A stretch of DNA of 64,000 bases from contig JAFAZK010000280.1 in the NCBI GenBank assembly GCA_019239825.1, positions 12,563-76,562 of the forward strand, written 5' to 3'. The translations under genes were made by a program, and so were the position numbers. Shown piece after piece: positions 1 through 64,000 of the stretch (positions are counted from its first letter, which is position 1; each line of letters opens with the position of its first letter). The stretch comes from Verrucomicrobiota bacterium. GTDB lineage: Bacteria > Verrucomicrobiota > Verrucomicrobiia > Chthoniobacterales > JAFAMB01. Below the pieces are notes generated by a model. That model worked only from the letters and a program-made list of their open reading frames with translations. It was not told the origin of the DNA and did not search any database.

Positions 1-9
1 CACCCCCGG

Positions 10-1353
10 TTACGCCAGCGCAGCCTCGAGTTCGGCTTGGATATCATCAGCGAGAGTTCTCAGCCTGTCCGCGTCTGGTCCCTCAAGCAGCAATCGGGCT
101 TTGGGCTCGGTTCCGGAATAGCGCAGAACAACCCGACCTTTCCCAGCCAGCACGGCTTCTGCTTCCTTGAGCCGGGTCTGCAGTGAAGGGAATTGTTCAA
201 AAGGGAGCTTTTTGTGGACGGGGATGTTACGGAGTTCTTGCGGAAACTTCGTGAGTATCTCCCTGAGCTTACTCAAGGGCTGGTTGGTCTCTGCCGCGAT
301 GGCAAGGACCTGGAGCGCACTGATTAGACCATCGCCAGTGGTCGTAAAATCCCGGAATATAATGTGGCCGCTCTGTTCGCCACCTAAGTTCAGGTCGTGT
401 TGTCGCATCATCTCTACGACGTGGCGATCTCCCACGTTGCTTCGTAGCAGTGTAGCTCCCATCTCATTCAGCAGAGCGTCCAGTCCGAAATTGCTCATAA
501 CGGTCGCCACGACCGTCTTAGAGCGAAGGTTTCCCCTAGAGACTAGAGATTTGGCCGCGATTGCGAGAATATCGTCTCCATCGAGGGTGGCTCCGGTTTC
601 GTCGGCAAGCAGAATCCGATCGGCATCACCGTCGTGAGCGAGTCCGACATTTGCCCCAGACTTTAGAACCAGGTCCCGCAGAACTTCGGGATGGGTACTG
701 CCGCAGGCTTCGTTGATATTGGTTCCGTTGGGTTCGGCGGAATGAACCTCAATGGTAATGCCCAGGTGCTCGAGGGCAAGCGGCGTAGTTTGATAGGCTG
801 CCCCGTTGGCTGCATCCAAGACGATCTTACTCCCTTTGAAAGACGAGTCCTTTGGAACCGTCGACAAAACGAAGTCCACGTATTGCTCCACCGCTTCTTT
901 AAGGGGGCGGATACGGCCGACCGACTCCAAGCTCGATGATTGTGAGCTTAGGAAGCGCTGCTCAATGGCTCCTTCTAAAGCGTCATCAAGCTTGTACCCA
1001 TCAGGTCCAAAGAACTTGATTCCGTTATCCTGGAAGGGGTTATGTGAAGCGGATAAAACGACGCCGAAAGCCGCTTGGTGATAGGCGGTAAGATAAGCAA
1101 TTGCCGGTGTGGGAATTGTTCCTGCCAGGAGGACATCAAGCCCGGCCGAGGCGAGTCCCGACGCAAGAGCCGCCTCCAAGAAATCCCCTGACACGCGGGT
1201 ATCTCTGCCCAGGATTACCTTTTGTCCGGACCGATTTTGCCCCAGCGATAGGACCGTCGCGGCGGCCTGGGCGAGCCGGATGACCGAGGGAGCGGTTAAT
1301 GGTTCATGGTTAGCGATCCCTCGAATGCCGTCGGTACCGAATAATTGTGTCAC
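10..1353 (-). CDS. glmM: Phosphoglucosamine mutase
   Basis: LFGTDGIRG start, SASHNP phosphoserine loop, DGDADR, GGEQSGH, RYSGTEP. Likely GTG start at 1353; the longer ORF runs into a repeat element. Confidence 0.95.
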   Translation of the reverse strand: MTQLFGTDGIRGIANHEPLTAPSVIRLAQAAATVLSLGQNRSGQKVILGRDTRVSGDFLEAALASGLASAGLDVLLAGTIPTPAIAYLTAYHQAAFGVVLSASHNPFQDNGIKFFGPDGYKLDDALEGAIEQRFLSSQSSSLESVGRIRPLKEAVEQYVDFVLSTVPKDSSFKGSKIVLDAANGAAYQTTPLALEHLGITIEVHSAEPNGTNINEACGSTHPEVLRDLVLKSGANVGLAHDGDADRILLADETGATLDGDDILAIAAKSLVSRGNLRSKTVVATVMSNFGLDALLNEMGATLLRSNVGDRHVVEMMRQHDLNLGGEQSGHIIFRDFTTTGDGLISALQVLAIAAETNQPLSKLREILTKFPQELRNIPVHKKLPFEQFPSLQTRLKEAEAVLAGKGRVVLRYSGTEPKARLLLEGPDADRLRTLADDIQAELEAALA

Positions 1354-1398
1354 TGAGGAATAGGGAATAACAAATAGGGCGAGGAGTTCAAGGAGGTT

Positions 1399-1609
1399 GG
1401 TAGGGCGAGGCTCCCGAACGGCCATTAACCATAGGTGCAAGAACGGCGCTACCGGGCCGAATCTAGCGACTTTAGGCCAATCCACCCGCCGAGCCGTGGG
1501 CAGCGCGGAGAACGGCTCGGCGCGCTAAAAACCTTAACCGCACCGTTCGACAGTAGAATATCCGTCTCGTTGCTGATAGGCTCCGGACGTTCGGGAGCCT
1601 CGCCCTACC
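1399..1609. repeat. REP/REPIN-like element family B, copy 1
   Basis: Perfect 22-bp terminal IR GGTAGGGCGAGGCTCCCGAACG...CGTTCGGGAGCCTCGCCCTACC with an inner CGCCGAGCCGT...ACGGCTCGGCG hairpin. Confidence 0.85.
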
Positions 1610-1616
1610 CAGTTTG

Positions 1617-1781
1617 CTACTTATTCAGCCTCTCATGCCGGTCTTCCTGCCGCCACATGTCCGGCATAGTGGTGATGTTCTTCTTGATCACATACCAGAC
1701 TGCGCAGGCGACAATCAGCGACATCAATTTTGCGCGCCAATTCTCGACGAAAAAACGCTTAACCGTAATTTTCATGGCCAT
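1617..1781 (-). CDS. 54-aa single-TM peptide resembling the N-terminal anchor of CdaR/YbbR
   Basis: Hand translation MAMKITVKRFFVENWRAKLMSLIVACAVWYVIKKNITTMPDMWRQEDRHERLNK. Starts 3 nt after the cdaA stop, in the cdaR slot between cdaA and glmM. Not in the ORF track. Confidence 0.7.
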   Translation of the reverse strand: MAMKITVKRFFVENWRAKLMSLIVACAVWYVIKKNITTMPDMWRQEDRHERLNK

Positions 1782-1784
1782 GAG

Positions 1785-2582
1785 TTAGGCAGTCTCGGAC
1801 TGGACTTCGCCGTTGGCTTGATCGCCTTTGAGAAGGAGTTCGGAGAGCCTCTTTTCGAATTGGTCCGGTTTAAAACCACGCTCGATTTTTCCTCGATGAC
1901 AAATGGAAAGGTGGCCTGTCTCCTCGGACACCACAATGGCAATCGCGTCAGACTCCTCCGTGATACCCAGTCCTGCCCGGTGTCTTAGGCCGAGAGCCCG
2001 GTCAAGATCCTCCCGTTGGCTTACCGGGAAAATGCAGGCAGCCGCAAGCAAACGGTCATCCCGGATGATGACACCTCCATCGTGCAGTGGAGTTTTAGGG
2101 AAAAAGATCGTGAGTAGTAACTCCTGAGAAATTTCGCAATCCAGGTTCACCCCGCTCTCGGCAAAGTTTCGAATGGCGGTGTCTCGCTCAATTGCAATCA
2201 ATGCGCCGACCTGCTTGCTCGCCAACTCAAAAACTGAATCCGACAAAACATCGATCGTTTCTTTCTTTTGAGTGGATGAGGAAAAGAGCCGGCTACTGCC
2301 GAGTTCGGCCAGCGCCCGCCGCAGTTCGGGTTGAAAGATGACGACCAAGGCGAAGGCCACAAACGCGGTCAAACTCCGGAGCAGCCAACTAAGTACCGTC
2401 AAATTAAGAAGTTGTGAGATGAGGGTTAGAAAAATGAAGAGGACGGCCAAGCCGGTGAACACCTTCGCCCCGCGAGTCCCGCGAAAATAGAGGTAACCGT
2501 AGTAGATGGCGATAGCGAGGAGTAGGATTTCGATCGCCGCGTTCCAGTTTCCACCTACGAATTGAAAAACCGAATCTAACAT
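1785..2582 (-). CDS. cdaA: Diadenylate cyclase CdaA/DacA
   Basis: Three N-terminal TM helices, VIFQPELRRAL, LHDGG and GLRHRA motifs, VSEETG. Confidence 0.95.
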   Translation of the reverse strand: MLDSVFQFVGGNWNAAIEILLLAIAIYYGYLYFRGTRGAKVFTGLAVLFIFLTLISQLLNLTVLSWLLRSLTAFVAFALVVIFQPELRRALAELGSSRLFSSSTQKKETIDVLSDSVFELASKQVGALIAIERDTAIRNFAESGVNLDCEISQELLLTIFFPKTPLHDGGVIIRDDRLLAAACIFPVSQREDLDRALGLRHRAGLGITEESDAIAIVVSEETGHLSICHRGKIERGFKPDQFEKRLSELLLKGDQANGEVQSETA

Positions 2583-3424
2583 CGCTCGAGGATTGCCTCT
2601 GTCATTCGCAAAGCATGTAGGTTCGGCTTTACATCATGGACACGCAAGAGGTGAGCACCTTTTTCGCGTAGGAGGCAAGTTAAAGCCACGGTTGGCCAGA
2701 TCCTTTTGGCAGCCGGGAGAGCGGGGTCTCCAGCCAATTGCGCTAAACCGGATTTTCTCGATACGCCGATGAGCAGAGGTTGAGCTAACGCCCTGAAAGC
2801 GTCGAGGTTACTCATCAATTTGATGTTGTCCACCAACCGCTTACCGAAACCAAATCCGGGGTCAATGGCGATCCTTTCGCGGTCCACTCCCCGGTCGACG
2901 AGCCAATTGCACCGGTTTCGCAGAAACTCCATTACTTCGGACACTACATCCTGATAAGCGGGGGCAACTTGCATCGTCTTAGGCGTGCCTTGCATATGCA
3001 TCAGGACAACCCCGACTCCGCTTTCCAGGACTACGTCGATCATATTCGGGTCACCGCGCAGGGCCGTGATATCGTTGATGATATCTGCACCCGCCCGAAT
3101 TGCGTTCTCCGCTGTCGTGGCCTTGTACGTGTCCACGGAGATGAGCACGGAAGGAAATTCCGAGCGAATTTTTTCTATTACTGGGATGATTCGGCGAAGT
3201 TCTTCCTTCAAAGAAACAGGGTCGGCGCCTGGTCTAGTCGACTCACCGCCGACATCGATGATCTCGGCGCCTTCAACAATCAACTCACGGGCGTGAGATA
3301 CCGCGGCGTCCAAGCTAAAGAACTGTCCGCCGTCAGAAAAAGAGTCCGGAGTAACGTTCAAGATCCCCATGATTTTGGCCGAACGGCTGAGATCGAGTAT
3401 TCGGCTGCGAGTTTTCCAAATCAT
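2576..3424 (-). CDS. folP: Dihydropteroate synthase
   Basis: MGILNVTPDSFSDGG, GGESTRPG, DPGFGFGK, SRK, RVHDV. Start taken at MIWKT. Confidence 0.95.
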   Translation of the reverse strand: MIWKTRSRILDLSRSAKIMGILNVTPDSFSDGGQFFSLDAAVSHARELIVEGAEIIDVGGESTRPGADPVSLKEELRRIIPVIEKIRSEFPSVLISVDTYKATTAENAIRAGADIINDITALRGDPNMIDVVLESGVGVVLMHMQGTPKTMQVAPAYQDVVSEVMEFLRNRCNWLVDRGVDRERIAIDPGFGFGKRLVDNIKLMSNLDAFRALAQPLLIGVSRKSGLAQLAGDPALPAAKRIWPTVALTCLLREKGAHLLRVHDVKPNLHALRMTEAILERC

Positions 3425-3481
3425 GAGGTGAGGTGTCGGTGGATATTGCGACCGGAGCCTAGCATTCTTTTGATGGAAGCA

Positions 3482-3690
3482 AGCTCCGTAGGAGCAAAAA
3501 TATCTATAGTGATGAAATAGAAATGGTGCGCAGCTCCGTAGGAGCGACATAACATCTACCTCCGCAGTGACGGCGGTTTCTCTCTAGTCTGCACCTGTCC
3601 TTCCTGCCATAATTTTCTAATATGCCGCTCCTACGGAGCTAACGCTCTTTTGGGCGCCAATAGCTATAAAGACTTTACTCCTACGGAGGA
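3482..3690. repeat. Cluster of four GCTCCGTAGGAGC REP-like units (two forward, two inverted)
   Basis: agctccgtaggagc at about 3482 and 3532; ctcctacggag at about 3628 and 3678. Confidence 0.75.
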
Positions 3691-3708
3691 GCAGTTCCCC
3701 CGGGAAAC

Positions 3709-3739
3709 AAAAAGGCCGGCGTCTCCGCCGGCCCTTTTT
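3709..3739 (-). terminator. Intrinsic terminator after clpC
   Basis: aaaaaggccggcg-tctc-cgccggccctttt hairpin flanked by A/T tracts. Confidence 0.7.
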
Positions 3740-3758
3740 CGAATTTATTAGTTTGCCG

Positions 3759-6233
3759 CTAAGAGGCAGTCGCTGGTTCACCCTGTTCCGGTTGGACCGC
3801 TTGGAAGACCAGTTTGTCGATTTCGGCATGTACTTCGACGGTCTCGCCAGGTTTGATGTTGCCTCGTAACAGTTCCTCAGCGAGCGGATCCTCCAAGAAT
3901 CGCTCCACCGCGCGACGCATCGGCCGTGCGCCGTAGATGGGATCGTACCCTTTCTCGATGAGAAGCTCGACCGCGGTCGGATCCAGGTGAATGTGAATCG
4001 CCTTGTTCCGCACCCGTTGGACAACTTTCGCAACCTCGAGGTCGACAATTCGAACCAGATTTTCGCGCTCCAACGTGTGGAACACGATGATGTCATCCAA
4101 CCGATTCAGGAACTCGGGTTTAAAGACCTTCTTTGATTCTTCCAGGATAACTTGCTTCATCGTATCGTAGGACTCGTGCCCGGTCTGAGCGCCGAAGCCG
4201 AGCGACGTTTGCCGCTTAATCAGCTCCGCTCCTACGTTCGAAGTCATAATGATGATCGTGTTCCTGAAGTCGATCTTGCGACCTAGGCTGTCCGTTATCT
4301 TTCCCTCTTCCAGGATCTGCAGAAGCAGATGCATCACATCCGGATGGGCTTTTTCGATTTCATCAAATAAGACCACCGAATAAGGGCGCCGCCGTACGGC
4401 TTCCGAAAGCTGGCCACCTTCCTCATAACCAACGTAGCCGGGAGGTGAACCGATCAGCCGCGAGGCGGTGAACTTCTCCATGTACTCGGACATGTCGATT
4501 TGGATCAACGCATCACCGTCGCCGAACATGAACTCCGCCAGGCTCCGTGCGAGGAACGTCTTTCCGACCCCGGTTGGTCCGAGGAAGATAAAGGAACCGA
4601 TCGGGCGACGTGGATCCTTCAAATCCGCCCGGGAACGCCGAAGCGCCTTGCTGATGGTAGTCACAGCCTCGTCTTGCCCAACCACTTGTGACTTCAGTTC
4701 GTCCTCCATGCGGAGAAGCTTCTGAGTTTCCTGCTCTTCCATGCGATGCAACGGAACACCGGTCCACTTCGACACGATGTGCATAATGTCATCACCGGTC
4801 ACCAGGACGGATTGCTCTTCTCGCTGTTCGCGCCAATCAGCCAAAATCTTCTCTAGCTTATCTTTCGCCTGCTTCTCCGAGTCCCTCAGAGCGGCAGCTT
4901 TTTCGAAGTCTTGAGCTTTAATCGCTGCCTCTTTATCTGCTCGGATGGCATCGATCTCTTTCTCGATCTCTTTGACATCCGGCGGCCGGGTCATGGCGTT
5001 GATCCGTGCACGGGCACCGGCTTCGTCCATTACGTCAATTGCCTTATCCGGCAAAAACCGGCCGGTAAGGTAGCGATCTGAGAGTTTGACCGCAGCGTCT
5101 AACGCTTCGTCCGTCAGTTTGGCCTTATGATGGGCCTCGTATTTAGGACGCAGTCCTCTCAATATCTGGACGGCTTCATCAACCGATGGAGCTTCTACCT
5201 TGACCGTTTGAAAGCGGCGCTCGAGAGCGGCATCCTTTTCGATATACTTCCGGTACTCGTTGAGGGTCGTGGCGCCCACGCATTGAAGTTCCCCGCGGCT
5301 CAACGCCGGTTTGATAATGTTGGACGCATCCATGGCGCCCTCAGCCGAACCAGCTCCGACGATGGTGTGCAGCTCGTCGATGAAGAGAATCACGTTCTTA
5401 GAACGCCGGATCTCGTCCATCACTGCTTTGATGCGCTCCTCAAATTGACCACGGTATTTGGTTCCGGCCACCATCAGAGCCAGGTCGAGTGTAATCACTC
5501 GTTTGTCTCTTAAGAGTTCCGGCACGTTGCCAGCCGCGATTTCTTGAGCAAGTCCCTCAACGATAGCCGTTTTTCCCACTCCTGCCTCACCCAGGAGGAC
5601 CGGATTGTTCTTGGTCCGCCGGCAGAGGATTTGGATCACCCGCTCAATCTCGTTCTTTCGACCGATTACCGGGTCGAGTTCAGCCTTTTTCGCCAGCTCG
5701 GTCAGATCCCTTCCAAACGCCCGGAGAGCTGGCGTCTTAACATCTTTCTTATTCCCTTCCTGCGGGGGCTCCGCCTCGCTTTCCGGTGGTGTAAAGTTTG
5801 GGTCCAATTCTTTTAGAATTTCGTTTCGAGTTCGTTCAATATCAACTTCAAGGCTCTTTAAAACCCGTGCCGCTACGCCTTCACCTTCTCGAAGTAATCC
5901 GAGCAAGATGTGTTCCGTCCCGACATAAGAATGATTGAGGGCCTTTGCTTCCTTGCCGGCGAGAGCGAGCACTTTTTTGACGCGTGGCGTGTATGGAATA
6001 TTACCCACCATCTTCGTCTCAGGGTGAGATCCTACGTGCTTCTCGACCTCCATACGGACCGTCTCCAAATCCAATCCCATTTTTTGGAGGACGTTGACAG
6101 CGACGCCTTGGCCGAGCTTGATCAGCCCGAGCAAGAGATGCTCAGTACCGACGTAGTTGTGGTTAAACCGATCGGCTTCCTTGCGCGCAAGTGCCAACAC
6201 TTGTTGCGCACGTGGAGTAAAATTATTCATCAT
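3759..6233 (-). CDS. clpC: ATP-dependent Clp protease ATPase ClpC
   Basis: Two Clp-N repeats, two AAA+ modules ([16 protein letters not shown]), UVR middle domain, next to mcsB. Confidence 0.95.
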
Positions 6234-6269
6234 TGCAATTCTGCGCGCCAGGACAGGCTAAGTTATTGC

Positions 6270-7352
6270 CTATTGTCCCGGCGATTTAGTATTAGGCGGT
6301 CTAGGGAAGTTTTTCAACCTCTCGCGGACGATATCAGCTCGCAAGTGGTCACGCTCCTCAGCCGCTAATTTCTGCTGTGAAAGGTTCTGCAGATGGGCTG
6401 GTTGCGTGTCCATCAAGAGCTGGTTAATGATCGCCCGTCCTTCCTCGGGGAAGAACCCGAGATCGATTCCCAGCCGTAAAATCGAGATAAGGTTCAGCGC
6501 TTCTTTCGAAGAAATCGAATAAGCGTGTGTCAATATCCCGTAAGCCCGGCCGATTTGATCCATTAACGTCGTACGCTTTGTAGCCAATAGGTTTTCTCGC
6601 GCTTGCGTTTCCCTCTGGATCAAAGTCTCAATGACTTTCTGCAACCGTCCGATGATCTGGTCTTCCTTCTCTCCGAGGGTCGTTTGGTTTGATACCTGGA
6701 AGAGATTTCCCATTGCCTCAGTGCCTTCGCCATACAGTCCGCGAACTGCCAGACCGATCTTGTTCACTGAGTTGACTACTTGATTGATCTGCTCACCAAG
6801 CACCAATCCGGGAAGATGTACCATGGCCGACGCCCGCATTCCTGTGCCGACATTGGTCGGGCAGGCGGTCAGATAGCCGAGCTCCTCATCAAACGCGAAA
6901 TCGAGCTGCGCCTCGAGCGCGGTATCGATTTCGTCGATCATTTGGAAGGTTTTGTCCAAGTCCAGCCCGCAGGTGATTGCCTGCATGCGGAGATGGTCTT
7001 CCTCGTTGATCATAATAGAGATTGTCTGCGGTGGATTAATCACCACAGCACTCCCCATGCCTTTTGCGGCATGCTCCCGGCTGATCAGATGGCGTTCAAC
7101 CAAAACTTGCTTTTCCGTTGCGGTCAGCTCGTTCAGTTGCTCGGAAAATCCGTCTTTTATCGCCGGCAGCAGGTCGACTTCCGGTTTGATCTCTTCCAGA
7201 ATTCGCACCCGCTCGGATTTCTTTGCCCAACCAGGGAAGGGAAGTTTCGCCAAATTCCGTGCGAGTCTAACCCGGCTGCTGATCACGATAGGATGCCGGC
7301 TTCCGCCGGAGAGCCAATCGCCAGCTCTGGTCAGGATCGGATCAATCTTCAT
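6270..7352 (-). CDS. mcsB: Protein arginine kinase McsB
   Basis: SSRVRLARN, NEEDHLR, LTACPTNVGTG guanido-kinase motifs. Confidence 0.93.
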   Translation of the reverse strand: MKIDPILTRAGDWLSGGSRHPIVISSRVRLARNLAKLPFPGWAKKSERVRILEEIKPEVDLLPAIKDGFSEQLNELTATEKQVLVERHLISREHAAKGMGSAVVINPPQTISIMINEEDHLRMQAITCGLDLDKTFQMIDEIDTALEAQLDFAFDEELGYLTACPTNVGTGMRASAMVHLPGLVLGEQINQVVNSVNKIGLAVRGLYGEGTEAMGNLFQVSNQTTLGEKEDQIIGRLQKVIETLIQRETQARENLLATKRTTLMDQIGRAYGILTHAYSISSKEALNLISILRLGIDLGFFPEEGRAIINQLLMDTQPAHLQNLSQQKLAAEERDHLRADIVRERLKNFPRPPNTKSPGQ

Positions 7353-7846
7353 ATCGACTGCGGTGTTCCTCCTTCCAGCTGTCGAATCTCATCCCGTAGA
7401 TTCGCAGCCGTCTCATAGTCTTCCTTCGAGACCGCGTCTTCCAAATGTTTGCGCAGCTCGTTCAATCTATCGGTTCGCGCAAGGTCGCGGAACAGCCTTG
7501 CTGGAATTTTACCTGTATGCTGCGTGCCTTTATGCATTGCCTTGATCAACGACCCAAGGGCGTCTGAGAAGGTATTATAGCAGGAACTGCAACCCAAACG
7601 CCCGGTCTTTTTAAAATCGGCTTGGGTGAAACCGCACACCGGGCAATGCTCGGTCTGGGCAACCTGCTCCACCTGCTGGTTTTCACCCAGCCCGAGTAGG
7701 AGGTCCGCCAGGGCAAAGCCCGTGGGGTCGGCAACGCCTTTCTCTTTCGAGCACGACTCGCACAGATTAATCTTCTTCATATTCCCATCCACGATCTGGG
7801 TAAGATAAACTGTCGCCGTGTGAGTTTTGCAGACGTCGCAGATCAT
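7349..7846 (-). CDS. mcsA: McsA, CxxC-rich activator with UVR domain
   Basis: Four CxxC motifs, GRLGC, C-terminal EDYETAANLRD; 4-nt overlap with mcsB. Confidence 0.92.
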   Translation of the reverse strand: MICDVCKTHTATVYLTQIVDGNMKKINLCESCSKEKGVADPTGFALADLLLGLGENQQVEQVAQTEHCPVCGFTQADFKKTGRLGCSSCYNTFSDALGSLIKAMHKGTQHTGKIPARLFRDLARTDRLNELRKHLEDAVSKEDYETAANLRDEIRQLEGGTPQSI

Positions 7847-7901
7847 GCCTTTACTTTCTTATGATAACGCGCGTTTCCGAGCAATTTCTGTACACACAAC
7901 A

Positions 7902-8780
7902 CTATTGATAGATCGGAGTGCCAGTCGAGCGTGTCAACCCGCGGAACTCTTCGACGAGCTTGAGCGTGATCGGTCCCGGGCGACCGTCGCCGATTGGCCG
8001 ACGATCCAGTTGAACGGCCGCAATTACTTCTGCTGCGGTGCCGGTAAGAAAACATTCGTCTGCCACTAATATATCGTAGCGTGTCAAGTCCTCTTCCTTA
8101 ATCGGGATGTCGTTCTGTTTGGCTAACTCAAAAACGACCGCCCGAGTAATTCCACCCAGAATTCCAGCATTAATCGGTGGGGTCGAGATCACGCCTTTTT
8201 TGACCACGAACAGATTGTCCCCCGTGCATTCCCCGACATAGCCTTGTTCGTTCAGCATAACTCCCTCAGCGGCGCCGGCCTGTTGCGCCTCGATCTTGGC
8301 CAGGATGTTGTTCAAATAGTTCAGGGACTTGATCCGCGGGCTCAGTGCGGCGGGCGGGATCCGTCTGACCGAGCAGGTCGCCATGGTCAGCCCTTTTTCA
8401 TAAAGCGAGTCTGGGTAAAGGGCGATGGTGGCCGCAATGATGATGACGCTCGGCCGGCGACAGCTGTCCGGGCTTAGTCCGAGCGAGCCAATCCCTCGGG
8501 TTACCAGCAACCGGATGTAACCATCGTGGAGGTCGTTTTGACGGATGGTCTCGAGCGTCGCCTCGATCAACGCGGTCCGAGACATCGGGATGTCCAGCGC
8601 GATGGCTTTGGCGGAATCCCAAAGCCGGTCAATGTGCTCCTCCAAGCGGAATACTCTGTCCTGGTAGAACCGAATCCCTTCAAAGACACCATCTCCATAA
8701 AGGACGCCATGATCGAAAACGGAGATCTTGGCCTCGGATTGTTCGTAAAATGTGCCGTCGATATAGATTTTCAGGTTCAT
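7902..8780 (-). CDS. ilvE: Branched-chain amino acid aminotransferase
   Basis: YGDGVFEG, KSLNYLNN, ILGGITR, GTAAEV class IV motifs. Confidence 0.93.
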   Translation of the reverse strand: MNLKIYIDGTFYEQSEAKISVFDHGVLYGDGVFEGIRFYQDRVFRLEEHIDRLWDSAKAIALDIPMSRTALIEATLETIRQNDLHDGYIRLLVTRGIGSLGLSPDSCRRPSVIIIAATIALYPDSLYEKGLTMATCSVRRIPPAALSPRIKSLNYLNNILAKIEAQQAGAAEGVMLNEQGYVGECTGDNLFVVKKGVISTPPINAGILGGITRAVVFELAKQNDIPIKEEDLTRYDILVADECFLTGTAAEVIAAVQLDRRPIGDGRPGPITLKLVEEFRGLTRSTGTPIYQ

Positions 8781-8936
8781 ATGGCTGGGGAGGTGAGGGG
8801 TGAAAAGTGAGAAGTGAGAGGTGATTGGTGAGAGCGGATGACCTTCGTTCTCGTATTCGTCGTCGTTCTCGTCCTCGAATCCTTGGGCGTGGGGAGTACT
8901 GGAGTATTGAATTTGCGGCCAACGGCGTTCATGGCG

Positions 8937-9608
8937 TTAATCCACGAGATGGCCATCGCGGATGTGTACGACACGATCACCGCGCGCAGCCAAGTCCTGG
9001 TCATGGGTTACTACCACCAAAGTTTTTTGTTTCTCACGGACCAATCCTCCCAAAAGCTCCATGATGGCTTCTCCGTTTGTAGTATCGAGGTTGCCGGTTG
9101 GTTCATCGGCAAACACAATGGCCGGATCGTTAACCAGGGCTCGGGCGATGGCGACCCTCTGCTGTTCACCACCAGAAAGCTCGTTGGGCAAATGATGCAT
9201 CCGATCCGCTAGCCCCACTGTCTCCAACAAGGACTGAGCAATCCCAGGATCGGGGCGGTGCCGAATCAGGGATGGCACCAGTGCGTTTTCTAAGGCGGTC
9301 AACTCCGGCAAAAGAAAGTAACCTTGAAAAACAAACCCCATCCGCTGGTTGCGAATCTTGGCGTCTTTTCCGGCACCACCGCTGTAGAGTTTATGCTCTT
9401 CAAATGTAACCTCGCCCGATTCCGGGCGTTCCAATCCTGCCAGGGTGTATAGCAGTGTCGTCTTACCGGCTCCGGACGCCCCGCATAGAAACACCGACTC
9501 CCCCTTGTTGATATCAAGGTTGATCCCTCGTAGCACGTCGACCTTCCGGCTACCGATCTTGAACGATCGATAAATATTCCGGGCGCTAAGTTGAGCGGAT
9601 GTGTTCAC
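8937..9608 (-). CDS. ABC ATP-binding protein, LolD-like
   Basis: GASGAGKT, LSGGEQQRVAIARAL, ADEPTGNLD, VVTHD; no permease adjacent. Confidence 0.85.
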   Translation of the reverse strand: MNTSAQLSARNIYRSFKIGSRKVDVLRGINLDINKGESVFLCGASGAGKTTLLYTLAGLERPESGEVTFEEHKLYSGGAGKDAKIRNQRMGFVFQGYFLLPELTALENALVPSLIRHRPDPGIAQSLLETVGLADRMHHLPNELSGGEQQRVAIARALVNDPAIVFADEPTGNLDTTNGEAIMELLGGLVREKQKTLVVVTHDQDLAARGDRVVHIRDGHLVD

Positions 9609-10075
9609 TAGTTGACGAGGTCGACCGTTGAGAGTTGCCGCATACCTTCAAATAGCACAATCGCGACGGCGGTGGCGAGATTCAAACTGCGAGCTTCGGG
9701 GATCATCGGGATCCGAAAAGCGCTTTCGGCGTGCCGAGCCAACAAGCTGGCCGGCAGGCCCTTCGTCTCGCGGCCGAAAATCAGATAATCTTTGGGCGAG
9801 AATCGGATGTCCCAGTAAGGTTTCTCTACCTTTGTAGAAAAAAAGAATCGGCGCGCGGATGGTTCGGTCTTGAGCTCGAACTCTTCGAGATTCTCCCAAA
9901 GCTTAACGTTAACCTTCTTCCAGTAATCCATCCCGGCCCGGCGGAGCTGGCGGTCGTCGACGGAGAACCCGAGAGGCTGCACCAAATGCAGGGTGCTACC
10001 CGTGGCCAACGCGAGGCGGCCAACGTTTCCCGTGTTTGGCGGGATCTCAGGTTCGACTAGGACTAGGTTAAACAT
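9608..10075 (-). CDS. trmL: tRNA (cytidine/uridine-34 2'-O)-methyltransferase TrmL
   Basis: PEIPPNTGN, RRAGMDYW, FGRETKGL, RSLNLA SPOUT motifs. Confidence 0.92.
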   Translation of the reverse strand: MFNLVLVEPEIPPNTGNVGRLALATGSTLHLVQPLGFSVDDRQLRRAGMDYWKKVNVKLWENLEEFELKTEPSARRFFFSTKVEKPYWDIRFSPKDYLIFGRETKGLPASLLARHAESAFRIPMIPEARSLNLATAVAIVLFEGMRQLSTVDLVN

Positions 10076-10080
10076 AAAAC

Positions 10081-10113
10081 AAAAAAAGCGCCTCAAGGAT
10101 CGAGGCGCTTTTT
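10081..10113. terminator. Hairpin terminator after rpmA
   Basis: aaaaaaagcgcctc...gaggcgcttttt. Confidence 0.7.
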
Positions 10114-10140
10114 CCGTCGGGAGGGAAACTGTTGCCGTCG

Positions 10141-10407
10141 TTAATTCGAGCTCACTTGCGCCAGAGCAGGTTCGACATTCACGCGACGACCGTTCTGATC
10201 GAAGCGTACAATACCGTCTACGAGGGCGAAGATTGTGTAATCCCGACCAAGCCCAACATTCTTTCCCGGCAAAAACTTTGTACCGCGCTGGCGAATAATG
10301 ATGTTTCCGGCAACGACTTGCTGGCTACCGAACTTCTTCACGCCGAGGCGTTTGCTAACGCTATCGCGTCCGTTCTTGACGCTGCCTTGACCTTTCTTAT
10401 GTGCCAT
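10141..10407 (-). CDS. rpmA: 50S ribosomal protein L27
   Basis: [16 protein letters not shown]...RQRGTKF. Confidence 0.98.
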
Positions 10408-10418
10408 ACGCTAGAAAA

Positions 10419-10733
10419 TTAGAGGTCGATCGATCCAATTTTAACGCGAGTCAGTTGGCGTCGATGGCCCACCGTCCGATGATACCCTTTTCGACGCCGA
10501 TACTTGAATGCGATCACCTTTTTATCCTTAAACTGCTCCACTACTTCCCCGGAAACTTTGGCTCCGTCGATCAGAGGAGCACCCAGGGTTACTGTATCAC
10601 CATCACAATGAAGCACAACTTCAGCGAATGTGATCTTGTCGCCGGTTTGACCGGAAAGTTTTTCGACGGCCACCGTTTCGCCGGGGGCGACCCGATACTG
10701 TTTATTCCCTGAACGGATGATTGCGTATGCCAT
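10419..10733 (-). CDS. rplU: 50S ribosomal protein L21
   Basis: MAYAIIRSGNKQYRV...GHRRQLT; start trimmed to the conserved Met. Confidence 0.97.
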   Translation of the reverse strand: MAYAIIRSGNKQYRVAPGETVAVEKLSGQTGDKITFAEVVLHCDGDTVTLGAPLIDGAKVSGEVVEQFKDKKVIAFKYRRRKGYHRTVGHRRQLTRVKIGSIDL

Positions 10734-10820
10734 GGCGACGAGCTGGTAAAGACCCGGAAAGTGGCATGGTGGAGTAGGAGACGCAAATAAAATTTGTCGC
10801 GATTTCGCCCCGCCGGGCAT

Positions 10821-11280
10821 TGAAGGGGAGCCGCTTTTCAACGTTGCCTGTCACCTGAGCCGATTGCGCAAATAACTGTCGCATTTTTTGAGGCGTTGCC
10901 TAGCAGGTGGCTCCCGGAAACGTCTCATCGCGCGGTTTGACCGTGTCGTGATCGGAAACAAAAGGGATTGCGATGGGGCCATGGCAGGGTCGCGAGCCGT
11001 CCTCTGGAGGGGAGCCGCTTTTGACCGTCCCCGTAACCTGACTTGATCGCGCAAACACGCGTCGCATGGCATGTCGTTGTCTAGCAGGCGGCTCCCGGAA
11101 ACGTCTCATCGCGCGGTTTGACCGTGTCGTGATCGGAAACAAGAGGGATTGCGATGGAGCCATGGCAGCGTCCCGAACCGTTCGCGGGAGCCGCCTGCTA
11201 GACAACGCCGACCTAGCAACCACGGGGTTCCAGGAATATGTGTGCAAACAGGGTCCGGGCACAAGCGGCTCCCCTCCAGG
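10821..11280. repeat. Nested-palindrome element family A, copy 1, with internal 181-bp tandem duplication
   Basis: GGAGGGGAGCCGCT...GGCGGCTCCC...GGGAGCCGCC...AGCGGCTCCCCTCC; block at 10900 repeated at 11081. Confidence 0.85.
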
Positions 11281-11286
11281 TCGCGC

Positions 11287-12162
11287 TCAATAATCCCTTT
11301 CCAACAAATGATCAGCCATCCCGAGAAGCACCTCGGCTCTTTTACCAAAGGGGCGCAGCGCTTCTCGCGCTTCTCTGGTTAATTTTTGGGCGATCTTGCG
11401 GGATTTCTCTAGCCCGACCACGGCAGGAAAGGTCGCTTTTTCCGCGGCAATATCTTTTCCAGCGCTTTTTCCCAGTTTTTCTGTGGTTTGGGTGACATCA
11501 AGGATGTCGTCGATGACTTGAAAAGCCAGTCCCAGCGACCGGCCGAAATCGGAAAGATTGCGGAGCTGAGCCGGCGTGGCGTTGGCGCTCATTGCGCCGA
11601 GCCGGATGCAAGACCGCAACAGGGCTGCGGTTTTTGATTCATGGATAAAATTGAGGAGCGACTGCGATATCTTTTTTCCTTCACTTTCCAGATCGACGAC
11701 TTGACCGGCGACGAGGCGCCGGCTGCCGGCAGCGACCGCTAACTCTTGAACGATTTCCCGAACAGGATACCGCGGCCATCCCTGCGCTAACGTCAGCAGC
11801 TCAAACGCGAAAGTGAGGAGCGCATCACCGGCCAGGACAGCGATCCCCTCGCCGAAAACTTTATGCGAGGTGGGAACGCCACGCCGAAAGTCGTCATCGT
11901 CCATACAGGGTAGATCATCGTGGATGAGCGAGTAAGTGTGCACACACTCGACGGCGCAGGCCAAAGGCATGGCAGCTTCCACCGAGCCGCCGCAGCATTC
12001 GGCGGCTGCCAGGGAGAGGATCGGTCGTAATCGTTTGCCGCCAGCAAATACGCTGTAGCGCATTGCCTTGTGAATGGTTTTGGGCTTTAGGGTAGCCTTT
12101 GGCAGCAATCGATCGAGAGCCTCATCGACGAGCTTCTGGCGAGCAGCGAGGTATTCTTTCAT
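11287..12162 (-). CDS. ispA: Polyprenyl (farnesyl/geranylgeranyl) diphosphate synthase
   Basis: GGKRLRP, DDLPCMDDDDFRRG (FARM), FQVIDDILD (SARM). Confidence 0.9.
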   Translation of the reverse strand: MKEYLAARQKLVDEALDRLLPKATLKPKTIHKAMRYSVFAGGKRLRPILSLAAAECCGGSVEAAMPLACAVECVHTYSLIHDDLPCMDDDDFRRGVPTSHKVFGEGIAVLAGDALLTFAFELLTLAQGWPRYPVREIVQELAVAAGSRRLVAGQVVDLESEGKKISQSLLNFIHESKTAALLRSCIRLGAMSANATPAQLRNLSDFGRSLGLAFQVIDDILDVTQTTEKLGKSAGKDIAAEKATFPAVVGLEKSRKIAQKLTREAREALRPFGKRAEVLLGMADHLLERDY

Positions 12163-12166
12163 CGTA

Positions 12167-13795
12167 TCAGCGCAGATAACGCTGGGCGATAGGCATACGC
12201 CAGCCCATACCAAATGCCAAGCTGGTGACCCTCAATCCTGGCGCCGCCTGGCGCCGCTTGTATTCGTTCGAGTCGACGTGACGTTGAATCCAGCGAACAG
12301 TCTCTGCCGGGTAACCTTTCGCGACGATATCCTCCGGGCTAAGCAGTTCTTCGACATAAAGCTGTAGAACCGCGTCGAGGACCTCGTACGGTGGCAGCGT
12401 GTCTTGATCTGTCTGGTTCAATTTCAGCTCTGCACTTGGGGCTTTGGTAATTGAGTTTGCGGGGATAATCTCGCGTTCCCGGTTAATCCATTTGGCCAGC
12501 CGATAGATCATGGTCTTGGGTACATCGCTGATCACCGCTAGTCCGCCGCACATGTCGCCGTAGATCGTGCAGTAACCGACTGAGAGCTCGCTTTTGTTTC
12601 CGGTCGTCAGGAGCAAATGACCAAACTTATTCGAAAGAGCCATCAGGGTCAGGCCACGGAGGCGCGACTGCATGTTCTCTTCCGTAGTGTCTTCCCGTTT
12701 ACCCGCGAAGACTTCCTTGAACTGGCCTTTCAAAATTTCGAAAGGCTCTTTGATCGGCAAGACATGCCGTTGGATCCCCAGGTTAGCGGCCAGCCCTTCC
12801 GCATCATCCAGGCTGCCCTGGGATGAATACTGGCTAGGCATGGAAACGGCCGTGACGTTTTCGCGACCCAGAGCCTCCGCTGCGATCACGGCGGTTACCG
12901 CGGAGTCAATCCCGCCGCTGAGACCGAGTACCGCTGTCCTAAAGCCGCATTTCAGAAAATAATCGCGAACGCCCAGCACCAACGCCCGATAAACTTCTTC
13001 TTCGGGAGATTGGTCGACAAATCGATTTCCGGGCGGATTAGCGTTTCGGACCGCAACCTCTTCGTGAAATGCAGCCAAACTTGCAACCGTTTGCCCGTTC
13101 GCATCAATGACGAACGAATTACCGTCGAAAATCAGCTGATCATTTCCGCCGATGGCGTTGCAATAAAAGAAGGGGACTTTGAACTTAGTCGCCAATTCGC
13201 TGACCATCTCGATACGGAGCGCGGCCTTACCCACATGGAAGGGTGAAGAGCTAAGATTGACGATCAGATCCGCTCCCTGAGCAACCAAATTTGCTACCGG
13301 ATCCTGATGGTAGAGCTCTCTTTTCAGGAATCTTTCGGTCCAGATATCCTCGCAGATGGTGATGCCCACACGACGGCCAGCGAGCTCGAAGGGTTCCTGA
13401 TGGGTAGCCGGTTCGAAATACCGGCCCTCGTCGAAAACGTCGTAGGTTGGCAATCTGGTCTTAAAAACCTTTCGGATGGGCTGTCCTTGCTGAAGAATCG
13501 CGCAAGCATTTACGAACGGTTTGCCGGTTGGGCTCGGATTAAAGTCCACATAGCCGACCAGCAACGGAACTGGTCCAACGCGTCGATGCAGGTTGGTAAT
13601 TCCTTCCCAGGTTTCGGGCACGAAGCGAGATTTAAAAACCAGATCCTGAGGAGGATATCCGGTTAAAGCCAGCTCCGGGGTTAACACTAAGTCAGCGCCA
13701 GCCGAGACAGCCTTGATGTATGCCTCAAATATTTTGTCGAAGTTCTGTTTTAGAGCTCCAACGGTCGTATTAATCTGAGCAAAACCGACCTGCAT
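12167..13795 (-). CDS. nadE: Glutamine-dependent NAD+ synthetase
   Basis: N-terminal nitrilase domain (PEL, ICED) plus SGGIDS synthetase domain. Confidence 0.93.
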   Translation of the reverse strand: MQVGFAQINTTVGALKQNFDKIFEAYIKAVSAGADLVLTPELALTGYPPQDLVFKSRFVPETWEGITNLHRRVGPVPLLVGYVDFNPSPTGKPFVNACAILQQGQPIRKVFKTRLPTYDVFDEGRYFEPATHQEPFELAGRRVGITICEDIWTERFLKRELYHQDPVANLVAQGADLIVNLSSSPFHVGKAALRIEMVSELATKFKVPFFYCNAIGGNDQLIFDGNSFVIDANGQTVASLAAFHEEVAVRNANPPGNRFVDQSPEEEVYRALVLGVRDYFLKCGFRTAVLGLSGGIDSAVTAVIAAEALGRENVTAVSMPSQYSSQGSLDDAEGLAANLGIQRHVLPIKEPFEILKGQFKEVFAGKREDTTEENMQSRLRGLTLMALSNKFGHLLLTTGNKSELSVGYCTIYGDMCGGLAVISDVPKTMIYRLAKWINREREIIPANSITKAPSAELKLNQTDQDTLPPYEVLDAVLQLYVEELLSPEDIVAKGYPAETVRWIQRHVDSNEYKRRQAAPGLRVTSLAFGMGWRMPIAQRYLR

Positions 13796-13807
13796 ATAGA
13801 GAACATA

Positions 13808-14518
13808 TTATGAGGGTTGGTTTAATGCTTGAAGAATTTCGGGGTCGCGCACATCCGCCCACGAGCCTTTGATCTCGATGCCTGTTATCTTGAGACCCGC
13901 CTTGGCCGTTGCCCGAATCGCATCCGTCAGTTCGTATTCGCCTCTAGGTGATTTCTCTAGCTTGTCGATGAATGGGAAAATCGACGGTCGAAAAGCATAA
14001 AGACCGGCGTTGTACCAGTGGGTCTCTATCCCGTCGGCGTCCTGCTTTTCGCGCAGATCAATCAGCCGAAAATTTTCGTCCAGATAGACGGCGCCACCCT
14101 TGGAAACGTCGTGCAAGTACTTGACCGCGATCAACATTTCCTCGTCACCCAGGTCTCTGAGTTTTCGGTATATCTCTGGCTGTACCAAGATATCGCCGTA
14201 AATGAGCAGAAAGGGATGGTCGCGGGAGAACGGCTTGGCCAGGCTGACGACTCGGCCGGTGCCGTCCTGAGTCACCTGCTCGACATACTCAACGTGCAAT
14301 CCGACCTTCTGCCCGTCACCAAAATAATCTTGGATCGCTTCTTTTCGGTAGCCGACGACGATCAAAACGTCTTCGATATCAGCCGAGCGTAATCCATCCA
14401 GGATATGATGCAGGATGGGTTTCCCGTGGACCTCGACCATCGGTTTGGGAACCTCGTTCGTGAGTTCCCGCATCCGGGTCCCACGTCCTGCGGCTAGGAT
14501 GACGGCTTTGGTGATCAT
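13808..14518 (-). CDS. Sugar-phosphate nucleotidyltransferase
   Basis: ILAAGRGTRM...PKPM, SPRGEYELTDA. Confidence 0.85.
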   Translation of the reverse strand: MITKAVILAAGRGTRMRELTNEVPKPMVEVHGKPILHHILDGLRSADIEDVLIVVGYRKEAIQDYFGDGQKVGLHVEYVEQVTQDGTGRVVSLAKPFSRDHPFLLIYGDILVQPEIYRKLRDLGDEEMLIAVKYLHDVSKGGAVYLDENFRLIDLREKQDADGIETHWYNAGLYAFRPSIFPFIDKLEKSPRGEYELTDAIRATAKAGLKITGIEIKGSWADVRDPEILQALNQPS

Positions 14519-14752
14519 GTGCAGAACGCAGTCGAGAAATGAACGGAGTTATTGGAGTTCTGGGGTGTTGGAGTATTGCGCTTTGTCAGAATTGCACCCC
14601 GCATCCGCGGGGTTGGGAGTGCTTTCAGGGTACATCGTCAAAAATCGCTTAACCGGCAGCTAAGACCCTGGAGCTTTGATCTTTTGCCCTCTCGGAGCAT
14701 GCGACATCCATTAACCCCATTACTCCAGCACTCCGATACTCCATCCCTCCGT

Positions 14753-15940
14753 TTATTCTGCCCCGAGCTTTTGCACGTACGTCTCGATCCGGTTCATCGC
14801 CTCTTGGAGCTTTACTAGGCTAGTGGCGAAACAGCAGCGCGCGAAGCCTTCCCCGGATTCCCCAAAGGCGCTTCCCGGTACGACGGCAACCTTCATCTCT
14901 TTCAAAAGACCTAAACAGAACTCGAGGCTCGTCCGCTTGGTCGGGCGAATATCCGGAAACACGTAAAAAGCGCCTTTCGGCGAATGGCAGGGCAATCCGA
15001 TCTCGTTTAACCGGCTAACCACGAGATTTCGCCGGCGCTGATAATCGTTCCGCATTTCTTCCACTTCTCTGGCGCAATTATCCAGAGCTTCAATGGCCGC
15101 CTCCTGTGACATGATTGAAGCGCACATAATGGCGTATTGATGAACCTTCATCATCGCCTCAATGATCGGGGCAGGCGCGCAGGCGTAACCAACGCGAAAT
15201 CCGGTCATAGCGAAGGATTTGGAGCAACCGTTCAGCAGAATCGTTCGCTCGCGCATTCCAGGTAGACTGGCGAGAGAAACATGCTGGACTCCGTCATAGG
15301 TTAACTCAGAGTAAATCTCGTCTGCCAACACGATGATGTCATGCTGGCGGCAAACTGCGGCGATCGAACGGAGTTCCTCAAATGATAAAACGCCGCCGGT
15401 CGGATTTGTCGGGAAGCTAAGCAACAAAGCCTTAGTGCGGGGAGTGATCTTCGACTCAAGATCGGTCGCTGACAGGCTGAAGCCATTCTCGGCACGAGTA
15501 GAGACGGAAACCGGTTTGCCCCCGGCCAAGACAATGCTCGGGTTGTACGACACGTAACTTGGCTCGTGATAGATGATCTCGTCACCTGGATTCACGATTG
15601 CTCGCAGAGCTAGATCGAGTGCTTCGGAGACACCAACGGTTACCAGCACTTCACGCTTCGCATCGTAATCGACGTGGTACCGCCGCGAAAGATACGAAGC
15701 GATGGACTCTCGGAGCCGAGGCAAACCGAGATTCGACGTGTAGCCGGTTTTTCCCTTCTCCATCGCAAAGATTGCCGCCTCGCGAATTCGCCAAGGAGTA
15801 ACGTAGTCCGGTTCGCCGATTCCGAGCGAAATGACATCGGTCATCGATTGGACCACCTCGAAAAAGTCCCTGATACCGGACTTTGGGATGGCCGAAACTT
15901 GATCCGCGATGAATCTGGAAAAATCCTGAGGAGGATTCAT
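14753..15940 (-). CDS. PLP-dependent aminotransferase class I/II
   Basis: PTNPTG, DEIY, SKSFAMTGFRVG; coupled to an Lrp gene as in B. subtilis yugG-yugH. Confidence 0.9.
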   Translation of the reverse strand: MNPPQDFSRFIADQVSAIPKSGIRDFFEVVQSMTDVISLGIGEPDYVTPWRIREAAIFAMEKGKTGYTSNLGLPRLRESIASYLSRRYHVDYDAKREVLVTVGVSEALDLALRAIVNPGDEIIYHEPSYVSYNPSIVLAGGKPVSVSTRAENGFSLSATDLESKITPRTKALLLSFPTNPTGGVLSFEELRSIAAVCRQHDIIVLADEIYSELTYDGVQHVSLASLPGMRERTILLNGCSKSFAMTGFRVGYACAPAPIIEAMMKVHQYAIMCASIMSQEAAIEALDNCAREVEEMRNDYQRRRNLVVSRLNEIGLPCHSPKGAFYVFPDIRPTKRTSLEFCLGLLKEMKVAVVPGSAFGESGEGFARCCFATSLVKLQEAMNRIETYVQKLGAE

Positions 15941-16416
15941 GGCGTAACCGGCAATCGCTCAACGGGAGGCGGTTCACTGAGCAGTACTCCGTTTTGTTTG
16001 TAAGTCTTCAATCGGAAACGAGTGGCTGTGGCAATCACGCCTTCTACGGTGCTTAGCTTCTCCGAAACGAAATGGGCGATCTGCCTCAGGTTTCCTCCTT
16101 CCACGATAACCGCTAGATCGTAGCCACCACTCATTAGCCAGCAACTTTTTACTTCGTCAAATCGGGCAATACGTTGGGCCAGGCGATCGAACCCGCCACC
16201 TCGTTCCGGTGTGATCCGCACTTCGATATAAGCGGTGACGGCATCGACATCGAGCTTCTCTGGGTCGACGACCGCTTGATAAGCCAGGATAACGCCGTTC
16301 TTCTCGTAGTCGGCGATCTTCTGCTGAATTTCGGGAATTGGCAGTCCGAGGAGTTTACTTAGTTCGCTGAGAGACAGTTTTGAGTTCTGCTGCAGAAGTT
16401 CGAGCAAATGGTCCAT
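15937..16416 (-). CDS. Lrp/AsnC family transcriptional regulator
   Basis: N-terminal HTH, C-terminal RAM domain (MSGGYDL). Confidence 0.9.
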   Translation of the reverse strand: MDHLLELLQQNSKLSLSELSKLLGLPIPEIQQKIADYEKNGVILAYQAVVDPEKLDVDAVTAYIEVRITPERGGGFDRLAQRIARFDEVKSCWLMSGGYDLAVIVEGGNLRQIAHFVSEKLSTVEGVIATATRFRLKTYKQNGVLLSEPPPVERLPVTP

Positions 16417-16469
16417 TGATGAGTGGCAGGTCGACGGGAGGTTAAGGCGCTAAGGGGTGTTGGCTCAAA

Positions 16470-16620
16470 AGTAATCAGTAACCAGGAAGCAGTAATCAGT
16501 AGTTTCGACCGCTGCCCAAAGCCCTCGGACGAAGCTTCTCGGCCGTTTGCTGATGATAGAATGGACTGATTACTGACACACTGCTTACCGCTTACTGCTT
16601 ACTGCTTACTGGTTACTGGT
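16470..16620. repeat. Inverted pair of degenerate heptamer tandem repeats
   Basis: agtaatc/agtaacc units on the left, ttactgc/ttactgg units on the right. Confidence 0.7.
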
Positions 16621-16627
16621 CACGGCC

Positions 16628-17710
16628 CTATTGGTCCCCAAAACTAATATCCACGGACCGCGCCATTTCTACCAGCTGGTTGTTTGGATCGACCACGCGC
16701 AGCTGGTGGACTGCGTCTGCGATAGGTACATCAGCAATCTCGTAATGTTGGTAGCTCACCATCCGGCCGAATTTTTCTTCCTGGATCAGATTCACTGCTT
16801 TCACGCCGAAACGCGTTGCCAGGATCCGATCGAGTGGACCTGGGGTCCCGCCGCGCTGCAAATGCCCCAGAATGCAGTAGCGAGTCTCTTTCCCGGTACG
16901 TTCCGCTATTTGCTGGGCTACGATCTCGCCGACTCCTCCAAAATGATGTTCAGCGCCCTGTTTCGCCTGGTAGTGCTGGATGCCGTCTTTGGGGCGAGCG
17001 CCTTCCGCCACGACGATCATGGTGCTTTGGTAGCCGTCTGCGTCGCGCCTACGGACGACGTCCGCAACTTTTTCCCAGTCGAACGGGATCTCCGGTAGCA
17101 AAACAATATCGGCGCCTCCGCTGATTCCGCCGTGAAGAGCAATCCAACCGGCATGCCGCCCCATTACCTCGAGCACCATCGCCCGCTTATGACTGGCCGC
17201 AGTCGAGTGCAGACGATCGAGTGCATCCGTTACGCAGCTAACCGCTGAGTAAAAACCGAACGTCATCGCCGTCGCTTCCAAGTCGTTGTCGATCGTTTTC
17301 GGTACGCCGATCACGGAAAAGCCTTGTTCGTAAAGCTGGAGGGCGGTCGTCAAAGAACCGTCCCCACCCACCACAATCAGGCCCTCTATGCCAAGCTCTG
17401 CGAGGGTCGCCCGAGCGCTCTCGATTACCTCTTTTGGCACCGTCGTTTTTTCGCCGCTGCCGACTTTGGCAACAAAATGTCCTTTGTTCGTGGTACCGAG
17501 GATCGTGCCGCCCAGTTGCATGATTCCGGCGGTCGTGGCCCGGTCGAGGATTGAATACTGGCAGGGAGGAAGCAACCCTTCGAACCCATCTCGAAAACCG
17601 ATAACTTGCCAGTTCAGTTTTTCCGCTGCCTTGGTAACGCCGCGGAGCACGGCATTTAAGCCGGGACAGTCTCCACCGCTTGTCAGTATGCCGATTCTCC
17701 TCTGGTACAT
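16628..17710 (-). CDS. pfkA: 6-phosphofructokinase (group III type)
   Basis: TSGGDCPGLN, GGDGS, PKTIDND, EVMGRHAG, LGHLQRGG. Confidence 0.93.
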   Translation of the reverse strand: MYQRRIGILTSGGDCPGLNAVLRGVTKAAEKLNWQVIGFRDGFEGLLPPCQYSILDRATTAGIMQLGGTILGTTNKGHFVAKVGSGEKTTVPKEVIESARATLAELGIEGLIVVGGDGSLTTALQLYEQGFSVIGVPKTIDNDLEATAMTFGFYSAVSCVTDALDRLHSTAASHKRAMVLEVMGRHAGWIALHGGISGGADIVLLPEIPFDWEKVADVVRRRDADGYQSTMIVVAEGARPKDGIQHYQAKQGAEHHFGGVGEIVAQQIAERTGKETRYCILGHLQRGGTPGPLDRILATRFGVKAVNLIQEEKFGRMVSYQHYEIADVPIADAVHQLRVVDPNNQLVEMARSVDISFGDQ

Positions 17711-17716
17711 AAGCAA

Positions 17717-18658
17717 TCAGTGCTTCGAAGTCTGTGTGGGTCTGCCGGCCGCGGCCCACTGGTCGTATAAACCCCAGGCTCTCCCTAAAAGTTGCTGCGC
17801 TACGGAAAACCGGTCGGCTGCTCCCAATATCACGATATCAACCCGCCGGGGAGTAACATAAGTCGTCTCGCCTTCTTTGCGAATCTCCGGGTCTCTTTGG
17901 GAAGACAGGGCGATACACTGCCCGGCCCTAGCCGTGGTACCGGTCTTAACGCCGTCGATTCCGTTGCTGCCCACTAATTCATTCGTGTTTCGCAGCAAAT
18001 ATCCTAGGTTCTGGCCGCCGCGACTGAAATTGACCTTCCGTTCCTTTTGAGAGACGTAAAAACGAAAACCGGCGTCGTTCATCGCGTAAGCGACGAGCTT
18101 CACCACGTCGGCGGCCGTCGAGTAAGGCTGCGGCCCTTTCTCGGGTTCTATGCCGTCGGGATTCACGAAGAGCGTCTTTTCCATACCCAATTGACGGGCT
18201 AACGCATTCATTTGGGTAACGAAGGCTTCGGTGGCCCCGAGTTCGCTTAAGGATCCTGCTGCGCGCGCCCGCAGCGAAGCACCGACGGTATAGGCCAAGG
18301 CATAAGCGGCTGTCCCGTCGGACTCCATCATCGCGGAGTAAATGAGATCGCGATAGCTCATCTGATCGTCGGGCTGAAGCCCGATCGGATTAGTGCCATA
18401 TGGGCGAATTGCCTGGGGCGGAACGGAAATCAGTTGGCTTAGATCGGTCCCGGTGCTCGCTGCCCAATCCAAAACTACTTTGGCGGTCGCGATCTTGGTG
18501 AGGCTAGCGATCTGGCGTTTCTGATCGCCTTTATATGATTCAAGAATGTAACCGCTGGTATGATCCGCGAGAACGTAGGCGGCCGCCAACTGCGCCTTCA
18601 CCCCAATGGGCAATAAGGCTGCAACCAACAGAATAGAAGTCCGAACGAGTGCTACCAT
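17717..18658 (-). CDS. D-alanyl-D-alanine carboxypeptidase-like (peptidase S11), secreted
   Basis: Signal peptide, IASLTK (SxxK), MNALARQLGM, GVKTG. Confidence 0.85.
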   Translation of the reverse strand: MVALVRTSILLVAALLPIGVKAQLAAAYVLADHTSGYILESYKGDQKRQIASLTKIATAKVVLDWAASTGTDLSQLISVPPQAIRPYGTNPIGLQPDDQMSYRDLIYSAMMESDGTAAYALAYTVGASLRARAAGSLSELGATEAFVTQMNALARQLGMEKTLFVNPDGIEPEKGPQPYSTAADVVKLVAYAMNDAGFRFYVSQKERKVNFSRGGQNLGYLLRNTNELVGSNGIDGVKTGTTARAGQCIALSSQRDPEIRKEGETTYVTPRRVDIVILGAADRFSVAQQLLGRAWGLYDQWAAAGRPTQTSKH

Positions 18659-18709
18659 GGTGGAAATCGCGCTCAGTTTATGGAGGAGTTCGAGGAGTTC
18701 AAGGGCGCA

Positions 18710-18979
18710 TGGTAGGGCGAGGCTTCAGAAAGACCGAAAAAGGGTCGCAAGGCAAAATGACGGTTCGGTCTATCGCGAGCATCATCGCAGAGCGGCCGAG
18801 CCTTGGGTTGCGCATCCCCCGACTCCGACTTCGCCAGTTTTCCAGCTTTGACAGTTTGATGATCGAACACGGCTACGTCGGACACATCGGCAGCTTTTGG
18901 GTGTTTCGTGCTATATAGCGTCGAAACGCGATCTCGCGTTGCGGCCACCGTTAGCTCTTTCGGGAGCCTCGCCCTACCA
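18710..18979. repeat. REP/REPIN-like element family B, copy 2
   Basis: TGGTAGGGCGAGGCTTCAGAAAGA...TCTTTCGGGAGCCTCGCCCTACCA. Confidence 0.8.
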
Positions 18980-19024
18980 CCTCCACTTGGACTCCTTCGA
19001 GTAGTCATTTTGGCGCGAAGGTTG

Positions 19025-19474
19025 CTAAGTCGGGGCTGCCAGTTTTGGAGCATTGCTTGGGTTCCATGGGTTGGTTTTGAAATGGGCGTGTTCCAGAGCC
19101 CCGATTTGCGAATCGCAGAGGCCAAGGATTTGATCGACCTTTAGGCCGAGGTACTCCGAAGGGAACAGCTTCAGGTTTTTTTTGGCCAGTTTGAAGAGTC
19201 GCCAGGCCGGATGTAGCCGGCGACCGTCGGTGGGATGCAAAGGTCGGTGAAACTGTTTCTGTAAGTGCACGAATGCTCCCGCTAGTTGAATGAGCCCTTT
19301 GTAAAAAGCGGCTTCTGGCCCCTCAGTTTGGAGCCAGATGTGTTCCAATAAATCGTGCGCTTGGTAGTATTCCTGCCGATTAAAAAGCAAGAAATAGCCT
19401 CGGAAATAAACATCATCTTCATCCCCGATGGCGAGTTCGCGGGCCAAGGCTTCAATCCGATCTCCTTTCTTCAT
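19025..19474 (-). CDS. DUF309 family protein
   Basis: LFN..EYYQAHDLLEHIW, FYKGLIQLA pattern. Confidence 0.8.
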   Translation of the reverse strand: MKKGDRIEALARELAIGDEDDVYFRGYFLLFNRQEYYQAHDLLEHIWLQTEGPEAAFYKGLIQLAGAFVHLQKQFHRPLHPTDGRRLHPAWRLFKLAKKNLKLFPSEYLGLKVDQILGLCDSQIGALEHAHFKTNPWNPSNAPKLAAPT

Positions 19475-19760
19475 GCGTGACCTCTGATCCTAACCCAGCA
19501 GAACCACAGCTGAAAGCGTATCGTCAACCCTTCTGCTGGCGCCGGAGTGAGCGGACAGCAGCGCGGGTTCGCCGGCTTAATGTCCCTTTGAATAGGAACT
19601 TCACGGTTTATTTAAAGAGAGTTTGATCGGAAATTTCAAGAGTGCGGAATTTTTCTTGGTATCCTGACTAAGCAAACAGACAATGCGACAGATGCCTCTA
19701 GCCTGCAAAATGCAAAAATCAGCTGGTAGATTCAGAGGCCCGACAGCTGCTGTATGAGCA

Positions 19761-21041
19761 ATGCAGGCTGAAGGACTTATGCCATTGGACCTAGCCCTAG
19801 TCGCAGTTGCCGGTCTCATAATACTGGCGGTTTTGTCGGCTTTTATCTCGGGAATCGAGACGGCGCTTTTCTCGATCCGGGAATGGCGATTGCATCGTTG
19901 GCGGAAGGAGGATCCGAAACGAGTCGAGCAATTCGAGCGCCTGATGAAGAACCCCAGAGAGGTGCTTAGCGTAATCCTGCTGGTAGACACCATAGTAAAT
20001 ATTTTACTGATCGTTCTCACCGTTGCGATCGTCACGTCGATTACGATTCCAGTCCCTTACTGGGTCAAGACGTTGTTCCTGTTTACGCTGATCGTCGTCG
20101 CCTGCGACCTAGTGCCGAAGATGTTGGCGTTGCGTGACCCATTTCGATTCGCGCGGCAAGCGATCATGCTCTTGCGATTTTTGCTGCCGGTCTTCGGCCC
20201 CCTGTCTCGACTTACCCAACGAGCATCTGAAGTCATTGCCAGTTTTTTCCTGCCGACGAAGCTTGAAAGAGCCGAGCAATTCAATGATGAGGAACTCATT
20301 GCCCTCGTAGAATTGAGTGCCGAACAGGGCCAGCTTCGGGCGGACGAGCAAGAGATGATCGAGGCGATCATCAAACTGGGAAACAAGTCCGTCAAAGATT
20401 GTATGACGCCTCGGGTTGATGCTTTTTTTATCAGCGATTCAATGACGAATGAAGAGGTCATCCAGCAACTCCGAATCAAACGCCGTGATCGGGTGCCGGT
20501 TTTTGGCGATAGCCCTGACGAAATTTTAGGCATCTTGGATGTCAAAGCTTTTCTAGCCGATCCGTCCGAACATTATGCGGAGAAGGTCGATGTCCCGTCG
20601 TTTGTGCCGGAGACCATGCGCGCTTTGGATCTATTGCGCGCATTCTTAAAGCATCCCCAAAGATTGGCGATCGTGATCGACGAATTCGGCGGCACGGAAG
20701 GGGTCGTCACCATGAGCGATATTCTGGACGAGATCCTGGCTGATGTGGCGCCGCGAGGAGATGAAGAACTCTATCTTGAGGAGTTAGGCGATGGCGCTTG
20801 GTTAGCGTGCGGCAGCGTTCGTTTGGAAGACCTCGAGGAAGCGCTGCATCTTGATTTTGACACCGAAGAATTCGACACCCTCAACGGTCTGATTTTCAAT
20901 CGCCTCGGGTATGTGCCGCGTTCCGGAGAGAAGGTGCAAGTGCCGCCATTGGACCTGGAAGTTCGCGAAAGTACTCGCCGGCGAGTGGTCGAAGTGAAAC
21001 TGCGGCGTCTGGAGAAAAAGGAGGCTGCGCAGGCGGCATGA
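19761..21041 (+). CDS. CNNM/DUF21-CBS-CorC transporter-associated protein
   Basis: SGIETALFS, CMTPR, IDEFGGTEG, C-terminal CorC domain. Confidence 0.9.
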   Translation: MQAEGLMPLDLALVAVAGLIILAVLSAFISGIETALFSIREWRLHRWRKEDPKRVEQFERLMKNPREVLSVILLVDTIVNILLIVLTVAIVTSITIPVPYWVKTLFLFTLIVVACDLVPKMLALRDPFRFARQAIMLLRFLLPVFGPLSRLTQRASEVIASFFLPTKLERAEQFNDEELIALVELSAEQGQLRADEQEMIEAIIKLGNKSVKDCMTPRVDAFFISDSMTNEEVIQQLRIKRRDRVPVFGDSPDEILGILDVKAFLADPSEHYAEKVDVPSFVPETMRALDLLRAFLKHPQRLAIVIDEFGGTEGVVTMSDILDEILADVAPRGDEELYLEELGDGAWLACGSVRLEDLEEALHLDFDTEEFDTLNGLIFNRLGYVPRSGEKVQVPPLDLEVRESTRRRVVEVKLRRLEKKEAAQAA

Positions 21042-21985
21042 CCTGGCTTTTATTCATCGTTTGCCTGGCAGTTTCATTTGTCTTTTCGGGGACCGAAGCG
21101 GGTTTGCTGTCGCTTAATCGGTTGCGGTTGAGGCAATTATCGCGGAGCGGGGATGCACACGCAGTCCGCCTCTGGCGCCTGGTAGAGGAACCGTCCCGCC
21201 TATTTATCACCGTCCTCTGCGTTACCGGTCTCGCAAATATCATTGCGGTCCTGATCCTGACTTCCTGGTTCGTGCACGAGTTTAAAGGGTGGGGATATCT
21301 CTGCACCATTCTAGTCGCTTTTCCGATCTTTTTGATTGTGACCGAGATGTTGCCGAAGTCGTTTTTCCGGCGCTTTCCGTACCAGGCTCTTGCCTCTATT
21401 GCCGTGCTCCTGGAGATAGCTTCTTTGGTGTTGACCCCGTTGATGGCCGCCGGCTCATGGTGCGCAGTTCACATTTTCCGGCTGAAGCGGCCACAGGAAG
21501 TTTTCGTGGCGCGAGAAGACCTGAAGTCGGTGACGAAGTCGATCGAAAAAATGGGGATATTGAGCAGCATCGAACGTCAGATGATCCACAACGTGGTCGA
21601 TTTTCGTGCCGTGCGGGTCAAGGACGTGATGATTAAACGTGACCGGGTAGTGACGTTAAGAATTGGGACGCCGGTGGAGGAGGTGATCAAGACCTTCTTA
21701 CAGACTCGTTTCGACTCTTTGCCTCTGGCGAACGACCGAGGCGAGATCGTTGGTTTAATCAACGCGTTCGATGTAATCCTGGACAAAAAGCCCGGTGAGA
21801 ATGCCGACGCTTATCTGCACCGCATGTTAGTCGTGCGCGAAGATGAGCCCGCGTCGCTGGCATTACACCGGTTGAGAGCAGCGTTTCCGCAGACGCTCGC
21901 ACTGGTGGTCGACGGTGAGGACCACCCGATCGGCGTGGTCGGCATCGAGGATCTGTTGGGGCCGTTAGTGAAGACGGTGGGGTAG
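21038..21985 (+). CDS. Second CNNM/DUF21-CBS protein
   Basis: SGTEAGLLSLNR, EMLPKS, CBS pair; ATGA overlap with the upstream paralog. Confidence 0.88.
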   Translation: MTWLLFIVCLAVSFVFSGTEAGLLSLNRLRLRQLSRSGDAHAVRLWRLVEEPSRLFITVLCVTGLANIIAVLILTSWFVHEFKGWGYLCTILVAFPIFLIVTEMLPKSFFRRFPYQALASIAVLLEIASLVLTPLMAAGSWCAVHIFRLKRPQEVFVAREDLKSVTKSIEKMGILSSIERQMIHNVVDFRAVRVKDVMIKRDRVVTLRIGTPVEEVIKTFLQTRFDSLPLANDRGEIVGLINAFDVILDKKPGENADAYLHRMLVVREDEPASLALHRLRAAFPQTLALVVDGEDHPIGVVGIEDLLGPLVKTVG

Positions 21986-22188
21986 GGCGTGTCGGCGGTG
22001 TGACAAGATAATTTCGCAGGTCGTAAAGATGATCGATCAAGCAGACCGCTGGATTATCAATCCCACGCCCGTTAAGCGGCGTTCAGCGCGGGAGGGAGCA
22101 TACGCGCCCAGACGCCGAAACGCCCGTACGCCGACACGCCTATACGCCCCTTGAACTCCGGGAACTCCTCCAATACTGTTGTCGGTTT

Positions 22189-23340
22189 ATGTCAACAACT
22201 CCGCAGGCGCCGCCTTACTCTCGAAAGAACCCTTTTCCTGCCAAACTTGTGGTAAGCCAGACATTGACACTCTCAGGTTCGGAGAAAGAGACGCGGCATT
22301 ACGAGTTCTCGTTAGCGGGGTCCGGAATGCAATATGAGCCGGGAGATTCCATGGGGGTCTTCGCGAAAAACAATCCCAAGCTGGTAGAAGACCTTTTGGA
22401 GGCTCTCCATTTTTCTGGCGGCGAAAGTGTGACTACTAAAGAGGGCGAGACCTTCACGCTACGCGAAGGTCTGCTTCACTACTTTCAGATCACGCAACCT
22501 TCGAAACAATTCCTCGAGTTGATCGCTGAACGCTCGGCAACGAGAGCGGAGCTAAAGGAATTGCTGGATCCGGAACGAAAACGGGACCTGGATAATTATC
22601 TTTGGGGACTGGAAATCGTCGATTTTCTTCTGGATAACCCTTCCCTTCGTTTAACTGTCGAAGAATTCGTGCGCACCCTGCGAAAGCTTCAGCCGCGGCT
22701 GTATTCAATCGCCTCCAGCCTGAAGGCTCACCCGGAAGAGGTGCACTTGATGGTTGCGTCGGTTCGTTATGAGAGCCATGGCCGGAAGCGTGAGGGTGTC
22801 GCGACCACTTATCTGGCGGATCGTGTCGCGGTCGGAGCAGAAGTGCCGATGTTCGTGCACATCGCCAAAGGATTTCGTCTTCCGGAGGATCCTTCGACAC
22901 CGATCATTATGATCGGACCCGGCACCGGATTAGCTCCCTTTCGAGCGTATCTCGAGGAACGAAAGGCACTAGGCGCATCAGGGAAGAACTGGCTCTTCTT
23001 TGGCGAACAGCGTCACAACTGCGACTTCTTTTATAAGGAACAGCTTGAAGGGCTACAGAAGGAGGGTGTTTTAACGAGGTTTGACACCGCTTTTTCCCGA
23101 GACCAACCGAACAAAATCTACGTCCAACATCGAATCCTCGAAAACAGCAAGGAGATCTTCGATTGGCTGGAATCTGGCGCCCACTTCTTCGTCTGCGGCG
23201 ACGCCGCCCGGATGGCAAAAGACGTGGATGTAGCTTTGCACCAAATCGTCGAAAAACATGGGGGCAAAACTCCCGAACAAGCCGCCGAGTACATCGAGGC
23301 CTTGCGAAAAGAGAAGCGTTATAAGAGGGACGTTTACTAA
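22189..23340 (+). CDS. Sulfite reductase flavoprotein-like (FAD/NADPH domains only)
   Basis: PRLYSIASS, MIGPGTGLAPFR, YVQH, VCGDA, RYKRDVY; no N-terminal flavodoxin domain. Confidence 0.88.
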   Translation: MSTTPQAPPYSRKNPFPAKLVVSQTLTLSGSEKETRHYEFSLAGSGMQYEPGDSMGVFAKNNPKLVEDLLEALHFSGGESVTTKEGETFTLREGLLHYFQITQPSKQFLELIAERSATRAELKELLDPERKRDLDNYLWGLEIVDFLLDNPSLRLTVEEFVRTLRKLQPRLYSIASSLKAHPEEVHLMVASVRYESHGRKREGVATTYLADRVAVGAEVPMFVHIAKGFRLPEDPSTPIIMIGPGTGLAPFRAYLEERKALGASGKNWLFFGEQRHNCDFFYKEQLEGLQKEGVLTRFDTAFSRDQPNKIYVQHRILENSKEIFDWLESGAHFFVCGDAARMAKDVDVALHQIVEKHGGKTPEQAAEYIEALRKEKRYKRDVY

Positions 23341-23356
23341 GAATAGGATCTGGCTC

Positions 23357-24802
23357 CTATTCTACGGTGATTTCTCGGACGTAGATATTCACCTGGCCGT
23401 CGGCGCCTTTTCGAACATCCTCGATCTGGAAGGGACGATCGTTCAATCTGGCGACCGGATCTCCTTCCTTAGGAACATTGCCACCTTTCGGAAACTCTAC
23501 GATAATTCGGATGCTCGCACCCGGCGCGTTGTTTGACTCGGATTTCGGCCGTAGGACGGCGCGATTCTCTCGGGCCGCAGTAACCGTGAACTCGCCTTTG
23601 AGGTAGATCGGCTCTGTGCCGATTCCTTTGTCGGCCAGCTCAGCAGTTTGGCTTACATCGAACAATCGGCCTCTTGGCATCAAACCAGGTTTAAAAAGTT
23701 GCCAGCTTCCAATTCGGTTACCCGCTCCGGGACTGGCTGAAGCGGCCAAAAAGGGTTGAGGAGTGGTTTCAGCAACCGCCGGGGCAGTCGGAGTCGGTGT
23801 AGCGGTAGGACGATTCGCCGGTGTTGCGGCTACGACCAGTTGTTTCGGGGTAGGGCTGGCGTGAGGCTGCTTCGCCAACAGAGCGGGCGTCGGAGTTGAC
23901 ACCGGTGCAGCGCGCAAGGCGGCCACCAAAGTAGGATTGTTAGAGACCGAGGCGCTAGGAGAAGCGTTACTCGGTGAAACTTTATTGGAAGGAGTGTTCG
24001 TCGATGCCACCTGCGAGCCGGCAGCTCGCCGATATTGGGCAAACCTGGTTTCGGCCGCTTCAAACTGGTTGTTGCTCACTAAGGGTAATCCGGCCTTTAC
24101 GTAAAGGGCCGCAGGAGGTTCAAGCTGGAAGCTGCTCCCACTCTGGCCGTAGGAAGAGTAAAGCAACGGCATACAGGTGAATAGCAGACGTCCGCCGCCT
24201 AGGTTCGTGATATGAACGATAGCGGTCAGGTCAAACGACCGTCGCAATTCCAACCCTAGCCCGGTGACCAACACCCGCTGCATGCTGGCTAGCTGTTCTT
24301 TTGGTCCCGGGAAGACCGCTTCCACGTAAATCGTGGGGACGTCGTTTGATTGCGCCAACGCCACTACCCCGCTGCCGAAGTATTGATTTTCGCTCATCGG
24401 GAAGGCATCCAGAACCGTGTATTTTCCGGTTATATACGGAACTTTGCCTACTTGGTGGTCATAGTTGCGCAGGAACGATCGAATCAGGTTATTGCTTTCT
24501 TCTTGGAGACCAGTGGCAGTCATTGCTCCGTAACGCTCCAGCAGTTTGTCGGATCCCAGGAATTCTCCGGCTGGAGCAGCCGTTAATTCGAAGCGTTTCG
24601 GCGGCACCACCTTGTTGAGCTTAGCCAGTAGCTGGTAGTTGAAGGGTTGTTCCGGGTGATCGAAGACGTAGAAAGTTCCGATCCAGCAAACAACGGCTAC
24701 ACCGCAAAGCAGCAGGATGACTACCGTCCAACCGAAAAGACCGTCCGAGCCCTCAGGTGGGGGCAGACGTCCTCGTGAGCGCCCGAGCTCTACTGCTTTC
24801 AT
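23357..24802 (-). CDS. Hypothetical membrane-anchored protein with Pro/Ala/Thr-rich linker
   Basis: 481-aa ORF, one TM near the N-terminus, low-complexity PTATPTP linker between two globular regions. Confidence 0.75.
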   Translation of the reverse strand: MKAVELGRSRGRLPPPEGSDGLFGWTVVILLLCGVAVVCWIGTFYVFDHPEQPFNYQLLAKLNKVVPPKRFELTAAPAGEFLGSDKLLERYGAMTATGLQEESNNLIRSFLRNYDHQVGKVPYITGKYTVLDAFPMSENQYFGSGVVALAQSNDVPTIYVEAVFPGPKEQLASMQRVLVTGLGLELRRSFDLTAIVHITNLGGGRLLFTCMPLLYSSYGQSGSSFQLEPPAALYVKAGLPLVSNNQFEAAETRFAQYRRAAGSQVASTNTPSNKVSPSNASPSASVSNNPTLVAALRAAPVSTPTPALLAKQPHASPTPKQLVVAATPANRPTATPTPTAPAVAETTPQPFLAASASPGAGNRIGSWQLFKPGLMPRGRLFDVSQTAELADKGIGTEPIYLKGEFTVTAARENRAVLRPKSESNNAPGASIRIIVEFPKGGNVPKEGDPVARLNDRPFQIEDVRKGADGQVNIYVREITVE

Positions 24803-24836
24803 TGGTAGTTAGCTGATTCTGGGACGGTATAGAAAA

Positions 24837-25175
24837 TCAGCGTTTCTCCCCGGAGACTTCGAATGAACTTCCACAACCACAACTGCGGACAACGTTAGGA
24901 TTATCGATTTTAAAACCTGAGCCGGTCAACCCATCCGTAAAGTCCACGGTTGATCCATGCAAGTACGCGGCGCTCTTCGGGTCGATGAGTACAGATACTC
25001 CGTTGCTTTCGATCCGATGGTCATCCGCTTTGGGGTAATCAAACTGCATGCCGTATTGCTGACCGGCACAGCCTCCATCTTCGACAAAGATGCGTAACCC
25101 CTTGTCACTGTAGCTCGGATCTTCCGAGACCAGCTCTTGGAGGTGCCGAATAGCTGCTTGAGTGACCGTAATCAT
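24837..25175 (-). CDS. Fe-S cluster assembly A-type carrier (IscA/ErpA/HesB)
   Basis: GGCAG and CGCGSSF motifs. Confidence 0.93.
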   Translation of the reverse strand: MITVTQAAIRHLQELVSEDPSYSDKGLRIFVEDGGCAGQQYGMQFDYPKADDHRIESNGVSVLIDPKSAAYLHGSTVDFTDGLTGSGFKIDNPNVVRSCGCGSSFEVSGEKR

Positions 25176-25248
25176 GGCTATGTCCTAACTTAAACGGTAA
25201 GTCCCTACGACGTCAACGGCGGGAGAGGGGGAGAGGAGAGAAGCTAAA

Positions 25249-25393
25249 AGTGATTGGTGATTCGTGATTGGTGGGCGGGCTGTCTGCGTTTTCAACAGGA
25301 ACAGGTGCCGCACAGCAACGTCCTGACGTACACAGACCTCTCCTGCTGCTTCTGACGTCGGACCTCCCCACCAATCACGAATCACCAATCACG
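25249..25393. repeat. Inverted pair of heptamer tandem repeats
   Basis: gtgattg-gtgattc-gtgattg ... caatcac-gaatcac-caatcac. Confidence 0.75.
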
Positions 25394-25448
25394 TTCGACT
25401 CCCCGCCCTCCCGTTGTGCAACATCCCATACTGCGGTAGCCTAACAAA

Positions 25449-27323
25449 ATGGGTCGGATCGCTTTGCTTCCGGACGAAGTCGCTTCACAAGTGGCGGCGG
25501 GCGAGGTCGTGGAGCGGCCAGCTTCGGTGGTAAAGGAGCTGGTCGAAAACAGTCTGGACGCGGGAGCGACCAGGATTGAAATCGCCATCGCCAGAGGCGG
25601 CGCCAGCCTGGTGCGCGTAGTGGACAACGGCTTTGGCATGGATCGGGACGATGCTCTCTTAAGTTTGGAGCGCCACGCCACCAGTAAGATTCGGACCGGC
25701 AATGACCTTGCAAACATTCATACGCTTGGTTTTCGGGGAGAAGCTTTGCCAAGCATCGCCAGCGTTTCTCGCTTTCGCTTGGCCACTCGTCCTAACGATG
25801 CGATCGAAGGAACAGAGATCCTGGTCAATGGTGGAAAGATAGATAGTGTCCGGGCCTGTGGCGAAGCGCCGGGGACTTTGGTCGAAGCCAAACATCTCTT
25901 CTACAATCTGCCGGCTCGGCGGAAATTCTTACGCACGGAGAACACGGAAGCCAGCCACGTTCAACATCAGTTGATGCTGCAAGCGCTGGGGCATCCAGAG
26001 GTCGGTTTTGTACTTTTGCGGGACCAAGCGGTGATTTTTCAGTTACCCCCAACCCGGTCGTTGGCGACCCGCATTTCTGATCTGCGAGGCGACCAGATCA
26101 TGAAACAGGTAGTCGAGATCGAGCCCACCACCGTCGACGGGATCTCGATTCGCGGATTTTTAGGTAAAGCGGGCGTCAGCCGGCCAACCCGAGCGGAACA
26201 GATCATGTTTGTTAATGGGCGGGCGGTCGACAATCTGACCATCCAACACGCTTTACGGGAGGGTTATCACACCGCGTTGATGAAAGGGCAGTATCCCCTG
26301 GTGTTTCTCTTTCTGGATCTGGATCCAGCGGACGTTGACGTTAATGTGCACCCGGCCAAGCGGGAAGTCCGGTTTCGCAATCCGGATGTGATTCGCCAGT
26401 CTTTGGCAGAAACGGTTCGGAAAACGCTCGACTCAGACCGCGGCAATTGGAGTCGGGCATTTGCCAGTCCGCGATCATCCCCATTACTGGATGTTGCAGA
26501 CTTCGCCCCTTCTCCTCCTGTAGCTTCGTCGGCGAGGGCCGAATCTGTGGCGCCACTCGTGCCTCTGGTGGAGCAGTTCGCGTTGCGGAAAGATTGGCAC
26601 GAGTTTTCACAACCACAGCAAAAAGAAGACGGATTAGCATCCCCACAGATTTATCGCTCGGAAACGGCGATACCGGTTTCTCATGGCAGCAAAACCGAGG
26701 CCCATTCGACGAGGATCCCACCGGACGGTAGGGAAACCCCGAGCTCAGAGTTCCGCTTGCTCGGTGTGTTAGGGAAACTCTACATCCTCATGGAGAATGA
26801 AGAGGGACTAGTTCTGGTGGATCAGCACGCCGCTCATGAACGCATTCTATTCGAGCGTCTGCGCCGCGAAACCGAAACCGCCGGTGTCCCCTGTCAACGG
26901 CTGCTCATTCCGATCGTGTTAAGGCTGCCGCCAAAAGATCACGATTGGCTGCTGCTAAATGCGCCCAGCTTGCAGAAAATGGGGTTTTCGGTTGAACCTT
27001 TTGGCGAGTCGACGTTGAAAATCGATGGGATTCCGCAGTTTTTGCGGATAGAAGATCCTGCAAATACCATCCGCCAGCTCGTGGATGAGCTTCGTTCTCT
27101 CACCTCTAGCACCTCGCGTCTTCGCCTGGGCGAAGACGTCATAGCAAAGACAGTTTGTCGGTACGCAGTGAAAGCCAATGATCAGCTTCACGCTGCCGAA
27201 ATTGGTCAATTGGTTAAGGACCTCTTGGCTTGCGAGTTACCTTATTGCTGCCCACATGGACGCCCCACCATGATCCAGATCGGTTATTCAGAGTTGGAGA
27301 AGAAGTTTGGTAGGAAAGTGTGA
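25449..27323 (+). CDS. mutL: DNA mismatch repair endonuclease MutL
   Basis: AAGEVVERP, GFRGEAL, DVNVHP, DQHAAHER, CPHGRP. Confidence 0.97.
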   Translation: MGRIALLPDEVASQVAAGEVVERPASVVKELVENSLDAGATRIEIAIARGGASLVRVVDNGFGMDRDDALLSLERHATSKIRTGNDLANIHTLGFRGEALPSIASVSRFRLATRPNDAIEGTEILVNGGKIDSVRACGEAPGTLVEAKHLFYNLPARRKFLRTENTEASHVQHQLMLQALGHPEVGFVLLRDQAVIFQLPPTRSLATRISDLRGDQIMKQVVEIEPTTVDGISIRGFLGKAGVSRPTRAEQIMFVNGRAVDNLTIQHALREGYHTALMKGQYPLVFLFLDLDPADVDVNVHPAKREVRFRNPDVIRQSLAETVRKTLDSDRGNWSRAFASPRSSPLLDVADFAPSPPVASSARAESVAPLVPLVEQFALRKDWHEFSQPQQKEDGLASPQIYRSETAIPVSHGSKTEAHSTRIPPDGRETPSSEFRLLGVLGKLYILMENEEGLVLVDQHAAHERILFERLRRETETAGVPCQRLLIPIVLRLPPKDHDWLLLNAPSLQKMGFSVEPFGESTLKIDGIPQFLRIEDPANTIRQLVDELRSLTSSTSRLRLGEDVIAKTVCRYAVKANDQLHAAEIGQLVKDLLACELPYCCPHGRPTMIQIGYSELEKKFGRKV

Positions 27324-27336
27324 GAGTCGGTGCGAC

Positions 27337-27580
27337 CTGGAGGGGAGCCGCTTTATAATATGGCTCGACTGCCGGCGACATTTTCTCTTACACCGTTTGC
27401 GACCGGAAAATGTGAAAGCAGGCGGCTTGCGAGCATTACCCAGCGTGTGTTTCTGCCAAATGTTTTCACGTTGGATCGACCAGGGCCCAAACGATAAGAC
27501 TGCCACGCCTCGAAACATTCTCGGGAGCCGCCTATTGCCGAACCATTGAGCTGCTATGTTTTAAAGCGGCTCCCCTCCAG
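27337..27580. repeat. Nested-palindrome element family A, copy 2
   Basis: CTGGAGGGGAGCCGCTTTA...TAAAGCGGCTCCCCTCCAG with an inner GGCGGCT/GGGAGCCGCC pair. Confidence 0.85.
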
Positions 27581-27606
27581 CCGCGTCGGCTGACTTCTCC
27601 CTTTTG

Positions 27607-27966
27607 CTACGCCTTCTTCCCCATTTTCCTGGCTAGTAAAGCGATCAAGGCTGGTTTAGCGACTGTCCACGCAACGGACCAAAGTTGTCCCGCTACCGTG
27701 CCGGCAAAGCTTTTACCGGGAGGCCGGACGCGACCGCCGTGTTTATCGATATAGATCTTTTTCGTTCGCCGTGGTAGCCGCGATAGTACCCAACCGAAGA
27801 ACGCCATGAAGCTTAGCCAAACCCAACGGTTTTTTTGCCAAGCCACCGAAAAACGGTGTTGGAAGTTGAGCTGACCTTGCAGGCCGGTCGTAGCGCCGGC
27901 CAGATCACCTCGGGTTCTCTCCAGTTCCTCGATTATTCGACGTTTCTCGTCGTTGACCGGAGCCAT
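27607..27966 (-). CDS. Small membrane protein, third gene of a yqjDEK-like triad
   Basis: 119 aa, N-terminal coiled segment plus hydrophobic segment; context. Confidence 0.6.
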   Translation of the reverse strand: MAPVNDEKRRIIEELERTRGDLAGATTGLQGQLNFQHRFSVAWQKNRWVWLSFMAFFGWVLSRLPRRTKKIYIDKHGGRVRPPGKSFAGTVAGQLWSVAWTVAKPALIALLARKMGKKA

Positions 27967-28352
27967 TCTCGATCCTTTTGCAACTCATCTAGGGTCATAC
28001 GGAACATCGGCCGGATTACTCGGTAGCGGAGGATAATCGCCGCAATCAAACTTCCGGCTAGCAGAATTCCAGCGCAGAGCAGGGCCCCCCAGCCCCATTC
28101 CCAATGGAGTATCGTGATGATCAGATACAGCAGAAAGACTGCAAACATCACCAGAAAGCCTGCAAATAACACCAACACACCCGTTACCAGGAGGCCGATA
28201 ATTAACAGGTGTAATCCGGCTTCCTTAGCTTCCAGTCCCAAGAGCTGGAACCGGAGTTCCAGATAACGAAGAAACGCCGCGACCCAGTCTTTAACCGAGT
28301 CGGCAGTCGATGAGCGCTCCGATTCAGCGCCAACCGGAGCATCTGAACTCAT
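27933..28352 (-). CDS. YqjE/phage-holin-like membrane protein
   Basis: RFQLLGLEAKE, two TM helices, TLDELQKDREWL. Confidence 0.8.
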   Translation of the reverse strand: MSSDAPVGAESERSSTADSVKDWVAAFLRYLELRFQLLGLEAKEAGLHLLIIGLLVTGVLVLFAGFLVMFAVFLLYLIITILHWEWGWGALLCAGILLAGSLIAAIILRYRVIRPMFRMTLDELQKDREWLRSTTRNVE

Positions 28353-28355
28353 AGA

Positions 28356-28694
28356 TTATTTGCGAAGAAACAGACCGAGCAGAAAACCGGCGCCTAACGC
28401 CATCAGTATCGCCTTGGTTGGGTTCTCTCGCACGTACGCTTCTCCTTCGCTCTGCCAAAATTTTGCCTTTGAACGAGCGTCTGACCACGCCGTTTCTGCC
28501 GCTCCGCGAAATTCGTGAGCTCTAGCCTCTGCCGCCGCCTTGAGCTCGTCCGCCTTTTTCTCCGCGGCTTTCCGGATTTCGTCGGCCTTGGCGCTAGCCG
28601 CAGTTTTTAAATCGTCAGCCGCAGCTTTCAAATGTTCTTTTGATTTGCCCGCTGCCGCATCTGGGTCTGGACTGGTTTCCATAGTTCGTGCCAA
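28356..28694 (-). CDS. ElaB/YqjD (DUF883) tail-anchored protein
   Basis: Helical Ala/Lys-rich body, YVRENPTKAILMALGAGFLLG tail. Confidence 0.88.
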   Translation of the reverse strand: MARTMETSPDPDAAAGKSKEHLKAAADDLKTAASAKADEIRKAAEKKADELKAAAEARAHEFRGAAETAWSDARSKAKFWQSEGEAYVRENPTKAILMALGAGFLLGLFLRK

Positions 28695-28877
28695 AATTAA
28701 GTCTTCTAAGTGGAGAGTGGATTAACCTCTGAACTATAAAACACTCTCGGGTTTTAATCTCGAAAATCAACCTTTCGACACGTCTTAGGCTTGCTCAAGG
28801 CGGGCCTTCCGACAAGGCCAAGGCCAGCGCGTGGCGAGGGGTTATATTTGTTTCGGCGCAGGCTCCTGATTCCGGTC

Positions 28878-29096
28878 TTATGTTTCCCGGAAAATAATTC
28901 GAGCTTTACTCATATCGTAAGGGGAAATCTCAATTTCCACTTTGTCACCGGGGACGATGCGGATGAAATTTTTCCGCATTTTTCCGCTGATATGGGCGAG
29001 AACCTTCTGGCCGTTTGGCAGCGTCACCCGAAACATCGTATTGGGTAGGACTTCAGTGATCGTGCCTTGGATAACCAGAGGTTCCTCCTTAGGCAT
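28878..29096 (-). CDS. infA: Translation initiation factor IF-1
   Basis: [25 protein letters not shown]. Confidence 0.97.
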
Positions 29097-29319
29097 ACGT
29101 GAAATTGTCTTCACAAGCTGCAGTTTTCAAACGAGATACGCGCGGCCGGTAAAAAAACCGAGGAGGTAGGAGCTAGAATCTAGGAGCTAGGAGTGACGCT
29201 GCGTCACCAGGCGCAAAGCGAACCGACGGGGATCTGACATATAAGTTCCCTAGGTCCTATAGGTGCTATTCGGTAGCAGGGATCAGAAATGCCTCATGTC
29301 CCCAATTCCCACCCAACTC

Positions 29320-29931
29320 CTAACCCCCTTGGAACTTCAGCACCCCGAACCGTTCCGGTAGATGGAAAGTACCGCTAAAGGTAGGCGACCAAGCCGAGAG
29401 CTCACGAGGCTGATCTTTTGGATGTTCGATCCGGCAAAAGTTAATACGCCACCGGGAAGCGTCACATTCGCCCATGCTTTTGAAAGGGAGAGCCAGTCCT
29501 GCCACCCATCCGTAAGCCAACAAACCCGTTGCTGTACGAAGTCCTTCGCAGTTCCAGGCGAAATCCTTTCGCATCCCGCTCCGAACCCGTCGTATAAAAA
29601 CGTCTAATACCGTATTCAACGGATTAACCTCGAACTCGAAGTAACAATCCAGATCGCCGAAGGGATCAATAAAGATCTCGACCACATCTTGTTCCCAGAG
29701 CGGATCATCCCGTTTGGTGAGGGTTGCCCACGGGTCTGGATCTTGGCAAACGAAAAGGACCAGGAGCTCGTCTCGATGCCAAGCGACGCGGATTTCGGTT
29801 CCCCAGACCGGCGGCCGGCCGCTCCTGTTATCTAACAGAAAAACGCGGCTGGCCTTAGACCAACAACCGGCAAGTGCATCTAAGGACGAACCGTCCCAGG
29901 CCTCGGTGTGAGGGCAGATAACCGCCGGCAT
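29320..29931 (-). CDS. Carbohydrate-binding family 9-like (DOMON-like) protein
   Basis: RDDPLWEQDVVEIFIDP, YFEFEVNP, WRINF, WSPT...FH. Confidence 0.78.
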   Translation of the reverse strand: MPAVICPHTEAWDGSSLDALAGCWSKASRVFLLDNRSGRPPVWGTEIRVAWHRDELLVLFVCQDPDPWATLTKRDDPLWEQDVVEIFIDPFGDLDCYFEFEVNPLNTVLDVFIRRVRSGMRKDFAWNCEGLRTATGLLAYGWVAGLALPFKSMGECDASRWRINFCRIEHPKDQPRELSAWSPTFSGTFHLPERFGVLKFQGG

Positions 29932-30087
29932 GCTGGTCTGTTGGTCTGGCGATATCACCGTTAAAATCAGAGTTTCACCACAAAGGCACAAAGAACACAG
30001 AGGTTAAGAGGAAGAGATTTTTTAAAAGCCTCGATCTCCAAGCTCTCTGTTTCTCTGTCGTGCAAACATGCGGCCTTCGTGGTGAAT

Positions 30088-31266
30088 TTATTTTCCCGCC
30101 TTCGTTTCGGCGATCAGCTTGCGAAATTGATCGAAAAAGTAGGTGGCGTCATGTGGCCCCGGCGCAGCCTCCGGATGGTATTGCACACTGAACACAGGAT
30201 GGTTTCGGTCGCGTAGACCCTCAACCGTGCCGTCGTTCAGGTTGATGTGGGATACTTCCACGTCGGAAGGTAATGAATCCGGATCCACAGCGAACCCGTG
30301 ATTCTGTGAGGTAATCGCTACTTTCCCGGTGGCCAGATCTTTGACCGGCTGATTCCCTCCCCGGTGACCGAACTTCAGTTTAAATGTTTTCCCACCGTAG
30401 GCATAACCCAGTAACTGGTGGCCGAGACAGATCCCAAAGATAGGGCATCTGCCGACCAATTCGCTGAGTTCTTTGTGAATGTAGGTCAGCGGCGCAGGAT
30501 CTCCCGGGCCATTGGATAGGAAGACGCCATCCGGCTTCAAACTCAACACCTCTTTAGCTGTGGTTCCGGCCGGCACTACCCGCACTCCGAACCCATGTTG
30601 GCGCAGCCGGCGCAGGATGTTGGTTTTAATACCGTAATCGTAAGCAACGATATTATGCTGCTTCGGGGGTAACGATTTGAAGGCTTGACCGTTTTCTTCG
30701 ATCTCTGCGGTGTCGGCGCCCTTTATCAAAGTCCATTCCCGGCTCAAACGATCTTCTGGGTCCCATTCGAATGCCTCAGGCGTTGTGACCTCTCTAACAA
30801 AATCAGCGCCAATCATCGGCGGGGCATTGCGAGCCGCGGCGACCGCGTCTGCAGGAGATAGAGCTTCGTCTGTCAGGCAGGCCCGCATCGCTCCGCGAAC
30901 CCGTAGATGCTTGGTGAGGGCTCGAGTATCCACCCCTTGGATCGCAGGGATCTTCCAACGCTTCAGATATTCGTCGAGCGACCCTGCTGAGCGCCAATTG
31001 CTGGTTATGGGCGATAATTCTCCTACCACAAACCCGCGGACGTGCGGTTCACTGCTCTCGTTGTCGAGGTCGTTTGTTCCGTAATTGCCGATCAGCGGAT
31101 AGGTCATCGTGACGATTTGACCGCGGTAGGAGGGATCCGTCAGGACTTCCTGGTAACCCGTCATCGACGTGTTAAAACAGATCTCGCCGACAGTGGTGCC
31201 GGACGCGCCGAACGAGTCCCCGCTGAAGGTCCGCCCATCTTCTAGAGCGATTAAAGCCTGCTTCAT
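30088..31266 (-). CDS. carA: Carbamoyl-phosphate synthase small subunit
   Basis: FNTSMTGYQE, SNGPGDP, GICLGHQ, QYHPEA. Confidence 0.96.
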   Translation of the reverse strand: MKQALIALEDGRTFSGDSFGASGTTVGEICFNTSMTGYQEVLTDPSYRGQIVTMTYPLIGNYGTNDLDNESSEPHVRGFVVGELSPITSNWRSAGSLDEYLKRWKIPAIQGVDTRALTKHLRVRGAMRACLTDEALSPADAVAAARNAPPMIGADFVREVTTPEAFEWDPEDRLSREWTLIKGADTAEIEENGQAFKSLPPKQHNIVAYDYGIKTNILRRLRQHGFGVRVVPAGTTAKEVLSLKPDGVFLSNGPGDPAPLTYIHKELSELVGRCPIFGICLGHQLLGYAYGGKTFKLKFGHRGGNQPVKDLATGKVAITSQNHGFAVDPDSLPSDVEVSHINLNDGTVEGLRDRNHPVFSVQYHPEAAPGPHDATYFFDQFRKLIAETKAGK

Positions 31267-31362
31267 TTTCGGCGGCAAATATGGGGGTGGTAAGAGAGGA
31301 GTTCAAGGGCGGGGAGAGCAGGATTCAGGAGCCAGGAGGCGTTGGGTTTGGTGCGCGTGCCG

Positions 31363-31654
31363 CCTGGAGGGGAGCCGCTTTTGAATTTTGCCCGTAACCT
31401 GAGCTGATCGGGCAAATAAGTGGCGCCCTAGGGGTTGCTTGTTCAGCAGGCGGCTCCCGCGAACGCCTGCTGATGTCCCTACAACCCACTGCGATTCACT
31501 TCGCTCTATACCAAATACGACGCGATAGGGCCAAATCGCACGGTGAGACGTTCGAGGGAGCCGCCTGCTTCTCCCGCCAGGCAAACTTCGCCCGGCGGAG
31601 GGCTCCGATCGCATGCGTTCAAATTAGCATCGGCGAAAGCGGCTCCCCTCCAGG
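31363..31654. repeat. Nested-palindrome element family A, copy 3
   Basis: CCTGGAGGGGAGCCGCTTT...AAAGCGGCTCCCCTCCAGG; inner AGCAGGCGGCTCCC...GGGAGCCGCCTGCT. Confidence 0.88.
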
Positions 31655-31658
31655 GTGT

Positions 31659-32933
31659 TCAGGCGCTCCGTCCCATTGCTGCCAACGCCGACCTCAACAT
31701 CGGAGCAAGGTCTCCGTTCTTGCTAATAACGATTTTCTCCAGGCCCAGCCAATCCGCCATCGATCGTAGCTCGGCGGCTACTGCGTGAACGAAGGTTTTC
31801 GGTTCCGTCTGGGGCTCGGCAAATGCGCCCACGACTCGCAGGGCTCGGTTGGCGCGATCGGCTTTCAAGTCGAGCCGGGCCACGAAGTTTTGCCCAAACA
31901 GAAACGGTAGAATGTAATAGCCGTGTTGGCGTTGCGCTGCAGGCGTGTAGATCTCAATCCGATAATGAAATCCGAAGAGCCGCTCTGTTCGTTGCCTCTC
32001 CCAAACTAAGGGATCGAACGGCGACAAGAAAGCCGCCGCTTCGAGCGAACGAGGGATGCGAATCGCAGAGCTAAGATATGCCGGCTGGCGCCAACCTTCG
32101 ACTTTCACCTCGAGCAGTTCGCCTGCTTCGACAAGTTCGCGGATTCGAGGACGGGTCTCGTTAAGCTTTAGTCGGAAGTAGTCGCCAAGGTCATTTTCAG
32201 TCGCGACGCCAAGCGCTCGAGAGGCTGTTGCCACCAAGTCTCGCTGACCAATTTCCCGTTCGGGTAGATGGCTGTTGTATAGATCGGGAAAGACCCGCTC
32301 TGTGAGATCGTAAATGCGCTCAAAATTGCGCCGGGTTGAAGTCGTGACCTGCCCTGACCAGAATAGCCATTCCAACGCGATCTTCGAATCGCTCCATTCC
32401 CACCAGCCGGCTTTCTTGGCCAATTGCTCTTGTCTAATCATTTTTTCGACATCGCCGGCTCCGGATGGGCCGTGCTCTCGGATGACCTCCAAAACGTCCT
32501 GAATCAAGCCGGCCTTTTCGCTGGCAAAAGTGACCAACCCTTTGTAAACCCCGCCCCCCTGTTTAGCCCGTTCCATCCGCCAACGGAGGCTCGGAAACAG
32601 GTTAATCGGGATAAGGGAGGCAGCATGGCCCCAATACTCGAACAGACGGCGTTTCCGGTAGGCAAGATCGTCCAGCCACTCTGTTGGGTAGGGACCGAGG
32701 CGTGAGAAGAGTGGGAAGTAATGAGCTCTAACCAAGACATTTACCGAGTCGATCTGCAACAATCCCAGACGCTGAACTGTGGATAGAAGATGTCGTTTAG
32801 TGACTGCGGCCGGTTTAGTAGATCCCAAGCCTTGGGCCGCTAAGGCAGCCCGCCGCGCTTCGCCAAGTGAGAGCGTCAAACGCGTACGCGTCCTGGGAGA
32901 TCTAGCGGGGCTCACCAAGAGAGCTGGTTCCAA
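31659..32933 (-). CDS. YcaQ/AlkZ (HTH_42) family crosslink DNA glycosylase
   Basis: LLQIDSVNVLVRAHY (QxD), FEYWGH, LSPFDPLVW, YRIEIY; start uncertain. Confidence 0.9.
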   Translation of the reverse strand: MEPALLVSPARSPRTRTRLTLSLGEARRAALAAQGLGSTKPAAVTKRHLLSTVQRLGLLQIDSVNVLVRAHYFPLFSRLGPYPTEWLDDLAYRKRRLFEYWGHAASLIPINLFPSLRWRMERAKQGGGVYKGLVTFASEKAGLIQDVLEVIREHGPSGAGDVEKMIRQEQLAKKAGWWEWSDSKIALEWLFWSGQVTTSTRRNFERIYDLTERVFPDLYNSHLPEREIGQRDLVATASRALGVATENDLGDYFRLKLNETRPRIRELVEAGELLEVKVEGWRQPAYLSSAIRIPRSLEAAAFLSPFDPLVWERQRTERLFGFHYRIEIYTPAAQRQHGYYILPFLFGQNFVARLDLKADRANRALRVVGAFAEPQTEPKTFVHAVAAELRSMADWLGLEKIVISKNGDLAPMLRSALAAMGRSA

Positions 32934-34204
32934 TAAGTGACCGTACCGTTATGGTTCTTAACGAATCTAACCGAACCATCTTGCGAAATCACGATGGCGA
33001 GACACTTCGGATGTTGATCACAAAGCCGATAGACGGCCCGATGGCGAGTGCCAACGTCGTCTAAAGATTCATTGGCCCAAATCGTGGCTTCAAGATCCAT
33101 CGCCCGCCGCACACTCGATAGGCACGGTGCTTCCGAAAGTAATTCTGCGCCGAAGCCGATGATTTCATATTGCTTGCTCAATATTAAGGCTCCGTCGACC
33201 GCCATCAGGTCGCCTAAAAAGTGGGCGAACTCGAAAAAAGCCTCGTCTAGTTCACCCAGGTGTCGGTCAGCAAAGCTTTGGTACTCATTCCAACCGATGT
33301 TCTGAACGTGGTTGGCGACGGCTAACTGGCTAAGGCGCAAGACGGCGGATCTGAGCAGGTTCCGGTACCGAGTCCGCAGCGGGCTTTTGGCCAGCAAATA
33401 CTTGAAACGCATTGGACCACCTGGCGCAGCAAATTCGGCTTCGTCCTCCGGCTCGATAAAGACCAGCGTGCCACCATGTTTGGCGTTTCTTACCACGCTG
33501 AGCGTTCGGCGACTGATATTCTGAGAAACCGCTCTAATGAAGTCGATATCGACCCTTACAGATGGGTGATTGTCTTCGTGGTTGGCCAGCCAGTGCTGCA
33601 TTTGCTTGCGTACACCAGCGAACGATTCCCGTAGCCAGTTAGACTGGAAAAGGTCAAACGCGTAAGCCTCCAGCTGCCCGCCGCTCAGCGCGGCTATCCG
33701 GCGATGACCCACAAAGACGGTAATGCGACCTGGACCAAGGGCATGAATCACCACTCGCGTTGGTAACGGGTAACCGGTGAAACGGCCGCCGTCGACACTA
33801 TTAACCCATCTAGTGCCGGACAAAAGAATCCCCCAAATCTTGAGCTTTTCGTCTCCGTAAGGCGCTACGGCGACCAAGGACCGAAAGAAGTCCGCCGCCA
33901 TGGAGATCCGCCTAACTTCCTGCTCGTTAAACGGTCGCGGCCGGTCGAACGAGATTCCGCTTAAAGCCGTCGGTGCCTGATCGGCTTTTATGACGTCATC
34001 GGGATGACCCAGTAATATACGGAAAGTAACCGGCCGCTGTTCTTCTCTCAGCAGACTCGCGTGGTAGGCGACATCCAGCAGCAATCGGAGCTGCCAATCA
34101 TTTGGTAGATACGTCAACAGATCCGCGGGCCAAGCTCGTTTGACCAGATCGGTCAATTGGCCCGGATAAGAGTAGCCTAAGTAACTATGCAGCCGATGGG
34201 TCAT
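32912..34204 (-). CDS. Sensor-domain plus DisA_N/DAC-fold protein
   Basis: HGGTLV, VDGAL, GTRHRA, ISQDG DAC-like motifs; soluble, with a large N-terminal domain. Confidence 0.75.
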   Translation of the reverse strand: MTHRLHSYLGYSYPGQLTDLVKRAWPADLLTYLPNDWQLRLLLDVAYHASLLREEQRPVTFRILLGHPDDVIKADQAPTALSGISFDRPRPFNEQEVRRISMAADFFRSLVAVAPYGDEKLKIWGILLSGTRWVNSVDGGRFTGYPLPTRVVIHALGPGRITVFVGHRRIAALSGGQLEAYAFDLFQSNWLRESFAGVRKQMQHWLANHEDNHPSVRVDIDFIRAVSQNISRRTLSVVRNAKHGGTLVFIEPEDEAEFAAPGGPMRFKYLLAKSPLRTRYRNLLRSAVLRLSQLAVANHVQNIGWNEYQSFADRHLGELDEAFFEFAHFLGDLMAVDGALILSKQYEIIGFGAELLSEAPCLSSVRRAMDLEATIWANESLDDVGTRHRAVYRLCDQHPKCLAIVISQDGSVRFVKNHNGTVTYWNQLSW

Positions 34205-34397
34205 TCTCAGTCATCGCAATCAAACCGACAATAAATCGCTACCGGAGTCAGTTTGCAATTTCCGAGGCGGAAGATTTTGCAGGGCTCAGCGATGACATCG
34301 CAGCCTAGTGCCTGGGACAAAATTCGAGGCGGCCCTGAAAAGAGGCCGCCTGGAGACACGAGCTCCTAAGATGGGGACCTTTTTGGTCGCCGCGCTT

Positions 34398-35375
34398 TTA
34401 AAGCTTGGCCGCGATCATCTGCTCGAGCTTCACGATATCGGCTGAGAATTTACGGATGCCTTCCGCTAGTTTTTCAGTCGCCATCGCGTCCTCGTTCAGT
34501 GCAAACCGGAATCCTTTTTCATCAAAACTGACCTTATCAAGGTCGCTCTTCTTTGCGGTTTCCGGCGATAATTTTCGGGTGATTGGTGCGTTCGAGGCGC
34601 TCAACTCAGCCAGAAGCTTCGGACTGATAGTGAGTAGATCGCTCCCCGCCAGCTCAATAATTTCTCCTGTGTTTCTGAAGCTTGCCCCCATCACCTGGGT
34701 CTCATAGCCGTACTTCTTGTAGTAATTGTAGATCTTGGTTACCGAGATAACTCCCGGATCCTCGGCGCCGTGATATTCTTTTCCAGTCGACGCTTTGTAC
34801 CAGTCATAAATCCGGCCCACAAATGGCGAGATCAACCGTACCTCGGCTTCGGCGCATGCTACCGCCTGAGCGAATGAGAAGAGCAACGTAAGGTTGCAAT
34901 TGATCCCTTCCTTCTGGAGCTGTTCCGCTGCCTTAATCCCTTCCCACGTCGAGGCGATCTTGATCAACACACGTTCGCGGGAGATGCCGTTCTTTTCGTA
35001 AAGGCCGATCAGTTGCCGAGCTTTCTTGATCGAGCCTTCCCGATCAAAAGAAAGTCGCGCGTCCGTTTCGGTCGAGACCCGGCCCGGAACGATCTTCAAA
35101 ATTTCTAACCCGAACGCGATCAGCAAATGGTCGATTATATCTTCGATCTTCGCTGCACCGGATAACGGGGAAGACTTCAAATTGGCGATGACTTCGTCCA
35201 GCAGATGGGAGTATTCAGACTGCGAAACCGCCGCGAAAATGAGACTTGGATTAGTCGTCGAGTCCTGGGGCTTGAATTGTTGAATGCTCTCGAAGTCGCC
35301 GGTGTCAGCTACGACTTTCGTGAACTGTTTGAGCTGATCCAGCTGTGAAAGCTTTTCAAGAGTTTCGGTGCTCAT
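34398..35375 (-). CDS. tal: Transaldolase
   Basis: [37 protein letters not shown]. Confidence 0.96.
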
Positions 35376-35453
35376 ACCAACCACCACCCAACGCCCTTTG
35401 AGGTGCAACTTCAACAACTTTTTGCGCGGCAATTGGGCGATTCGATCAGCCCT

Positions 35454-35824
35454 GTGGAGCGTTGCCTCGCAAGCGAGCCCGAGGCGTCGTCACCATGGAG
35501 GGGAGCCGCTATTACCCGGACACCGTTTGCACGTACAGTCTTGAAACCCCGCGTTGATCAGGTGGGCGTGTGCGAGCGGGCGGCTCCCGCGAACGTCTCC
35601 TGACGTCCCTACCATCCAGGGCGATTCTCTTCGTTCTCTATTAAATGCAACGCGATAAGGCCGAATCGCATTCGTGGAGACGTTTCCGGGAGCCGCCTGC
35701 TACACTACCTTGGACAGTTTGCCCGATTTTTGGCGCGATCATGCCAGGTGTCTCTTAACAGTCAAAAGCGGTTCCCCTCCACGGGTGGCAACCCCTCGGT
35801 CTCGCAAGCGAGGCAGCGCTCCAC
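35454..35824. repeat. Family A element copy 4, nested in a second hairpin repeat
   Basis: Family A core about 35496-35781 flanked by GTGGAGCGTTGCCTCGCAAGCGAG and CTCGCAAGCGAGGCAGCGCTCCAC. Confidence 0.82.
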
Positions 35825-35836
35825 GGCTTTGCCGCC

Positions 35837-37213
35837 CTAGGCGCCTTTTGCAGCGTGAACAGCGACCGGGGAACCGTGGACCGTTTGGTAATACCCCTGC
35901 AGCGCCGCGTCATAAACGGTTTTGATCGGCACGCCTGCTTTCTCCGCGGCTTTGCGGCAATCCTCAAACTCGGGTGCCACCTGAATCACTTCTCCTCCCA
36001 GCATGCCCAGCTTGATCGCCAGAGACCCGTACGGAGTAGTCACCGAGACGAAGGTTCGCTCGAGAGCCAAACGATCAACTTCCCGGTAACGCACCCCGAA
36101 GGTCGACGTGTGCCGAAGGATCATTTCTTGGACTTCTCCCAGCTGGTCGGGACGGCAAAGAGTGGTAAGTAAGATCCCTGGCCGGCTCTTTTTCATTTGG
36201 ACCGGAGAGAAAAAGGCTTCCGCGGCGCCAGCCTCCCTTATCTTATCGATCGCTGCCCCAAGAAGTTCCGGGGTCATATCATCAATGGTTGCCTGTACTT
36301 CGACCAGGCGCTCAGGACCAGAAGAGAAGATTTTGTCGGCGAGGATTGCGCGAAGCACGTTTGCCCGTTCGGGGAGATCTCGGCTACCGAGGCCGTAGCC
36401 GGTTTTGGTAGGCCGGATCGCCGGGAACGTGCCGACTGAACTCTGAAATTCAGCTACCAGGGCGGCGCCAGTGGGCGTGATCAACTCAAAGGGCACCGCA
36501 ATTTGAGTAATAGGCAATCCAGCCAGGATTTCGATCGTTGCCGGGCTGGGAATCGGATATTCGCCGTGAGCGCAATGGATTGAACCCTGGCCGTCGACCA
36601 TTTGAGAAAAATGGATCTCGGCCACATCTAAACTTTCGATCCCGACGCAGGCGAGCACGATATCGACGATCGAATCGAGTGCGCCAACCTCATGGAAGCG
36701 GACGTCGTCGATCGAACACCCATGGATCTTCGCTTCGGCAACCGCCAGGCGGCGAAACACGCCCAGACTATGCTTTTTGGTAAAATCGGAAAGATCGCTC
36801 TCTTCGATCAACTGGACGATGTCCCGGTACGTCCGATGAGCGTCAGGGACGAGCTCCAGCTCGTCCACCGTGTGTTTAGAAGAGGGCTTGTCTGGGCTAT
36901 CCGCATGTTCGTAGTGCCCATGATCGTGATCCCCATGATGGTGGTGACCCCCATGATCGTGTTCGTGCTGATGATCATGATCCTCGTGATGCTCGTGTTG
37001 CGAGTGGACGTGGACTGCGCCGGCGTGCACCCCGAATTTGACCCCAGCGATCCCTTTGCGCTGTTGGCGCTCGAAATGCAGGTGATGATCTTCGAGTGCG
37101 ATTTTGGTCAATTCCCATTCGAATACCGATGGCGCGACTCCGAGATCGGTCAGTGCTCCGACAAACATGTCGCCACTGATCCCAGAGAAGCAGTCCACGC
37201 AGAGAATCCTCAT
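35837..37213 (-). CDS. larC: Nickel-pincer cofactor biosynthesis protein LarC
   Basis: SGISGDM, His-rich insert, FHEVGALDSIVD, ELITPTGAA, DDMTPE, MKKSRPG, PEFEDC. Confidence 0.93.
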   Translation of the reverse strand: MRILCVDCFSGISGDMFVGALTDLGVAPSVFEWELTKIALEDHHLHFERQQRKGIAGVKFGVHAGAVHVHSQHEHHEDHDHQHEHDHGGHHHHGDHDHGHYEHADSPDKPSSKHTVDELELVPDAHRTYRDIVQLIEESDLSDFTKKHSLGVFRRLAVAEAKIHGCSIDDVRFHEVGALDSIVDIVLACVGIESLDVAEIHFSQMVDGQGSIHCAHGEYPIPSPATIEILAGLPITQIAVPFELITPTGAALVAEFQSSVGTFPAIRPTKTGYGLGSRDLPERANVLRAILADKIFSSGPERLVEVQATIDDMTPELLGAAIDKIREAGAAEAFFSPVQMKKSRPGILLTTLCRPDQLGEVQEMILRHTSTFGVRYREVDRLALERTFVSVTTPYGSLAIKLGMLGGEVIQVAPEFEDCRKAAEKAGVPIKTVYDAALQGYYQTVHGSPVAVHAAKGA

Positions 37214-37249
37214 TGCAGCCAATAGAATGACAAATCAGGAGCCGCAACC

Positions 37250-37470
37250 AAAACCACGAATGGACGCGAATAGGAAACGCGAATGAACGCGAAGACTTAA
37301 GGGCAACCGCAGATTCACGCAGATGTATGCAAATAATTTCTCCGAGGTACCTCCTGGCCATTTATGCCCTGTTTCTCCGTGGGAGCGGGCTAGGTTGCTG
37401 CAGCTTAGTTTCCTGTTCGCGTGCATTCGTGTCCATTCGCGGTCCTTTTCGTGTCCATTCGCGGTTATTT
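37250..37470. repeat. Intergenic degenerate CGCGAAT/CGCAGAT repeats with inverted counterpart
   Basis: cacgaatggacgcgaat...cgcgaatgaacgcgaa versus attcgtgtccattcgcggt twice. Confidence 0.65.
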
Positions 37471-37559
37471 TTCGCAACTTTTTGCTGGTTAGAGGGGTAG
37501 GAGAAATGAGGCGTTAAGCCTAGGATGGAAAACAATAAACCGCTCAACTTTGCAGACCT

Positions 37560-38264
37560 ATGAGGACAGCTGTATTAGCCGCGCTCTCGATTGCAGTCTT
37601 AATGGCGACGGGGAAGATGGCCCCGGCGCAGCAGCCCGTTACTGTTGATATTCCGATTCTGAATCAAACCCTGATCGCATCTAGTAATCAGACGCTTTCT
37701 ATCAACGGGGATGGTAAACCCAGGGTGATTACCGGTGATAATAACAAGATCCAGATTCACGGCGATTGTTCGAGTCTGAAGGTCATAGGTAAAAGCAACA
37801 CGGTTGAAGTGGAACGGGTGGGAGACATCCAGATGATTGGCGCCTCGAACCGGGTATCTTATGTGCGCACGCTTAACGGTGATACCCCGACTATCGCGAA
37901 TATCGGGCAGGATAATGAGGCTAAGCAAGTGGCTGGCCTGGATTCCGCCAATGTGGCGACGCCGGGTCCGTCTGCGGAAGATAGCGGCGATGTGCAGTTG
38001 GTCATCCTGACCAATGATAACCAGACGCGACCGATCAATAAGCCGCACGTCAGATTGGTTGGCAGCAATAACTCTCTCGTGTTTACCGGCGTTGCCCAGG
38101 AACTCGAAATCGACGGATCAAACAACGACGTCGAGATCGATCAGGTCACCAAAGTTATATTCCACGGCTCGAATAATGATGTGACCTACAAGCAATCTCT
38201 AAGCTCGGGAGACGTTGTTTCGGAAGCGCACGGCTCGAATAATGAGGTCGAGAAAGCGGACTAA
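37560..38264 (+). CDS. Secreted DUF3060-like beta-repeat protein (two repeat domains)
   Basis: Signal peptide; repeated ITGDNNKI/VIGKSNTV/IDGSNNDV motifs. Confidence 0.75.
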   Translation: MRTAVLAALSIAVLMATGKMAPAQQPVTVDIPILNQTLIASSNQTLSINGDGKPRVITGDNNKIQIHGDCSSLKVIGKSNTVEVERVGDIQMIGASNRVSYVRTLNGDTPTIANIGQDNEAKQVAGLDSANVATPGPSAEDSGDVQLVILTNDNQTRPINKPHVRLVGSNNSLVFTGVAQELEIDGSNNDVEIDQVTKVIFHGSNNDVTYKQSLSSGDVVSEAHGSNNEVEKAD

Positions 38265-38445
38265 AACCGCGATGGGCGAGAACAATCAGGTGATCACAGC
38301 CGAGCCATAACGGAGCGCGGCCGTGAACGGCGACTAATACTAGACCGGCACGCGGCAGTGGAACAGTTAGGCCCTGGCTGCAATGGCCGAGGTCGCACTA
38401 CTTTCTTCTTTTCTGGCAGCCGAGCTTCGTTGTATACGGTCACAC

Positions 38446-38877
38446 ATGAAGTGTGGCATTTGGCTTGGCATCATAGTAGGCTGCTTCGGGCTGGTTGCCG
38501 TGCCCGCAAAGGCGATCTCTCCGGATCTCTGGCAAAATGACTTGGCCAGAGCGCAAACTTTTTACGTCGGTCCATGGGAAGTCGACCTCCCTCCTTTCTA
38601 TTTCGGTCCGAATGCGAATCAGCGAGAACTCCGGCTGTTGCTTAAACAACCAGACGCGACGGCTCGGATGCGTTGGTTGCTTTCTCACGGAACTCCTGAG
38701 GGCCAGATGTGGGGTTTATACGGATTGCGTCTGCTGCACGACCCGGAATTTGAAGCCTATGCCAGCCGCCTCGAAGAGCAGCCCGGAGAAATCTTAACCA
38801 CTACCGTCGTCCCAGGCTTCCATAAGACGAAAAGTGAAGTCATCGAACGGATTCGTCATAACGATTTTCATTTTTAA
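38446..38877 (+). CDS. Hypothetical secreted protein
   Basis: Signal-peptide-like N-terminus MKCGIWLGIIVGCFGLVAVPAKA; co-oriented between DUF3060-like genes. Confidence 0.6.
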   Translation: MKCGIWLGIIVGCFGLVAVPAKAISPDLWQNDLARAQTFYVGPWEVDLPPFYFGPNANQRELRLLLKQPDATARMRWLLSHGTPEGQMWGLYGLRLLHDPEFEAYASRLEEQPGEILTTTVVPGFHKTKSEVIERIRHNDFHF

Positions 38878-38943
38878 TTGGTTGCAACTTACACCGGCTC
38901 AGGTGTGTAGTTACTGAGAGTTGAACCCCGCTTCTAACTACCT

Positions 38944-39321
38944 ATGAAAAACCTATCAGGAAGATTCCGCTTGTTTATAGCAATGCTCGGCTGTTCAGCA
39001 TCCCTGGCTATTGGACAAAGCGTTGTTCGCGGTACGGACACCGCTCAACAGATCATGGCGTCAAATCAGAAGTTGTCGTTTGACGGCGCTAACAAGACTT
39101 TTCAAATCCTCGGTCATGATGACGAGGTTACGGTCACGGGCGATTGCTTCGCGGTTTCTGTGCTAGGCACCAACAACAAGGTGATCCTCGATGGGGTTGG
39201 CGTCATCCAAGCCGGCGGCAGCGGCAATTTGATTACCTATCGTCGGGGACTGAATGGGGACGCGACCCCTAAAATCGCGACGACTGGCGAGAACAATAAG
39301 GTGGTCGCTACCGGTCAGTAG
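38944..39321 (+). CDS. Secreted DUF3060-like protein (single domain)
   Basis: Paralogous to the first half of 37560-38264 (ASNQ.LS..G, GDC, LNGD.TP.IA..G). Confidence 0.75.
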   Translation: MKNLSGRFRLFIAMLGCSASLAIGQSVVRGTDTAQQIMASNQKLSFDGANKTFQILGHDDEVTVTGDCFAVSVLGTNNKVILDGVGVIQAGGSGNLITYRRGLNGDATPKIATTGENNKVVATGQ

Positions 39322-39423
39322 TGAGAAGTGATTGGTGAGAGGCGACCGGTGCCGCTGAGCTGTGGAGCGCTGCCTCGATTGCGAGGTAACGCTCCACGGA
39401 GCCGGTTCGATTGCCAATCATAT

Positions 39424-39858
39424 TTATCTTGCCGAACCCCGAAGCCGTTTCGCCAGATAGGATCGTTGATGGCCGCGGGGATAGTCTTCCAATGTGCCGA
39501 AGACCTTAAACCCGAGTTTTTCGTAGAATCCGGGTGCCTGATAGTCAAAGGTGTCCAGATAGATCGCATCGCACTCTTGCTCAACGGCCAAGGCTTCTGC
39601 GCGCGCCATTAATTCACGGCCGATCCCTTCTTTTCGGAACTGTCGGTCGACGTAAAGGCTTGAGACAAAGAAATGATTCCAGTGAGTAAAGCCTAACAGT
39701 CCCGCGATGAACTCGCCAGAGTCAGAACGCACGACAATAGCGAATTCCTTCTTGTTTCGCGGCCCTACCTGCGCCTCGTTGTAGGCGATCAAGGGGTCGA
39801 TGATGCTGTAACATTCTTCAGGCGTTGGCTCGGACCGCAAGGTATAGGTAAGTTCCAT
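39424..39858 (-). CDS. GNAT family acetyltransferase
   Basis: LYVDRQFRKEGIGRELM, LDTFDYQAPGFYEKLGF. Confidence 0.88.
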   Translation of the reverse strand: MELTYTLRSEPTPEECYSIIDPLIAYNEAQVGPRNKKEFAIVVRSDSGEFIAGLLGFTHWNHFFVSSLYVDRQFRKEGIGRELMARAEALAVEQECDAIYLDTFDYQAPGFYEKLGFKVFGTLEDYPRGHQRSYLAKRLRGSAR

Positions 39859-40110
39859 TGTTGGTCGCTGGGTCCACAACCCTAGAGAAGACCGCTTTTC
39901 AGATTGGCAGCTTTATCGTCCGGCATCAAGCGCCGGAATTGCCCAGCGGCGATTTACGATCGTCCTCGTATTCGTCGTCGTCCTCGTCCTCGATTTGTTT
40001 TTGGGCGTGTTCACCGGATAGGATTGCTCTCGGAAATATGCACTGGGTAGTTCAGCCTCTCTCCGGTTAGTCGCACCTTTTCGAGGACGAGGACGACGAC
40101 GATCGGTCCC

Positions 40111-43100
40111 CTACACCTCAAACGCCAGGATACGCGGAAGCTCGCCGGGATACGCAAAACATAGCAGCGAATATCCGATCCCGGAGATTCCGCGAAACAG
40201 GCTCGGTGAGAAGCAGAAGTTTTCGCCCACACTCTGTTGAAGACGAAAGAACGCTCCTCGCAGACCGCGTTCGAGAGTTTGCTCGATAAGATTCGCGGCA
40301 CTAGCCTGGAACTCAGGCCGGTTCTCCCGGCTGGCGATATAACTCAGGACCTCGGCAATGCCGAAGTTTCCGCAGCACCAGTGGTCCATGCTGCCTCGCT
40401 GGCGGATCTTTTCAACGACGATATCCAGCTCGTCGCGGGAAAGCTTTTGCGGTGTCTCCACGCCGACCGTGGCTAAAAGAATGCCGGCGGCGCCGTTGCA
40501 CCAGTTATTGAGAGAACCTTGCGGTCCTCTTACTGCGATTGGCCAAGAACTGTTTTTCGGGTCAAAAAAACCTCTCATCAGTTTCAAGGCTCGCTCAACG
40601 AGTTCGTTGAACTGTGGATCACAGAAAGTGCGGCTGTATTCGGTCAAGGCAAAACTGATGCCCGCTAAGCCGTGAGCAAAACCGACATAGGAATCGCCGT
40701 TAGACCTGGTCCAGCCGAGCTCGGGATGGTAACGAGCCGCCAGCATCCGAGCTGCAGCGAGCGCGTTGCCGGCCGCACCGGCGTCTTTTGTGACCTGATA
40801 AAGTCGTGTAAGCGCGACTAACAATCCGGCCACACCCGAGATTATGTCAGGCTCATCCGTTTCAGGCCTTAATTTGACTCTTTTATTCAGCGCTAGAGCC
40901 AGTGCAGTCCAATCACTGTCCTTGGTTAGCCTTCCCAGAACCAAAGCGCCGTAAATCAGAGCCCCGACTCCATTGCAGATACCGGGAGGATAGTCAGCAG
41001 GCGGCTCGAAGACAGCCAGCCTTTCCATGAATCTCGATCCCGGGCGTTTCGGGAAAGCGGATCCTGTTAACTGGTCAACCGCCGCTAGAAAAATGAGCGG
41101 CCCCATATCTCCCAGATAGATCCCTTCGCGGTGAGCAGCGCTGAGATCGCGCGGAAGAAAACTCGGCGGATCCCATAGATACGGGCCATCTGATTTACTG
41201 ATTCGCTGAGTTAATTCGTTAGCAAACTGCTGGACGACTGTTTCGGCCTGCGCGCCGGTTAACGGCTTTTCGATGGTCGCTGGAAAACGTCTGAGGGATT
41301 CCTGGATCACCTCCGTCTGAAAGCGGAAATCGTCTGCTCCCATGGCAGCGATTCGTTCGAAAACGATATCGATCGGTTTCTTTCGAGCCGCGCTGGGCAG
41401 ATGAAAGTTTCGACCAAGTAATTCCGTGCTGTTCAGCCGAATATGGAACCTCGGTATATCCAAGCCGAGCAATGACTGAACCTCGAAATCGATCAGCGTC
41501 TTGGTTTCTGGGGTTAGAGCGTTGTCTCGCAACGGGACACGATAAAGCTGCTCAAAAACGATGCTTTGGCGCACGCCAGAGGTCAGACATTTGGGAGCAC
41601 GTGCTTGCTTCAGCAGGAAACCATAAAGGGTCGTCGGACGGTAAACGAACCTGGTCTTACTTTGGGCAAATTGTTCGATTAACCGGCTAAACTCGGTTTT
41701 CCGATCTGATACGAAATGATAGAGCCGGCCAAAGCCCGTTATGAGTTCGGCTTGGTAACGCCGCACATCCTGGATCTCATTGCCCAAACGGACAGTGTTG
41801 CCGGCATGCCTGGGTGATCGCGGCTTGGTGACTGGCCGCATCTGGTCGGAGTTGAGATTTTCCCAGTCAGTCACGTTTGTGTGTGTTAGGTCCACAAAAC
41901 CGCTGCCCAGGCCGCAATAATCTGCCGGTACATGGGAGGCGCTTAATTGCCAGAAGGGCAACAAACCGGTCTCGATCACTGATGGGTTTCCTAGTTCCAA
42001 GACGTGCGCAGCGCCAGGTGTCGAATCGAACTTCGCGCTTCCACGTCCAGGGTGAAAAAATGATTCCGTGTCGATAGGAACCGGGCGATCGCCGGCAGCG
42101 ATCACATTTTCGAATCCCAGATCACATCCATTCAGCAGATAAGCCAGACAGAGGAGTTCGCCACCGCCCCGGTAATAATGCCGGACATCTTGGGCGTTTT
42201 GACAGGGAGATTGTTCGATAAATTCTTCCCAGCCATATTCCTCACGCTTGATTACTCGCGCCAGGCGCCAAGCCGCGGTGAATCCGACCCCGGCAAGCCA
42301 CCGATCAACTCGAACAAGCGCTTCAGCAATGGAAAGGTCTTTAGGCTTGTATAGCACCTGCTTGCCGTCGTCGAAAATGAGCAAGATCACTTGCTTACCT
42401 CCATCGTGCCGATCCGATATGCCCGTTTTTGTCCGTACTAGTTTTGGCCAGCGATTCTCTGACTGACCCAACGCGATCACTTCAGAAAAGTCAGTTCGGA
42501 GACGCTCCAGGAATAGGTTAGTGGAGTTAGTCCAGGATGTGAGTAAATGGCTGATCTGGCGGGCTAAAACCGGGAATCGTTCAAATAAGATCCGGTACTC
42601 GCTTTGGCGGACGCTTTGGATAAAGGTCTCGAAACTGCCGCCATTCTGCTGATGTTGAGAGAATTGCGCGAAGCTCGGGAAAGAAGCAAGTTCGGAGATT
42701 TCTTGGAGAAGCGAAAGCAGCAAAGAATCGATCGCCGATGCCGTCACGGCGTCGGGTGACAGCGATAAGTTCTGACGAGCGAAAGCGATCAGGGGTAGCC
42801 AGAGAACTGAAAATGGAAATGCTTGGCTCCCCTCCAAATCAACGGGGGGATACTGAAGAGCTTGGTTGAGAACTTCTTCCCATCGATCCCTTTGGGTCAC
42901 CGGTTCTGGCGGCTCGGAGGTGACATAAACGGCCTGCTCTTCGGAAACACCAAGCGATCTCAGGCGAGCAGAAAATCGGTCATAAGTGCCCGTCGTGAAT
43001 ACCTGTTTCCAATCGCGGAAATCGTCTCCGGGTTCCGGAGTTGCCTGGGGTTCGGTAGGCGCTGCGGCTAACCGCTCGTGAAGATAGTGAGCTTGGGCAG

Positions 43101-43125
43101 AGAGGGCAGCTAATGATTTAGACAT
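40111..43125 (-). CDS. lanM: Class II lanthipeptide synthetase
   Basis: Dehydratase motifs DRHDGG, YKPK, GWEEFI, DLGFEN, IDTE, RPTTLY; LanC-like motifs DIISG, GFAHG, WCNG, WCCG, LFRG. Confidence 0.93.
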   Translation of the reverse strand: MSKSLAALSAQAHYLHERLAAAPTEPQATPEPGDDFRDWKQVFTTGTYDRFSARLRSLGVSEEQAVYVTSEPPEPVTQRDRWEEVLNQALQYPPVDLEGSQAFPFSVLWLPLIAFARQNLSLSPDAVTASAIDSLLLSLLQEISELASFPSFAQFSQHQQNGGSFETFIQSVRQSEYRILFERFPVLARQISHLLTSWTNSTNLFLERLRTDFSEVIALGQSENRWPKLVRTKTGISDRHDGGKQVILLIFDDGKQVLYKPKDLSIAEALVRVDRWLAGVGFTAAWRLARVIKREEYGWEEFIEQSPCQNAQDVRHYYRGGGELLCLAYLLNGCDLGFENVIAAGDRPVPIDTESFFHPGRGSAKFDSTPGAAHVLELGNPSVIETGLLPFWQLSASHVPADYCGLGSGFVDLTHTNVTDWENLNSDQMRPVTKPRSPRHAGNTVRLGNEIQDVRRYQAELITGFGRLYHFVSDRKTEFSRLIEQFAQSKTRFVYRPTTLYGFLLKQARAPKCLTSGVRQSIVFEQLYRVPLRDNALTPETKTLIDFEVQSLLGLDIPRFHIRLNSTELLGRNFHLPSAARKKPIDIVFERIAAMGADDFRFQTEVIQESLRRFPATIEKPLTGAQAETVVQQFANELTQRISKSDGPYLWDPPSFLPRDLSAAHREGIYLGDMGPLIFLAAVDQLTGSAFPKRPGSRFMERLAVFEPPADYPPGICNGVGALIYGALVLGRLTKDSDWTALALALNKRVKLRPETDEPDIISGVAGLLVALTRLYQVTKDAGAAGNALAAARMLAARYHPELGWTRSNGDSYVGFAHGLAGISFALTEYSRTFCDPQFNELVERALKLMRGFFDPKNSSWPIAVRGPQGSLNNWCNGAAGILLATVGVETPQKLSRDELDIVVEKIRQRGSMDHWCCGNFGIAEVLSYIASRENRPEFQASAANLIEQTLERGLRGAFFRLQQSVGENFCFSPSLFRGISGIGYSLLCFAYPGELPRILAFEV

Positions 43126-43129
43126 AAAT

Positions 43130-43155
43130 AGCCGCCATCGGAACCGATGGCGGCT
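43130..43155 (-). terminator. GC-rich hairpin between precursor genes and lanM
   Basis: agccgccatcgg-aa-ccgatggcggct followed on the minus strand by ATTT and the lanM ATG. Confidence 0.65.
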
Positions 43156-43198
43156 TCAAAAATGCTTCGTCCTAGCAAATAAGTGCTATCGGCGCGGC

Positions 43199-43333
43199 TT
43201 AGGCGATGTTGACCGTGCTCAACACGTTGGAGCAGCTGACGCTCTGAATAGAGGTGGTATCGTTGATGCCGCCGGCAACGTCTTCGAGTTGTTCGTCGCT
43301 AATGGATTCTGGTTTGTTGGTTTCTTCGCTCAT
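43199..43333 (-). CDS. Double-glycine RiPP precursor A3 (44 aa)
   Basis: Hand translation MSEETNKPESISDEQLEDVAGG/INDTTSIQSVSCSNVLSTVNIA. Confidence 0.92.
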   Translation of the reverse strand: MSEETNKPESISDEQLEDVAGGINDTTSIQSVSCSNVLSTVNIA

Positions 43334-43399
43334 ATTATCCGTAGGTTTATGGTTCTCGTTTGTTAAGTCGGAATTGGCCGGCTTTTCTCTGGCGCGGCT

Positions 43400-43534
43400 T
43401 TAGGCGATGTTGATCGTGCTCAACACGTTGGAGCAGCTAACGCTCTGAATAGAGGTGGTATCATTGATGCCGCCGGCAACGTCTTCGAGTTGTTCGTCGC
43501 TGACCTGTTCTGGTTTGTTGGTTTCTTCGCTCAT
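43400..43534 (-). CDS. Double-glycine RiPP precursor A2 (44 aa)
   Basis: Hand translation MSEETNKPEQVSDEQLEDVAGG/INDTTSIQSVSCSNVLSTINIA. Confidence 0.92.
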   Translation of the reverse strand: MSEETNKPEQVSDEQLEDVAGGINDTTSIQSVSCSNVLSTINIA

Positions 43535-43603
43535 ATTAAATCGGTTTGTCCGGTTTTGGGTTTCTTTTAGGATCGGAGTTCGCCCATTCTTCCTGTGCCA
43601 GAC

Positions 43604-43738
43604 TTAGGCGATGTTGACCGTGCTCAACACGTTGGAACAGCTAACGCTCTGAATAGAGGTGGTATCGTTGATGCCGCCGGCTACATCCTCGAGTTGCTCA
43701 TCACTGATCGATTCTGGTTTGTTGGTATCTTCGCTCAT
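43604..43738 (-). CDS. Double-glycine RiPP precursor A1 (44 aa)
   Basis: Hand translation MSEDTNKPESISDEQLEDVAGG/INDTTSIQSVSCSNVLSTVNIA. Confidence 0.92.
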   Translation of the reverse strand: MSEDTNKPESISDEQLEDVAGGINDTTSIQSVSCSNVLSTVNIA

Positions 43739-43800
43739 ATGGTTGGGTGTACGGTTGGTTTGGTTTCTGGTTGTGGTTCTCGAATGCCGCGCTCGAGAGT

Positions 43801-44115
43801 TTAGAGGCTGGAATCCGGGCCTAAGAACGTGTTGTTCTCAGCGCTTAAGAATCCGCCCGCTATTGTTTCAAGCTCGGCGTCCGAAAGGTTTGCATTCTGG
43901 TCCGGGAAATCCTTTGGCAAGACGATGTACATCAGATCGTCTGTCTCTTGCAGGAGTACTACCTTCAGCCGATCCGGTAATGTGGTGCCTAGTGCTCGCT
44001 CGACGGCGAACTTTGGGTTCGCTAGCAAGGATTCCCGAAACGCCTCATCTTTCAAGGCCGCCCTTACGAGTACCTCTTTGACGTCTTTTCGTGAGATATT
44101 CGAGTTGGAATCCAT
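43801..44115 (-). CDS. NHLP (nitrile hydratase-like leader) family precursor
   Basis: RAALKDEAFRESLLANPK...VLP...LSDAELETIAGG then a 16-aa core FLSAENNTFLGPDSSL. Confidence 0.9.
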   Translation of the reverse strand: MDSNSNISRKDVKEVLVRAALKDEAFRESLLANPKFAVERALGTTLPDRLKVVLLQETDDLMYIVLPKDFPDQNANLSDAELETIAGGFLSAENNTFLGPDSSL

Positions 44116-44172
44116 TTCTACTCTTTGTCTCCGGTGTGCCCGACATCCACTTCCGTGTCCGCCGAGCTATTT

Positions 44173-44188
44173 AGCAATGGGTGTGCCA
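44173..44188 (-). promoter_or_regulatory. Sigma54 (-24/-12) promoter for the precursor-lanM operon
   Basis: Minus strand TGGCACACCCATTGCT matches TGGCAC-N5-TTGCW, 57 nt upstream of the NHLP ATG. Confidence 0.85.
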
Positions 44189-44271
44189 TAACTACGTCTG
44201 TTGATTCAAGTATCTGGGATATGGTCAGTTGCATACATTTAGCCATTTTAGCTTCCTGACTGAACAACCCA

Positions 44272-44316
44272 AAAATGGAACTCCGATTCTCGAAAATGGA
44301 ACGACAGCTCCATTTT
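44272..44316. promoter_or_regulatory. Candidate bEBP upstream activator sequence
   Basis: AAAATGGA-N8-TCCATTTT palindrome (44293-44316) plus a direct AAAATGGAAC repeat 21 bp away (44272). Confidence 0.55.
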
Positions 44317-44335
44317 AGGTTCGCGGTCCGCTGTT

Positions 44336-45499
44336 TCACTCCTCTGGCTTCAGGCGATGGTGCCGCAGAAAATCCATGAACTTTTGATAGTGTTCCGGCC
44401 TGATATTGAGTAGGACACTCATCCGGCGATAACTGCCTCTGGCTGCTAACAGTCCCTGGGAGATTATCTCGCGGACCTGAGCTCGATTTAAGTCGCGGTC
44501 GAGAAAAGGCTCATGAACGACGTCCCAAAACGACCTCCCCTGCTCGACCATATCCTCGAATAGTTCATTCTTGCCGGTGCCCGGACCAGGTAAACTTGCT
44601 TGGCGAAGCTCGCTGACAAAATGATCTGGCTCTATGTACTTTGATTCCGCCATGGAGAAGCCGATCGTGACGATGCTCCGGAGCTCCCGAACATTGCCCG
44701 GCCAGGGGTATCGCTCTAGAAACTTGATCGATGTAGGCGAGAATGCCTTCTTGAGGTTGTATTCCTGATTCAGCTTATCGACAAAATAACTAATTAATAG
44801 TTTCCAATCCTCATCGCGTTCCCGCAAAGCTGGGATATCCAAGGGAAAATAGCGGAGGCGGAAATAAAGATCTTGGCGAAAATGACCGGTGGCGATCATA
44901 TCGCGCAGCGGTCTGTTAGTGGCTGCTATTACCCGAACATCCACCGAATAGGTTTTGGTCGAGCCCAACGGTTTAACTTCCTTTTCCGCGAGTGCTCGCA
45001 GCAACATGGTCTGAGCAGTGGGAGGAAGATCACCGACTTCATCCAGGAAAACGGCGCCTCTGTCCGCCGCATCAAATAGACCTTTATGATCAGCGATGGC
45101 GCCGGTAAAGCTGCCTTTAACGTGCCCGAATAGTTCGCTAACGGTTACGTTGCCTTCGCTGTATTGTGGGCAATTGACCACCACAAAAGGCTCGCTAATG
45201 CGCGAGCTCATCAGATGGCAGGCTTTAGCAAATAACTCTTTGCCTACACCACTCTCGCCTGTGATCAGGATGGTTTGATTGAATTTGGCGAACTTTTGAA
45301 CTTTGTCTAAAGTGTCTCGCATTTTCGAACTGACACCGACTAGATCAACCGCTTGCTTTATTCCCCATTTCTCTAGGGACTTGACGCGGACCTGGAAGGC
45401 CACATCCGTCATGGTTTTGTCAGTTTCGCGGCTAACTTTCGTAGACGGAAACGGAACCACGTTAGCGGTACTATCGCTCTCCATAAATGCAAGACACAC
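44336..45499 (-). CDS. Sigma54-dependent activator (bEBP) without a recognisable sensor domain
   Basis: [45 protein letters not shown]; only about 50 aa precede the AAA+ domain. Confidence 0.9.
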   Translation of the reverse strand: MCLAFMESDSTANVVPFPSTKVSRETDKTMTDVAFQVRVKSLEKWGIKQAVDLVGVSSKMRDTLDKVQKFAKFNQTILITGESGVGKELFAKACHLMSSRISEPFVVVNCPQYSEGNVTVSELFGHVKGSFTGAIADHKGLFDAADRGAVFLDEVGDLPPTAQTMLLRALAEKEVKPLGSTKTYSVDVRVIAATNRPLRDMIATGHFRQDLYFRLRYFPLDIPALRERDEDWKLLISYFVDKLNQEYNLKKAFSPTSIKFLERYPWPGNVRELRSIVTIGFSMAESKYIEPDHFVSELRQASLPGPGTGKNELFEDMVEQGRSFWDVVHEPFLDRDLNRAQVREIISQGLLAARGSYRRMSVLLNIRPEHYQKFMDFLRHHRLKPEE

Positions 45500-45579
45500 G
45501 AGGCCGGGAACCGCCCTTATCCTCTACCTACTCTGGACCATACCAACTGTTTTTCCGCAAGATGCGCGTAGGGTCCTGT

Positions 45580-45646
45580 CCCATAAATAGCATGGCTTTT
45601 GCCGGCGGCCTATTCTGATCGCGACGAAAGCCATGTTATTTATGGG
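45580..45646. repeat. Intergenic long hairpin
   Basis: cccataaatagcatggcttt...aaagccatgttatttatggg (20-bp arms, one mismatch). Confidence 0.7.
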
Positions 45647-45666
45647 TAGTACCCTAAGTTACAGAA

Positions 45667-48618
45667 TCAGGCTAGTTGTCGTCTGGCGAGGTCGGCGAAT
45701 GGTCCCGCCTGATTCATCAACTCAGTGTAAGTCCCGGTCTGTGCGAGTTCACCATTTTGCAGCACGAATATTCGATCCGCATTGATGATCGTGCTCAACC
45801 GGTGCGCGATGACGATTCGGGTCGCCTGCATCGCGTCCAAACTTTCCGTGACTTTTCTTTGGGTTTCATTGTCCATGGCGCTGGTCGCTTCGTCAAAAAA
45901 GACAATGCGGGGCCGGTTTACCAGCGCTCGGGCAACCATTAGCCTCTGGCGCTGCCCCCCGGAAAAGGTGCCGCCTCCCTCCGAGACCACGGTGTGCATG
46001 CCCATGGGCATATTCTTGATGTCCCGGTCTAGACCAGCCATTCTCGCTGCTTCCCAAGCGTCGTTCACGCTTAGGTTGGTATGTGAACCGATAATGTTCC
46101 GATAAATGTCGGTGGGCATCAGCCGGCTGGATTGCAGGACAACGCCGATCTGCTGGCGAACTTCGCGGATATCCAAAGAAGACATTTCCTGGCCGTCGTA
46201 AAAAATTGCGCCTGATTCGGGTTTTTCGAAGCCAAGGAATAACCGCAAGAGCGTCGACTTGCCCGAACCTGATCCTCCAACTAGAGCCACGAACTCGCCA
46301 GGCCTGATGCGCAGCGAGATATCTTTCAAAATCAATGGTGCATCCTGGTTGTATCGGAACGAAAGGTGGTAAACCTCCAACTCACCGCTCAACTCGCCGG
46401 GGTGGGCTTTTGCCTCATCGATTTCGGGTTGGGCTTCGATAACGGGCCGAAGCCGCTGGAACAAAGGTAAGATCATTAAAAGATCCAACACGACCGTACT
46501 CAGTGACAACATGCTTGAGAGGACGTTGGTAAATACTCCGTTAAACGCCACGAATTGGCCGGTGGTCATGTTGAATTTCTCTTGTCCCTGCGCAGCCTGA
46601 TCCTTGAACCAGCCATATAAAAGGAATAGCAGAGCCGTCGCGATCACGGGATAAACCCGGCTGAAAACTTGAACGATATTCCCGAGAAATTCGACTCGGA
46701 AGGCCAGCCTTTTCTGAGTCGAGAACTTCCTGGTCCATTCCCGGAACGCAGAATCTTCGGCGCCGGACACTCGGATTTTCGCAACCCCGTTTATCAGCTG
46801 CAGAACCAAGCCTGTAATTAATCCTCGGATGCGGAACATCTGCCGCTGGTTCGTCAGCTGCATCAAGTTGATGCAGAGCGGTAAGATCACGGAGAAACCG
46901 ATAAGACCGAACGCCGCCCAGGCCATCTTGGCGTTGAACGTAAAAAGGAAGATGCCGGTTATCAATGTGCTGATAGCACCGACGATGGCTTGAGTACCGG
47001 ATTGAGAAATAGCCTGCCGAATCTGTTCGACTCCCAATGCCCGGTCTGTGAGGTCACCTGAGGTATAGTCGCGAAAGAATTGAGATGGCAGGTTGAGTAG
47101 ACGGTCCCAGACGCCTGCTTGTACGGAATAATCCATTTTGCCGGTCAGGCGGAGGACGGCGATCGAACGAGTTAGTTCGAAAGCGAATGTGCCTAAGGCG
47201 GCCGCGAAAAGCCCAACGGCAAATTGAGCCAGTTGACTGCGATCGGCAGCGGGAATAACGCTGTCGATGATCTGACCGCTGAAGTACGGCGTTACCATTC
47301 CCAAAAACCCAACTAACACTCCCATCAGGCTGATGGTGCGCAGATCGGCGTGACAAGTCCGCATGCCGAATTTAATCAGGTCCCAAGCACCAAGCCGCCT
47401 TTCCGGTAGAGGCGTATATAAAGAAACGGCGAAGGGCGACAGAGTGGCAGCGCTTGAAGCAGTAACCACAACGCGTTCCACCGTGCGTGGGTCCGCTAAC
47501 TCATACGTCGTGTGTCCGGTTTTCAAAATCGCGACTGGCTCGAGGGTGCCCTCGCGAAACGCTAGCAATGGGCCATGATCGACTTCCCACCACTCGCCTC
47601 GGAGCGCTATGGTGCGGTACCGGAACCGGGAAGCCTTTGCGATCGCTGCGAGTTTATCGCTGACTTGAAAAAGATCGGCTGGGACCTTGACCTGAATGCC
47701 GGATGCCTCTCCTACGAGCCGGCAAGCGATGACCAGGGGATTGCCGGAAGGGTCGGCGAGCAGGCCGGCCGTCTGGAGTTCGCGACGAGTCGCCAGCACG
47801 GAGGCGATTTCGCGCAGAGCGGTATCGCGCGACCGCAAACCGGACGCCTCTCGCGCACGCAAGCGATTAAAATCATCAACAATTCTGAGCTTCTTATTGA
47901 TGAACTCGCATTGGCACAACACCTCGTGGAATAGCCCAAGGCCGATCCAGAAAGTAGGTTGGGTGATGCTGGCAGGAGAGGAAAAACATGACAGCAGGTT
48001 ATCGTCATAAGATTCGATCCATGTGTCCGAAGACAGAGGAAGGATAGGAACCCCTTCACCGGATAAAGAGACTCCTTCCATACCCATGTAAAGCGCTTCT
48101 CCGCGCAGGACCTGTATCCACACGATCCCGCGGCGCGCTCGAGCGATCTTGCCGCGAGGCAGTAACACTTGCTTACCGCCGACGAGAACCTCATCCGCTT
48201 TTGGTAGTGGCCTCGTATCGCGCGAGACACTGGCAGAAAGCTGTTCGAGCCAGTGATCGATGAGTTGGCTGAGAGTAGCAGCGTATTCGTGATCGCGTGC
48301 CAGCCGTCTCAGATCATCTTGACGCAGCCCGACCAGCTCCGAGCCTTCGCGACCGGTGAGCAAAAAACAGTAACCGTGCGCTTGCTTGTTAAAGTCCATC
48401 CCGAAAATCAAGGAACCTGGCTCCAGCGAAAGGAAGTGTGACCGCGGGCCGGTAGCTTCGCCGGCTTCGAGCTGCACGGTGAAAATTTCAATCCGGCCCG
48501 TGGCGATAAACCAGACGTTCTCAGATCCTTCAACGACGAAAGATTGGTTCAACCGGAGGACCTGTAGTTCACCGGATTGAATGAGAGCGTTACTAAGAGC
48601 TGCTGAAATGGCCGGCAT
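45667..48618 (-). CDS. NHLP/NHLM-type ABC transporter, permease/ATPase (no active peptidase)
   Basis: Long N-terminal region, TM domain, GGSGSGKST, FSGGQRQR, DEATS. Confidence 0.9.
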   Translation of the reverse strand: MPAISAALSNALIQSGELQVLRLNQSFVVEGSENVWFIATGRIEIFTVQLEAGEATGPRSHFLSLEPGSLIFGMDFNKQAHGYCFLLTGREGSELVGLRQDDLRRLARDHEYAATLSQLIDHWLEQLSASVSRDTRPLPKADEVLVGGKQVLLPRGKIARARRGIVWIQVLRGEALYMGMEGVSLSGEGVPILPLSSDTWIESYDDNLLSCFSSPASITQPTFWIGLGLFHEVLCQCEFINKKLRIVDDFNRLRAREASGLRSRDTALREIASVLATRRELQTAGLLADPSGNPLVIACRLVGEASGIQVKVPADLFQVSDKLAAIAKASRFRYRTIALRGEWWEVDHGPLLAFREGTLEPVAILKTGHTTYELADPRTVERVVVTASSAATLSPFAVSLYTPLPERRLGAWDLIKFGMRTCHADLRTISLMGVLVGFLGMVTPYFSGQIIDSVIPAADRSQLAQFAVGLFAAALGTFAFELTRSIAVLRLTGKMDYSVQAGVWDRLLNLPSQFFRDYTSGDLTDRALGVEQIRQAISQSGTQAIVGAISTLITGIFLFTFNAKMAWAAFGLIGFSVILPLCINLMQLTNQRQMFRIRGLITGLVLQLINGVAKIRVSGAEDSAFREWTRKFSTQKRLAFRVEFLGNIVQVFSRVYPVIATALLFLLYGWFKDQAAQGQEKFNMTTGQFVAFNGVFTNVLSSMLSLSTVVLDLLMILPLFQRLRPVIEAQPEIDEAKAHPGELSGELEVYHLSFRYNQDAPLILKDISLRIRPGEFVALVGGSGSGKSTLLRLFLGFEKPESGAIFYDGQEMSSLDIREVRQQIGVVLQSSRLMPTDIYRNIIGSHTNLSVNDAWEAARMAGLDRDIKNMPMGMHTVVSEGGGTFSGGQRQRLMVARALVNRPRIVFFDEATSAMDNETQRKVTESLDAMQATRIVIAHRLSTIINADRIFVLQNGELAQTGTYTELMNQAGPFADLARRQLA

Positions 48619-48735
48619 AAGACTGGACCTATCAGCGGTCCACTCTACGGCAGCGGAATATTCCGGCTACGCCGGACCATTCCGCTGCACTGGCGGAAGA
48701 TGTTGTTAATAGTATCTCGTTCATTCTTTCAGATA

Positions 48736-48822
48736 GGCAGTTAGATAGGCGCTAACGCCTATCTAACTGCCCATAGCCTGCGTTCTTAAAAAATCGCCGA
48801 CGATTTTTTAAGAACGCAGGCT
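48736..48822. repeat. Two adjacent perfect hairpins
   Basis: 16-bp arms with 4-nt loop (48736-48771) and 22-bp arms with 4-nt loop (48775-48822). Confidence 0.9.
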
Positions 48823-48824
48823 GG

Positions 48825-51008
48825 CTAGTGGCTTATCAATTTCGAGTACGGTCCTCCTGCGTTTTTCATCGATTCATGAGTTCCTCGTTCCGCCACTTTC
48901 CCGTATTCCAAGACGATGATTTCGTCGCAGTCCCGGATACTACTCAGCCGATGCGCCACAATTAAACAAGAGCAACCGCGACGCCGCAGATTTTGATCGA
49001 TCTGTTCCTCGGTGCTCGGATCCAAAGCGCTGGTGGCCTCGTCCAGGATCAACAAACTCGGCGAGTTGACCAACGAACGCGCAATCTCCAGGCGTTGACG
49101 TTGTCCCCCCGAAAAGTTAACCCCACCTTCAGAGACTTGGCTGGACAGACCGCCTTGACGGGAAGCGACTACATCGGCGATGGCTGCATCCTTGCAGGCT
49201 TGTGTGATGTGCAAATCTGGTATCCCGGTGTCCCACATGGTAAGGTTGTCTCGAACCGTGCCTTCGAACATAAAAATATCCTGATCGACCATCGCGATCG
49301 AATTATGCAAAAGGCGTGGCGGGATTTTGTCTCGAGGGACACCGTCCAAGAGTATCTCTCCGCTCCAGGGCTTAAAAAGCCCGGCAACAATCTTGGAAAC
49401 CGTAGACTTACCACTCCCACTTCCACCAACTAGCGCTACCCGATGCCCTGGCCGAATACTGAAGCTGAGGTCCGCAATCAGCGGCGGCGCCAGCGGATTG
49501 AAACCGAAGGTCAGATTGCGCACATCGAGCTGACCGCTGAGCTTAATCGTCGCGTCAAACCGCGGGTCGACTGACTGTTCTTGGAGATACGCCGAGTCTA
49601 TTTCGTAGCGCAGAACATCATCCAAACGATTCAAATCGGAACCGGTCTCTTGTAACACGTTACCAAAGGTTACAAAAGAGGTAATCGGCTTGGTAAATCC
49701 GTCCATCAGCGACTGGAAAGCAACCAGCAAACCGATAGTTAGATGCCCGTCCATGACCCGCCAGCCGCCTAACCCGAGGATCGTGGCAGTGATCAGGGCC
49801 TTGGTAAACGGCGGAACGGCGGAGAGACTTTGACCATAAAAATCCATCTCTTGTTCGGCCTGAATGGTCTTGGCTTGATAGCCTCCCCAACGGGCAAAAA
49901 ACTCGTTCTCGCCGCCTGTCGCTTTGAGAGTTTCGATCATCTGCACGCCGTTCATCGAAGTACCCATTAGTTTTCCGCGCTCTTGCAGAAGCCGGAAACT
50001 CGCGTCAACTCTCGGGCGTTGAACCAGTTTGACGCCGAGGAGGTTGAGCATGGCCAAAGAGACGCACGCCAGGGTGAGCCAGACATCGTATTGAAACATT
50101 ACCAGGGCGAAAAACAGGAGCGCCATCAGGTCAAGAGCCGTGGTTACCATTTTGTCGGACAGCACCTTGGCCACTTTGTCATTGATCAGCACCCGCGAAC
50201 CGATCTCACCCGCATAACGCTGGGAGAAAAACTCCATCGGCAGCCGGATAACATGGGTAAAAAATTTAGCGGATGTGGTTAATGCCAGCTTGGTCTCCAG
50301 TCGCAAAAGGAAGTGCCTCTGCAAGGCGACAAGGAAGAGCATGAAAAGAATCGAGACCCCCATGGTCGAAAGCAGGGGACGCAAAATGTCAGTTTTATCG
50401 CCGATGAGAAATTCATCGATAAAAACGCGCGTGAACGAAGGGTTAACAATGTTGGGGATGATCAGCAGCAGCCCCGTCAACAACGCGTAACTCAACCCGA
50501 TCTCGAAACCAGAAACCCGCCGGCGCAATGCTGCTGCGAGACTCGGCTTTTCTCCGCCCGGAGTAAAACTCGGACCTGGCTGAATAGTTAGGACAACGCC
50601 GGTGAAAGAAGCCTCGAGCTCTTCGAGCGCAACTCTGCGCGGTCCAGTCGCAGGATCATTAAGATAAACCTTACCCTCGGCGACCCCTTCATATACCAAA
50701 AAATGATTGAAATTCCAATAGAGGATCACCGGCGGCTTCATCTTCAGCAGAGCCTCTAGCTCGCAGCGGATACCCTGACTCACCATCCCGTACCGGCGGG
50801 CCGCTTTGAGTAGATTACTCGCCTTACTACCATCCCGGCCGACACCGCATTCCAGTCGGAGTTGTTCCAGCGGAATCCAGAGATTGTGATAGCGAAAAAT
50901 GACGCCCAGGGCGGCTGCTCCGCATTCCACCGCCTCCATCTGCAACAAGGTTGGGGTGATCACTCGATCCGGAAGCCGCTCTTCCGCTGGCAGACTGGGT
51001 ACGCTCAT
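48825..51008 (-). CDS. NHLP/NHLM-type ABC transporter with C39 peptidase
   Basis: QMEAVECGAA (Cys), WNFNHF (His), LNDPA (Asp); TM domain; GGSGSGKST. Confidence 0.93.
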   Translation of the reverse strand: MSVPSLPAEERLPDRVITPTLLQMEAVECGAAALGVIFRYHNLWIPLEQLRLECGVGRDGSKASNLLKAARRYGMVSQGIRCELEALLKMKPPVILYWNFNHFLVYEGVAEGKVYLNDPATGPRRVALEELEASFTGVVLTIQPGPSFTPGGEKPSLAAALRRRVSGFEIGLSYALLTGLLLIIPNIVNPSFTRVFIDEFLIGDKTDILRPLLSTMGVSILFMLFLVALQRHFLLRLETKLALTTSAKFFTHVIRLPMEFFSQRYAGEIGSRVLINDKVAKVLSDKMVTTALDLMALLFFALVMFQYDVWLTLACVSLAMLNLLGVKLVQRPRVDASFRLLQERGKLMGTSMNGVQMIETLKATGGENEFFARWGGYQAKTIQAEQEMDFYGQSLSAVPPFTKALITATILGLGGWRVMDGHLTIGLLVAFQSLMDGFTKPITSFVTFGNVLQETGSDLNRLDDVLRYEIDSAYLQEQSVDPRFDATIKLSGQLDVRNLTFGFNPLAPPLIADLSFSIRPGHRVALVGGSGSGKSTVSKIVAGLFKPWSGEILLDGVPRDKIPPRLLHNSIAMVDQDIFMFEGTVRDNLTMWDTGIPDLHITQACKDAAIADVVASRQGGLSSQVSEGGVNFSGGQRQRLEIARSLVNSPSLLILDEATSALDPSTEEQIDQNLRRRGCSCLIVAHRLSSIRDCDEIIVLEYGKVAERGTHESMKNAGGPYSKLISH

Positions 51009-52324
51009 TAATTCTTGATTCCCAGGATCTCTTTGATTTTTGGAATGACGAACTCGACCGGGGGCTTACGCTCAACCACGATGGATGCTTGGGCTAACGT
51101 GCCGCTGAAAATACCCGTAGGCGGGCCCTGTGACGAAGACCATTTGTAGCCGCTCTTGGTTGTCGGATCAGGATACAGTTCGGCGGTTACTTCAATGGGC
51201 GCACCTTTTGACGTGAGGTCCTTAACTAGTTCGTCGTTTCGCAAAACGACTTTCATCCCGTCCGGCGTACTTGGAAAATAGGAGACACTCGAAACCTTTC
51301 CCAGGATGAAACCGTACTCCTCCGCTTTCACCGTCGAAGGCGAAATCTGGATCTCCTGACCCGTTATTACCTTTTTGCCTTGTCCGGCCGGCACGTAGAT
51401 CACCGCCTCCATCTTGGCGTCTTCCGCCTCCACCGTAATGATCCTGTCCTTGGAGCTGACGGGAGATCCTCTTTCCACTAACTTTTCAATGACCCGGCCG
51501 CTGTAGCGGCAGATGACCTTAGTGCCGGCGTCTTTCTCTTCCCGGAGTTGGTTCAAGTCCAGGGCGCTTTGATTAATTTCTTTGAGACGCGCGTTTCGCT
51601 GGGTTTGAGTTTCCCGGACCAGTTTAATCTCGCTGGTCCGGATCTCGCTCATCTTTACTTGGGTATCGGCCGCTTGTAATTGCACCGCATAAAGAGCGTC
51701 TCTGGCTTTGTTGACCGAAGCCTGAGTAGTCAACCCTTTCTGGAGAAGGTTTGATTGGTTGTCGAATTCGGTTTGGTCAGCGTCAATTTGCACTTTATAA
51801 CTCTTTTGGGCCGCCTCCATCGCCTTCTCTTCCTTCTCGTAGTCGGTAATCGCAGCGTTATCGCTTTTGGTTTCACGGGCGGTCATATCGGCATCTTGCG
51901 CCTGCAAAAGTTTGAGCTGCGCTTCCTGGGTCCTGATCTTTAACTCCAATTCTGACTGGCTCATCGTAGCCACGATCTGGCCGGTCGTAACTTCGTCACC
52001 AGGTTTGACCAGGACTTGGGTAACAAACCCGTCATTAGCGGCAGCCACGTCGTAGACAGCGCCTCCCCGAATCAGAATTCCACTTCCGCTAACCGTGTCC
52101 GGAATTCGCCCCAGAAAACCCCAGAGCAGGATCAGAAACAGGATTAGACCTAAGGCCGAGACCGCCAGCCAGCCGGCCGGCGAGGTAATCGACATTAAGT
52201 AATCAAGTTGCTCGGGGGAGGAGAGGCGCTCCAAAGCGGCTCTCCGAAAGATGCTCCGTTCGGTGGCGCCGTTGCTACTGGTGCCATGGTGGCCGGCCTG
52301 AGATGTATTTGATGTTTGGCTCAT
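51008..52324 (-). CDS. NHLM-type HlyD family secretion protein
   Basis: IFRRAALERLSSPEQLD, EEYGFILG, YKWSSSQGP; TAATG coupling to the transporter. Confidence 0.92.
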   Translation of the reverse strand: MSQTSNTSQAGHHGTSSNGATERSIFRRAALERLSSPEQLDYLMSITSPAGWLAVSALGLILFLILLWGFLGRIPDTVSGSGILIRGGAVYDVAAANDGFVTQVLVKPGDEVTTGQIVATMSQSELELKIRTQEAQLKLLQAQDADMTARETKSDNAAITDYEKEEKAMEAAQKSYKVQIDADQTEFDNQSNLLQKGLTTQASVNKARDALYAVQLQAADTQVKMSEIRTSEIKLVRETQTQRNARLKEINQSALDLNQLREEKDAGTKVICRYSGRVIEKLVERGSPVSSKDRIITVEAEDAKMEAVIYVPAGQGKKVITGQEIQISPSTVKAEEYGFILGKVSSVSYFPSTPDGMKVVLRNDELVKDLTSKGAPIEVTAELYPDPTTKSGYKWSSSQGPPTGIFSGTLAQASIVVERKPPVEFVIPKIKEILGIKN

Positions 52325-54317
52325 AGTTCCGGTCCTTCAAAACGGGGCCCACCGGTTCTCTCACATCTGGAACTGTCTCGAAAGCTTGCTCGGTTATATT
52401 CGCTTGTTCGACTGCTTTCGGAAATCCGGGGACCCGCAGCGCGGTCTCTTGCGACAGCAGGGTCGCAGTTTCATATCTCAAGTCGACAATAGCGTTGGCC
52501 AGAGCTAAGCGAAAATCGACCAACTGAGTTTCCGCGGTCGTCAGTTGCTCTTCCGACTGGATAGTCTCGAACATGGTGGTTGCACCTCGGCGAAACTTTT
52601 CCCGCATGTCGTTAAAGGACTTTCTGAACGCAATCACCGCATCATGCTGAGTCTCGACGTCCGAACCCAGTTCTTGAATGGTGTCCGCACTCGCGGTCAC
52701 GCTTGCGGCGATTGTAGTAGAAAGATCCTCCATCTGAATGATAGCTTGGTTCAGGTCGGATTGGGCCAGCACTACACCCCCCTTGGAACTGTTGTTGGCA
52801 AACGGCCAAGCTAACTGCGCTCCAAGCGATAAATCCAAACCGAGCTTGGTGCCTCGCTGGCTCTGGCCACTTGAGCTCGTTATCTTTTCGTTGTTGATGT
52901 CAGTCCCGATTCCGGTGGTTAGACTCGGGTATATAATGAGATCTTCCTTCGCTTTGGCTAAGCTCACCTGTTTTGACCTGATTGTCTGCAAGGCAGCAGC
53001 TCGATCGAGCCTCCGAGCCAGAGCCTCATCCACCAAAGCATCGGTGTTCAAGATTCTCGGCTGATGCTCGCTGACATCGGGGAAAGATTGAAATGCGAGC
53101 GGCAACCGGTGCAGTTGATCAGTTCTCAGACCGATGGTGATCGCCAGTTTCTTGGCAGCATCATAAACGGAAACTAATGCCTGTGTCCGTTGCGCGAATG
53201 ACTGCGAACGACGGCCCTCGGCCAGCGTGACTTCACTGTAAGGAACTCCGCCTCCCTCCGCCATCTGCTTAGATAAATCCTCAAGAATAGAGTCAACCCG
53301 ATAGGCGCGATCTTGCAGCGCAAATTTCTGCAAAGCGGATACCATTCCCCAGTACGCCTGGGCCGTGTCTGAGGCCGTCTTCTGAGCCTGGTTCCGTAAC
53401 GTTAGTAACCTGCCTTCGTAATCGATGCGTGCCTCAATCTCTTCTGCGTCGTTGTACAGGACGCCAGCTTTCTTGAAGACCGGGATGTTAGCGGTCATCA
53501 CAATTCGGTTCGTAGTCGGAGGGTATTTGTTGTTACCGGCCTGATCCACCCAGATCGGTTGATACAAAATAGACATGTCAATCCCGTTTCGAAATTTTTT
53601 GCTCAGTGAAACTTCCGTATCGATCGAGTCCGTCGCCTTTAGTTCCTGGCTCTGAACCGCTTGGGTAATTGCGCTGTTGATAGTCGAACTGCTGGCCGGG
53701 ATGCCAACGGAACGAAAGATGGAGGGCAGCGCCGAGCTTAGCACTTGCTGATTCGCGTCCAGAGAGGTATTGCTGGCTTCCGCTGGAATCGAGTGGGCGT
53801 ATTTAGCAATTAATAGTGCCGTAGTGTCGAAGTCGCCTACCTTTTGTTGAAGTTTGCCTTTCGCCGATTGCGAGTCTTCGGAAGATAGTCGCAAGTCTTT
53901 GTTTTGAACGAGTGCGATTCTCACTGCGTCGAGCAACGAAAGAGAGAACAGACCTGGCGGCGTGAGTTCAGTTAATGAGAGCGCGGATTCGAATTTCTGA
54001 TCAAACTCCTCTGCCTGCTGTTGCGTGATTCCGCCGACTACCTCACCTGTTCCGCCTGGACCGGTCGGGCTCGGCGATGGTAGTTGCCCAGGTGGGATCA
54101 ACGGCTTTATCTCATTGCGGTTACCTCCATGCTGCGGAAGTTCAATGGGTGCGCTTGAGGTTGGTGTGGGCGACGGTATCGCCGGTGGAACTGCCGGCGT
54201 AGTTTGAGCTTGCCCGGCAACTAAGAGGGTTGTTTCAAAGCCGATCAAACCGGCAATGCTTAACAAACTGAAGCGCAAAACATCCAACTTCGTCCTGCGA
54301 TAATGAAGAGATTCCAT
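52275..54317 (-). CDS. TolC-family outer membrane efflux protein
   Basis: LSLLDAVRIALVQN, two OEP-like repeats, first gene of the export operon. Confidence 0.82.
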   Translation of the reverse strand: MESLHYRRTKLDVLRFSLLSIAGLIGFETTLLVAGQAQTTPAVPPAIPSPTPTSSAPIELPQHGGNRNEIKPLIPPGQLPSPSPTGPGGTGEVVGGITQQQAEEFDQKFESALSLTELTPPGLFSLSLLDAVRIALVQNKDLRLSSEDSQSAKGKLQQKVGDFDTTALLIAKYAHSIPAEASNTSLDANQQVLSSALPSIFRSVGIPASSSTINSAITQAVQSQELKATDSIDTEVSLSKKFRNGIDMSILYQPIWVDQAGNNKYPPTTNRIVMTANIPVFKKAGVLYNDAEEIEARIDYEGRLLTLRNQAQKTASDTAQAYWGMVSALQKFALQDRAYRVDSILEDLSKQMAEGGGVPYSEVTLAEGRRSQSFAQRTQALVSVYDAAKKLAITIGLRTDQLHRLPLAFQSFPDVSEHQPRILNTDALVDEALARRLDRAAALQTIRSKQVSLAKAKEDLIIYPSLTTGIGTDINNEKITSSSGQSQRGTKLGLDLSLGAQLAWPFANNSSKGGVVLAQSDLNQAIIQMEDLSTTIAASVTASADTIQELGSDVETQHDAVIAFRKSFNDMREKFRRGATTMFETIQSEEQLTTAETQLVDFRLALANAIVDLRYETATLLSQETALRVPGFPKAVEQANITEQAFETVPDVREPVGPVLKDRNYEPNIKYISGRPPWHQ

Positions 54318-54452
54318 GGCAGATGTTCAGAGCGAGGGTCAGAGCCTATCCTTAACGCCGTTTTGGCATAAGCCTCCGATCTAAACAAGTGCGAAAAAAA
54401 GTGAATCTGCTTTACCGTTTTTTCTCGGTTCGTTTACGATTCCTACGAGCTT

Positions 54453-55217
54453 ATGGAAGTTGCGGTTGAAATCGTTGAGGGCAAACCAGTTCTGGTGTTT
54501 TCCCGGCGTCTTGATGATGAAGCCGCCGGACGATTCAGTCGAGAATTAGGCCTTTGGGTTGAACGGTTACTCACAAAAGGAATGTCCGATTTAGCGATCG
54601 AATTTTCCGGGGTCTCATATATTACCAGCGCGATACTCCGGTCGCTCTTGTCGATGGCTAAGCGAGTGCGAGCAAGGGGTGGGACCCTTTGTATCCTGAA
54701 CCCCAGCGCTGAAATCCAAGAAACATTTGGAGTCATTGGCTTTCGGGAGATCTTTGAATCTTATGGCGGCAAATTCAGGCTGAGCCTTCCGGCGGTCCCG
54801 CTACCACAGCGTACCCCGGCCGAGACTGCCCAACTTGATATTATTGTCGGCAATCGCGTGTTCGCTTGCGCCGACGGTGATACTCTTGGAACTGAAGGAT
54901 CGTTAGGGCCTGAGTTGTTTTCGGACTTGCCTGGCGTCGCCGCCCGACCCGTCCGCTTCCAAAACGCCGGCAGTCACTGGGTGGCGCTTGTGGGGGCCAA
55001 CCCCGGATCTATTGTTCGCGTCGATAGTCAAGTGGTGGCTCCGGGCCAAGAAGCTATTCTTAAAGACGACCACGTTCTTCAGATCGGTGAGGTGAGAGTC
55101 CGCGTTCACGTGACCTTACCCGAAGGCACCAGCCGTGAAGGCGAATCGATTAATGTCCAAGTCCAAGGCGTGTTCTCCCAAACCGCAGAATGGATCGACA
55201 AGGCGTTGAAGGAGTGA
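54453..55217 (+). CDS. STAS (anti-sigma antagonist) plus degenerate FHA-like domain protein
   Basis: SGVSYITSAILRSLL...K...GG.L STAS motif; C-terminal beta-rich region ending in LQIG. Confidence 0.7.
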   Translation: MEVAVEIVEGKPVLVFSRRLDDEAAGRFSRELGLWVERLLTKGMSDLAIEFSGVSYITSAILRSLLSMAKRVRARGGTLCILNPSAEIQETFGVIGFREIFESYGGKFRLSLPAVPLPQRTPAETAQLDIIVGNRVFACADGDTLGTEGSLGPELFSDLPGVAARPVRFQNAGSHWVALVGANPGSIVRVDSQVVAPGQEAILKDDHVLQIGEVRVRVHVTLPEGTSREGESINVQVQGVFSQTAEWIDKALKE

Positions 55218-55253
55218 GGGCCGCGGAAATGACAAAATGACAGATGACAAATG

Positions 55254-55579
55254 GAGGCGTGACTCGCTCAGCGCTCCTGGAGGGGAGCCGCTTTTGACCG
55301 TCCTGAGTCAAAAAACCGTCTCTGAAAGATTACGTTTGCCGATAGTCAGCGCGTGTTGGCAGGCGGCTCCCGCGAACGTTTCCTGATGCCCGCCACGACC
55401 TGCAGCGTCTCCGTTAGCTCAATGATCCAAATTTTCCGAGCAACCACACGCGGAGACGTTTGCGGGAGCCGCCCGCTAACACACGTTTGGTGAAACCACG
55501 ATTTTAAGCATGATGCCGCCAGCGGTCTGCCGCAGTCAAAAGCGGCCCCCCTCCAGGAGCGCTGAGCGAGTCACGCCTC
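55254..55579. repeat. Nested-palindrome element family A, copy 5
   Basis: About 45-bp terminal IR with one mismatch (GAGGCGTGACTCGCTCAGCGCTCCTGGAGGGG...). Confidence 0.9.
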
Positions 55580-55787
55580 AATCAGCCATCTGCTATCTGT
55601 AATTTCCCGGGCTCCGGCGCCTCCGCTATTAATATAGAGCCGTTGGCCACAGCATGGTGGCCGCTCGAATAACTCTGCTTTGCTGTCAATGCAATTTGCA
55701 CGAGATTGTGGCGTTTCGATTGCGATATTACGCATCTTGAAGCAATGCGATTTCGTTAATGCTCTGAAGATAAGGCACTTACAACTT

Positions 55788-55803
55788 AGGCTCAAAAATT
55801 GCT
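55788..55803 (+). promoter_or_regulatory. Possible sigma54 promoter of the response regulator
   Basis: AGGCTCAAAAATTGCT has GG-N10-GC spacing and a good -12 TTGCT; the -24 half is imperfect. Confidence 0.5.
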
Positions 55804-55830
55804 AAAACGATGATCGCAAAGCCGGATTTC

Positions 55831-57165
55831 ATGAGAGCGCTGATAATTGATGATGAAAAAGCAATCCGGAGTTCAACCGTCATTGCTATCCGAGCTGAGG
55901 GACATGTTGCCGAAGGTGCTGACAGTAAAGCGGTTGGTCTCCTGAAATTGCAGGAGGACGCTTACGATCTCGTCTTTCTCGACCTTCGCCTTGGAGATGA
56001 AGACGGTCTCGAAGTTCTGGAAGACATCAAACGAACATTTCCGCAAGTCCAGGTCGTGGTCTTTACTGCTTACGCATCAGTGGCTTCTGCAGTAACCGCG
56101 ATGCAGAAGGGAGCCTTTGATTACCTGGAGAAGCCTTTTACTCCGGAGAACCTCCGTCAAATCTTGGGCCGGGTCGAAAAACAGCGGAAGCTTGAAACCA
56201 AGATCGTCGAGTTGCAGCGCGAGATCGATCGCCAGAATCCGAGCGTCGATTTTTCTTCGGAAGACCCGGCCATGAAATCGGCGATAGAAATTTTGTTCAA
56301 AGCTGCGCCAACCCAAGCGGCCATCCTTTTGTTGGGGGAGAGCGGTACGGGCAAGAGTGTTTTGGCAAGGGCCATTCATGACCGGAGCGAAGCGAGAGAC
56401 GCGCCTTTTGTTACCGTAAGTTGCCCTAGCCTGTCTCGCGAGTTGCTCGAGAGCGAACTATTTGGGCATGTGAAAGGCGCTTTTACGGGCGCGATCAGAG
56501 ATACCTGGGGCAAGGTCGCGGCTGCGGAGGGTGGAACCTTGTTCCTCGACGAAATTGGCGAACTGCCCCTTGAGATCCAGCCGAAACTACTGCGTTTACT
56601 CCAAGAGCGGCAGTACGAGCGGGTCGGTGAACACAAGATCCGGGTTACCAATGCCAGGGTCATAGCGGCGACCAATAACGACCTAAAAGAACGAGTGCGG
56701 GTCGGGAGTTTCCGCGAAGATCTTTACTATCGGCTCGACGTGATCTCGGTTCGGATCCCGCCTCTGCGGGAGCGACTGCATGACTTAGACCGGATCACTA
56801 AATCGTATCTCGAATTCTTTTCTCGCCAGCTAGGGCGGCCCCGCTTGGCGTTTAGTGATGGCGCGTTAAAGAGACTCAACAGTTATCGGTGGCCTGGTAA
56901 TCTTCGAGAACTGAGAAACACGATTGAACGAGGGGTAATCCTATCGCCGGACGACTTTCTCAGTGAAAGGTTTATACCAGAAAATCCCCCAGCGCCTCTC
57001 GACGCCAGGATTTCAATCGGGAGCGATGTCAGTCTGGAAGCTTTGGAGGAGGCTCATATCCGTAGCATTTTGGGACGGGCATCCAGCTTGGATGCGGCGG
57101 CGAAGACCCTGGGGATAGACCCGGCGACCCTGTACCGGAAACGGAAGCGGCTCAATCTGCAGTGA
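55831..57165 (+). CDS. Sigma54-dependent response regulator (NtrC family, AlgB-like)
   Basis: Receiver (IIDDE, FLD, KP), [14 protein letters not shown], Fis [14 protein letters not shown]. Confidence 0.92.
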
Positions 57166-57353
57166 CGCAGGCTGTTGGCCCTTAGAGAGACGTCGATGTC
57201 TTCTAAGCGCTTGACTTGAAGGGACTTCGGTATCCTCATGATGGATGCTTTTGAATATAAAGCTGGCAATACAATTTTGCGGTGCAGCCGCAAAATTGCA
57301 TCACAGCCTGGATTGTTGAGGGATCGTTGACGATTCTTCAACAATCCAGGCTT

Positions 57354-59189
57354 ATGCTGCGTTGGCGACTTACACTCGGCCTGCTGGCCACGTTGATCAT
57401 TTTGTTGACTGTAGGGGTCTATGGGGTCTGGCTATTTAATGACCTTGGACGCGCCGTCGACAAGGTTTTGTGCAACAACTACGACAGTATCCGCGCCTGT
57501 TCTTCCATGCGGGTGGGTACCGCTCGGGTTAACATTTTCTACTCTCGCGGAATAGACCGGCCAACTTTGCCCTACGACCAGACTGATCCGCTAGATAAAA
57601 CCGAAAAGGATTTCCAAGCCGCCATTCCGATCCTGGAGCGGAACGCCAAGGATCCGGAACAAAAGCGACTGGTGAGCGAGTTAAAGCAAGCGGTTACGGA
57701 TTACATCAGTGTTTACCGGGAAACGTTCCGCCAATATTTCGCTCATGACCCTGCGATCCACGAGTCTTGGGCTCGGATTCCGGAGCTGACGCTCAAGATC
57801 ACGAACCTGAGCCAGAACATCCTAAGTATTAATGAAAAGCAGATGTTGGAGGCCAACCAGGAGGCGCGTCGCAAGTCAGCGGATTCGATCCGGCTTCTAT
57901 TAATTGCGATGGTGAGTTCCGTCATCGTTTTCATTTTCACCTACGCCAGGCTCGGCCGTTCACTAATTGATCCGATCCGGAGGTTGACCCACTCGATTCG
58001 AGATCTGCGTTCCAGGGAATTCGAGAATCTCCTTCCGGTGCAGAGCCGGGATGAACTCGGTGAGCTCACCAATGAGTTCAATCGCATGGCTCAGGAGCTC
58101 CGCAGCTTCTATCGGGAAACGGATCGTAAACTCATCGAGTTAAACCAAATTATCCGGGCTCTGCTCACTACGTTGCCCTATCCTCTGTTTATCCTGGACG
58201 AACACGATCGCATCTCCCGGATGAATCCGGCTGCTGAAAGTCTCATGACGAATCTGGGCGCCGGAAGCGATTTGCCGTCGCAAGTCAAACGCCGGCTGGT
58301 AGACGTTTCCCGAGGCGGTACCGATTATCGGCTGGACGATCTCAAGCAAGCTTTACTGTTCAGAATCAACGAACAGGAAACGTATTTCTTGCCCCGAATC
58401 TTTCCCGTTATCCTCGAGGACGGAACATTCACTGGGCGCGCAGTGATGCTGGTGGATGTGACGCGCTTCCGCTGGTTAGACGAAGTAAAAACCGATTTGC
58501 TGGCGACGTTGAGTCACGAAATCAAGACGCCTTTGACCGGCATCCGACTGGTCCTCCATCTTTTGCTCGAGCAACGCACTGGCAAGTTGTCGAGCTCACA
58601 GGAGGAATTGGTGATGACGGGCTGTAATGAATGTGAGCGGTTGCTCAAAACGCTCAAGAGCATTTTGGATCTGGCCCGGATGGAAAGCGGGCAGGACCTA
58701 TTGGATCTTGTCCCGGTCTCGCCGGCCCAATTAGCGCGAGAGGCTTACGATCATTTCCTGGAATTTTTCGATCAATCTTCGCTGCAGCTGGAATTGGATG
58801 TGTCGCCGGATCTGCCAAAAGTGTCGGTTGATAGCACCCGCATCTCGTTAGTGCTTACTAACTTCTTATCAAATGCCCTCAAGTACAGTTTCCCTGGTAC
58901 GCAGGTAGACCTCCGGGTCCAACAACTCAGCGAGCAATTCGTCCGCTTTAGTGTGACCAACCGCGGTCCCGGATTGTCCGATCTAGAGCAAGCCAAGGTA
59001 TTTGATAAGTTCTATCGGGCGGAAAAACAAAGTATCCGGGACGGTGTAGGCCTGGGCCTATCCATCGCCCGGCAAATTGTGCAAGCGCACGACGGCCGTA
59101 TCGGGGTAAAAAGCGAGCTTAATGGTCTGACCGAGTTCTTCTGTGACCTCCCGGTCGCGGTGAGCGTAGAGCAGTTGGTCGAGGTGTGA
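57354..59189 (+). CDS. Membrane sensor histidine kinase (KinB-like; HAMP, PAS-like, HisKA)
   Basis: Two TM helices, DELGEL HAMP, SHEIKTPL, NFLSNALKY, GVGLGL. Confidence 0.92.
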   Translation: MLRWRLTLGLLATLIILLTVGVYGVWLFNDLGRAVDKVLCNNYDSIRACSSMRVGTARVNIFYSRGIDRPTLPYDQTDPLDKTEKDFQAAIPILERNAKDPEQKRLVSELKQAVTDYISVYRETFRQYFAHDPAIHESWARIPELTLKITNLSQNILSINEKQMLEANQEARRKSADSIRLLLIAMVSSVIVFIFTYARLGRSLIDPIRRLTHSIRDLRSREFENLLPVQSRDELGELTNEFNRMAQELRSFYRETDRKLIELNQIIRALLTTLPYPLFILDEHDRISRMNPAAESLMTNLGAGSDLPSQVKRRLVDVSRGGTDYRLDDLKQALLFRINEQETYFLPRIFPVILEDGTFTGRAVMLVDVTRFRWLDEVKTDLLATLSHEIKTPLTGIRLVLHLLLEQRTGKLSSSQEELVMTGCNECERLLKTLKSILDLARMESGQDLLDLVPVSPAQLAREAYDHFLEFFDQSSLQLELDVSPDLPKVSVDSTRISLVLTNFLSNALKYSFPGTQVDLRVQQLSEQFVRFSVTNRGPGLSDLEQAKVFDKFYRAEKQSIRDGVGLGLSIARQIVQAHDGRIGVKSELNGLTEFFCDLPVAVSVEQLVEV

Positions 59190-59230
59190 GGTAGGGCTTC
59201 AGCGAGCTCAGTCGAGACGGCGAAAATCTT

Positions 59231-59442
59231 TGGTGGGGCGAGGCTCCCGAAAGACTGCGAGTCTAACCAGGGAATAAAGGTGCGTCGCTTGGATTTCGTG
59301 CGCTGCGCCTAAGATCGCGCCGAGCCGTGGCCCAACGATAAACCTCGGCTCGGCACGCTTGATGGCCGAACATCGTTACTAGTGTATTGAACACCAGGGG
59401 CTTCGTTATAACGTCGGGTCTTTCGGGAGCCTCGCCCCACCA
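59231..59442. repeat. REP/REPIN-like element family B, copy 3
   Basis: Perfect 25-bp IR TGGTGGGGCGAGGCTCCCGAAAGAC...GTCTTTCGGGAGCCTCGCCCCACCA. Confidence 0.85.
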
Positions 59443-59756
59443 GTTTTACTCCCTACTGTCAAATTGAACCCGCGCTTTCTCGCGGTCTGTACGAACCGAT
59501 CTAAGAGCTTCTCCTCAATAAAGGTAAACGCTACGTCCAGCCCACCGCCGGCGTAGGCCCGTCCTATTTCGGCTTCTACGCTGGTCGGCTCACCAAAGGC
59601 AGAAAGAAATTGATTCGAAACCCATAGTTCGAACAACCGGTTTCGATCTTTAGGATTTTCGCCTTGGCCGATCCGTAAAAGCCAAGACCGAGCGAACAGC
59701 GCCAGGACGGCATCTCCGATCCAAGCCTCGTTTCGCAACTGCTCTTCAGGATCCAT
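59406..59756 (-). CDS. Small RNase III-domain (Mini-III-like) protein
   Basis: AWIGDAVL resembles the RNase III signature; VSN..L and VEAEIG; no dsRBD. Confidence 0.65.
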   Translation of the reverse strand: MDPEEQLRNEAWIGDAVLALFARSWLLRIGQGENPKDRNRLFELWVSNQFLSAFGEPTSVEAEIGRAYAGGGLDVAFTFIEEKLLDRFVQTARKRGFNLTVGSKTGGARLPKDPTL

Positions 59757-60396
59757 TTTGACTAATCTCCGGCGAGAAATTCGACAAACAAGTGTATTCA
59801 GCGCCTTCGGGTCCAGGCACGCTTCGCATCAGACTCACAGAATTTACCCGCCAGAAACATTCTCGGAACCAATCCTTTTCTGAAAGGATGCGCATTCGCT
59901 CTGCAAACCTTCGCGGCAGGTGACGAAATCGAGCGATCGTGATGTGAGGGTAAGAACGCTCGTTTTCTTTTAAAGGAATTATTTTGGAAAACGTGGCTAA
60001 AAAGCCAGATTGCAGCTGTTGCAACAGTCCATTCGAACGGCAGCCCACCCACAAAACTCTGGGACGATGAAAGGCGGGAAAACTGCCGATACCGCTCAGA
60101 GTCAAGACCGGGAGCTCTTTGAATGAGGCCATGACTTCATTCGCCGTGACCTCTAAGTTCGCGATTTCCGCCGGCGGGACACTTCCCAAAAATAGAATGG
60201 TCAAATGAAACTGGGTGGGCCGAGTCCAGCGCACGGCGCGTTGTGGGTCAAAACCCGTTTCCAAGACTTTTCTTACTTCGCTCTGAATTGCCGACAAATG
60301 ATGGATCACGTCCGGAGGTGGATTAATAGAGAAGAAGAGTCGAACCGGCCCCGTGTCGGTAGGCGGATCCAATCTCTCGAATGTATCGCTTTCCAT
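59746..60396 (-). CDS. thpR: RNA 2',3'-cyclic phosphodiesterase (2H family)
   Basis: RLFF, HLTILFLG, PRVLWVG, PHITIAR (two HxT motifs). Confidence 0.88.
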   Translation of the reverse strand: MESDTFERLDPPTDTGPVRLFFSINPPPDVIHHLSAIQSEVRKVLETGFDPQRAVRWTRPTQFHLTILFLGSVPPAEIANLEVTANEVMASFKELPVLTLSGIGSFPAFHRPRVLWVGCRSNGLLQQLQSGFLATFSKIIPLKENERSYPHITIARFRHLPRRFAERMRILSEKDWFRECFWRVNSVSLMRSVPGPEGAEYTCLSNFSPEISQNGS

Positions 60397-60568
60397 TACG
60401 CTTTCGGTAGGGACGAACTCCTTGGGGGGCGAGCCTCGGAGCGGTTCTAGGTTTTAAGTATTACGTTCCAAGTTGCGCCCTCGTCCCAGCAGCCGAAAAT
60501 TCATCCCCACCGGACGTCTTAACCAGTTTCTTGATTTTCGTGCCGGCAACGGTAGTGATTTCGGCTTC

Positions 60569-61636
60569 ATGAGAATGATTTGTGGTTTGGTGTTTCTGGC
60601 TGCCGGCTGGTTCGTTCTCACTCCCTTGTATGGAGATGTCTCTGAGGCCACTTGCACGGCAGCAGAGAAGTACTCGGTTTCCCACCGAGGCCTGTCTCTG
60701 CTGGTGATTCAGGACGGTCACGTCATTTATGAACGTTATTCGGATGGCGATAGCCAGGATAGGGTTGCCTCGATTTTCAGCGGCACCAAGGGGTTCTGGT
60801 GTTTGGCTGCTATCGCCGCTCAACAAGACGGAATTCTGGATCTGGATGAACCCGTGAAAGATACCATCACCGAGTGGGCAGATGAACCCGACAAGAAAAA
60901 TATCACCATCCGCAATCTTCTGAGCTTTACCGCTGGCATCGAACCAGTATTCGCTCTTCATGGCAAAAGGATCCCCGATCGCAACCGCTACAGTATTGCA
61001 TTGAGAGCCGTTGAGCCTCCAGGCGAAAGCTTCATGTATGGCCCGAGTGAGCTCCAGATTTTTTCGGAGGTTCTCCGAAGAAAATTGCTACGGCGCCATC
61101 TTACTCCTCAAGAATATCTGCAGCGACGAATCCTGAGTCCGCTTGGCATCTATGGTGTGGACTTTCGGGAAGACGCCGTCGGTAACCCTTTACTCGCCAG
61201 CGGTTTTAAATTGAGCGCCAGAGAATGGGCGCAAATAGGGATTCTGATTCTCAACGAAGGGAAATATGGTCGCCGACAAGTCGTCCCGAGCGGTATGCTG
61301 GCCGAACTGTTCCATGGCAGTTCTGCTAACCCGATTTTTGGTATGGGGTTTTGGCTTAACCGGACCGCAAGTGACGACGCCAGCGAGGTCGATGTCGAGA
61401 AAATGTTGGATATCCCTTGGCAACGGCAATATTGGCACCATGTCTGTCTGTGCCGGGACGCACCACGAGACCTGATTGCGGCGATTGGCTCGGGTTACCA
61501 GCGCGTGTTTGTCATCCCTTCCATGGACCTGATTATCGTCCGCCAGGGCCGCGATGGTCCTTTCTCCGATGCGAGGTTTCTTCGAATCATCCTGGGCAAG
61601 GAAAAGCTTCGCGGCTCCCGGCTAGCAGAGGGTTAG
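60569..61636 (+). CDS. Serine hydrolase, beta-lactamase family, secreted
   Basis: FSGTK (SxxK), ITIRNLLSFTAG, PGESFMY, IPSMDLIIVR. Confidence 0.85.
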   Translation: MRMICGLVFLAAGWFVLTPLYGDVSEATCTAAEKYSVSHRGLSLLVIQDGHVIYERYSDGDSQDRVASIFSGTKGFWCLAAIAAQQDGILDLDEPVKDTITEWADEPDKKNITIRNLLSFTAGIEPVFALHGKRIPDRNRYSIALRAVEPPGESFMYGPSELQIFSEVLRRKLLRRHLTPQEYLQRRILSPLGIYGVDFREDAVGNPLLASGFKLSAREWAQIGILILNEGKYGRRQVVPSGMLAELFHGSSANPIFGMGFWLNRTASDDASEVDVEKMLDIPWQRQYWHHVCLCRDAPRDLIAAIGSGYQRVFVIPSMDLIIVRQGRDGPFSDARFLRIILGKEKLRGSRLAEG

Positions 61637-61871
61637 CGGTTCGCCGTTCATCGTTGGCGCTTCACGCAGCGACTTATACCCTATGAGTCCCATAGAGCCT
61701 GCTTCGGCGCAGTCGCGCGATTGGGGGGGAGGCAGGTCCTATGCTCTGGGGTGCTTTTCTCCCTTTTGCGTTGCATGTCCCGAGAGCTCAACTATTAACT
61801 TCGACCAGTAAACAGTGAACCGAGAACTGAGAACTTGATCAACCACAGCCACAGTTTACTTTCCGCTTATT

Positions 61872-62348
61872 ATGGACCTTACGCATGACCACTTCTTTTG
61901 GGGACTAGGAGTGGGTATACTTCTTGGGATCATCGGCATTATCTTGACCATCCTTCGACTTTGGGAGGCGCGCCGCGAAGTGGCCCGCTTGCGACGGCAT
62001 CTGGCCGACAAACTCGAATTGGAAGCCGATGCCACAAACCGGCTAAAAGGGGATCTGCAGAATCTGAAGTCGCAGAACGAAAACCTTAGAATGAAGGTGG
62101 CGACTCTCAGCCAGACACCAGACCGCAAACAGCAACGGGATCTGGAAGTATACGCCAGGGCCGAGCGCTACATGGTCTCGCAATCACCTGGTTTCCCCGC
62201 AGTCTGGGAACAGGCCAAACGAGTCGCGATGGGCGAGCTCGAGACCGAAGAACAGGGACAGAGCCTTCCGCGCCGCGTATTTAACGCGCTATTGAATCGG
62301 TCTCCGAAAGCGGATGATCGAGAGGAGCAGCCGCAGCCCCAGGCTTGA
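61872..62348 (+). CDS. Hypothetical membrane-anchored coiled-coil protein
   Basis: N-terminal TM followed by a heptad-rich helix. Confidence 0.7.
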   Translation: MDLTHDHFFWGLGVGILLGIIGIILTILRLWEARREVARLRRHLADKLELEADATNRLKGDLQNLKSQNENLRMKVATLSQTPDRKQQRDLEVYARAERYMVSQSPGFPAVWEQAKRVAMGELETEEQGQSLPRRVFNALLNRSPKADDREEQPQPQA

Positions 62349-62492
62349 AGTTGTCGGGCCCTTCTTATCCGCGATGATTTCGGGGGGGGAAGATGGCTTG
62401 TCGCGCCGTAGGTCTTGCGGAAGACGGAGAAATTCGCGGTTGACGCAGTCTGCTAACGGTGGCAGGCTCTGTCTCCCTTTTTTAGAAAGCTC

Positions 62493-62762
62493 ATGGCAAA
62501 CACGCGATCAGCAGCGAAACGGTCAAGGCAGACCAATGCTCGTACCTTGCAAAACAAGTCAGTACTCACCGGAATCAAATCGCAGCAGAAAAAGCTGAGT
62601 GCGGCGATTGCCGGAGGAGATAAGAGCAAAATCGAAGCCGAACTGGGTCTATTTGCTTCTAGACTCGACAAAGCAGCGAAGCGTGGCGTCCTTCACAAGA
62701 ATTACGCGGCTCGCCGCAAGAGCCGCGCGACCCATGCCGTGGCCGCGAAGCTGAAAGCTTAG
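62493..62762 (+). CDS. rpsT: 30S ribosomal protein S20
   Basis: MANTRSAAKR...LDKAAKRGVLHKNYAARRKSR. Confidence 0.97.
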   Translation: MANTRSAAKRSRQTNARTLQNKSVLTGIKSQQKKLSAAIAGGDKSKIEAELGLFASRLDKAAKRGVLHKNYAARRKSRATHAVAAKLKA

Positions 62763-62775
62763 GCCGGGAGCTCCC

Positions 62776-63059
62776 CGGAGGGGAGCCGCTTTCGACCGTC
62801 CGAAGTGGAACGCGCGTTTTTCGAAACGTCGCGTTTGCCTGTAGGGACTGCGTGTTAAAGAGGCGGCTCCCGCAAACGGCTCCTGATGTCACCAGCATCT
62901 GTAGTGTCCTTGTTTGACCCTTACGATCGACACGGCTTGGGCGATTCACGCGTTGAGACGTTTCCGGGAGCCGCCCGCTAACGCGACCTTTGGCAGGGCC
63001 ATGACTTTCGACGCGGTTACACCAGGAGTCTGGGACGATCAAAAGCGGCTCCCCTCCAG
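62776..63059. repeat. Nested-palindrome element family A, copy 6
   Basis: GGAGGGGAGCCGCTTT...AAAGCGGCTCCCCTCC with inner GGCGGCTCCC/GGGAGCCGCC. Confidence 0.85.
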
Positions 63060-63084
63060 TCGATGCGCGGCGGCGCCTGCCAAA

Positions 63085-63447
63085 TCAATTCAGATTGCCC
63101 ATCAATTCTGGGCGCGACGTTAAGCGACTGAGCTGACAGCCGCTATCCGAGGGATCGTTTAAGAACAACAAAGTTACTTCATACGCAACTGATCGGCAGT
63201 ACATGCGATCGCAGCTGACCACGAGCCCGGTCAGGTCGACACATACCGGCGTGCTGTCCGGCGATTCTGGTTCAGCGCATACCCGCAACGAGATCTGAGT
63301 TCCGAGATCGAATCGCCAGCGCGAACGGAAAACCAAGCCTTGGTCGTTCAGCCGGATATCGCTGTAATTACCGAAAACACAATCAACGCCGTAGTCGAGA
63401 TAAATGACTATATCCGCCCCCCGGCTGTCCGGTATCGAAGAGTTCAT
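63085..63447 (-). CDS. Small PilZ-like beta-barrel protein
   Basis: GLVFRS...LGTQISL...GLVVSC...YEVTLLF pattern; weak. Confidence 0.5.
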   Translation of the reverse strand: MNSSIPDSRGADIVIYLDYGVDCVFGNYSDIRLNDQGLVFRSRWRFDLGTQISLRVCAEPESPDSTPVCVDLTGLVVSCDRMYCRSVAYEVTLLFLNDPSDSGCQLSRLTSRPELMGNLN

Positions 63448-63493
63448 CCGCGCTGCAACCTCTGGGCGTACGGTAGCCGGAGTCGGCCTTCCG

Positions 63494-64000
63494 TCAAGTT
63501 TGGCTCTCCATTTCGCCCTCCACTTCAGCGAGGATGCGCTTAGCTAAACGGCCGAGCAAATAGGTCGTACAAATTGTTAATATGAAACCGCTACCCCAGA
63601 CTAAATAGTCGTGGAGACCGGGTTGTTTAGTGCCGCGTGCCATTTCAACGCCGAACTGGCCTAGGGTGCCGATAAACGAATAAAGGAACAGGCCTGGAAT
63701 TTGTCCGAGCGCGACCCACATCAGGCAACGATGCAAGGGAACTCTGGTCAGCCCGTATAAGTAGTTTAGCAGGCTGGATGGGGCCAGCGGGTTCAATTGC
63801 GAGAGTACCACGATCTTCCAACCGTGCCTTTCGATTGCCCGGTCAATGAGAGCAAGCCGCCGGCTGTTATGGATCAGTTTTTCGATCCGCCGCCGGCCCA
63901 ACCACCGGGCAATACAAAAAGCGGCGGCTGCACCCAGCAAGTTGCCCACCAGAACGATGAGGAATCCCCACCATAATCCGAACAGGAACCCGCCTCCGAT
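63494..64000 (-). CDS. TVP38/TMEM64 (DedA/VTT) membrane protein, 5' end outside the window
   Basis: GNLLGA..AF.IAR.LGR, GWKIV, P...LNY.YG. Confidence 0.85.
   Translation of the reverse strand: MGGGFLFGLWWGFLIVLVGNLLGAAAAFCIARWLGRRRIEKLIHNSRRLALIDRAIERHGWKIVVLSQLNPLAPSSLLNYLYGLTRVPLHRCLMWVALGQIPGLFLYSFIGTLGQFGVEMARGTKQPGLHDYLVWGSGFILTICTTYLLGRLAKRILAEVEGEMESQT

Follow-up and report, generated by a model that had tools for sequence, protein, structure and literature searches.

The described systems closest to the gene cluster reported here are the prochlorosins of marine cyanobacteria, the NHLP/NHLM bacteriocin export systems, the two-component lanthipeptides carnolysin and bicereucin, and a set of predicted single-Cys peptides. 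One bicereucin peptide is not known to carry a lanthionine. In the prochlorosin system (ProcM/ProcA), several precursors are served by one enzyme; the leader is long and ends in GG, and the exporter is of the C39 type (in part PMC10783134). It is also known that one LanM can serve a two-component lanthipeptide (PMC11519912); carnolysin and bicereucin, in which a single LanM acts on two different precursor types (PMC11519912), come from Firmicutes and combine ordinary leaders with LanJ reductases. Single-Cys peptides associated with lanthionine cyclases have been predicted in numbers (179 predictions), none of them experimentally defined according to one survey (PMC11251773).

Here we report a cluster from a Verrucomicrobiota bacterium, located in a window of 64 kb (the whole stretch of DNA that was analyzed). 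Like the prochlorosin system, it has three Cys (C876, C917, and C918) at the zinc site of its LanM, several precursors per enzyme, a long GG leader, and a C39-type exporter. Unlike that system, it uses an NHLP leader and a truncated 22-aa form instead of Nif11, its cores have one Cys or none, its precursors lie in one operon, it has a dedicated sigma-54 activator, and the histidine of the LanM DxH motif is lost. As in NHLP/NHLM export systems, TIGR03793, TIGR03794, TIGR03796, and TIGR03797 all score above their cut-offs, but there is a single, Cys-free NHLP copy, which stands first behind the promoter, and a sigma-54 enhancer-binding protein (bEBP) is present. One LanM for two precursor types (NHLP and short) is shared with carnolysin and bicereucin, whereas no reductase occurs in the cluster. 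Its single-Cys cores beside a LanC-domain enzyme resemble the surveyed peptides, although the histidine enrichment reported for the latter (PMC11251773) is not seen in them; Verrucomicrobia are not mentioned in the main text of that survey.

The preliminary description of the locus had proposed an undescribed system. Full-text literature searches returned no published match, no published sigma-54 or enhancer-binding-protein control of a lanthipeptide operon, and, for Chthoniobacter lanthipeptides, nothing relevant by title or abstract. Novelty had nevertheless been over-rated, because single-Cys peptides were already predicted (PMC11251773), one-LanM two-component systems are known (PMC11519912), and the cluster is assembled from known families throughout; what is unusual is the dedicated switch and a LanM without one normally conserved catalytic residue.

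Organization of the cluster

Ten co-oriented genes occupy positions 40111-54317 on the minus strand, all where the preliminary description had placed them, and profile scores and translations bear out their identities. The first encodes a TolC-like outer-membrane efflux protein of 680 aa (52275-54317; Pfam OEP, 83.5 bits in two stretches). As it scores 42 bits against a TIGR01844 cut-off of 225, it belongs to the OEP family without being a TolC equivalog; its first 300 aa match no Pfam domain at E up to 5. The HlyD-type periplasmic adaptor of the NHLP export system (51008-52324; TIGR03794, 333.2 bits, cut-off 156.2) is followed by the C39 peptidase/permease/ATPase exporter subunit (ABC1, 48825-51008; TIGR03796, 1040.2 bits, cut-off 853.3) and a second exporter subunit of 983 aa (ABC2, 45667-48618; TIGR03797, 900.3 bits over residues 292-982, cut-off 709). 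All three genes exceed curated NCBIfam cut-offs, so that their earlier assignment to an NHLP/NHLM export system stands. The Peptidase_C39 domain of ABC1 (110 bits) covers residues 20-146, and the translated N-terminus contains Gln23, Cys29, and His102, which we take to be the catalytic set of the peptidase.

The remaining genes encode the bEBP, the NHLP-leader peptide, three short precursors, and the LanM. The cluster is self-contained, as had been supposed, with one NHLP gene and one LanM in the genome and rpoN present (426.7 bits, cut-off 277); neither an immunity gene nor a second tailoring enzyme was found for it. The preliminary description had not mentioned that the LanM has a CCC zinc site and has lost the DxH histidine, nor the predicted enhancer site and the putative attenuator hairpin.

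Precursor peptides

The NHLP-leader peptide (104 aa, 43801-44115; TIGR03793, 70.9 bits, cut-off 50.9) consists of an 88-aa leader, which ends in GG (...AELETIAGG at residue 88), and a 16-aa core, FLSAENNTFLGPDSSL, which contains no Cys. Sixty NHLP homologues were found, and the core is Cys-free in 28 of the 30 aligned. Its length is stable and it starts with FL in most homologues. One core (P0054) is without Ser, Thr, or Cys, and the NHLP core therefore need not be a LanM substrate; in another homologue (L065/P0060), the NHLP leader bears a Cys-containing core resembling that of its short neighbor, which speaks for one substrate pool common to the two precursor types. The dN/dS ratio is 0.03-0.10 for the leader and 0.1-0.5 for the core, and four synonymous but no non-synonymous differences separate the core in the window from that of L001. 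Judging from these values, the Cys-free NHLP core is under purifying selection too.

The three short precursors (43604-43738, 43400-43534, and 43199-43333) form a tandem array with a period of 201 and 2.7 copies. Each has 44 aa, divided into a 22-aa GG leader and a 22-aa core, INDTTSIQSVSCSNVLST[V/I]NIA, with exactly one Cys. The long Cys-free peptide and the three short-leader, single-Cys precursors of the preliminary description are thus both found. Cys34, Asp25, Leu38, and Ser39 are invariant in 16 short-precursor sequences, and the leader end [S/T]D-x-[E/Q]-L-E-x-[I/V]-A-G-G is common to the NHLP and short precursors. A further observation, new to this analysis, is that one short-core type has no Ser/Thr N-terminal to the Cys, so any ring in it must close onto a downstream residue. 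Assignment of the short precursors to the CTB family bacteriocins (NF038167) was rejected at 21.6-23.6 bits against a cut-off of 32, with leader residues 1-28 alone matching. In two studies, soil metatranscriptome libraries contain contigs that run from the 3' end of the NHLP gene into the leader of the first short precursor, with 0 and 3 differences; they lend weak support, as such libraries may contain DNA, and they span only parts of the cluster and cannot show the transcript start.

The LanM synthetase

The last gene encodes a class II lanthipeptide synthetase of 1004 aa (40111-43125), identified as LanM by TIGR03897 (572.8 bits, cut-off 304), in line with the earlier call. It has an N-terminal DUF4135 dehydratase domain (321.5 bits) and a C-terminal LANC_like cyclase domain (144.8 bits). 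Among proteins of solved structure, its best matches are LicM2 (E 5.9e-55) and CylM, onto which residue numbers were mapped. The zinc site reads WC(876)NG and HWC(917)C(918)G, where LicM2 has CH. A zinc site of three Cys (CCG motif) in place of Cys-Cys-His marks the ProcM-like LanM group, to which the cluster enzyme thus belongs, and the CCC site is common to 149 of the 150 best-matching LanM representatives.

The CylM structure paper gives D252, H254, K274, D347, H349, N352, D364, R506, and T512 (CylM numbering) as LanM-conserved dehydratase residues (PMC4550811). The cluster LanM keeps eight of these nine; the equivalent of His349 is Gly337. In all 13 relatives, this position is occupied by G, W, L, or Q, residues that are chemically unrelated between sub-lineages. 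The other eight residues, the cyclase His, and the three zinc Cys are kept in the 10 clade LanMs, save that D252 is conservatively replaced by E in L008, and T512 by S in L007, L008, and L066. The DxH histidine is present in 135 of the 150 ProcM-like representatives and missing from 6 of the 141 outside the clade, which indicates that its loss is tolerated in nature. As CylM-H349A yielded little dehydrated product (PMC4550811), dehydration by the cluster LanM could be slow or different. Whether His349 or Asp347 is the catalytic base was left undecided in that paper (PMC4550811), and a clade of otherwise intact LanMs without the histidine is a natural experiment on this question.

Regulation by sigma-54

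The -24/-12 promoter (TGGCAC-N5-TTGC, 44174-44188, minus strand) is an exact motif match, TGGCACACCCATTGC, and the only one in the 64-kb window. With up to one mismatch there are 2 matches in the window against 3.79 expected, which is not above chance; the promoter call is supported by the location in the 220-bp bEBP-NHLP spacer and by conservation in 18/18 related NHLP upstream regions. In these relatives, a TGGCAY-N5-NNGCT element lies 56-76 nt upstream of the NHLP start (19/19 regions including the window). The 6.67-Mb genome has eight strict matches, the cluster promoter among them.

The bEBP (44336-45499; 387 aa from a GTG, with an ATG at codon 6) has a Sigma54_activat domain at residues 54-220 (202.6 bits) and AAA_lid_14 at 226-302, and shows Walker A (GESGVGKE) and a GSFTGA loop. 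At the sequence level, the features of sigma-54 regulation are thus all present, namely a bEBP with a GAFTGA-type loop, a -24/-12 promoter, and rpoN. The AAA+ domain begins at residue 54 and is accompanied by no receiver or sensor domain; residues 1-50 and 290-387 match no Pfam domain at E up to 5. In having an AAA+ domain and a C-terminal DNA-binding region without an N-terminal regulatory domain, the protein resembles PspF-type sensor-less bEBPs, and it aligns with PRK11608 over its residues 52-383. However, its full-length alignment to PspF models stays below their cut-offs (183 bits where 529 are required), and it is therefore not a PspF equivalog; the cluster contains no PspA-like partner, and the predicted target is a RiPP operon.

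A predicted upstream activator site (44272-44316, minus strand), consisting of the palindrome AAAATGGAGCTGTCGTTCCATTTT and a third half-site GTTCCATTTT, precedes the -24 element by about 85-130 bp. The palindromic site is unique in the 6.67-Mb genome. The consensus promoter and the dedicated, sensor-less activator of the preliminary description are accordingly upheld. With one mismatch allowed, a TGGAGC-N-GTTCCA-type palindrome occurs in 13/13 relatives that have the bEBP or whose region is too short to tell, and in 0/5 relatives without it. The promoter is kept in four bEBP-less relatives; a TCCCA-N-TGGGA palindrome seen in bEBP-less relatives is absent from the window, where the promoter has the bEBP-type palindrome only. 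No sigma-54 site scoring at least 8 of 11 was found in the spacers before the TolC-like gene, the bEBP, or ABC2, or in the lanM-GNAT spacer, and two weak sites lie upstream of the neighboring response regulator, at 55709 and 55788. An activator of this kind with a genome-unique predicted binding site would make a clean regulatory part.

Directly before the lanM ATG, a GC-rich hairpin of 11 pairs with a T-rich tail (43130-43155, minus strand) forms a putative attenuator, the top terminator-like site in 39300-55900. In L001/L002/L063, L004, L064, L008, and L066, the corresponding position likewise holds a hairpin with a T-run, built on other stem sequences.

Distribution in relatives

The close relatives of the cluster belong to Verrucomicrobiota, the lineage suggested earlier, or more narrowly to Chthoniobacterales. 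Verrucomicrobiota are abundant in soil and, to our knowledge, almost unexplored for RiPPs. Clusters of this architecture were also found in MAGs of Chthoniobacterales and in contigs from soil; among 201 genomes searched in the order, six have the cluster (5/5 of its own genus and one in a sister genus). Gene order is kept in L001, L002, L004, L063, L064, L066, and G084, which gives the synteny in relatives that had been sought, and the TolC-like gene is syntenic in L001, L004, L005, L064, L066, G084, and G165. In many distant loci, NHLP peptides likewise occur together with the exporter cassette, and the bEBP lies within 10 kb in none of the 101 loci with an NHLP identity of 46% or less. A histidine kinase and an NtrC-type regulator (55810-59189) adjoin the cluster in the window, L004, L005, G165, and G084, and stand beside it in a different arrangement in L066 and L007.

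Proposed function and alternative explanations

In a soil genus of Chthoniobacterales, the cluster is probably a lanthipeptide operon of class II (ProcM-like), functional and restricted to its lineage, which would secrete a one-ring peptide together with a linear NHLP-derived peptide. The exporter genes and the adjacent bEBP would be expressed first. Given the conserved anatomy, the bEBP may then bind the palindromes at 44272-44316 and activate sigma-54 RNA polymerase at 44174-44188, so that the genes for the NHLP peptide and the three short precursors are transcribed. The hairpin before lanM would pass only part of this transcription, so that the precursors would outnumber the enzyme. The LanM may recognize the common leader end, dehydrate Ser/Thr, and link the single Cys of each short core into one thioether ring; in at least one core type the ring would close onto a residue C-terminal to the Cys. 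From what is known of these families, the C39 domain would cleave after GG, and ABC1, ABC2, HlyD, and the TolC-like protein would export the products. In the weakest step, the NHLP precursor, with the same leader end and exporter, might release a linear, perhaps dehydrated 16-aa peptide acting alongside the ring peptide. The compact cluster is a testable entry to single-Cys lanthipeptides of the kind surveyed (PMC11251773).

A more far-reaching reading makes the cluster a distinct class II sub-type, in which a LanM active without the DxH histidine, a single "reversed" thioether (the Cys attacks a dehydro residue on its C-terminal side), a co-secreted linear partner peptide that is carried by the NHLP precursor and obligatory, and a dedicated sigma-54 gate belong together; with the activator co-expressed with the exporter, precursors would be made only once export is in place. 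Taken as a whole, we regard it as rather doubtful. That the LanM is instead crippled by loss of the histidine, and that the peptides are not made as lanthipeptides, would fit the conservation of His349 among LanMs, the strong impairment of CylM H349A (PMC4550811), and the unrelated residues at this position (G, W, L, and Q). Such decay is quite unlikely in view of the intact 1004-aa frame, the other catalytic and zinc residues, which are kept save conservative swaps in four of 10 clade LanMs, the genus-wide conservation of precursors, promoter, and exporter, and the 6/141 other ProcM-like representatives that also miss the histidine.

Two further alternatives concern the NHLP peptide. Its long leader could be the functional part, acting in trans, for instance, to activate or chaperone the LanM or exporter, and the core a dispensable tail; the leader is under very strong purifying selection, and its length far exceeds the 22 aa that are enough in the leaders of the short precursors. 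The constraint on the core (no non-synonymous against four synonymous differences from L001), its stable length and FL start, and the relative with a Cys-containing core on its NHLP leader speak against this idea, which we consider improbable. Very improbable is an unmodified 16-aa pheromone, outside the lanthipeptide pathway, sensed by the neighboring histidine kinase and NtrC-type regulator. The Cys-free core in 28/30 homologues, the core without a modifiable residue, a core that differs between strains beside a fixed leader, and the adjoining two-component system in the window and several relatives would suit a signal. Kinase orthologues (57-66% identity), however, occur in at least 16 family genomes where the same NHLP query found no homologue, so the two-component system is a conserved neighbor and not co-inherited with the cluster; moreover, no sigma-54 site connects it to the exporter or bEBP, and the window promoter has the bEBP-type palindrome only.

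Other features of the locus

A GNAT gene (39424-39879) was considered as a tailoring enzyme on the basis of the nostolysamide abstract and rejected, as the cores have no Lys and the gene follows lanM in its own genus only, where it is accompanied by unrelated DUF3060 genes; it is absent in L005, L007, L008, and L066. At its N-terminus, ABC2 is extended by a further domain of about 290 aa. When ABC2 residues 1-300 and the NHLP peptide were predicted as a complex, bearing on the idea that the long leader docks there, no support was returned, a result that is uninformative either way. The predicted structure of the N-terminal 300 aa (mean pLDDT 86.8) matches tandem cyclic-nucleotide-binding domains of PKA regulatory subunits in Foldseek (E 5e-9), and the extension aligns with the ABC2 of distant NHLP loci at 22-36% identity.

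Organization of the cluster

The cluster at 40111-54317 on the minus strand is real and conserved and probably functional. Three of its conserved traits are out of the ordinary: a dedicated sigma-54 switch, a DxH motif without histidine in its LanM, and single-Cys cores together with a Cys-free NHLP peptide. The ten co-oriented open reading frames of the preliminary description were borne out, all on the minus strand and with the lengths reported there. They comprise a TolC-like outer-membrane protein (52275-54317; Pfam OEP, 83.5 bits, far under the TolC equivalog cut-off), an HlyD adaptor (51008-52324; TIGR03794, 333 bits, cut-off 156), the C39-ABC exporter subunit, ABC1 (48825-51008; TIGR03796, 1040 bits, cut-off 853), the second ABC subunit, ABC2 (45667-48618; TIGR03797, 900 bits, cut-off 709), a sigma-54 activator, the bEBP (44336-45499; Sigma54_activat, 202.6 bits), the NHLP peptide (43801-44115; TIGR03793, 70.9 bits, cut-off 50.9), a tandem array of three 44-aa peptides (43604-43738, 43400-43534, and 43199-43333), and LanM (40111-43125; TIGR03897, 573 bits, cut-off 304). 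The cluster qualifies for the LanM family, the NHLP leader family, and the NHLM export system, and shows the sequence features of sigma-54 control; it falls below the CTB-bacteriocin cut-off.

The C39 domain of ABC1 contains Gln23, Cys29, and His102. The first 290 residues of ABC2 are predicted to fold as tandem cyclic-nucleotide-binding-like barrels (model mean pLDDT 86.8), and Foldseek matches this model to PKA regulatory subunits (E 5e-9). The extension is common to the ABC2 of distant NHLP loci across phyla. The window's genome, a 6.67-Mb MAG with a completeness of 95.8% and a contamination of 8.1%, encodes rpoN (426.7 bits), one NHLP gene, and one LanM gene, in agreement with the proposal that the cluster is self-contained.

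The closest working likeness is a ProcM-type lanthipeptide cluster combined with an NHLP export cassette. For lanthipeptides and NHLP in Verrucomicrobia, the literature offers a genome-mining paper (PMC4289311). Literature searches found nothing on lanthipeptides tied to a sigma-54 enhancer-binding protein, only unrelated work on nitrile hydratase leader peptides with sigma-54, and nothing relevant by title or abstract on Chthoniobacter lanthipeptides; the supplementary tables of PMC11251773 and PMC4289311 might list relatives.

Precursor peptides

Both kinds of precursor are as first described, that is, an NHLP peptide free of Cys and three short peptides with a single Cys each. The NHLP core following GG is FLSAENNTFLGPDSSL, and each short peptide joins a 22-aa GG leader to the core INDTTSIQSVSCSNVLST(V/I)NIA. 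The short-precursor genes form a 201-bp tandem array in which the coding parts are near-identical and the spacers have diverged. NHLP and short leaders share the ending [S/T]D-x-[E/Q]-L-E-x-[I/V]-A-G-G.

Among 30 aligned NHLP homologues, 28 have Cys-free cores, and one core lacks Ser, Thr, and Cys altogether. Several kinds of short core occur, and every kind has a single Cys; where the core is LFDNNFCIAGQKATVNVLS, the Cys has neither Ser nor Thr on its N-terminal side, so any thioether there must join the Cys to a downstream residue. In one relative (L065, protein P0060), the NHLP leader bears a Cys-containing core resembling that of its short neighbor, which suggests that the two kinds of leader supply a single pathway. 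The dN/dS of the NHLP gene is 0.03-0.10 in the leader and 0.1-0.5 in the core, noisy figures for the latter as it has only 16 codons, and the core differs between the window and the close relative L001 by four synonymous and no non-synonymous changes. The core is therefore not junk.

The arrangement of these genes also varies. In the database protein P0077, an NHLP N-terminus runs straight into a leader and core of the short type. The relative L002 has a second sigma-54 promoter, predicted to drive three further short-precursor genes that precede the NHLP gene, and L062 and L063 likewise have three additional short precursors upstream of it. As read from the sequences, the precursor region is recombinationally active.

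Predicted sigma-54 control

The preliminary description had named a consensus sigma-54 promoter and a sensor-less activator, and both stand. The promoter, TGGCACACCCATTGC at 44174-44188, is the sole exact -24/-12 match in the window. Allowing at most one mismatch, the window holds two matches versus 3.79 expected, which is not above chance, and the weight of the promoter therefore rests on its position and conservation: a TGGCAY-N5-NNGCT element lies 56-76 nt upstream of the NHLP start in 18/18 relatives. The bEBP carries a Walker A motif and a GSFTGA loop and is laid out like PspF; no sensor domain was found in it. In relatives its gene follows ABC2 by 40-90 bp on the same strand, and co-expression with the exporter is plausible.

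A candidate upstream site, AAAATGGAGCTGTCGTTCCATTTT plus a third half-site, lies ~85-130 bp further upstream of the promoter, and the genome contains its full motif a single time. If one mismatch is tolerated, a TGGAGC-N-GTTCCA-type palindrome can be found in each of the 13 relatives whose locus either includes the bEBP or ends too early to decide, and in none of the five that lack it. The bEBP-less loci have a different candidate palindrome upstream, which is absent from the window. All five of them (L005, L006, L067, L068, and L123 of genome G165) retain the sigma-54 promoter and a conserved 5'-UTR hairpin. Their different palindrome, of the TCCCA-N-TGGGA type, is seen ~120 nt upstream of the NHLP gene in four of the five, with no clear match in L005.

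Immediately upstream of the lanM ATG, a hairpin of 11 pairs is followed by a T-rich tail. A hairpin and T-run occupy the same position in other lineages with changed stem sequences, and the element fits a putative attenuator holding precursor levels over enzyme levels.

Among soil metatranscriptomes, three libraries, each from a different study, have contigs with parts of 43000-45600, although such contigs alone are not proof of transcription. Two of the contigs, from different studies, cover 43672-43974 and 43672-43853, with three differences in one and none in the other, and both run from the 3' end of the NHLP gene into the first short-precursor leader. Past this leader, in the core, they diverge and therefore come from relatives.

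The LanM enzyme

The zinc ligands of LanM are three Cys (876, 917, and 918), where LicM2 has Cys-His; the three-Cys site is the ProcM-like arrangement. Catalytic residues were mapped onto CylM using the residue list of PMC4550811. The window LanM keeps D252, H254, K274, D347, N352, D364, R506, and T512 (CylM numbering), and lacks one of nine conserved dehydratase residues, the DxH histidine (His349), which is replaced by Gly337.

This loss is a property of the clade, that is, of the close relatives of the window's cluster. The histidine is absent in 13/13 relatives with the segment, where G, W, L, or Q stands in its place, and kept in 31/31 distant NHLP-linked loci; in full-length comparison it is lost in all 10 clade LanMs and kept in all 21 outside. 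Only five columns, position 337 among them, combine at least 90% conservation outside the clade with a change in seven or more of nine clade sequences. Other swaps within the clade are conservative (T512 to Ser in L007, L008, and L066; D252 to Glu in L008). In a search of 1.84 billion representatives, the LanM clade comprises eight clusters that score 581-1117 bits. Full-length proteins follow only at 371 bits or below, and a 759-residue partial at 480 bits falls in between. Among the best 150 matches, 135 have the histidine, and the eight clade clusters and six scattered others are without it.

In PMC4550811, CylM-H349A reduced dehydration to a small amount, and no decision was made there between His349 and Asp347 as the catalytic base. 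A literature search on the DxH motif in LanM found only this CylM structure paper. We infer that the clade LanMs are active enzymes relying on the Asp.

Distribution and relatives

Database searches gave 60 homologues of the NHLP peptide, the named ones all from Chthoniobacterales or Verrucomicrobia, and 16 of the short peptide. Scans of genome and metagenome contigs yielded 118 loci, of which L001-L008 and L061-L069 are close relatives (NHLP identity 58-94%). The order exporter, bEBP, NHLP, one to four short precursors, and LanM is kept in L001, L002, L004, L063, L064, and L066, and also in G084, a 20-contig genome of the window's own genus. Among 201 genomes sampled from the order, six have an NHLP homologue: 5/5 of the own genus, the window's genome included, and 1/9 of a sister genus, with none in the sampled genomes of 15 other families.

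A bEBP homologue (at least 65% identity) adjoins the NHLP gene in 10 clade loci, and the 101 loci whose NHLP identity is at most 46% have none within 10 kb. In the clade members without it (L005, L067, L068, and G165), ABC2 directly precedes the NHLP gene. Identity to the window is coupled between bEBP and NHLP on the one hand and between LanM and the short peptides on the other (96/94 versus 52/72% in L001; 83/74 versus 82/98% in L004). Since the paired partners are adjacent, a single recombination event could explain this pattern.

In L005, which is from a MAG, ABC1 (4362-6530) and LanM (10963-13952) align in several pieces and different frames. These breaks are probably assembly frameshifts; pseudogenes are a less likely reading of the same broken alignments.

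Flanks and side elements

The cluster is followed downstream by DUF3060 genes and a GNAT gene, the latter co-oriented with it. The 151-aa GNAT acetyltransferase (39424-39879, minus strand) follows lanM in all own-genus members and is duplicated in G084; none was found after lanM in L005, L007, L008, and L066. Its position probably reflects synteny, not tailoring. After the lanM stop, 39880-40110 holds an inverted repeat with GAC/GAG-rich arms of ~21 bp, ~100 nt apart, which may serve as a terminator or be a repeat element of another kind. In the 206-bp ABC1-ABC2 spacer (48619-48824) there are two long inverted repeats, both near-perfect; the stem of one measures ~22 bp.

Upstream, on the opposite strand, are a STAS protein, an NtrC-type response regulator, and a histidine kinase. 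Two weak sigma-54-like sites on the plus strand, TGGCGT-N5-TTGCG (55709-55724) and AGGCTC-N5-TTGCT (55788-55803), lie ~100 and ~20 nt before the regulator gene, and this two-component operon may itself be sigma-54-dependent. The spacer between the STAS and regulator genes carries a MITE-like element (55253-55590) with inverted ends of ~45 bp. Across the 6.67-Mb genome its 18-base end motif was counted 234 times, and the bEBP-NHLP spacer of L001 contains a similar sequence.

Follow-up and report, generated by a model that had tools for sequence, protein, structure and literature searches.

Three tandem ORFs of 135 nucleotides, located within the 64,000-nucleotide stretch of Verrucomicrobiota DNA analysed here (the window), are genuine lanA genes in a well-formed class II lanthipeptide operon, and the peptides they encode are predicted to receive a thioether crosslink. 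Very probably, these ORFs are translated as the lanA1-3 precursors of a class II lanthipeptide, from an operon that is driven by sigma-54.

Three precursor genes and their operon

The three copies lie on the minus strand, at positions 43604-43738 (copy 1), 43400-43534 (copy 2) and 43199-43333 (copy 3). Each encodes 44 amino acids, divided into a 22-residue double-glycine leader that ends in SDEQLEDVAGG and a 22-residue core, INDTTSIQSVSCSNVLST[V/I]NIA, that contains a single Cys. All three start with ATG. Copy 1 carries E4D in its leader, and copy 2 has the leader changes S10Q and I11V as well as the core variant V19I. Ile is found in the core of this middle copy only, and the cores are otherwise the same. 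The starts of successive copies are 201 and 204 nucleotides apart. A repeat finder returned a single family here, made up of three 139-nucleotide copies, of which the other two are 94% and 91% identical to the reference. When the upstream spacers are included in the alignment of the copies, similarity runs from 4 nucleotides before the ATG through the stop codon, and there is little conservation among the spacer columns. The preliminary description had proposed three 135-nucleotide ORFs at this spacing with largely unrelated spacers, each with a leader and a core that varies by V/I in the middle copy; the ORF listing, the repeat finder, the alignment and the translations all agree with it. The genes fall below a 60-amino-acid ORF cut-off, and are listed at a minimum of 20 amino acids and not at a minimum of 80. 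A search of the whole genome with the lanA peptide matched only these three copies.

The stretch preceding copy 3 (43334-43399, minus strand), which comprises the spacer and the 5' UTR, is rich in A and C, poor in G and without a motif resembling a Shine-Dalgarno sequence, and the other spacers (43535-43603 and 43739-43800, minus strand) are of the same kind. We compared the genome under study (G000) with six related Chthoniobacterales genomes (G002, G003, G004, G005, G007 and G024). The 40 nucleotides located 5' of the 20 lanA genes in these seven genomes have a mean A+C content of 0.77, versus 0.50 (sd 0.10) for the 36 long ORFs of the window. Few members of either set (2 of 20 and 5 of 36, respectively) have a tetranucleotide resembling a Shine-Dalgarno sequence.

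All genes neighbouring the lanA array are on the minus strand. In the direction of transcription they comprise an exporter set, a sigma-54 activator gene, candidate activator sites and a putative sigma-54 promoter, an NHLP gene, the three lanA genes, a hairpin and lanM. The lanM gene (40111-43125) starts 73 nucleotides downstream of copy 3, and encodes a class II lanthipeptide synthetase of 1004 amino acids with DUF4135 and LANC_like domains (TIGR03897, 572.8 bits versus a cut-off of 304). Its motifs are GFAHGLAG, NWCNGAA and HWCCGNF, i.e., of the CCG type. The NHLP gene (43801-44115) encodes a 104-amino-acid NHLP-leader precursor (TIGR03793, 70.9 bits versus a cut-off of 50.9) whose leader ends in ETIAGG and whose core is 16 amino acids long. 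The predicted activator (44336-45499, start codon uncertain) has an AAA+ domain and lid, and no receiver domain.

The exporter genes encode ABC2, an NHLP bacteriocin export ABC permease/ATPase (45667-48618; TIGR03797, 900 bits versus 709), ABC1, a C39 peptidase-ABC exporter (48825-51008; Peptidase_C39, 1e-31; TIGR03796, 1040 bits versus 853), an HlyD-type adaptor of NHLP bacteriocin systems (51008-52324; TIGR03794, 333 bits versus 156) and a TolC-like outer-membrane channel with OEP domains (52275-54317). The NHLM-type exporter set is complete, and its scores are above the curated cut-offs. The N-terminus of ABC1 contains ECG and NHF motifs, which we take to supply the catalytic Cys and His. 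The assembly (6.67 Mb, 95.8% complete, 8.1% contamination) contains one LanM, one NHLP gene and one separate LanC-like ORF.

In a search of 61 genomes at E<=1, 11 (G000 included) proved to have the lanA peptide, among them four of the five other genomes of the genus; the fifth, which has no match, is 89% complete. As far as contigs reach, the order exporter, activator, NHLP gene, one or more lanA genes and LanM is kept in the six related loci, except that three of the four lanA copies in G003 are upstream of the NHLP gene. In G000 and G002-G005, the five members of the genus for which we retrieved the locus, lanM is followed by a GNAT gene (39424-39879 in the window). It does not follow lanM in G007 and its matches are to generic acetyltransferases only, and we therefore do not count it as a component of the system.

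A sigma-54 promoter-like element, TGGCAC-N5-TTGCT, is present at 44173-44188 (minus strand), 72 nucleotides before the ATG of the NHLP gene. The exact motif occurs once in the window. When one mismatch is allowed the window has 2 matches, no more than the 3.8 expected by chance, and we therefore base the promoter assignment on the conserved position of the element. Elements scoring 9-10 of 10 are found upstream of the NHLP ATG in all seven loci, at a distance of 70-74 nucleotides in six of them and 55 nucleotides in L026, and G003 has a second element 108 nucleotides before its extra group of lanA genes. Farther upstream, inverted repeats of the form AAAATGGAG-N6-TTCCATTTT, accompanied by further half-sites (44243-44316, minus strand), are likely to be binding sites of the activator. 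This inverted repeat is present in all members of the genus, roughly 200 nucleotides before the NHLP ATG, and related TGGAG/CTCCA palindromes occur in G007 and G024.

An 11-base-pair, GC-rich hairpin with a T-rich tail (43130-43155, minus strand) lies in the gap between copy 3 and lanM, and is likely to be a terminator or an attenuator. Its stem is identical in G004, with different flanks, and G002, G003 and G005 have strong hairpins of other sequences in the same place, each with a U-tract. A hairpin and U-tract between the last lanA gene and lanM is therefore found in five of the seven loci. A scan for sigma-70 promoters and terminators gave results that overall were not above those for shuffled sequence, and this hairpin is the only element that we retained from it, because it is conserved.

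Sequences from such loci occur in RNA libraries of soil. A search of sequencing runs listed 20 with matching sequence, of which 3 are RNA libraries. These soil metatranscriptome libraries, from three studies, have contigs with a full lanA gene or the NHLP-leader junction of close relatives. The contig in X20 (229 nucleotides, depth 21.5) includes a whole gene resembling copy 3, with 2 differences, and the start of the next copy, whereas X7 and X9 provide NHLP-leader contigs. These are assembled contigs that carry no strand or level, and they could reflect carry-over of DNA. RNA contigs matching positions 41500-44700 do not cover lanM, which, for assembled contigs, is uninformative about attenuation.

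In the mechanism that we propose, the sigma-54 promoter, served by the activator encoded just upstream, would drive a single transcript comprising the NHLP gene, then the three lanA genes, each preceded by an A/C-rich, G-poor untranslated stretch, and then the hairpin and lanM. The hairpin would probably stop most transcripts before lanM, and the presence of several lanA copies ahead of this terminator would raise the supply of precursor relative to LanM.

Purifying selection and the coding strand

Comparison of the outer two lanA copies by the Nei-Gojobori method yields Sd=10 and Nd=1 (E4D), with S=27.3 and N=104.7, exactly the 10 synonymous changes and one E/D change that had been counted in the preliminary description. 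The corresponding dN/dS is 0.019, and the binomial probability of so few non-synonymous changes is 1.3e-6. The remaining two pairs have Sd/Nd values of 8/5 and 3.5/4.5. All told, the three copies vary at 16 sites, 12 of which are third codon positions.

Related arrays exhibit the same pattern. Synonymous and non-synonymous variable sites occur in ratios of 11:5 in G000, 7:3 in G004 and 20:1 in G005 (binomial P = 4.5e-5, 1.1e-3 and 6.7e-13, respectively), and 39 of 46 variable sites are at codon position 3. The four G005 copies share one identical core, and their array, with 20 synonymous sites against 1 non-synonymous site, shows the signal of selection a second time, independently of G000. 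The sense frame is intact in all 20 lanA copies across the seven genomes. Purifying selection on the copies is thus well supported, as is the earlier proposal that these ORFs behave as translated genes. Pure gene conversion was considered as a cause of the similarity between copies and rejected, because it would not deplete non-synonymous changes. Also, copy 3 of G000 is 3 nucleotides different from copies 2 and 3 of G004, with only 2 synonymous differences, and this similarity is across species.

The repeats might instead be an RNA element or an antisense ORF. The antisense frame that shares wobble positions with lanA is open in 18 of 20 copies, and plus-strand ORFs of 49, 50 and 140 amino acids overlap the lanA copies. 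However, these plus-strand ORFs differ in length and extend into unconserved spacers, whereas the conserved block in all copies runs from just before the sense ATG to the sense stop. Both G024 copies have an antisense stop, and openness of the antisense frame was discarded as evidence on the strand because at this frequency it does not discriminate. No Rfam family matches at threshold (best E=0.34), and the strand and order of the lanA genes are consistent with the operon. We consider an RNA element or antisense ORF extremely improbable, and treat the repeats as sense-strand genes.

The peptide family and the substrate of LanM

A profile search yielded 228 candidates, of which 125 proteins have E<=0.001. 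For the 120 relatives listed out of these 125, the source name is "hypothetical protein" or is absent, and the leader motif is present in 119. Among these 119 listed relatives, the core contains one Cys in 110 cases, none in 6 and two in 3. They represent 69 distinct cores, and Asp occupies core position 3 in 61 of the 69. When database relatives and our loci are combined, all 62 distinct single-Cys cores (15-26 amino acids) have a Ser or Thr six or seven residues after the Cys. Two of the 62 lack any Ser or Thr N-terminal of the Cys, so that in these two a bond from Cys to the residue at +6 or +7 is the only possible ring. This pattern suggests that a single C-terminal ring, from Cys to Ser/Thr at +6/+7, is common to the family, and no other ring would fit all of its members. 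The G000 core has one Cys and eight Ser/Thr residues, and by the same rule the ring in its peptides would connect Cys12 to Thr18.

In 18 aligned leaders, M1, D13-E17 and A20-G22 are invariant. Relative to the cleavage site, Gly-Gly and the Leu at -7 are invariant, position -4 is V or I, and position -12 is I or V. Leaders in the window have G21-G22, V19 (-4), L16 (-7) and I11 (-12), and so conform to the pattern described for C39 leaders, with Gly-Gly at -2/-1 and hydrophobic residues at -4, -7 and -12 (PMC12537861). As expected for double-glycine leaders, the cluster includes a C39-ABC exporter.

No Pfam family matches the lanA peptides, even at E<=10. Their sole NCBIfam match, to the CTB family bacteriocin model NF038167, falls short of the cut-off (23.5 bits versus 32) and is limited to the leader, which aligns with positions 1-28 of the 72 in the profile. 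The 22-residue leaders match neither TIGR03793, which models the NHLP leader with its fold of ~75 amino acids related to nitrile hydratase alpha, nor a Nif11 leader. Some database relatives bear a precomputed PF28158 label, of which we found no mention in the literature. Best scores in the ESM Atlas (0.83-0.86) are under the level that counts. Searches on lanthipeptides of Verrucomicrobia or Chthoniobacter and on sigma-54 revealed no paper on this family, although supplementary lists of precursors may contain such peptides.

Several observations point to the lanA peptides as substrates of LanM. They have the hallmarks of class II LanA precursors: an adjoining LanM with dehydratase and cyclase domains, and a core that includes Cys and Ser/Thr. 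The NHLP core is without Cys in G000 and all six relatives, and searches of the genome yielded no further candidate substrate. The identity of LanM to that of G000 is 82% in G004, which has the same lanA core, 53% in G003, 52% in G002, 36% in G005, 35% in G007 and 32% in G024; across these relatives the activator is 65-96% identical and the NHLP gene 63-94%. LanM identity tracks the core type of the short precursor and not the NHLP gene. For example, G000 and G002 have NHLP genes that are 94% identical and LanM proteins that are only 52% identical.

The peptides might instead be unmodified double-glycine bacteriocins or pheromones that use the C39 exporter, with LanM acting elsewhere. Their leader is generic for double-glycine peptides, as its weak match to the CTB model illustrates, their core has just one Cys, and an NHLP-type precursor, the usual partner of such exporters, is encoded in the same operon. 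This alternative is hard to reconcile with a Cys-less NHLP core in every locus, with LanM sequences that follow the lanA core, or with a Cys that has Ser/Thr at +6/+7 in every distinct single-Cys core, and we regard it as quite improbable. A predicted complex between LanM residues 1-650 and the precursor may also weigh, weakly, against it by favouring binding. The prediction scored 0.41, compared with 0.00 for the best of 3 controls. In calibration, 58 of 80 solved complexes and 2 of 110 mismatched pairs passed; both of these mismatches, but only 7 of the 80 solved complexes, passed with a score of 0.60 or under. Contact agreement between runs was at least 38%, and partner pLDDT at least 37.

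The Dpr system provides a comparison for the use of NHLP-type components. As described in one report, NHLP-leader precursors with at most one Cys per core are modified by a LanM with a three-Cys zinc site to form a single methyllanthionine ring, two of the precursors have an identical core, and the Cys-less DprE6 is left unmodified (PMC12537861). The loci described here share with that account single-Cys cores, duplicate cores, a Cys-less sibling, C39-ABC export and hydrophobic residues at -4, -7 and -12. Unlike the Dpr precursors, all of which have the full NHLP fold in this description, the Cys-bearing precursors here have only a 22-residue leader, and the sole NHLP peptide is Cys-less; the comparison is one of descriptions, and not of sequences. 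In the Dpr work, truncating the NHLP fold abolished the activity of DprM, the single NHLP-associated LanM that has been examined in depth (PMC12537861). Because DprM needs this fold, a 22-residue leader is not a given for a LanM in an NHLP/NHLM context.

If the lanA peptides are substrates, as we favour, LanM would remove water from Thr18, and possibly from further Ser/Thr residues, and would link Cys12 to Thr18. The product would have one (methyl)lanthionine ring in its C-terminal half. The C39 peptidase-ABC exporter would cleave after Gly-Gly, and the resulting 22-mer would be secreted through HlyD and TolC.

Copy number and exchange at the leader/core boundary

Intact lanA genes number three in G004, four in G003, four in G005, three in G007, one in G002 and two in G024. 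G004 has the core of G000 and its 201/204-nucleotide spacing, and the V/I variant occupies a different copy in each of these two genomes. Among the six multi-copy arrays, those of G000, G004 and G005 are homogeneous. The other three are mixed, with three copies plus one in G003, two plus one in G007, and in G024 a pair of distinct cores of which one lacks Cys. The earlier suggestion that the genes were amplified for dosage rather than diversified agrees with the homogeneous arrays and not with the mixed half. The lone copy of G002 and the shifting place of the V/I variant also weigh against it, but a dosage role for the lanA copies is plausible.

Arrangements of this kind have precedents, and the multi-copy layout is unsurprising to a specialist. 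The closest is the ruminococcin A locus of Ruminococcus gnavus, also class II, where three tandem structural genes for the same product, rumA1A2A3, are beside rumM and were read as a gene multiplication (PMC6071512). Ruminococcin A, as described there, comes from a Firmicute and has three Cys, three rings, immunity genes and a two-component regulator. The present locus has one Cys, diderm export through TolC, sigma-54 control, a variant V/I core and an NHLP peptide that we propose to be co-transcribed. A class III lanthipeptide cluster with thirteen identical precursor genes has also been described (PMC7268733), and is similar in its many identical precursor genes, but belongs to another enzyme class and another phylum.

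Copy number might also have no dosage function, if array size shifts by unequal crossing-over among the conserved leader/core repeats and each copy is harmless or mildly useful. Copy number ranges from one to four among close relatives, and the locus is recombinogenic, given the mosaic ancestry of its modules and a breakpoint at the leader/core boundary. Synonymous divergence between paralogues (0.14-0.50) does not exceed the background of 0.5-0.8 between G000 and G004 despite the common 201/204-nucleotide array, indicating exchange between copies. On the other hand, all 20 copies are intact, and the strong depletion of non-synonymous changes in each array implies that each copy is under selection. 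In addition, the three-copy layout and spacing are kept between G000 and G004 even though their spacers are merely ~45-61% identical, and the A/C-rich stretch is kept upstream of each copy. We judge the absence of a dosage function to be unlikely, though a serious possibility, and retain dosage as the plausible reading.

The preliminary description also called this locus the opposite of the hypervariable prochlorosin strategy, which holds within some genomes and not between lineages, where cores are highly variable. The LanM is also similar to ProcM-like enzymes in the CCG zinc-site motif of its cyclase domain, a motif described for that group (PMC10783134), and the family as a whole likewise combines a conserved leader with variable cores. 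Prochlorosins, however, have Nif11-type leaders, and the many different cores of a genome are all handled by a single promiscuous enzyme. In the present family a genome has one to four mostly identical cores, and LanM changes with the core between lineages. G000 itself combines the CCG motif with only three near-identical cores and no Nif11 leader, and so does not qualify as a prochlorosin-type system.

Divergence between G000 and G004 varies along the locus. Background dS is 0.5-0.8 for HlyD, ABC1, ABC2 and LanM, 1.5 for the NHLP gene and 2.9 for the activator. Spacers between copies are 45-61% identical, which is roughly neutral, while lanA coding sequences are 90-98% identical. Position by position, dS falls from 0.58 (copy 1) through 0.24 (copy 2) to 0.077 (copy 3), and in copy 3 there are 2 synonymous differences where ~10 are expected (P = 3.7e-4). 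Exchange inside one genome would not make copies of different species alike, which leaves either constraint on the synonymous sites of copies 2 and 3 or more recent sharing of them.

Nucleotide identities show that the locus is a mosaic. The genes for HlyD, ABC1 and ABC2 are closer to G004 (0.84-0.90) than to G002 (0.73-0.76). From the activator through the NHLP gene and the NHLP-lanA1 spacer to the leader of copy 1, G000 is instead closer to G002 (0.90-0.95) than to G004 (0.55-0.88). At the core of copy 1 and in lanM the relationship reverts, with identities of 0.83-0.93 to G004 and 0.49-0.61 to G002. The leader of copy 1 is 3 nucleotides from the G002 leader and 9-10 from its own paralogues, and copy 1 is a recombinant, with a G002-like leader and a G004-like core. 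Of the 10 synonymous differences that separate the outer copies, eight are in this leader, and the divergence that had been counted between these copies is thus mostly an import by recombination. It still reflects selection on the peptide.

Additional evidence locates the exchange precisely. In a blastn comparison of G000 and G002, similarity extends from the activator to exactly position 43672, where the core of copy 1 starts, and resumes only weakly inside lanM. Two metatranscriptome contigs from two studies match G000 with 0 differences over 43672-43853 and 3 differences over 43672-43974 (X7 and X9), and both switch at 43672 to other sequence. A 30-letter consensus beyond the switch agrees in 29 of 30 letters with the G002 core region in L025. 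A DNA contig from run X1 exhibits the same kind of switch at 43468, the leader/core boundary of copy 2. The identity mosaic, the edge of the blastn match and the contig switches all indicate that segments consisting of core plus LanM are exchanged at the leader/core boundary.

These features could be components of a modular cassette system, a reading whose parts we entertain jointly and tentatively, and which as a whole is rather unlikely. In such a system, the conserved 22-residue leader would serve as a recombination handle between Chthoniobacterales lineages, and the exporter and sigma-54 regulatory module would persist while core-plus-LanM segments are swapped. Each CCG-type LanM would be matched to its own core and not be promiscuous. 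The Cys-less NHLP peptide would be a partner and not a substrate, and might be either a co-exported second component or a trans-acting fold that aids LanM with minimal-leader precursors.

The lanA genes add an uncharacterised lanthipeptide family, from uncultured soil Verrucomicrobiota. Its most noteworthy features are short-leader precursors beside a Cys-less NHLP gene, sigma-54 control, cassette exchange at the boundary, and a simple and testable rule that pairs one Cys with the Ser/Thr at +6 or +7. In addition, the locus offers a clear natural case of recombination exactly at the leader/core boundary with a LanM that changes with the core, which may be useful for engineering leader-guided modification.

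Precursor and exporter genes

The NHLP-leader precursor gene (43801-44115 of the window, minus strand) is the first gene of the operon, which also includes lanM. The 16-aa core of its product lacks cysteine, as do the cores encoded at all six related Chthoniobacterales loci. At these loci the cores begin with FL or FF after the GG, and their remaining positions are loosely conserved.

The second ABC subunit of the exporter (45667-48618, minus strand) carries ~290 N-terminal residues beyond its match to TIGR03797, and no Pfam match among those listed at E<=0.01 lies within these residues. Just past the exporter genes, on the opposite strand, are genes for a STAS-domain protein (54453-55217, plus strand) and a second sigma-54 activator with receiver and HTH_8 domains (55810-57165, plus strand).

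Genes downstream of lanM and elsewhere in the genome

A small GNAT acetyltransferase gene (39424-39879, minus strand) follows lanM after 231 nucleotides. This position is retained in the four congeneric genomes G002 to G005, with two copies in G005, and no such gene follows lanM in the related genome G007. The product, which has only generic family matches, might be a tailoring enzyme, or the gene may be a neighbour with no link to the operon. Two DUF3060 genes flank an ORF of 164 codons that has no family match (37560-39321, plus strand). This trio is present in G002, G003 and G004, and its sole match within the stretch fetched from G005 is a DUF3060 ORF adjoining the GNAT genes.

The product of a further gene (32912-34204, minus strand) combines DACNV sensor and DisA-type nucleotide-binding domains and is possibly a relative of diadenylate cyclase. 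Elsewhere in the genome (contig C309, 39219-40286, minus strand), a 439-aa LanC-like ORF stands alone; its match to the LanM model is confined to the cyclase part and scores 153.9 bits, which is below the cut-off.

lanA copies in related loci

Two sigma-54 promoter/palindrome units are predicted from sequence in the G003 locus (L022, 7798-8525 and 8902-9479). One of these would drive three lanA genes, among them one with a divergent core, and the other would drive the NHLP-leader precursor gene and one lanA.

Only two synonymous sites separate lanA copy 3 (43199-43333) from copies 2 and 3 of G004 (L021, 10666-11004). In contrast, dS values of neighbouring genes between the two genomes are 0.5-0.8, and the spacers are near-neutral. 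The synonymous sites may be under constraint or have been shared recently.

Follow-up and report, generated by a model that had tools for sequence, protein, structure and literature searches.

A conserved NHLP-family gene, the product of which lacks Cys, was found at 43801-44115 (minus strand) of the window, i.e. of the whole 64-kb stretch of DNA, from a soil bacterium, analysed here. It stands between an NHLP-type exporter and a sigma-54 activator on one side, and three short Cys-bearing precursors and a class II lanthipeptide synthetase (LanM) on the other. The leader and the tail of this precursor are both under purifying selection, the arrangement is derived, and the NHLP and LanM types are uncoupled from each other. 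The best reading of these data, which we favour with a confidence that stays a little short of even, is that the gene encodes a still functional precursor of a linear peptide, which would be cleaved after its GG and exported, and the NHLP domain of which would engage the N-terminal domain of the exporter subunit ABC2. Of the roles considered in the earlier note on this DNA, a separate exported peptide is the simplest reading.

The precursor and its gene cluster

Translation of the open reading frame gave the 104-amino-acid NHLP-family precursor that had been described previously: an 88-residue leader ending in LSDAELETIAGG, followed by a 16-residue tail, FLSAENNTFLGPDSSL, with Cys absent throughout all 104 residues. 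The TIGR03793 profile of NHLP leaders matched residues 9-88 with 70.9 bits against a cut-off of 50.9 (E 5.9e-20). Additionally, a profile built from relatives of the protein hit two NHLP leaders of solved structure, 9cjx at E 1.2e-7 and 8tb1 at E 1.6e-5, and a weak match of the protein to the NHase_alpha family was seen; the fold expected of NHLP leaders is that of nitrile hydratase alpha, a helical bundle with a beta-hairpin, without the Cys residues which bind the metal. The secondary structure predicted by AF2 (helices at 9-22, 24-32 and 34-42, strands at 53-57 and 62-65, and a helix at 79-89) fits the three helices, hairpin and C-terminal helix of the family, in a model with a mean pLDDT of just 54.7. 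In the leader end LSDAELETIAGG the GG is preceded by I at -4 and by L at both -7 and -12, and the accessible text of PMC12537861 gives hydrophobic residues at -4, -7 and -12 before GG as C39 determinants. The tail contains four Ser/Thr and no Cys, i.e. it does not have the Cys plus Ser/Thr of a LanA core, and the statement that this 16-mer is unable to form a lanthionine was confirmed. This NHLP gene is the sole copy in the window's own genome.

The cluster is encoded entirely on the minus strand, in the order TolC-like factor, HlyD, ABC1, ABC2, sigma-54 activator, NHLP, three precursors, LanM, GNAT. The features of the region are the following:

39424..39879, minus strand: small GNAT, downstream of LanM
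40111..43125, minus strand: class II lanthipeptide synthetase LanM of 1004 aa; its cyclase domain carries a WCCG motif
43130..43155, minus strand: hairpin, stem of 11 bp, after the last precursor and before LanM
43199..43333, minus strand: short GG-leader precursor 3, 44 aa, one Cys
43400..43534, minus strand: short GG-leader precursor 2, 44 aa, one Cys
43604..43738, minus strand: short GG-leader lanthipeptide precursor 1, 44 aa, one Cys
43801..43851, minus strand: Cys-free 16-residue tail FLSAENNTFLGPDSSL and stop codon (from the translation; omega 0.30 in clade A, 0.17 in clade B)
43852..44115, minus strand: NHLP leader, residues 1-88 (TIGR03793), predicted to form three helices, a beta-hairpin and a flexible C-terminal segment ending in GG
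44174..44188, minus strand: sigma-54 -24/-12 promoter element TGGCACACCCATTGC, exact TGGCAC-N5-TTGC
44243..44318, minus strand: upstream repeats AAAATGGA / TCCATTTT, one palindrome and two further half-sites (repeat listing)
44336..45499, minus strand: sigma-54 activator, 387 aa, no receiver domain, AAA+ from about residue 54
45667..48618, minus strand: ABC2, TIGR03797, NHLP export ABC subunit without peptidase domain, 983 aa (profile matches)
48109..48618, minus strand: ABC2 residues 1-170, first cyclic-nucleotide-binding-like barrel, variable, co-inherited with NHLP type
48825..51008, minus strand: ABC1, TIGR03796, with N-terminal C39 peptidase domain (profile matches)
51008..52324, minus strand: HlyD-type adaptor, TIGR03794 (profile match)
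52275..54317, minus strand: TolC-like outer membrane factor (profile matches)
54453..59189, plus strand: divergent STAS protein, NtrC-type response regulator and HAMP/PAS histidine kinase
55810-57165, plus strand: the NtrC-type response regulator
57282-59189, plus strand: the HAMP/PAS histidine kinase, likely starting about 24 codons in

LanM matched TIGR03897 at E 1.1e-171 and comprises DUF4135 and LANC_like domains. The short precursors consist of a 22-residue leader ending in ISDEQLEDVAGG or VSDEQLEDVAGG and a 22-residue core with one Cys; none of the three 44-residue proteins matched TIGR03793, in line with the previous claim that the Cys-bearing precursors lack the NHLP fold. The exporter components TIGR03794, TIGR03796 and TIGR03797 each scored above their own cut-offs, within 8 kb. 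The STAS protein, the regulator and the kinase run divergently from the TolC end and are syntenic with the transporter side. Radical SAM, YcaO and methyltransferase families, the partner enzymes that would mark a proteusin cluster, were absent from the 19 proteins scanned around NHLP. The GNAT is not likely to be a modifier of the tail, because the tails of clade A and the short cores have no Lys, and the gene is missing from this place in clades B and C (the tails have 16 residues in clade A and 17 in clade B).

NHLP had been placed behind a sigma-54 promoter, and this could be verified: the exact TGGCAC-N5-TTGC element is situated 58 nt before the NHLP ATG, and this is its single occurrence in the window. 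In 49 of the 55 related loci surveyed such an element precedes the NHLP start codon by 57-76 nt; two further loci had too little upstream DNA. The AAAATGGA / TCCATTTT repeats are probable activator binding sites by their sequence. The sigma-54 activator adjoins NHLP in clades A and C, and it is missing at that place in clade B. The hairpin at 43130-43155 is terminator- or attenuator-like and might act as such. Contigs from soil RNA libraries of two studies match the window to 99% or more at 43672-43974 and 43672-43853; they take in the 3' half of NHLP together with the spacer, reach into the next precursor and then continue with a core of the type seen at the related locus L002. From contigs of this kind one can derive neither an expression level nor where a transcript ends, and they do not prove that there is a single transcript; DNA, moreover, can occur in such libraries.

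Conservation, selection and origin of the arrangement

The protein search yielded 60 NHLP relatives among 64 candidates, and the named sources were all Chthoniobacterales or Verrucomicrobia. When 41 of the 60 were aligned (near-duplicates omitted), the leader-end motif was present in 39; the tail is Cys-free in 37 of these 39 and, additionally, in 42 of 43 complete metagenome copies. The cleavage motif is GG in 36/39, the remaining three having GS, EG and AG, one each.

Short GG-leader precursors with a single Cys, one to five in number, adjoin NHLP in the Chthoniobacterales at 9/9 genome loci and 43/45 metagenome loci (42 recognized by tblastn and L042 by reading of its open reading frames). 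The two metagenome exceptions are L041, a disrupted copy without GG, and L057, which ends inside the NHLP gene. There are 11 genome loci in total, two of which break off no more than about 115 bp from the NHLP gene; all nine with downstream DNA have NHLP, then one to four short precursors, then LanM. A CCG-type LanM comes next at all loci where the DNA extends far enough, and L003 has three more short precursors upstream of NHLP. A search centred on LanM found NHLP at 9/9 family loci with upstream DNA; L072, considered as a LanM without NHLP, was rejected, as it is a decayed cluster with activator and NHLP fragments. In the genome G005 NHLP, the short precursors and LanM are on one contig, and the exporter with the two-component system is on another, therefore position ties NHLP to the precursors, which weighs against a link with the exporter.

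The tails are less uniform. Those of clade D have 10-12 residues and are mutually dissimilar, and one copy has EG for GG; for this reason the export of a defined peptide would not be universal in the family. One sub-clade has the tail FLNPQANVLNIQDP[L/I], in which there is no Ser, Thr or Cys, and because of this LanM chemistry cannot underlie the function of the tail in every clade. L040 (also P0043 and P0044) carries a 23-residue tail with one Cys. The core of the short precursor following it opens with nearly identical ten residues, and at the DNA level L040 and its relative L042 are alike up to exactly the end of the five shared first core codons; a gene conversion from the short precursor onto the NHLP gene would fit these observations.

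Selection was estimated as omega (Nei-Gojobori counts, Jukes-Cantor correction) on independent pairs, nine in clade A and seven in clade B, with these values:

Leader residues 1-66: clade A 0.06 [0.04-0.09], clade B 0.19 [0.10-0.33]
Leader residues 67-88: clade A 0.10, clade B 0.07
Tail: clade A 0.30 [0.19-0.46], clade B 0.17 [0.06-0.37]

In both clades omega was below 1 in all 1000 bootstraps for all three parts, and the all-pairs proportions agreed with the independent-pair values. The substitution counts demonstrate purifying selection on leader and tail alike: in the comparison between the two that the earlier note had recommended both were constrained, the tail at 0.17-0.30 and the folded leader at 0.06-0.19. 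Values so far below 1 mean that neither of them is a relic.

The proposal that the precursor is functionally split holds as far as history is concerned. At the outgroup loci L076, L080, L082, L083, L087, L089, L092, L096 and L100, which come from Acidobacteriota, Vicinamibacterales, a Betaproteobacterium and another Chthoniobacterales genome, single-Cys cores are fused to the NHLP leader; their LanMs are 25-30% identical to that of the window, and the NHLP precursors are directly upstream. These unsplit relatives share with the window the NHLP leader, the CCG-type LanM and the single-Cys cores, but they carry the core on the NHLP leader itself, and no short-leader open reading frame was detected when ten NHLP-fused outgroup loci were scanned for the motif. 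The fused cores resemble those of the short precursors in the first residues and at the C-terminal end, and several tails of the window's family open with residues of the fused outgroup cores. In L092, from the Chthoniobacterales, the order is ABC1-ABC2-activator-NHLP-LanM as in the window. Since the outgroups have NHLP-fused cores, one of them in the same gene order, the arrangement of the window is a derived split; as judged by comparison of the sequences, the cores were relocated to short leaders and the ancestral NHLP precursor lost its Cys.

Candidate partners of the folded leader domain

The folded domain is dispensable for cleavage, because LahT150 cuts substrates which retain just the last 13-14 leader residues (accessible text of PMC6363468), and the short precursors in the same operon likewise do without it. 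A different link emerged from the mosaic structure of the clusters. In sliding windows our DNA is L006-like (81-95% nucleotide identity) in TolC-ABC1, in the ABC2 body and in the short precursors and LanM, and L002-like (78-93% nucleotide identity) at 49000-48100 and 45700-43800; the former of these two stretches corresponds to the end of ABC1 with ABC2 residues 1 to about 170, and the latter to the activator and NHLP. Comparison of L028 with L004 gave breakpoints as in the window against L006 and L002: identity is 76-97% (mostly 84-97%) in ABC2 from about residue 150, in the short precursors and in LanM, and the ABC2 start, the activator and NHLP have diverged. According to this pattern ABC2 residues 1 to about 170, the activator and NHLP have one history, and the ABC2 body, the precursors and LanM another.

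As all-loci pairwise correlations were confounded by relatedness, they were replaced by within-clade Mantel tests. In clade A the NHLP leader gave r 0.83 (n=9, p 0.0008) with ABC2 residues 1-170 and r 0.20 (n=9, p 0.09) with the ABC2 body; the corresponding values of LanM were r 0.93 (n=8, p 0.0002) with the ABC2 body and r 0.07 (n=8, p 0.26) with NHLP. After removal of near-duplicates (n=7, all 5040 permutations) the correlation of NHLP with the ABC2 N-domain was r 0.85 (p 0.025), with partial values of r 0.85 (p 0.027) given the ABC2 body and r 0.77 (p 0.029) given the activator, and the correlation of LanM with the ABC2 body was r 0.91 (p 0.0004); NHLP and LanM gave r -0.03. The value for NHLP and the activator was r 0.58, and physical linkage to the activator accounts for part of the signal between NHLP and the ABC2 N-domain. 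Since there are three NHLP types, one of them shared by 5/7 loci, and the signal goes back to about two or three recombination events, the apparent co-inheritance of NHLP with the ABC2 N-domain should be taken as a lead that falls short of proof. Activator sites shared by the upstream regions of NHLP and ABC2 were rejected as its cause, because the two intergenic regions have no common 8-mer; a sigma-54-like element was not found before ABC2.

The model of ABC2 residues 1-300 (pLDDT 79) consists of two beta-barrels and a long helix. Foldseek matched the ABC2 N-terminus to the tandem CNB (cyclic-nucleotide-binding) domains of the PKA (protein kinase A) regulatory subunit and to the catabolite activator protein, CAP (E 5e-8, probability 1.0, TM 0.2-0.3), and the variable part of this N-terminus is the first barrel. 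No Pfam family was detected in ABC2 residues 1-300 or in LanM residues 1-180 at E up to 5.

As NHLP appears to be co-inherited with the N-terminal domain of ABC2, the idea that NHLP acts on the exporter, one of the two targets considered in the earlier note, gains some support. It can be carried further: the NHLP domain might have to occupy the CNB-like N-domain of ABC2 before ABC1/ABC2 moves cargo, and one NHLP substrate would have been retained to open the pump for the short-leader lanthipeptides. We regard this extended form as improbable. The same co-inheritance and ABC2 fold speak for it as for the favoured exported peptide; clade D copies retain the domain despite arbitrary tails, and NHLP/Nif11 families and the three-gene transporter co-occur across genomes according to the accessible text of PMC2887384. 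However, we only infer that the ABC2 N-domain binds the leader, the independent events are few, Pfam is blank in ABC2 residues 1-300, and the selection on the tails of clades A and B would need a second explanation.

The other target was LanM, to which a free or uncleaved NHLP domain might bind and, by activating it in trans, allow the dehydration and cyclisation of the short-leader precursors; on the present evidence this seems quite improbable. The idea finds support in DprM, which does not accept leaders cut to the C-terminal part (delta 1-65, delta 1-74) and on the dehydratase of which the folded NHLP domain docks, as described in the accessible text of PMC12537861. DprM thus needs the whole NHLP leader, and the short leaders of our cluster correspond to the rejected truncations. 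Furthermore, there is exactly one NHLP copy in every intact cluster seen, the folded domain is the most constrained, and clade D retains it while the tails vary freely.

Of the complex modelling that had been suggested, the pair of LanM(1-650) and NHLP was run, and it lent weak support to binding. The predicted complex had an ipSAE of 0.52 (0.48, 0.52 and 0.52 in the runs) against 0.00 for the best control, with a partner pLDDT of at least 60 and a contact agreement of at least 49%. The ipSAE mark is reached by 116/157 solved complexes and 2/215 mismatched pairs, and at 0.60 or below by 18/157 solved complexes and both mismatches. This pass may mean no more than that the two resemble leader-LanM pairs already known.

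A LanM-specific role in trans is opposed by the uncoupling of the types (r 0.07 with n=8, -0.03 with n=7), and this part of the functional split was not supported. Near-identical NHLPs (94% leader identity, identical tail) stand beside LanMs that are just 54% identical, and a LanM 82% identical to that of the window stands beside an NHLP with 78% identity in the leader and 33% in the tail. A possible further sign is the LanM loop found where DprM docks the NHLP bundle: it is 12 residues long in 9/9 family LanMs and 13-52 in 49 others, which makes the family loop the shortest among the 58 LanMs measured, though four NHLP-using outgroups with fused cores (L080, L082, L087, L089) have loops of 16-18 residues; DprM itself is outside the alignment, so the equivalence of the loops is assumed by position. 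In addition, the short leaders resemble complete class II leaders, and activation of LanM would leave the selection on the tail unexplained.

GG-type pheromones are a class which the size of the 16-mer and its lack of modification would fit. It was also conceivable, on the model of three-component bacteriocin regulation, that the 16-mer serves for induction and is perceived by the adjacent kinase, which together with the NtrC-type regulator would fire the sigma-54 promoter. The regulator and the kinase are syntenic with the cluster in five whole genomes (that of the window, G001, G002, G003 and G005), and the regulator also flanks it at four further loci (L007, L008, L010 and L043, the kinase start coming next in L043). 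Two membrane helices of the kinase enclose a sensor region of about 150 residues, and the sigma-54 promoter does precede the NHLP gene. Nevertheless the window and G002, the tails of which are only 33% identical, have 98% identity in the sensor (residues 30-215), and in the other three genomes the sensor identity of 93%, 88% and 63% is in step with the rest of the kinase. Because the sensor is nearly constant where the tail differs and diverges with the whole kinase, a specific peptide-receptor pair is not indicated; a pheromone for the neighbouring kinase, which moreover would have no use for an 88-residue folded leader, is very unlikely. Finally, that the gene is a functionless decaying relic of the old precursor, or the simply degenerate copy of which the earlier note had warned, is close to refuted by the sequence comparisons, since the lost Cys, the disrupted copy L041, the decayed cluster L072 and the irregular tails of clade D could fit such decay, but the gene is near-universal, single-copy and behind its own conserved promoter, its tail is Cys-free in 37/39 and 42/43 copies with an omega of 0.17-0.30, and in none of the 1000 bootstraps did omega reach 1 in any of the three parts in either clade.

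Proposed role and relation to known systems

A Cys-free NHLP precursor is known from the dpr cluster of Desulfotomaculum sp., where DprE6 is left unmodified by DprM (accessible text of PMC12537861). DprE6 is like the NHLP of the window in its NHLP leader, GG, Cys-free core and adjacent class II LanM; it differs in being one of seven NHLP precursors, the Cys-bearing ones of which are also on NHLP leaders, whereas in the window the Cys-bearing precursors are on 22-residue leaders and the NHLP copy is single. According to the accessible text of Haft 2010 (PMC2887384), just over 60% of the NHLPs beside LanM carry Cys and fewer than 40% are without it. The NHLP/Nif11 systems of that study share the leader family, the GG motif and the TIGR03794/TIGR03796/TIGR03797 exporter with our cluster; its accessible text does not describe one Cys-free NHLP regularly paired with Cys precursors on short leaders, and it assigns no role to the N-domain of the exporter. 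Cyanobacterial LanM clusters hold NHLP (16), Nif11 (29) and other (15) double-glycine precursors (Wang 2011, PMC3140520), which in the accessible text are counts only; a conserved one-to-many pattern, an analysis of selection or a suggested function is not given there. The freely accessible literature searched contained no description of the Verrucomicrobial family with one NHLP and short precursors, nor a natural trans-acting or stand-alone leader domain.

The gene is a descendant of the NHLP-leader lanthipeptide precursor with which the cluster began; in the Chthoniobacterales family the ring-forming cores passed to short double-glycine leaders, in tandem copies, and one NHLP copy lost its Cys and was then retained. 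For the favoured linear peptide the following course can be proposed. NHLP would be made together with the precursors from its own sigma-54 promoter, upstream of the hairpin that precedes LanM. The C39 domain of ABC1 would cut it after GG, and the tail of 15-17 residues would leave the cell as a linear, lanthionine-free peptide; there are clades in which this tail cannot even be dehydrated. The folded NHLP domain would be retained for docking on a partner protein, more likely the CNB-like N-terminal domain of ABC2 than LanM. This docking may carry only its own tail out, or it may also license the export of the short-leader peptides.

In the laboratory, leaders supplied in trans act on lanthipeptide enzymes without being joined to the core; these are engineered cases. 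A broader possibility along this line, which we consider unlikely, is that the NHLP domain is a free-standing adaptor, made once per operon, which acts in trans on the CNB-like domain of the exporter and/or on LanM, and that the precursors with 22-residue leaders are processed and exported in this way; its own tail would then be a by-product or a second signal. If true, this would be the first natural trans-acting leader domain, and it would provide a ligand for the unexplained N-terminal domain of the TIGR03797 ABC subunit.

The NHLP and Nif11 leaders are long, folded and costly, and they occur together with one particular three-gene exporter. The family described here is a natural experiment on the purpose of such leaders, in which the ring-forming cores shed the folded domain and, in every intact cluster seen, one copy without a ring-forming core kept it under strong selection. 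Identification of the partner would reveal the true purpose of the folded leader, and it would tell whether short-leader substrates can feed NHLP-type enzymes and pumps, which matters for lanthipeptide engineering.

Genes flanking the cluster

The following genes lie beyond the class II synthetase LanM:
39424-39879, minus strand: GNAT acetyltransferase of 151 residues, after LanM
37560-38264 and 38944-39321, plus strand: two secreted-looking DUF3060 repeat proteins, just past the GNAT gene

A GNAT gene follows LanM in the loci of clade A, the family group with 16-residue tails, with identities of 59-84%, and it is present in two copies in the related locus L004; at the same place after LanM no GNAT was seen in clades B and C. 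Lys is absent from the clade A tails and from the clade A cores alike. Beyond the TolC end of the cluster, the listed GTG start of the HAMP/PAS histidine kinase (stretch 57282-57353) is probably too far upstream: its orthologues have stop codons within the matching stretch, and conservation starts at a Met about 24 codons in.

Precursor number and unusual loci

Two to four additional short precursors were found upstream of the NHLP gene in L003 (where there are three), L017-L023 and L025, and in these loci the NHLP gene retains its own sigma-54 element; each of these clusters probably has two precursor promoters. In L091 (Cylindrospermum sp. FACHB-282, 3619-11611) LanM is flanked by nine NHLP-like ORFs, and several among the listed tails are without Cys and rich in aromatic and Lys residues.

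The sole Cys-bearing NHLP tail of the family occurs in L040 (1574-2066). Its first residues recur at the start of the core in the short precursor that follows, a pattern that suggests gene conversion between the NHLP and short precursors. L072 (5300-8813) holds a decayed copy of the cluster, in which an activator fragment of 35 residues, an NHLP remnant of 42 residues and a LanM spread over three reading frames were recognized; long-read errors may be present in this assembly as well.

The exporter and its cargo

The spacer between the exporter genes ABC1 and ABC2 (48619-48824) contains two long perfect palindromes, one with a stem of about 20 bp and the other of about 16 bp, but no sigma-54-like element. 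One long imperfect inverted repeat is located in the ABC2-activator spacer (45500-45666). When positions 40111-48100 of the window were compared with L004, L006, L028 and L036, the body of ABC2 (from about residue 170 on), the LanM type and the short-precursor type were found to be co-inherited, and LanM correlated with the ABC2 body at r 0.91-0.93. The membrane part of the exporter may be fitted to its cargo.
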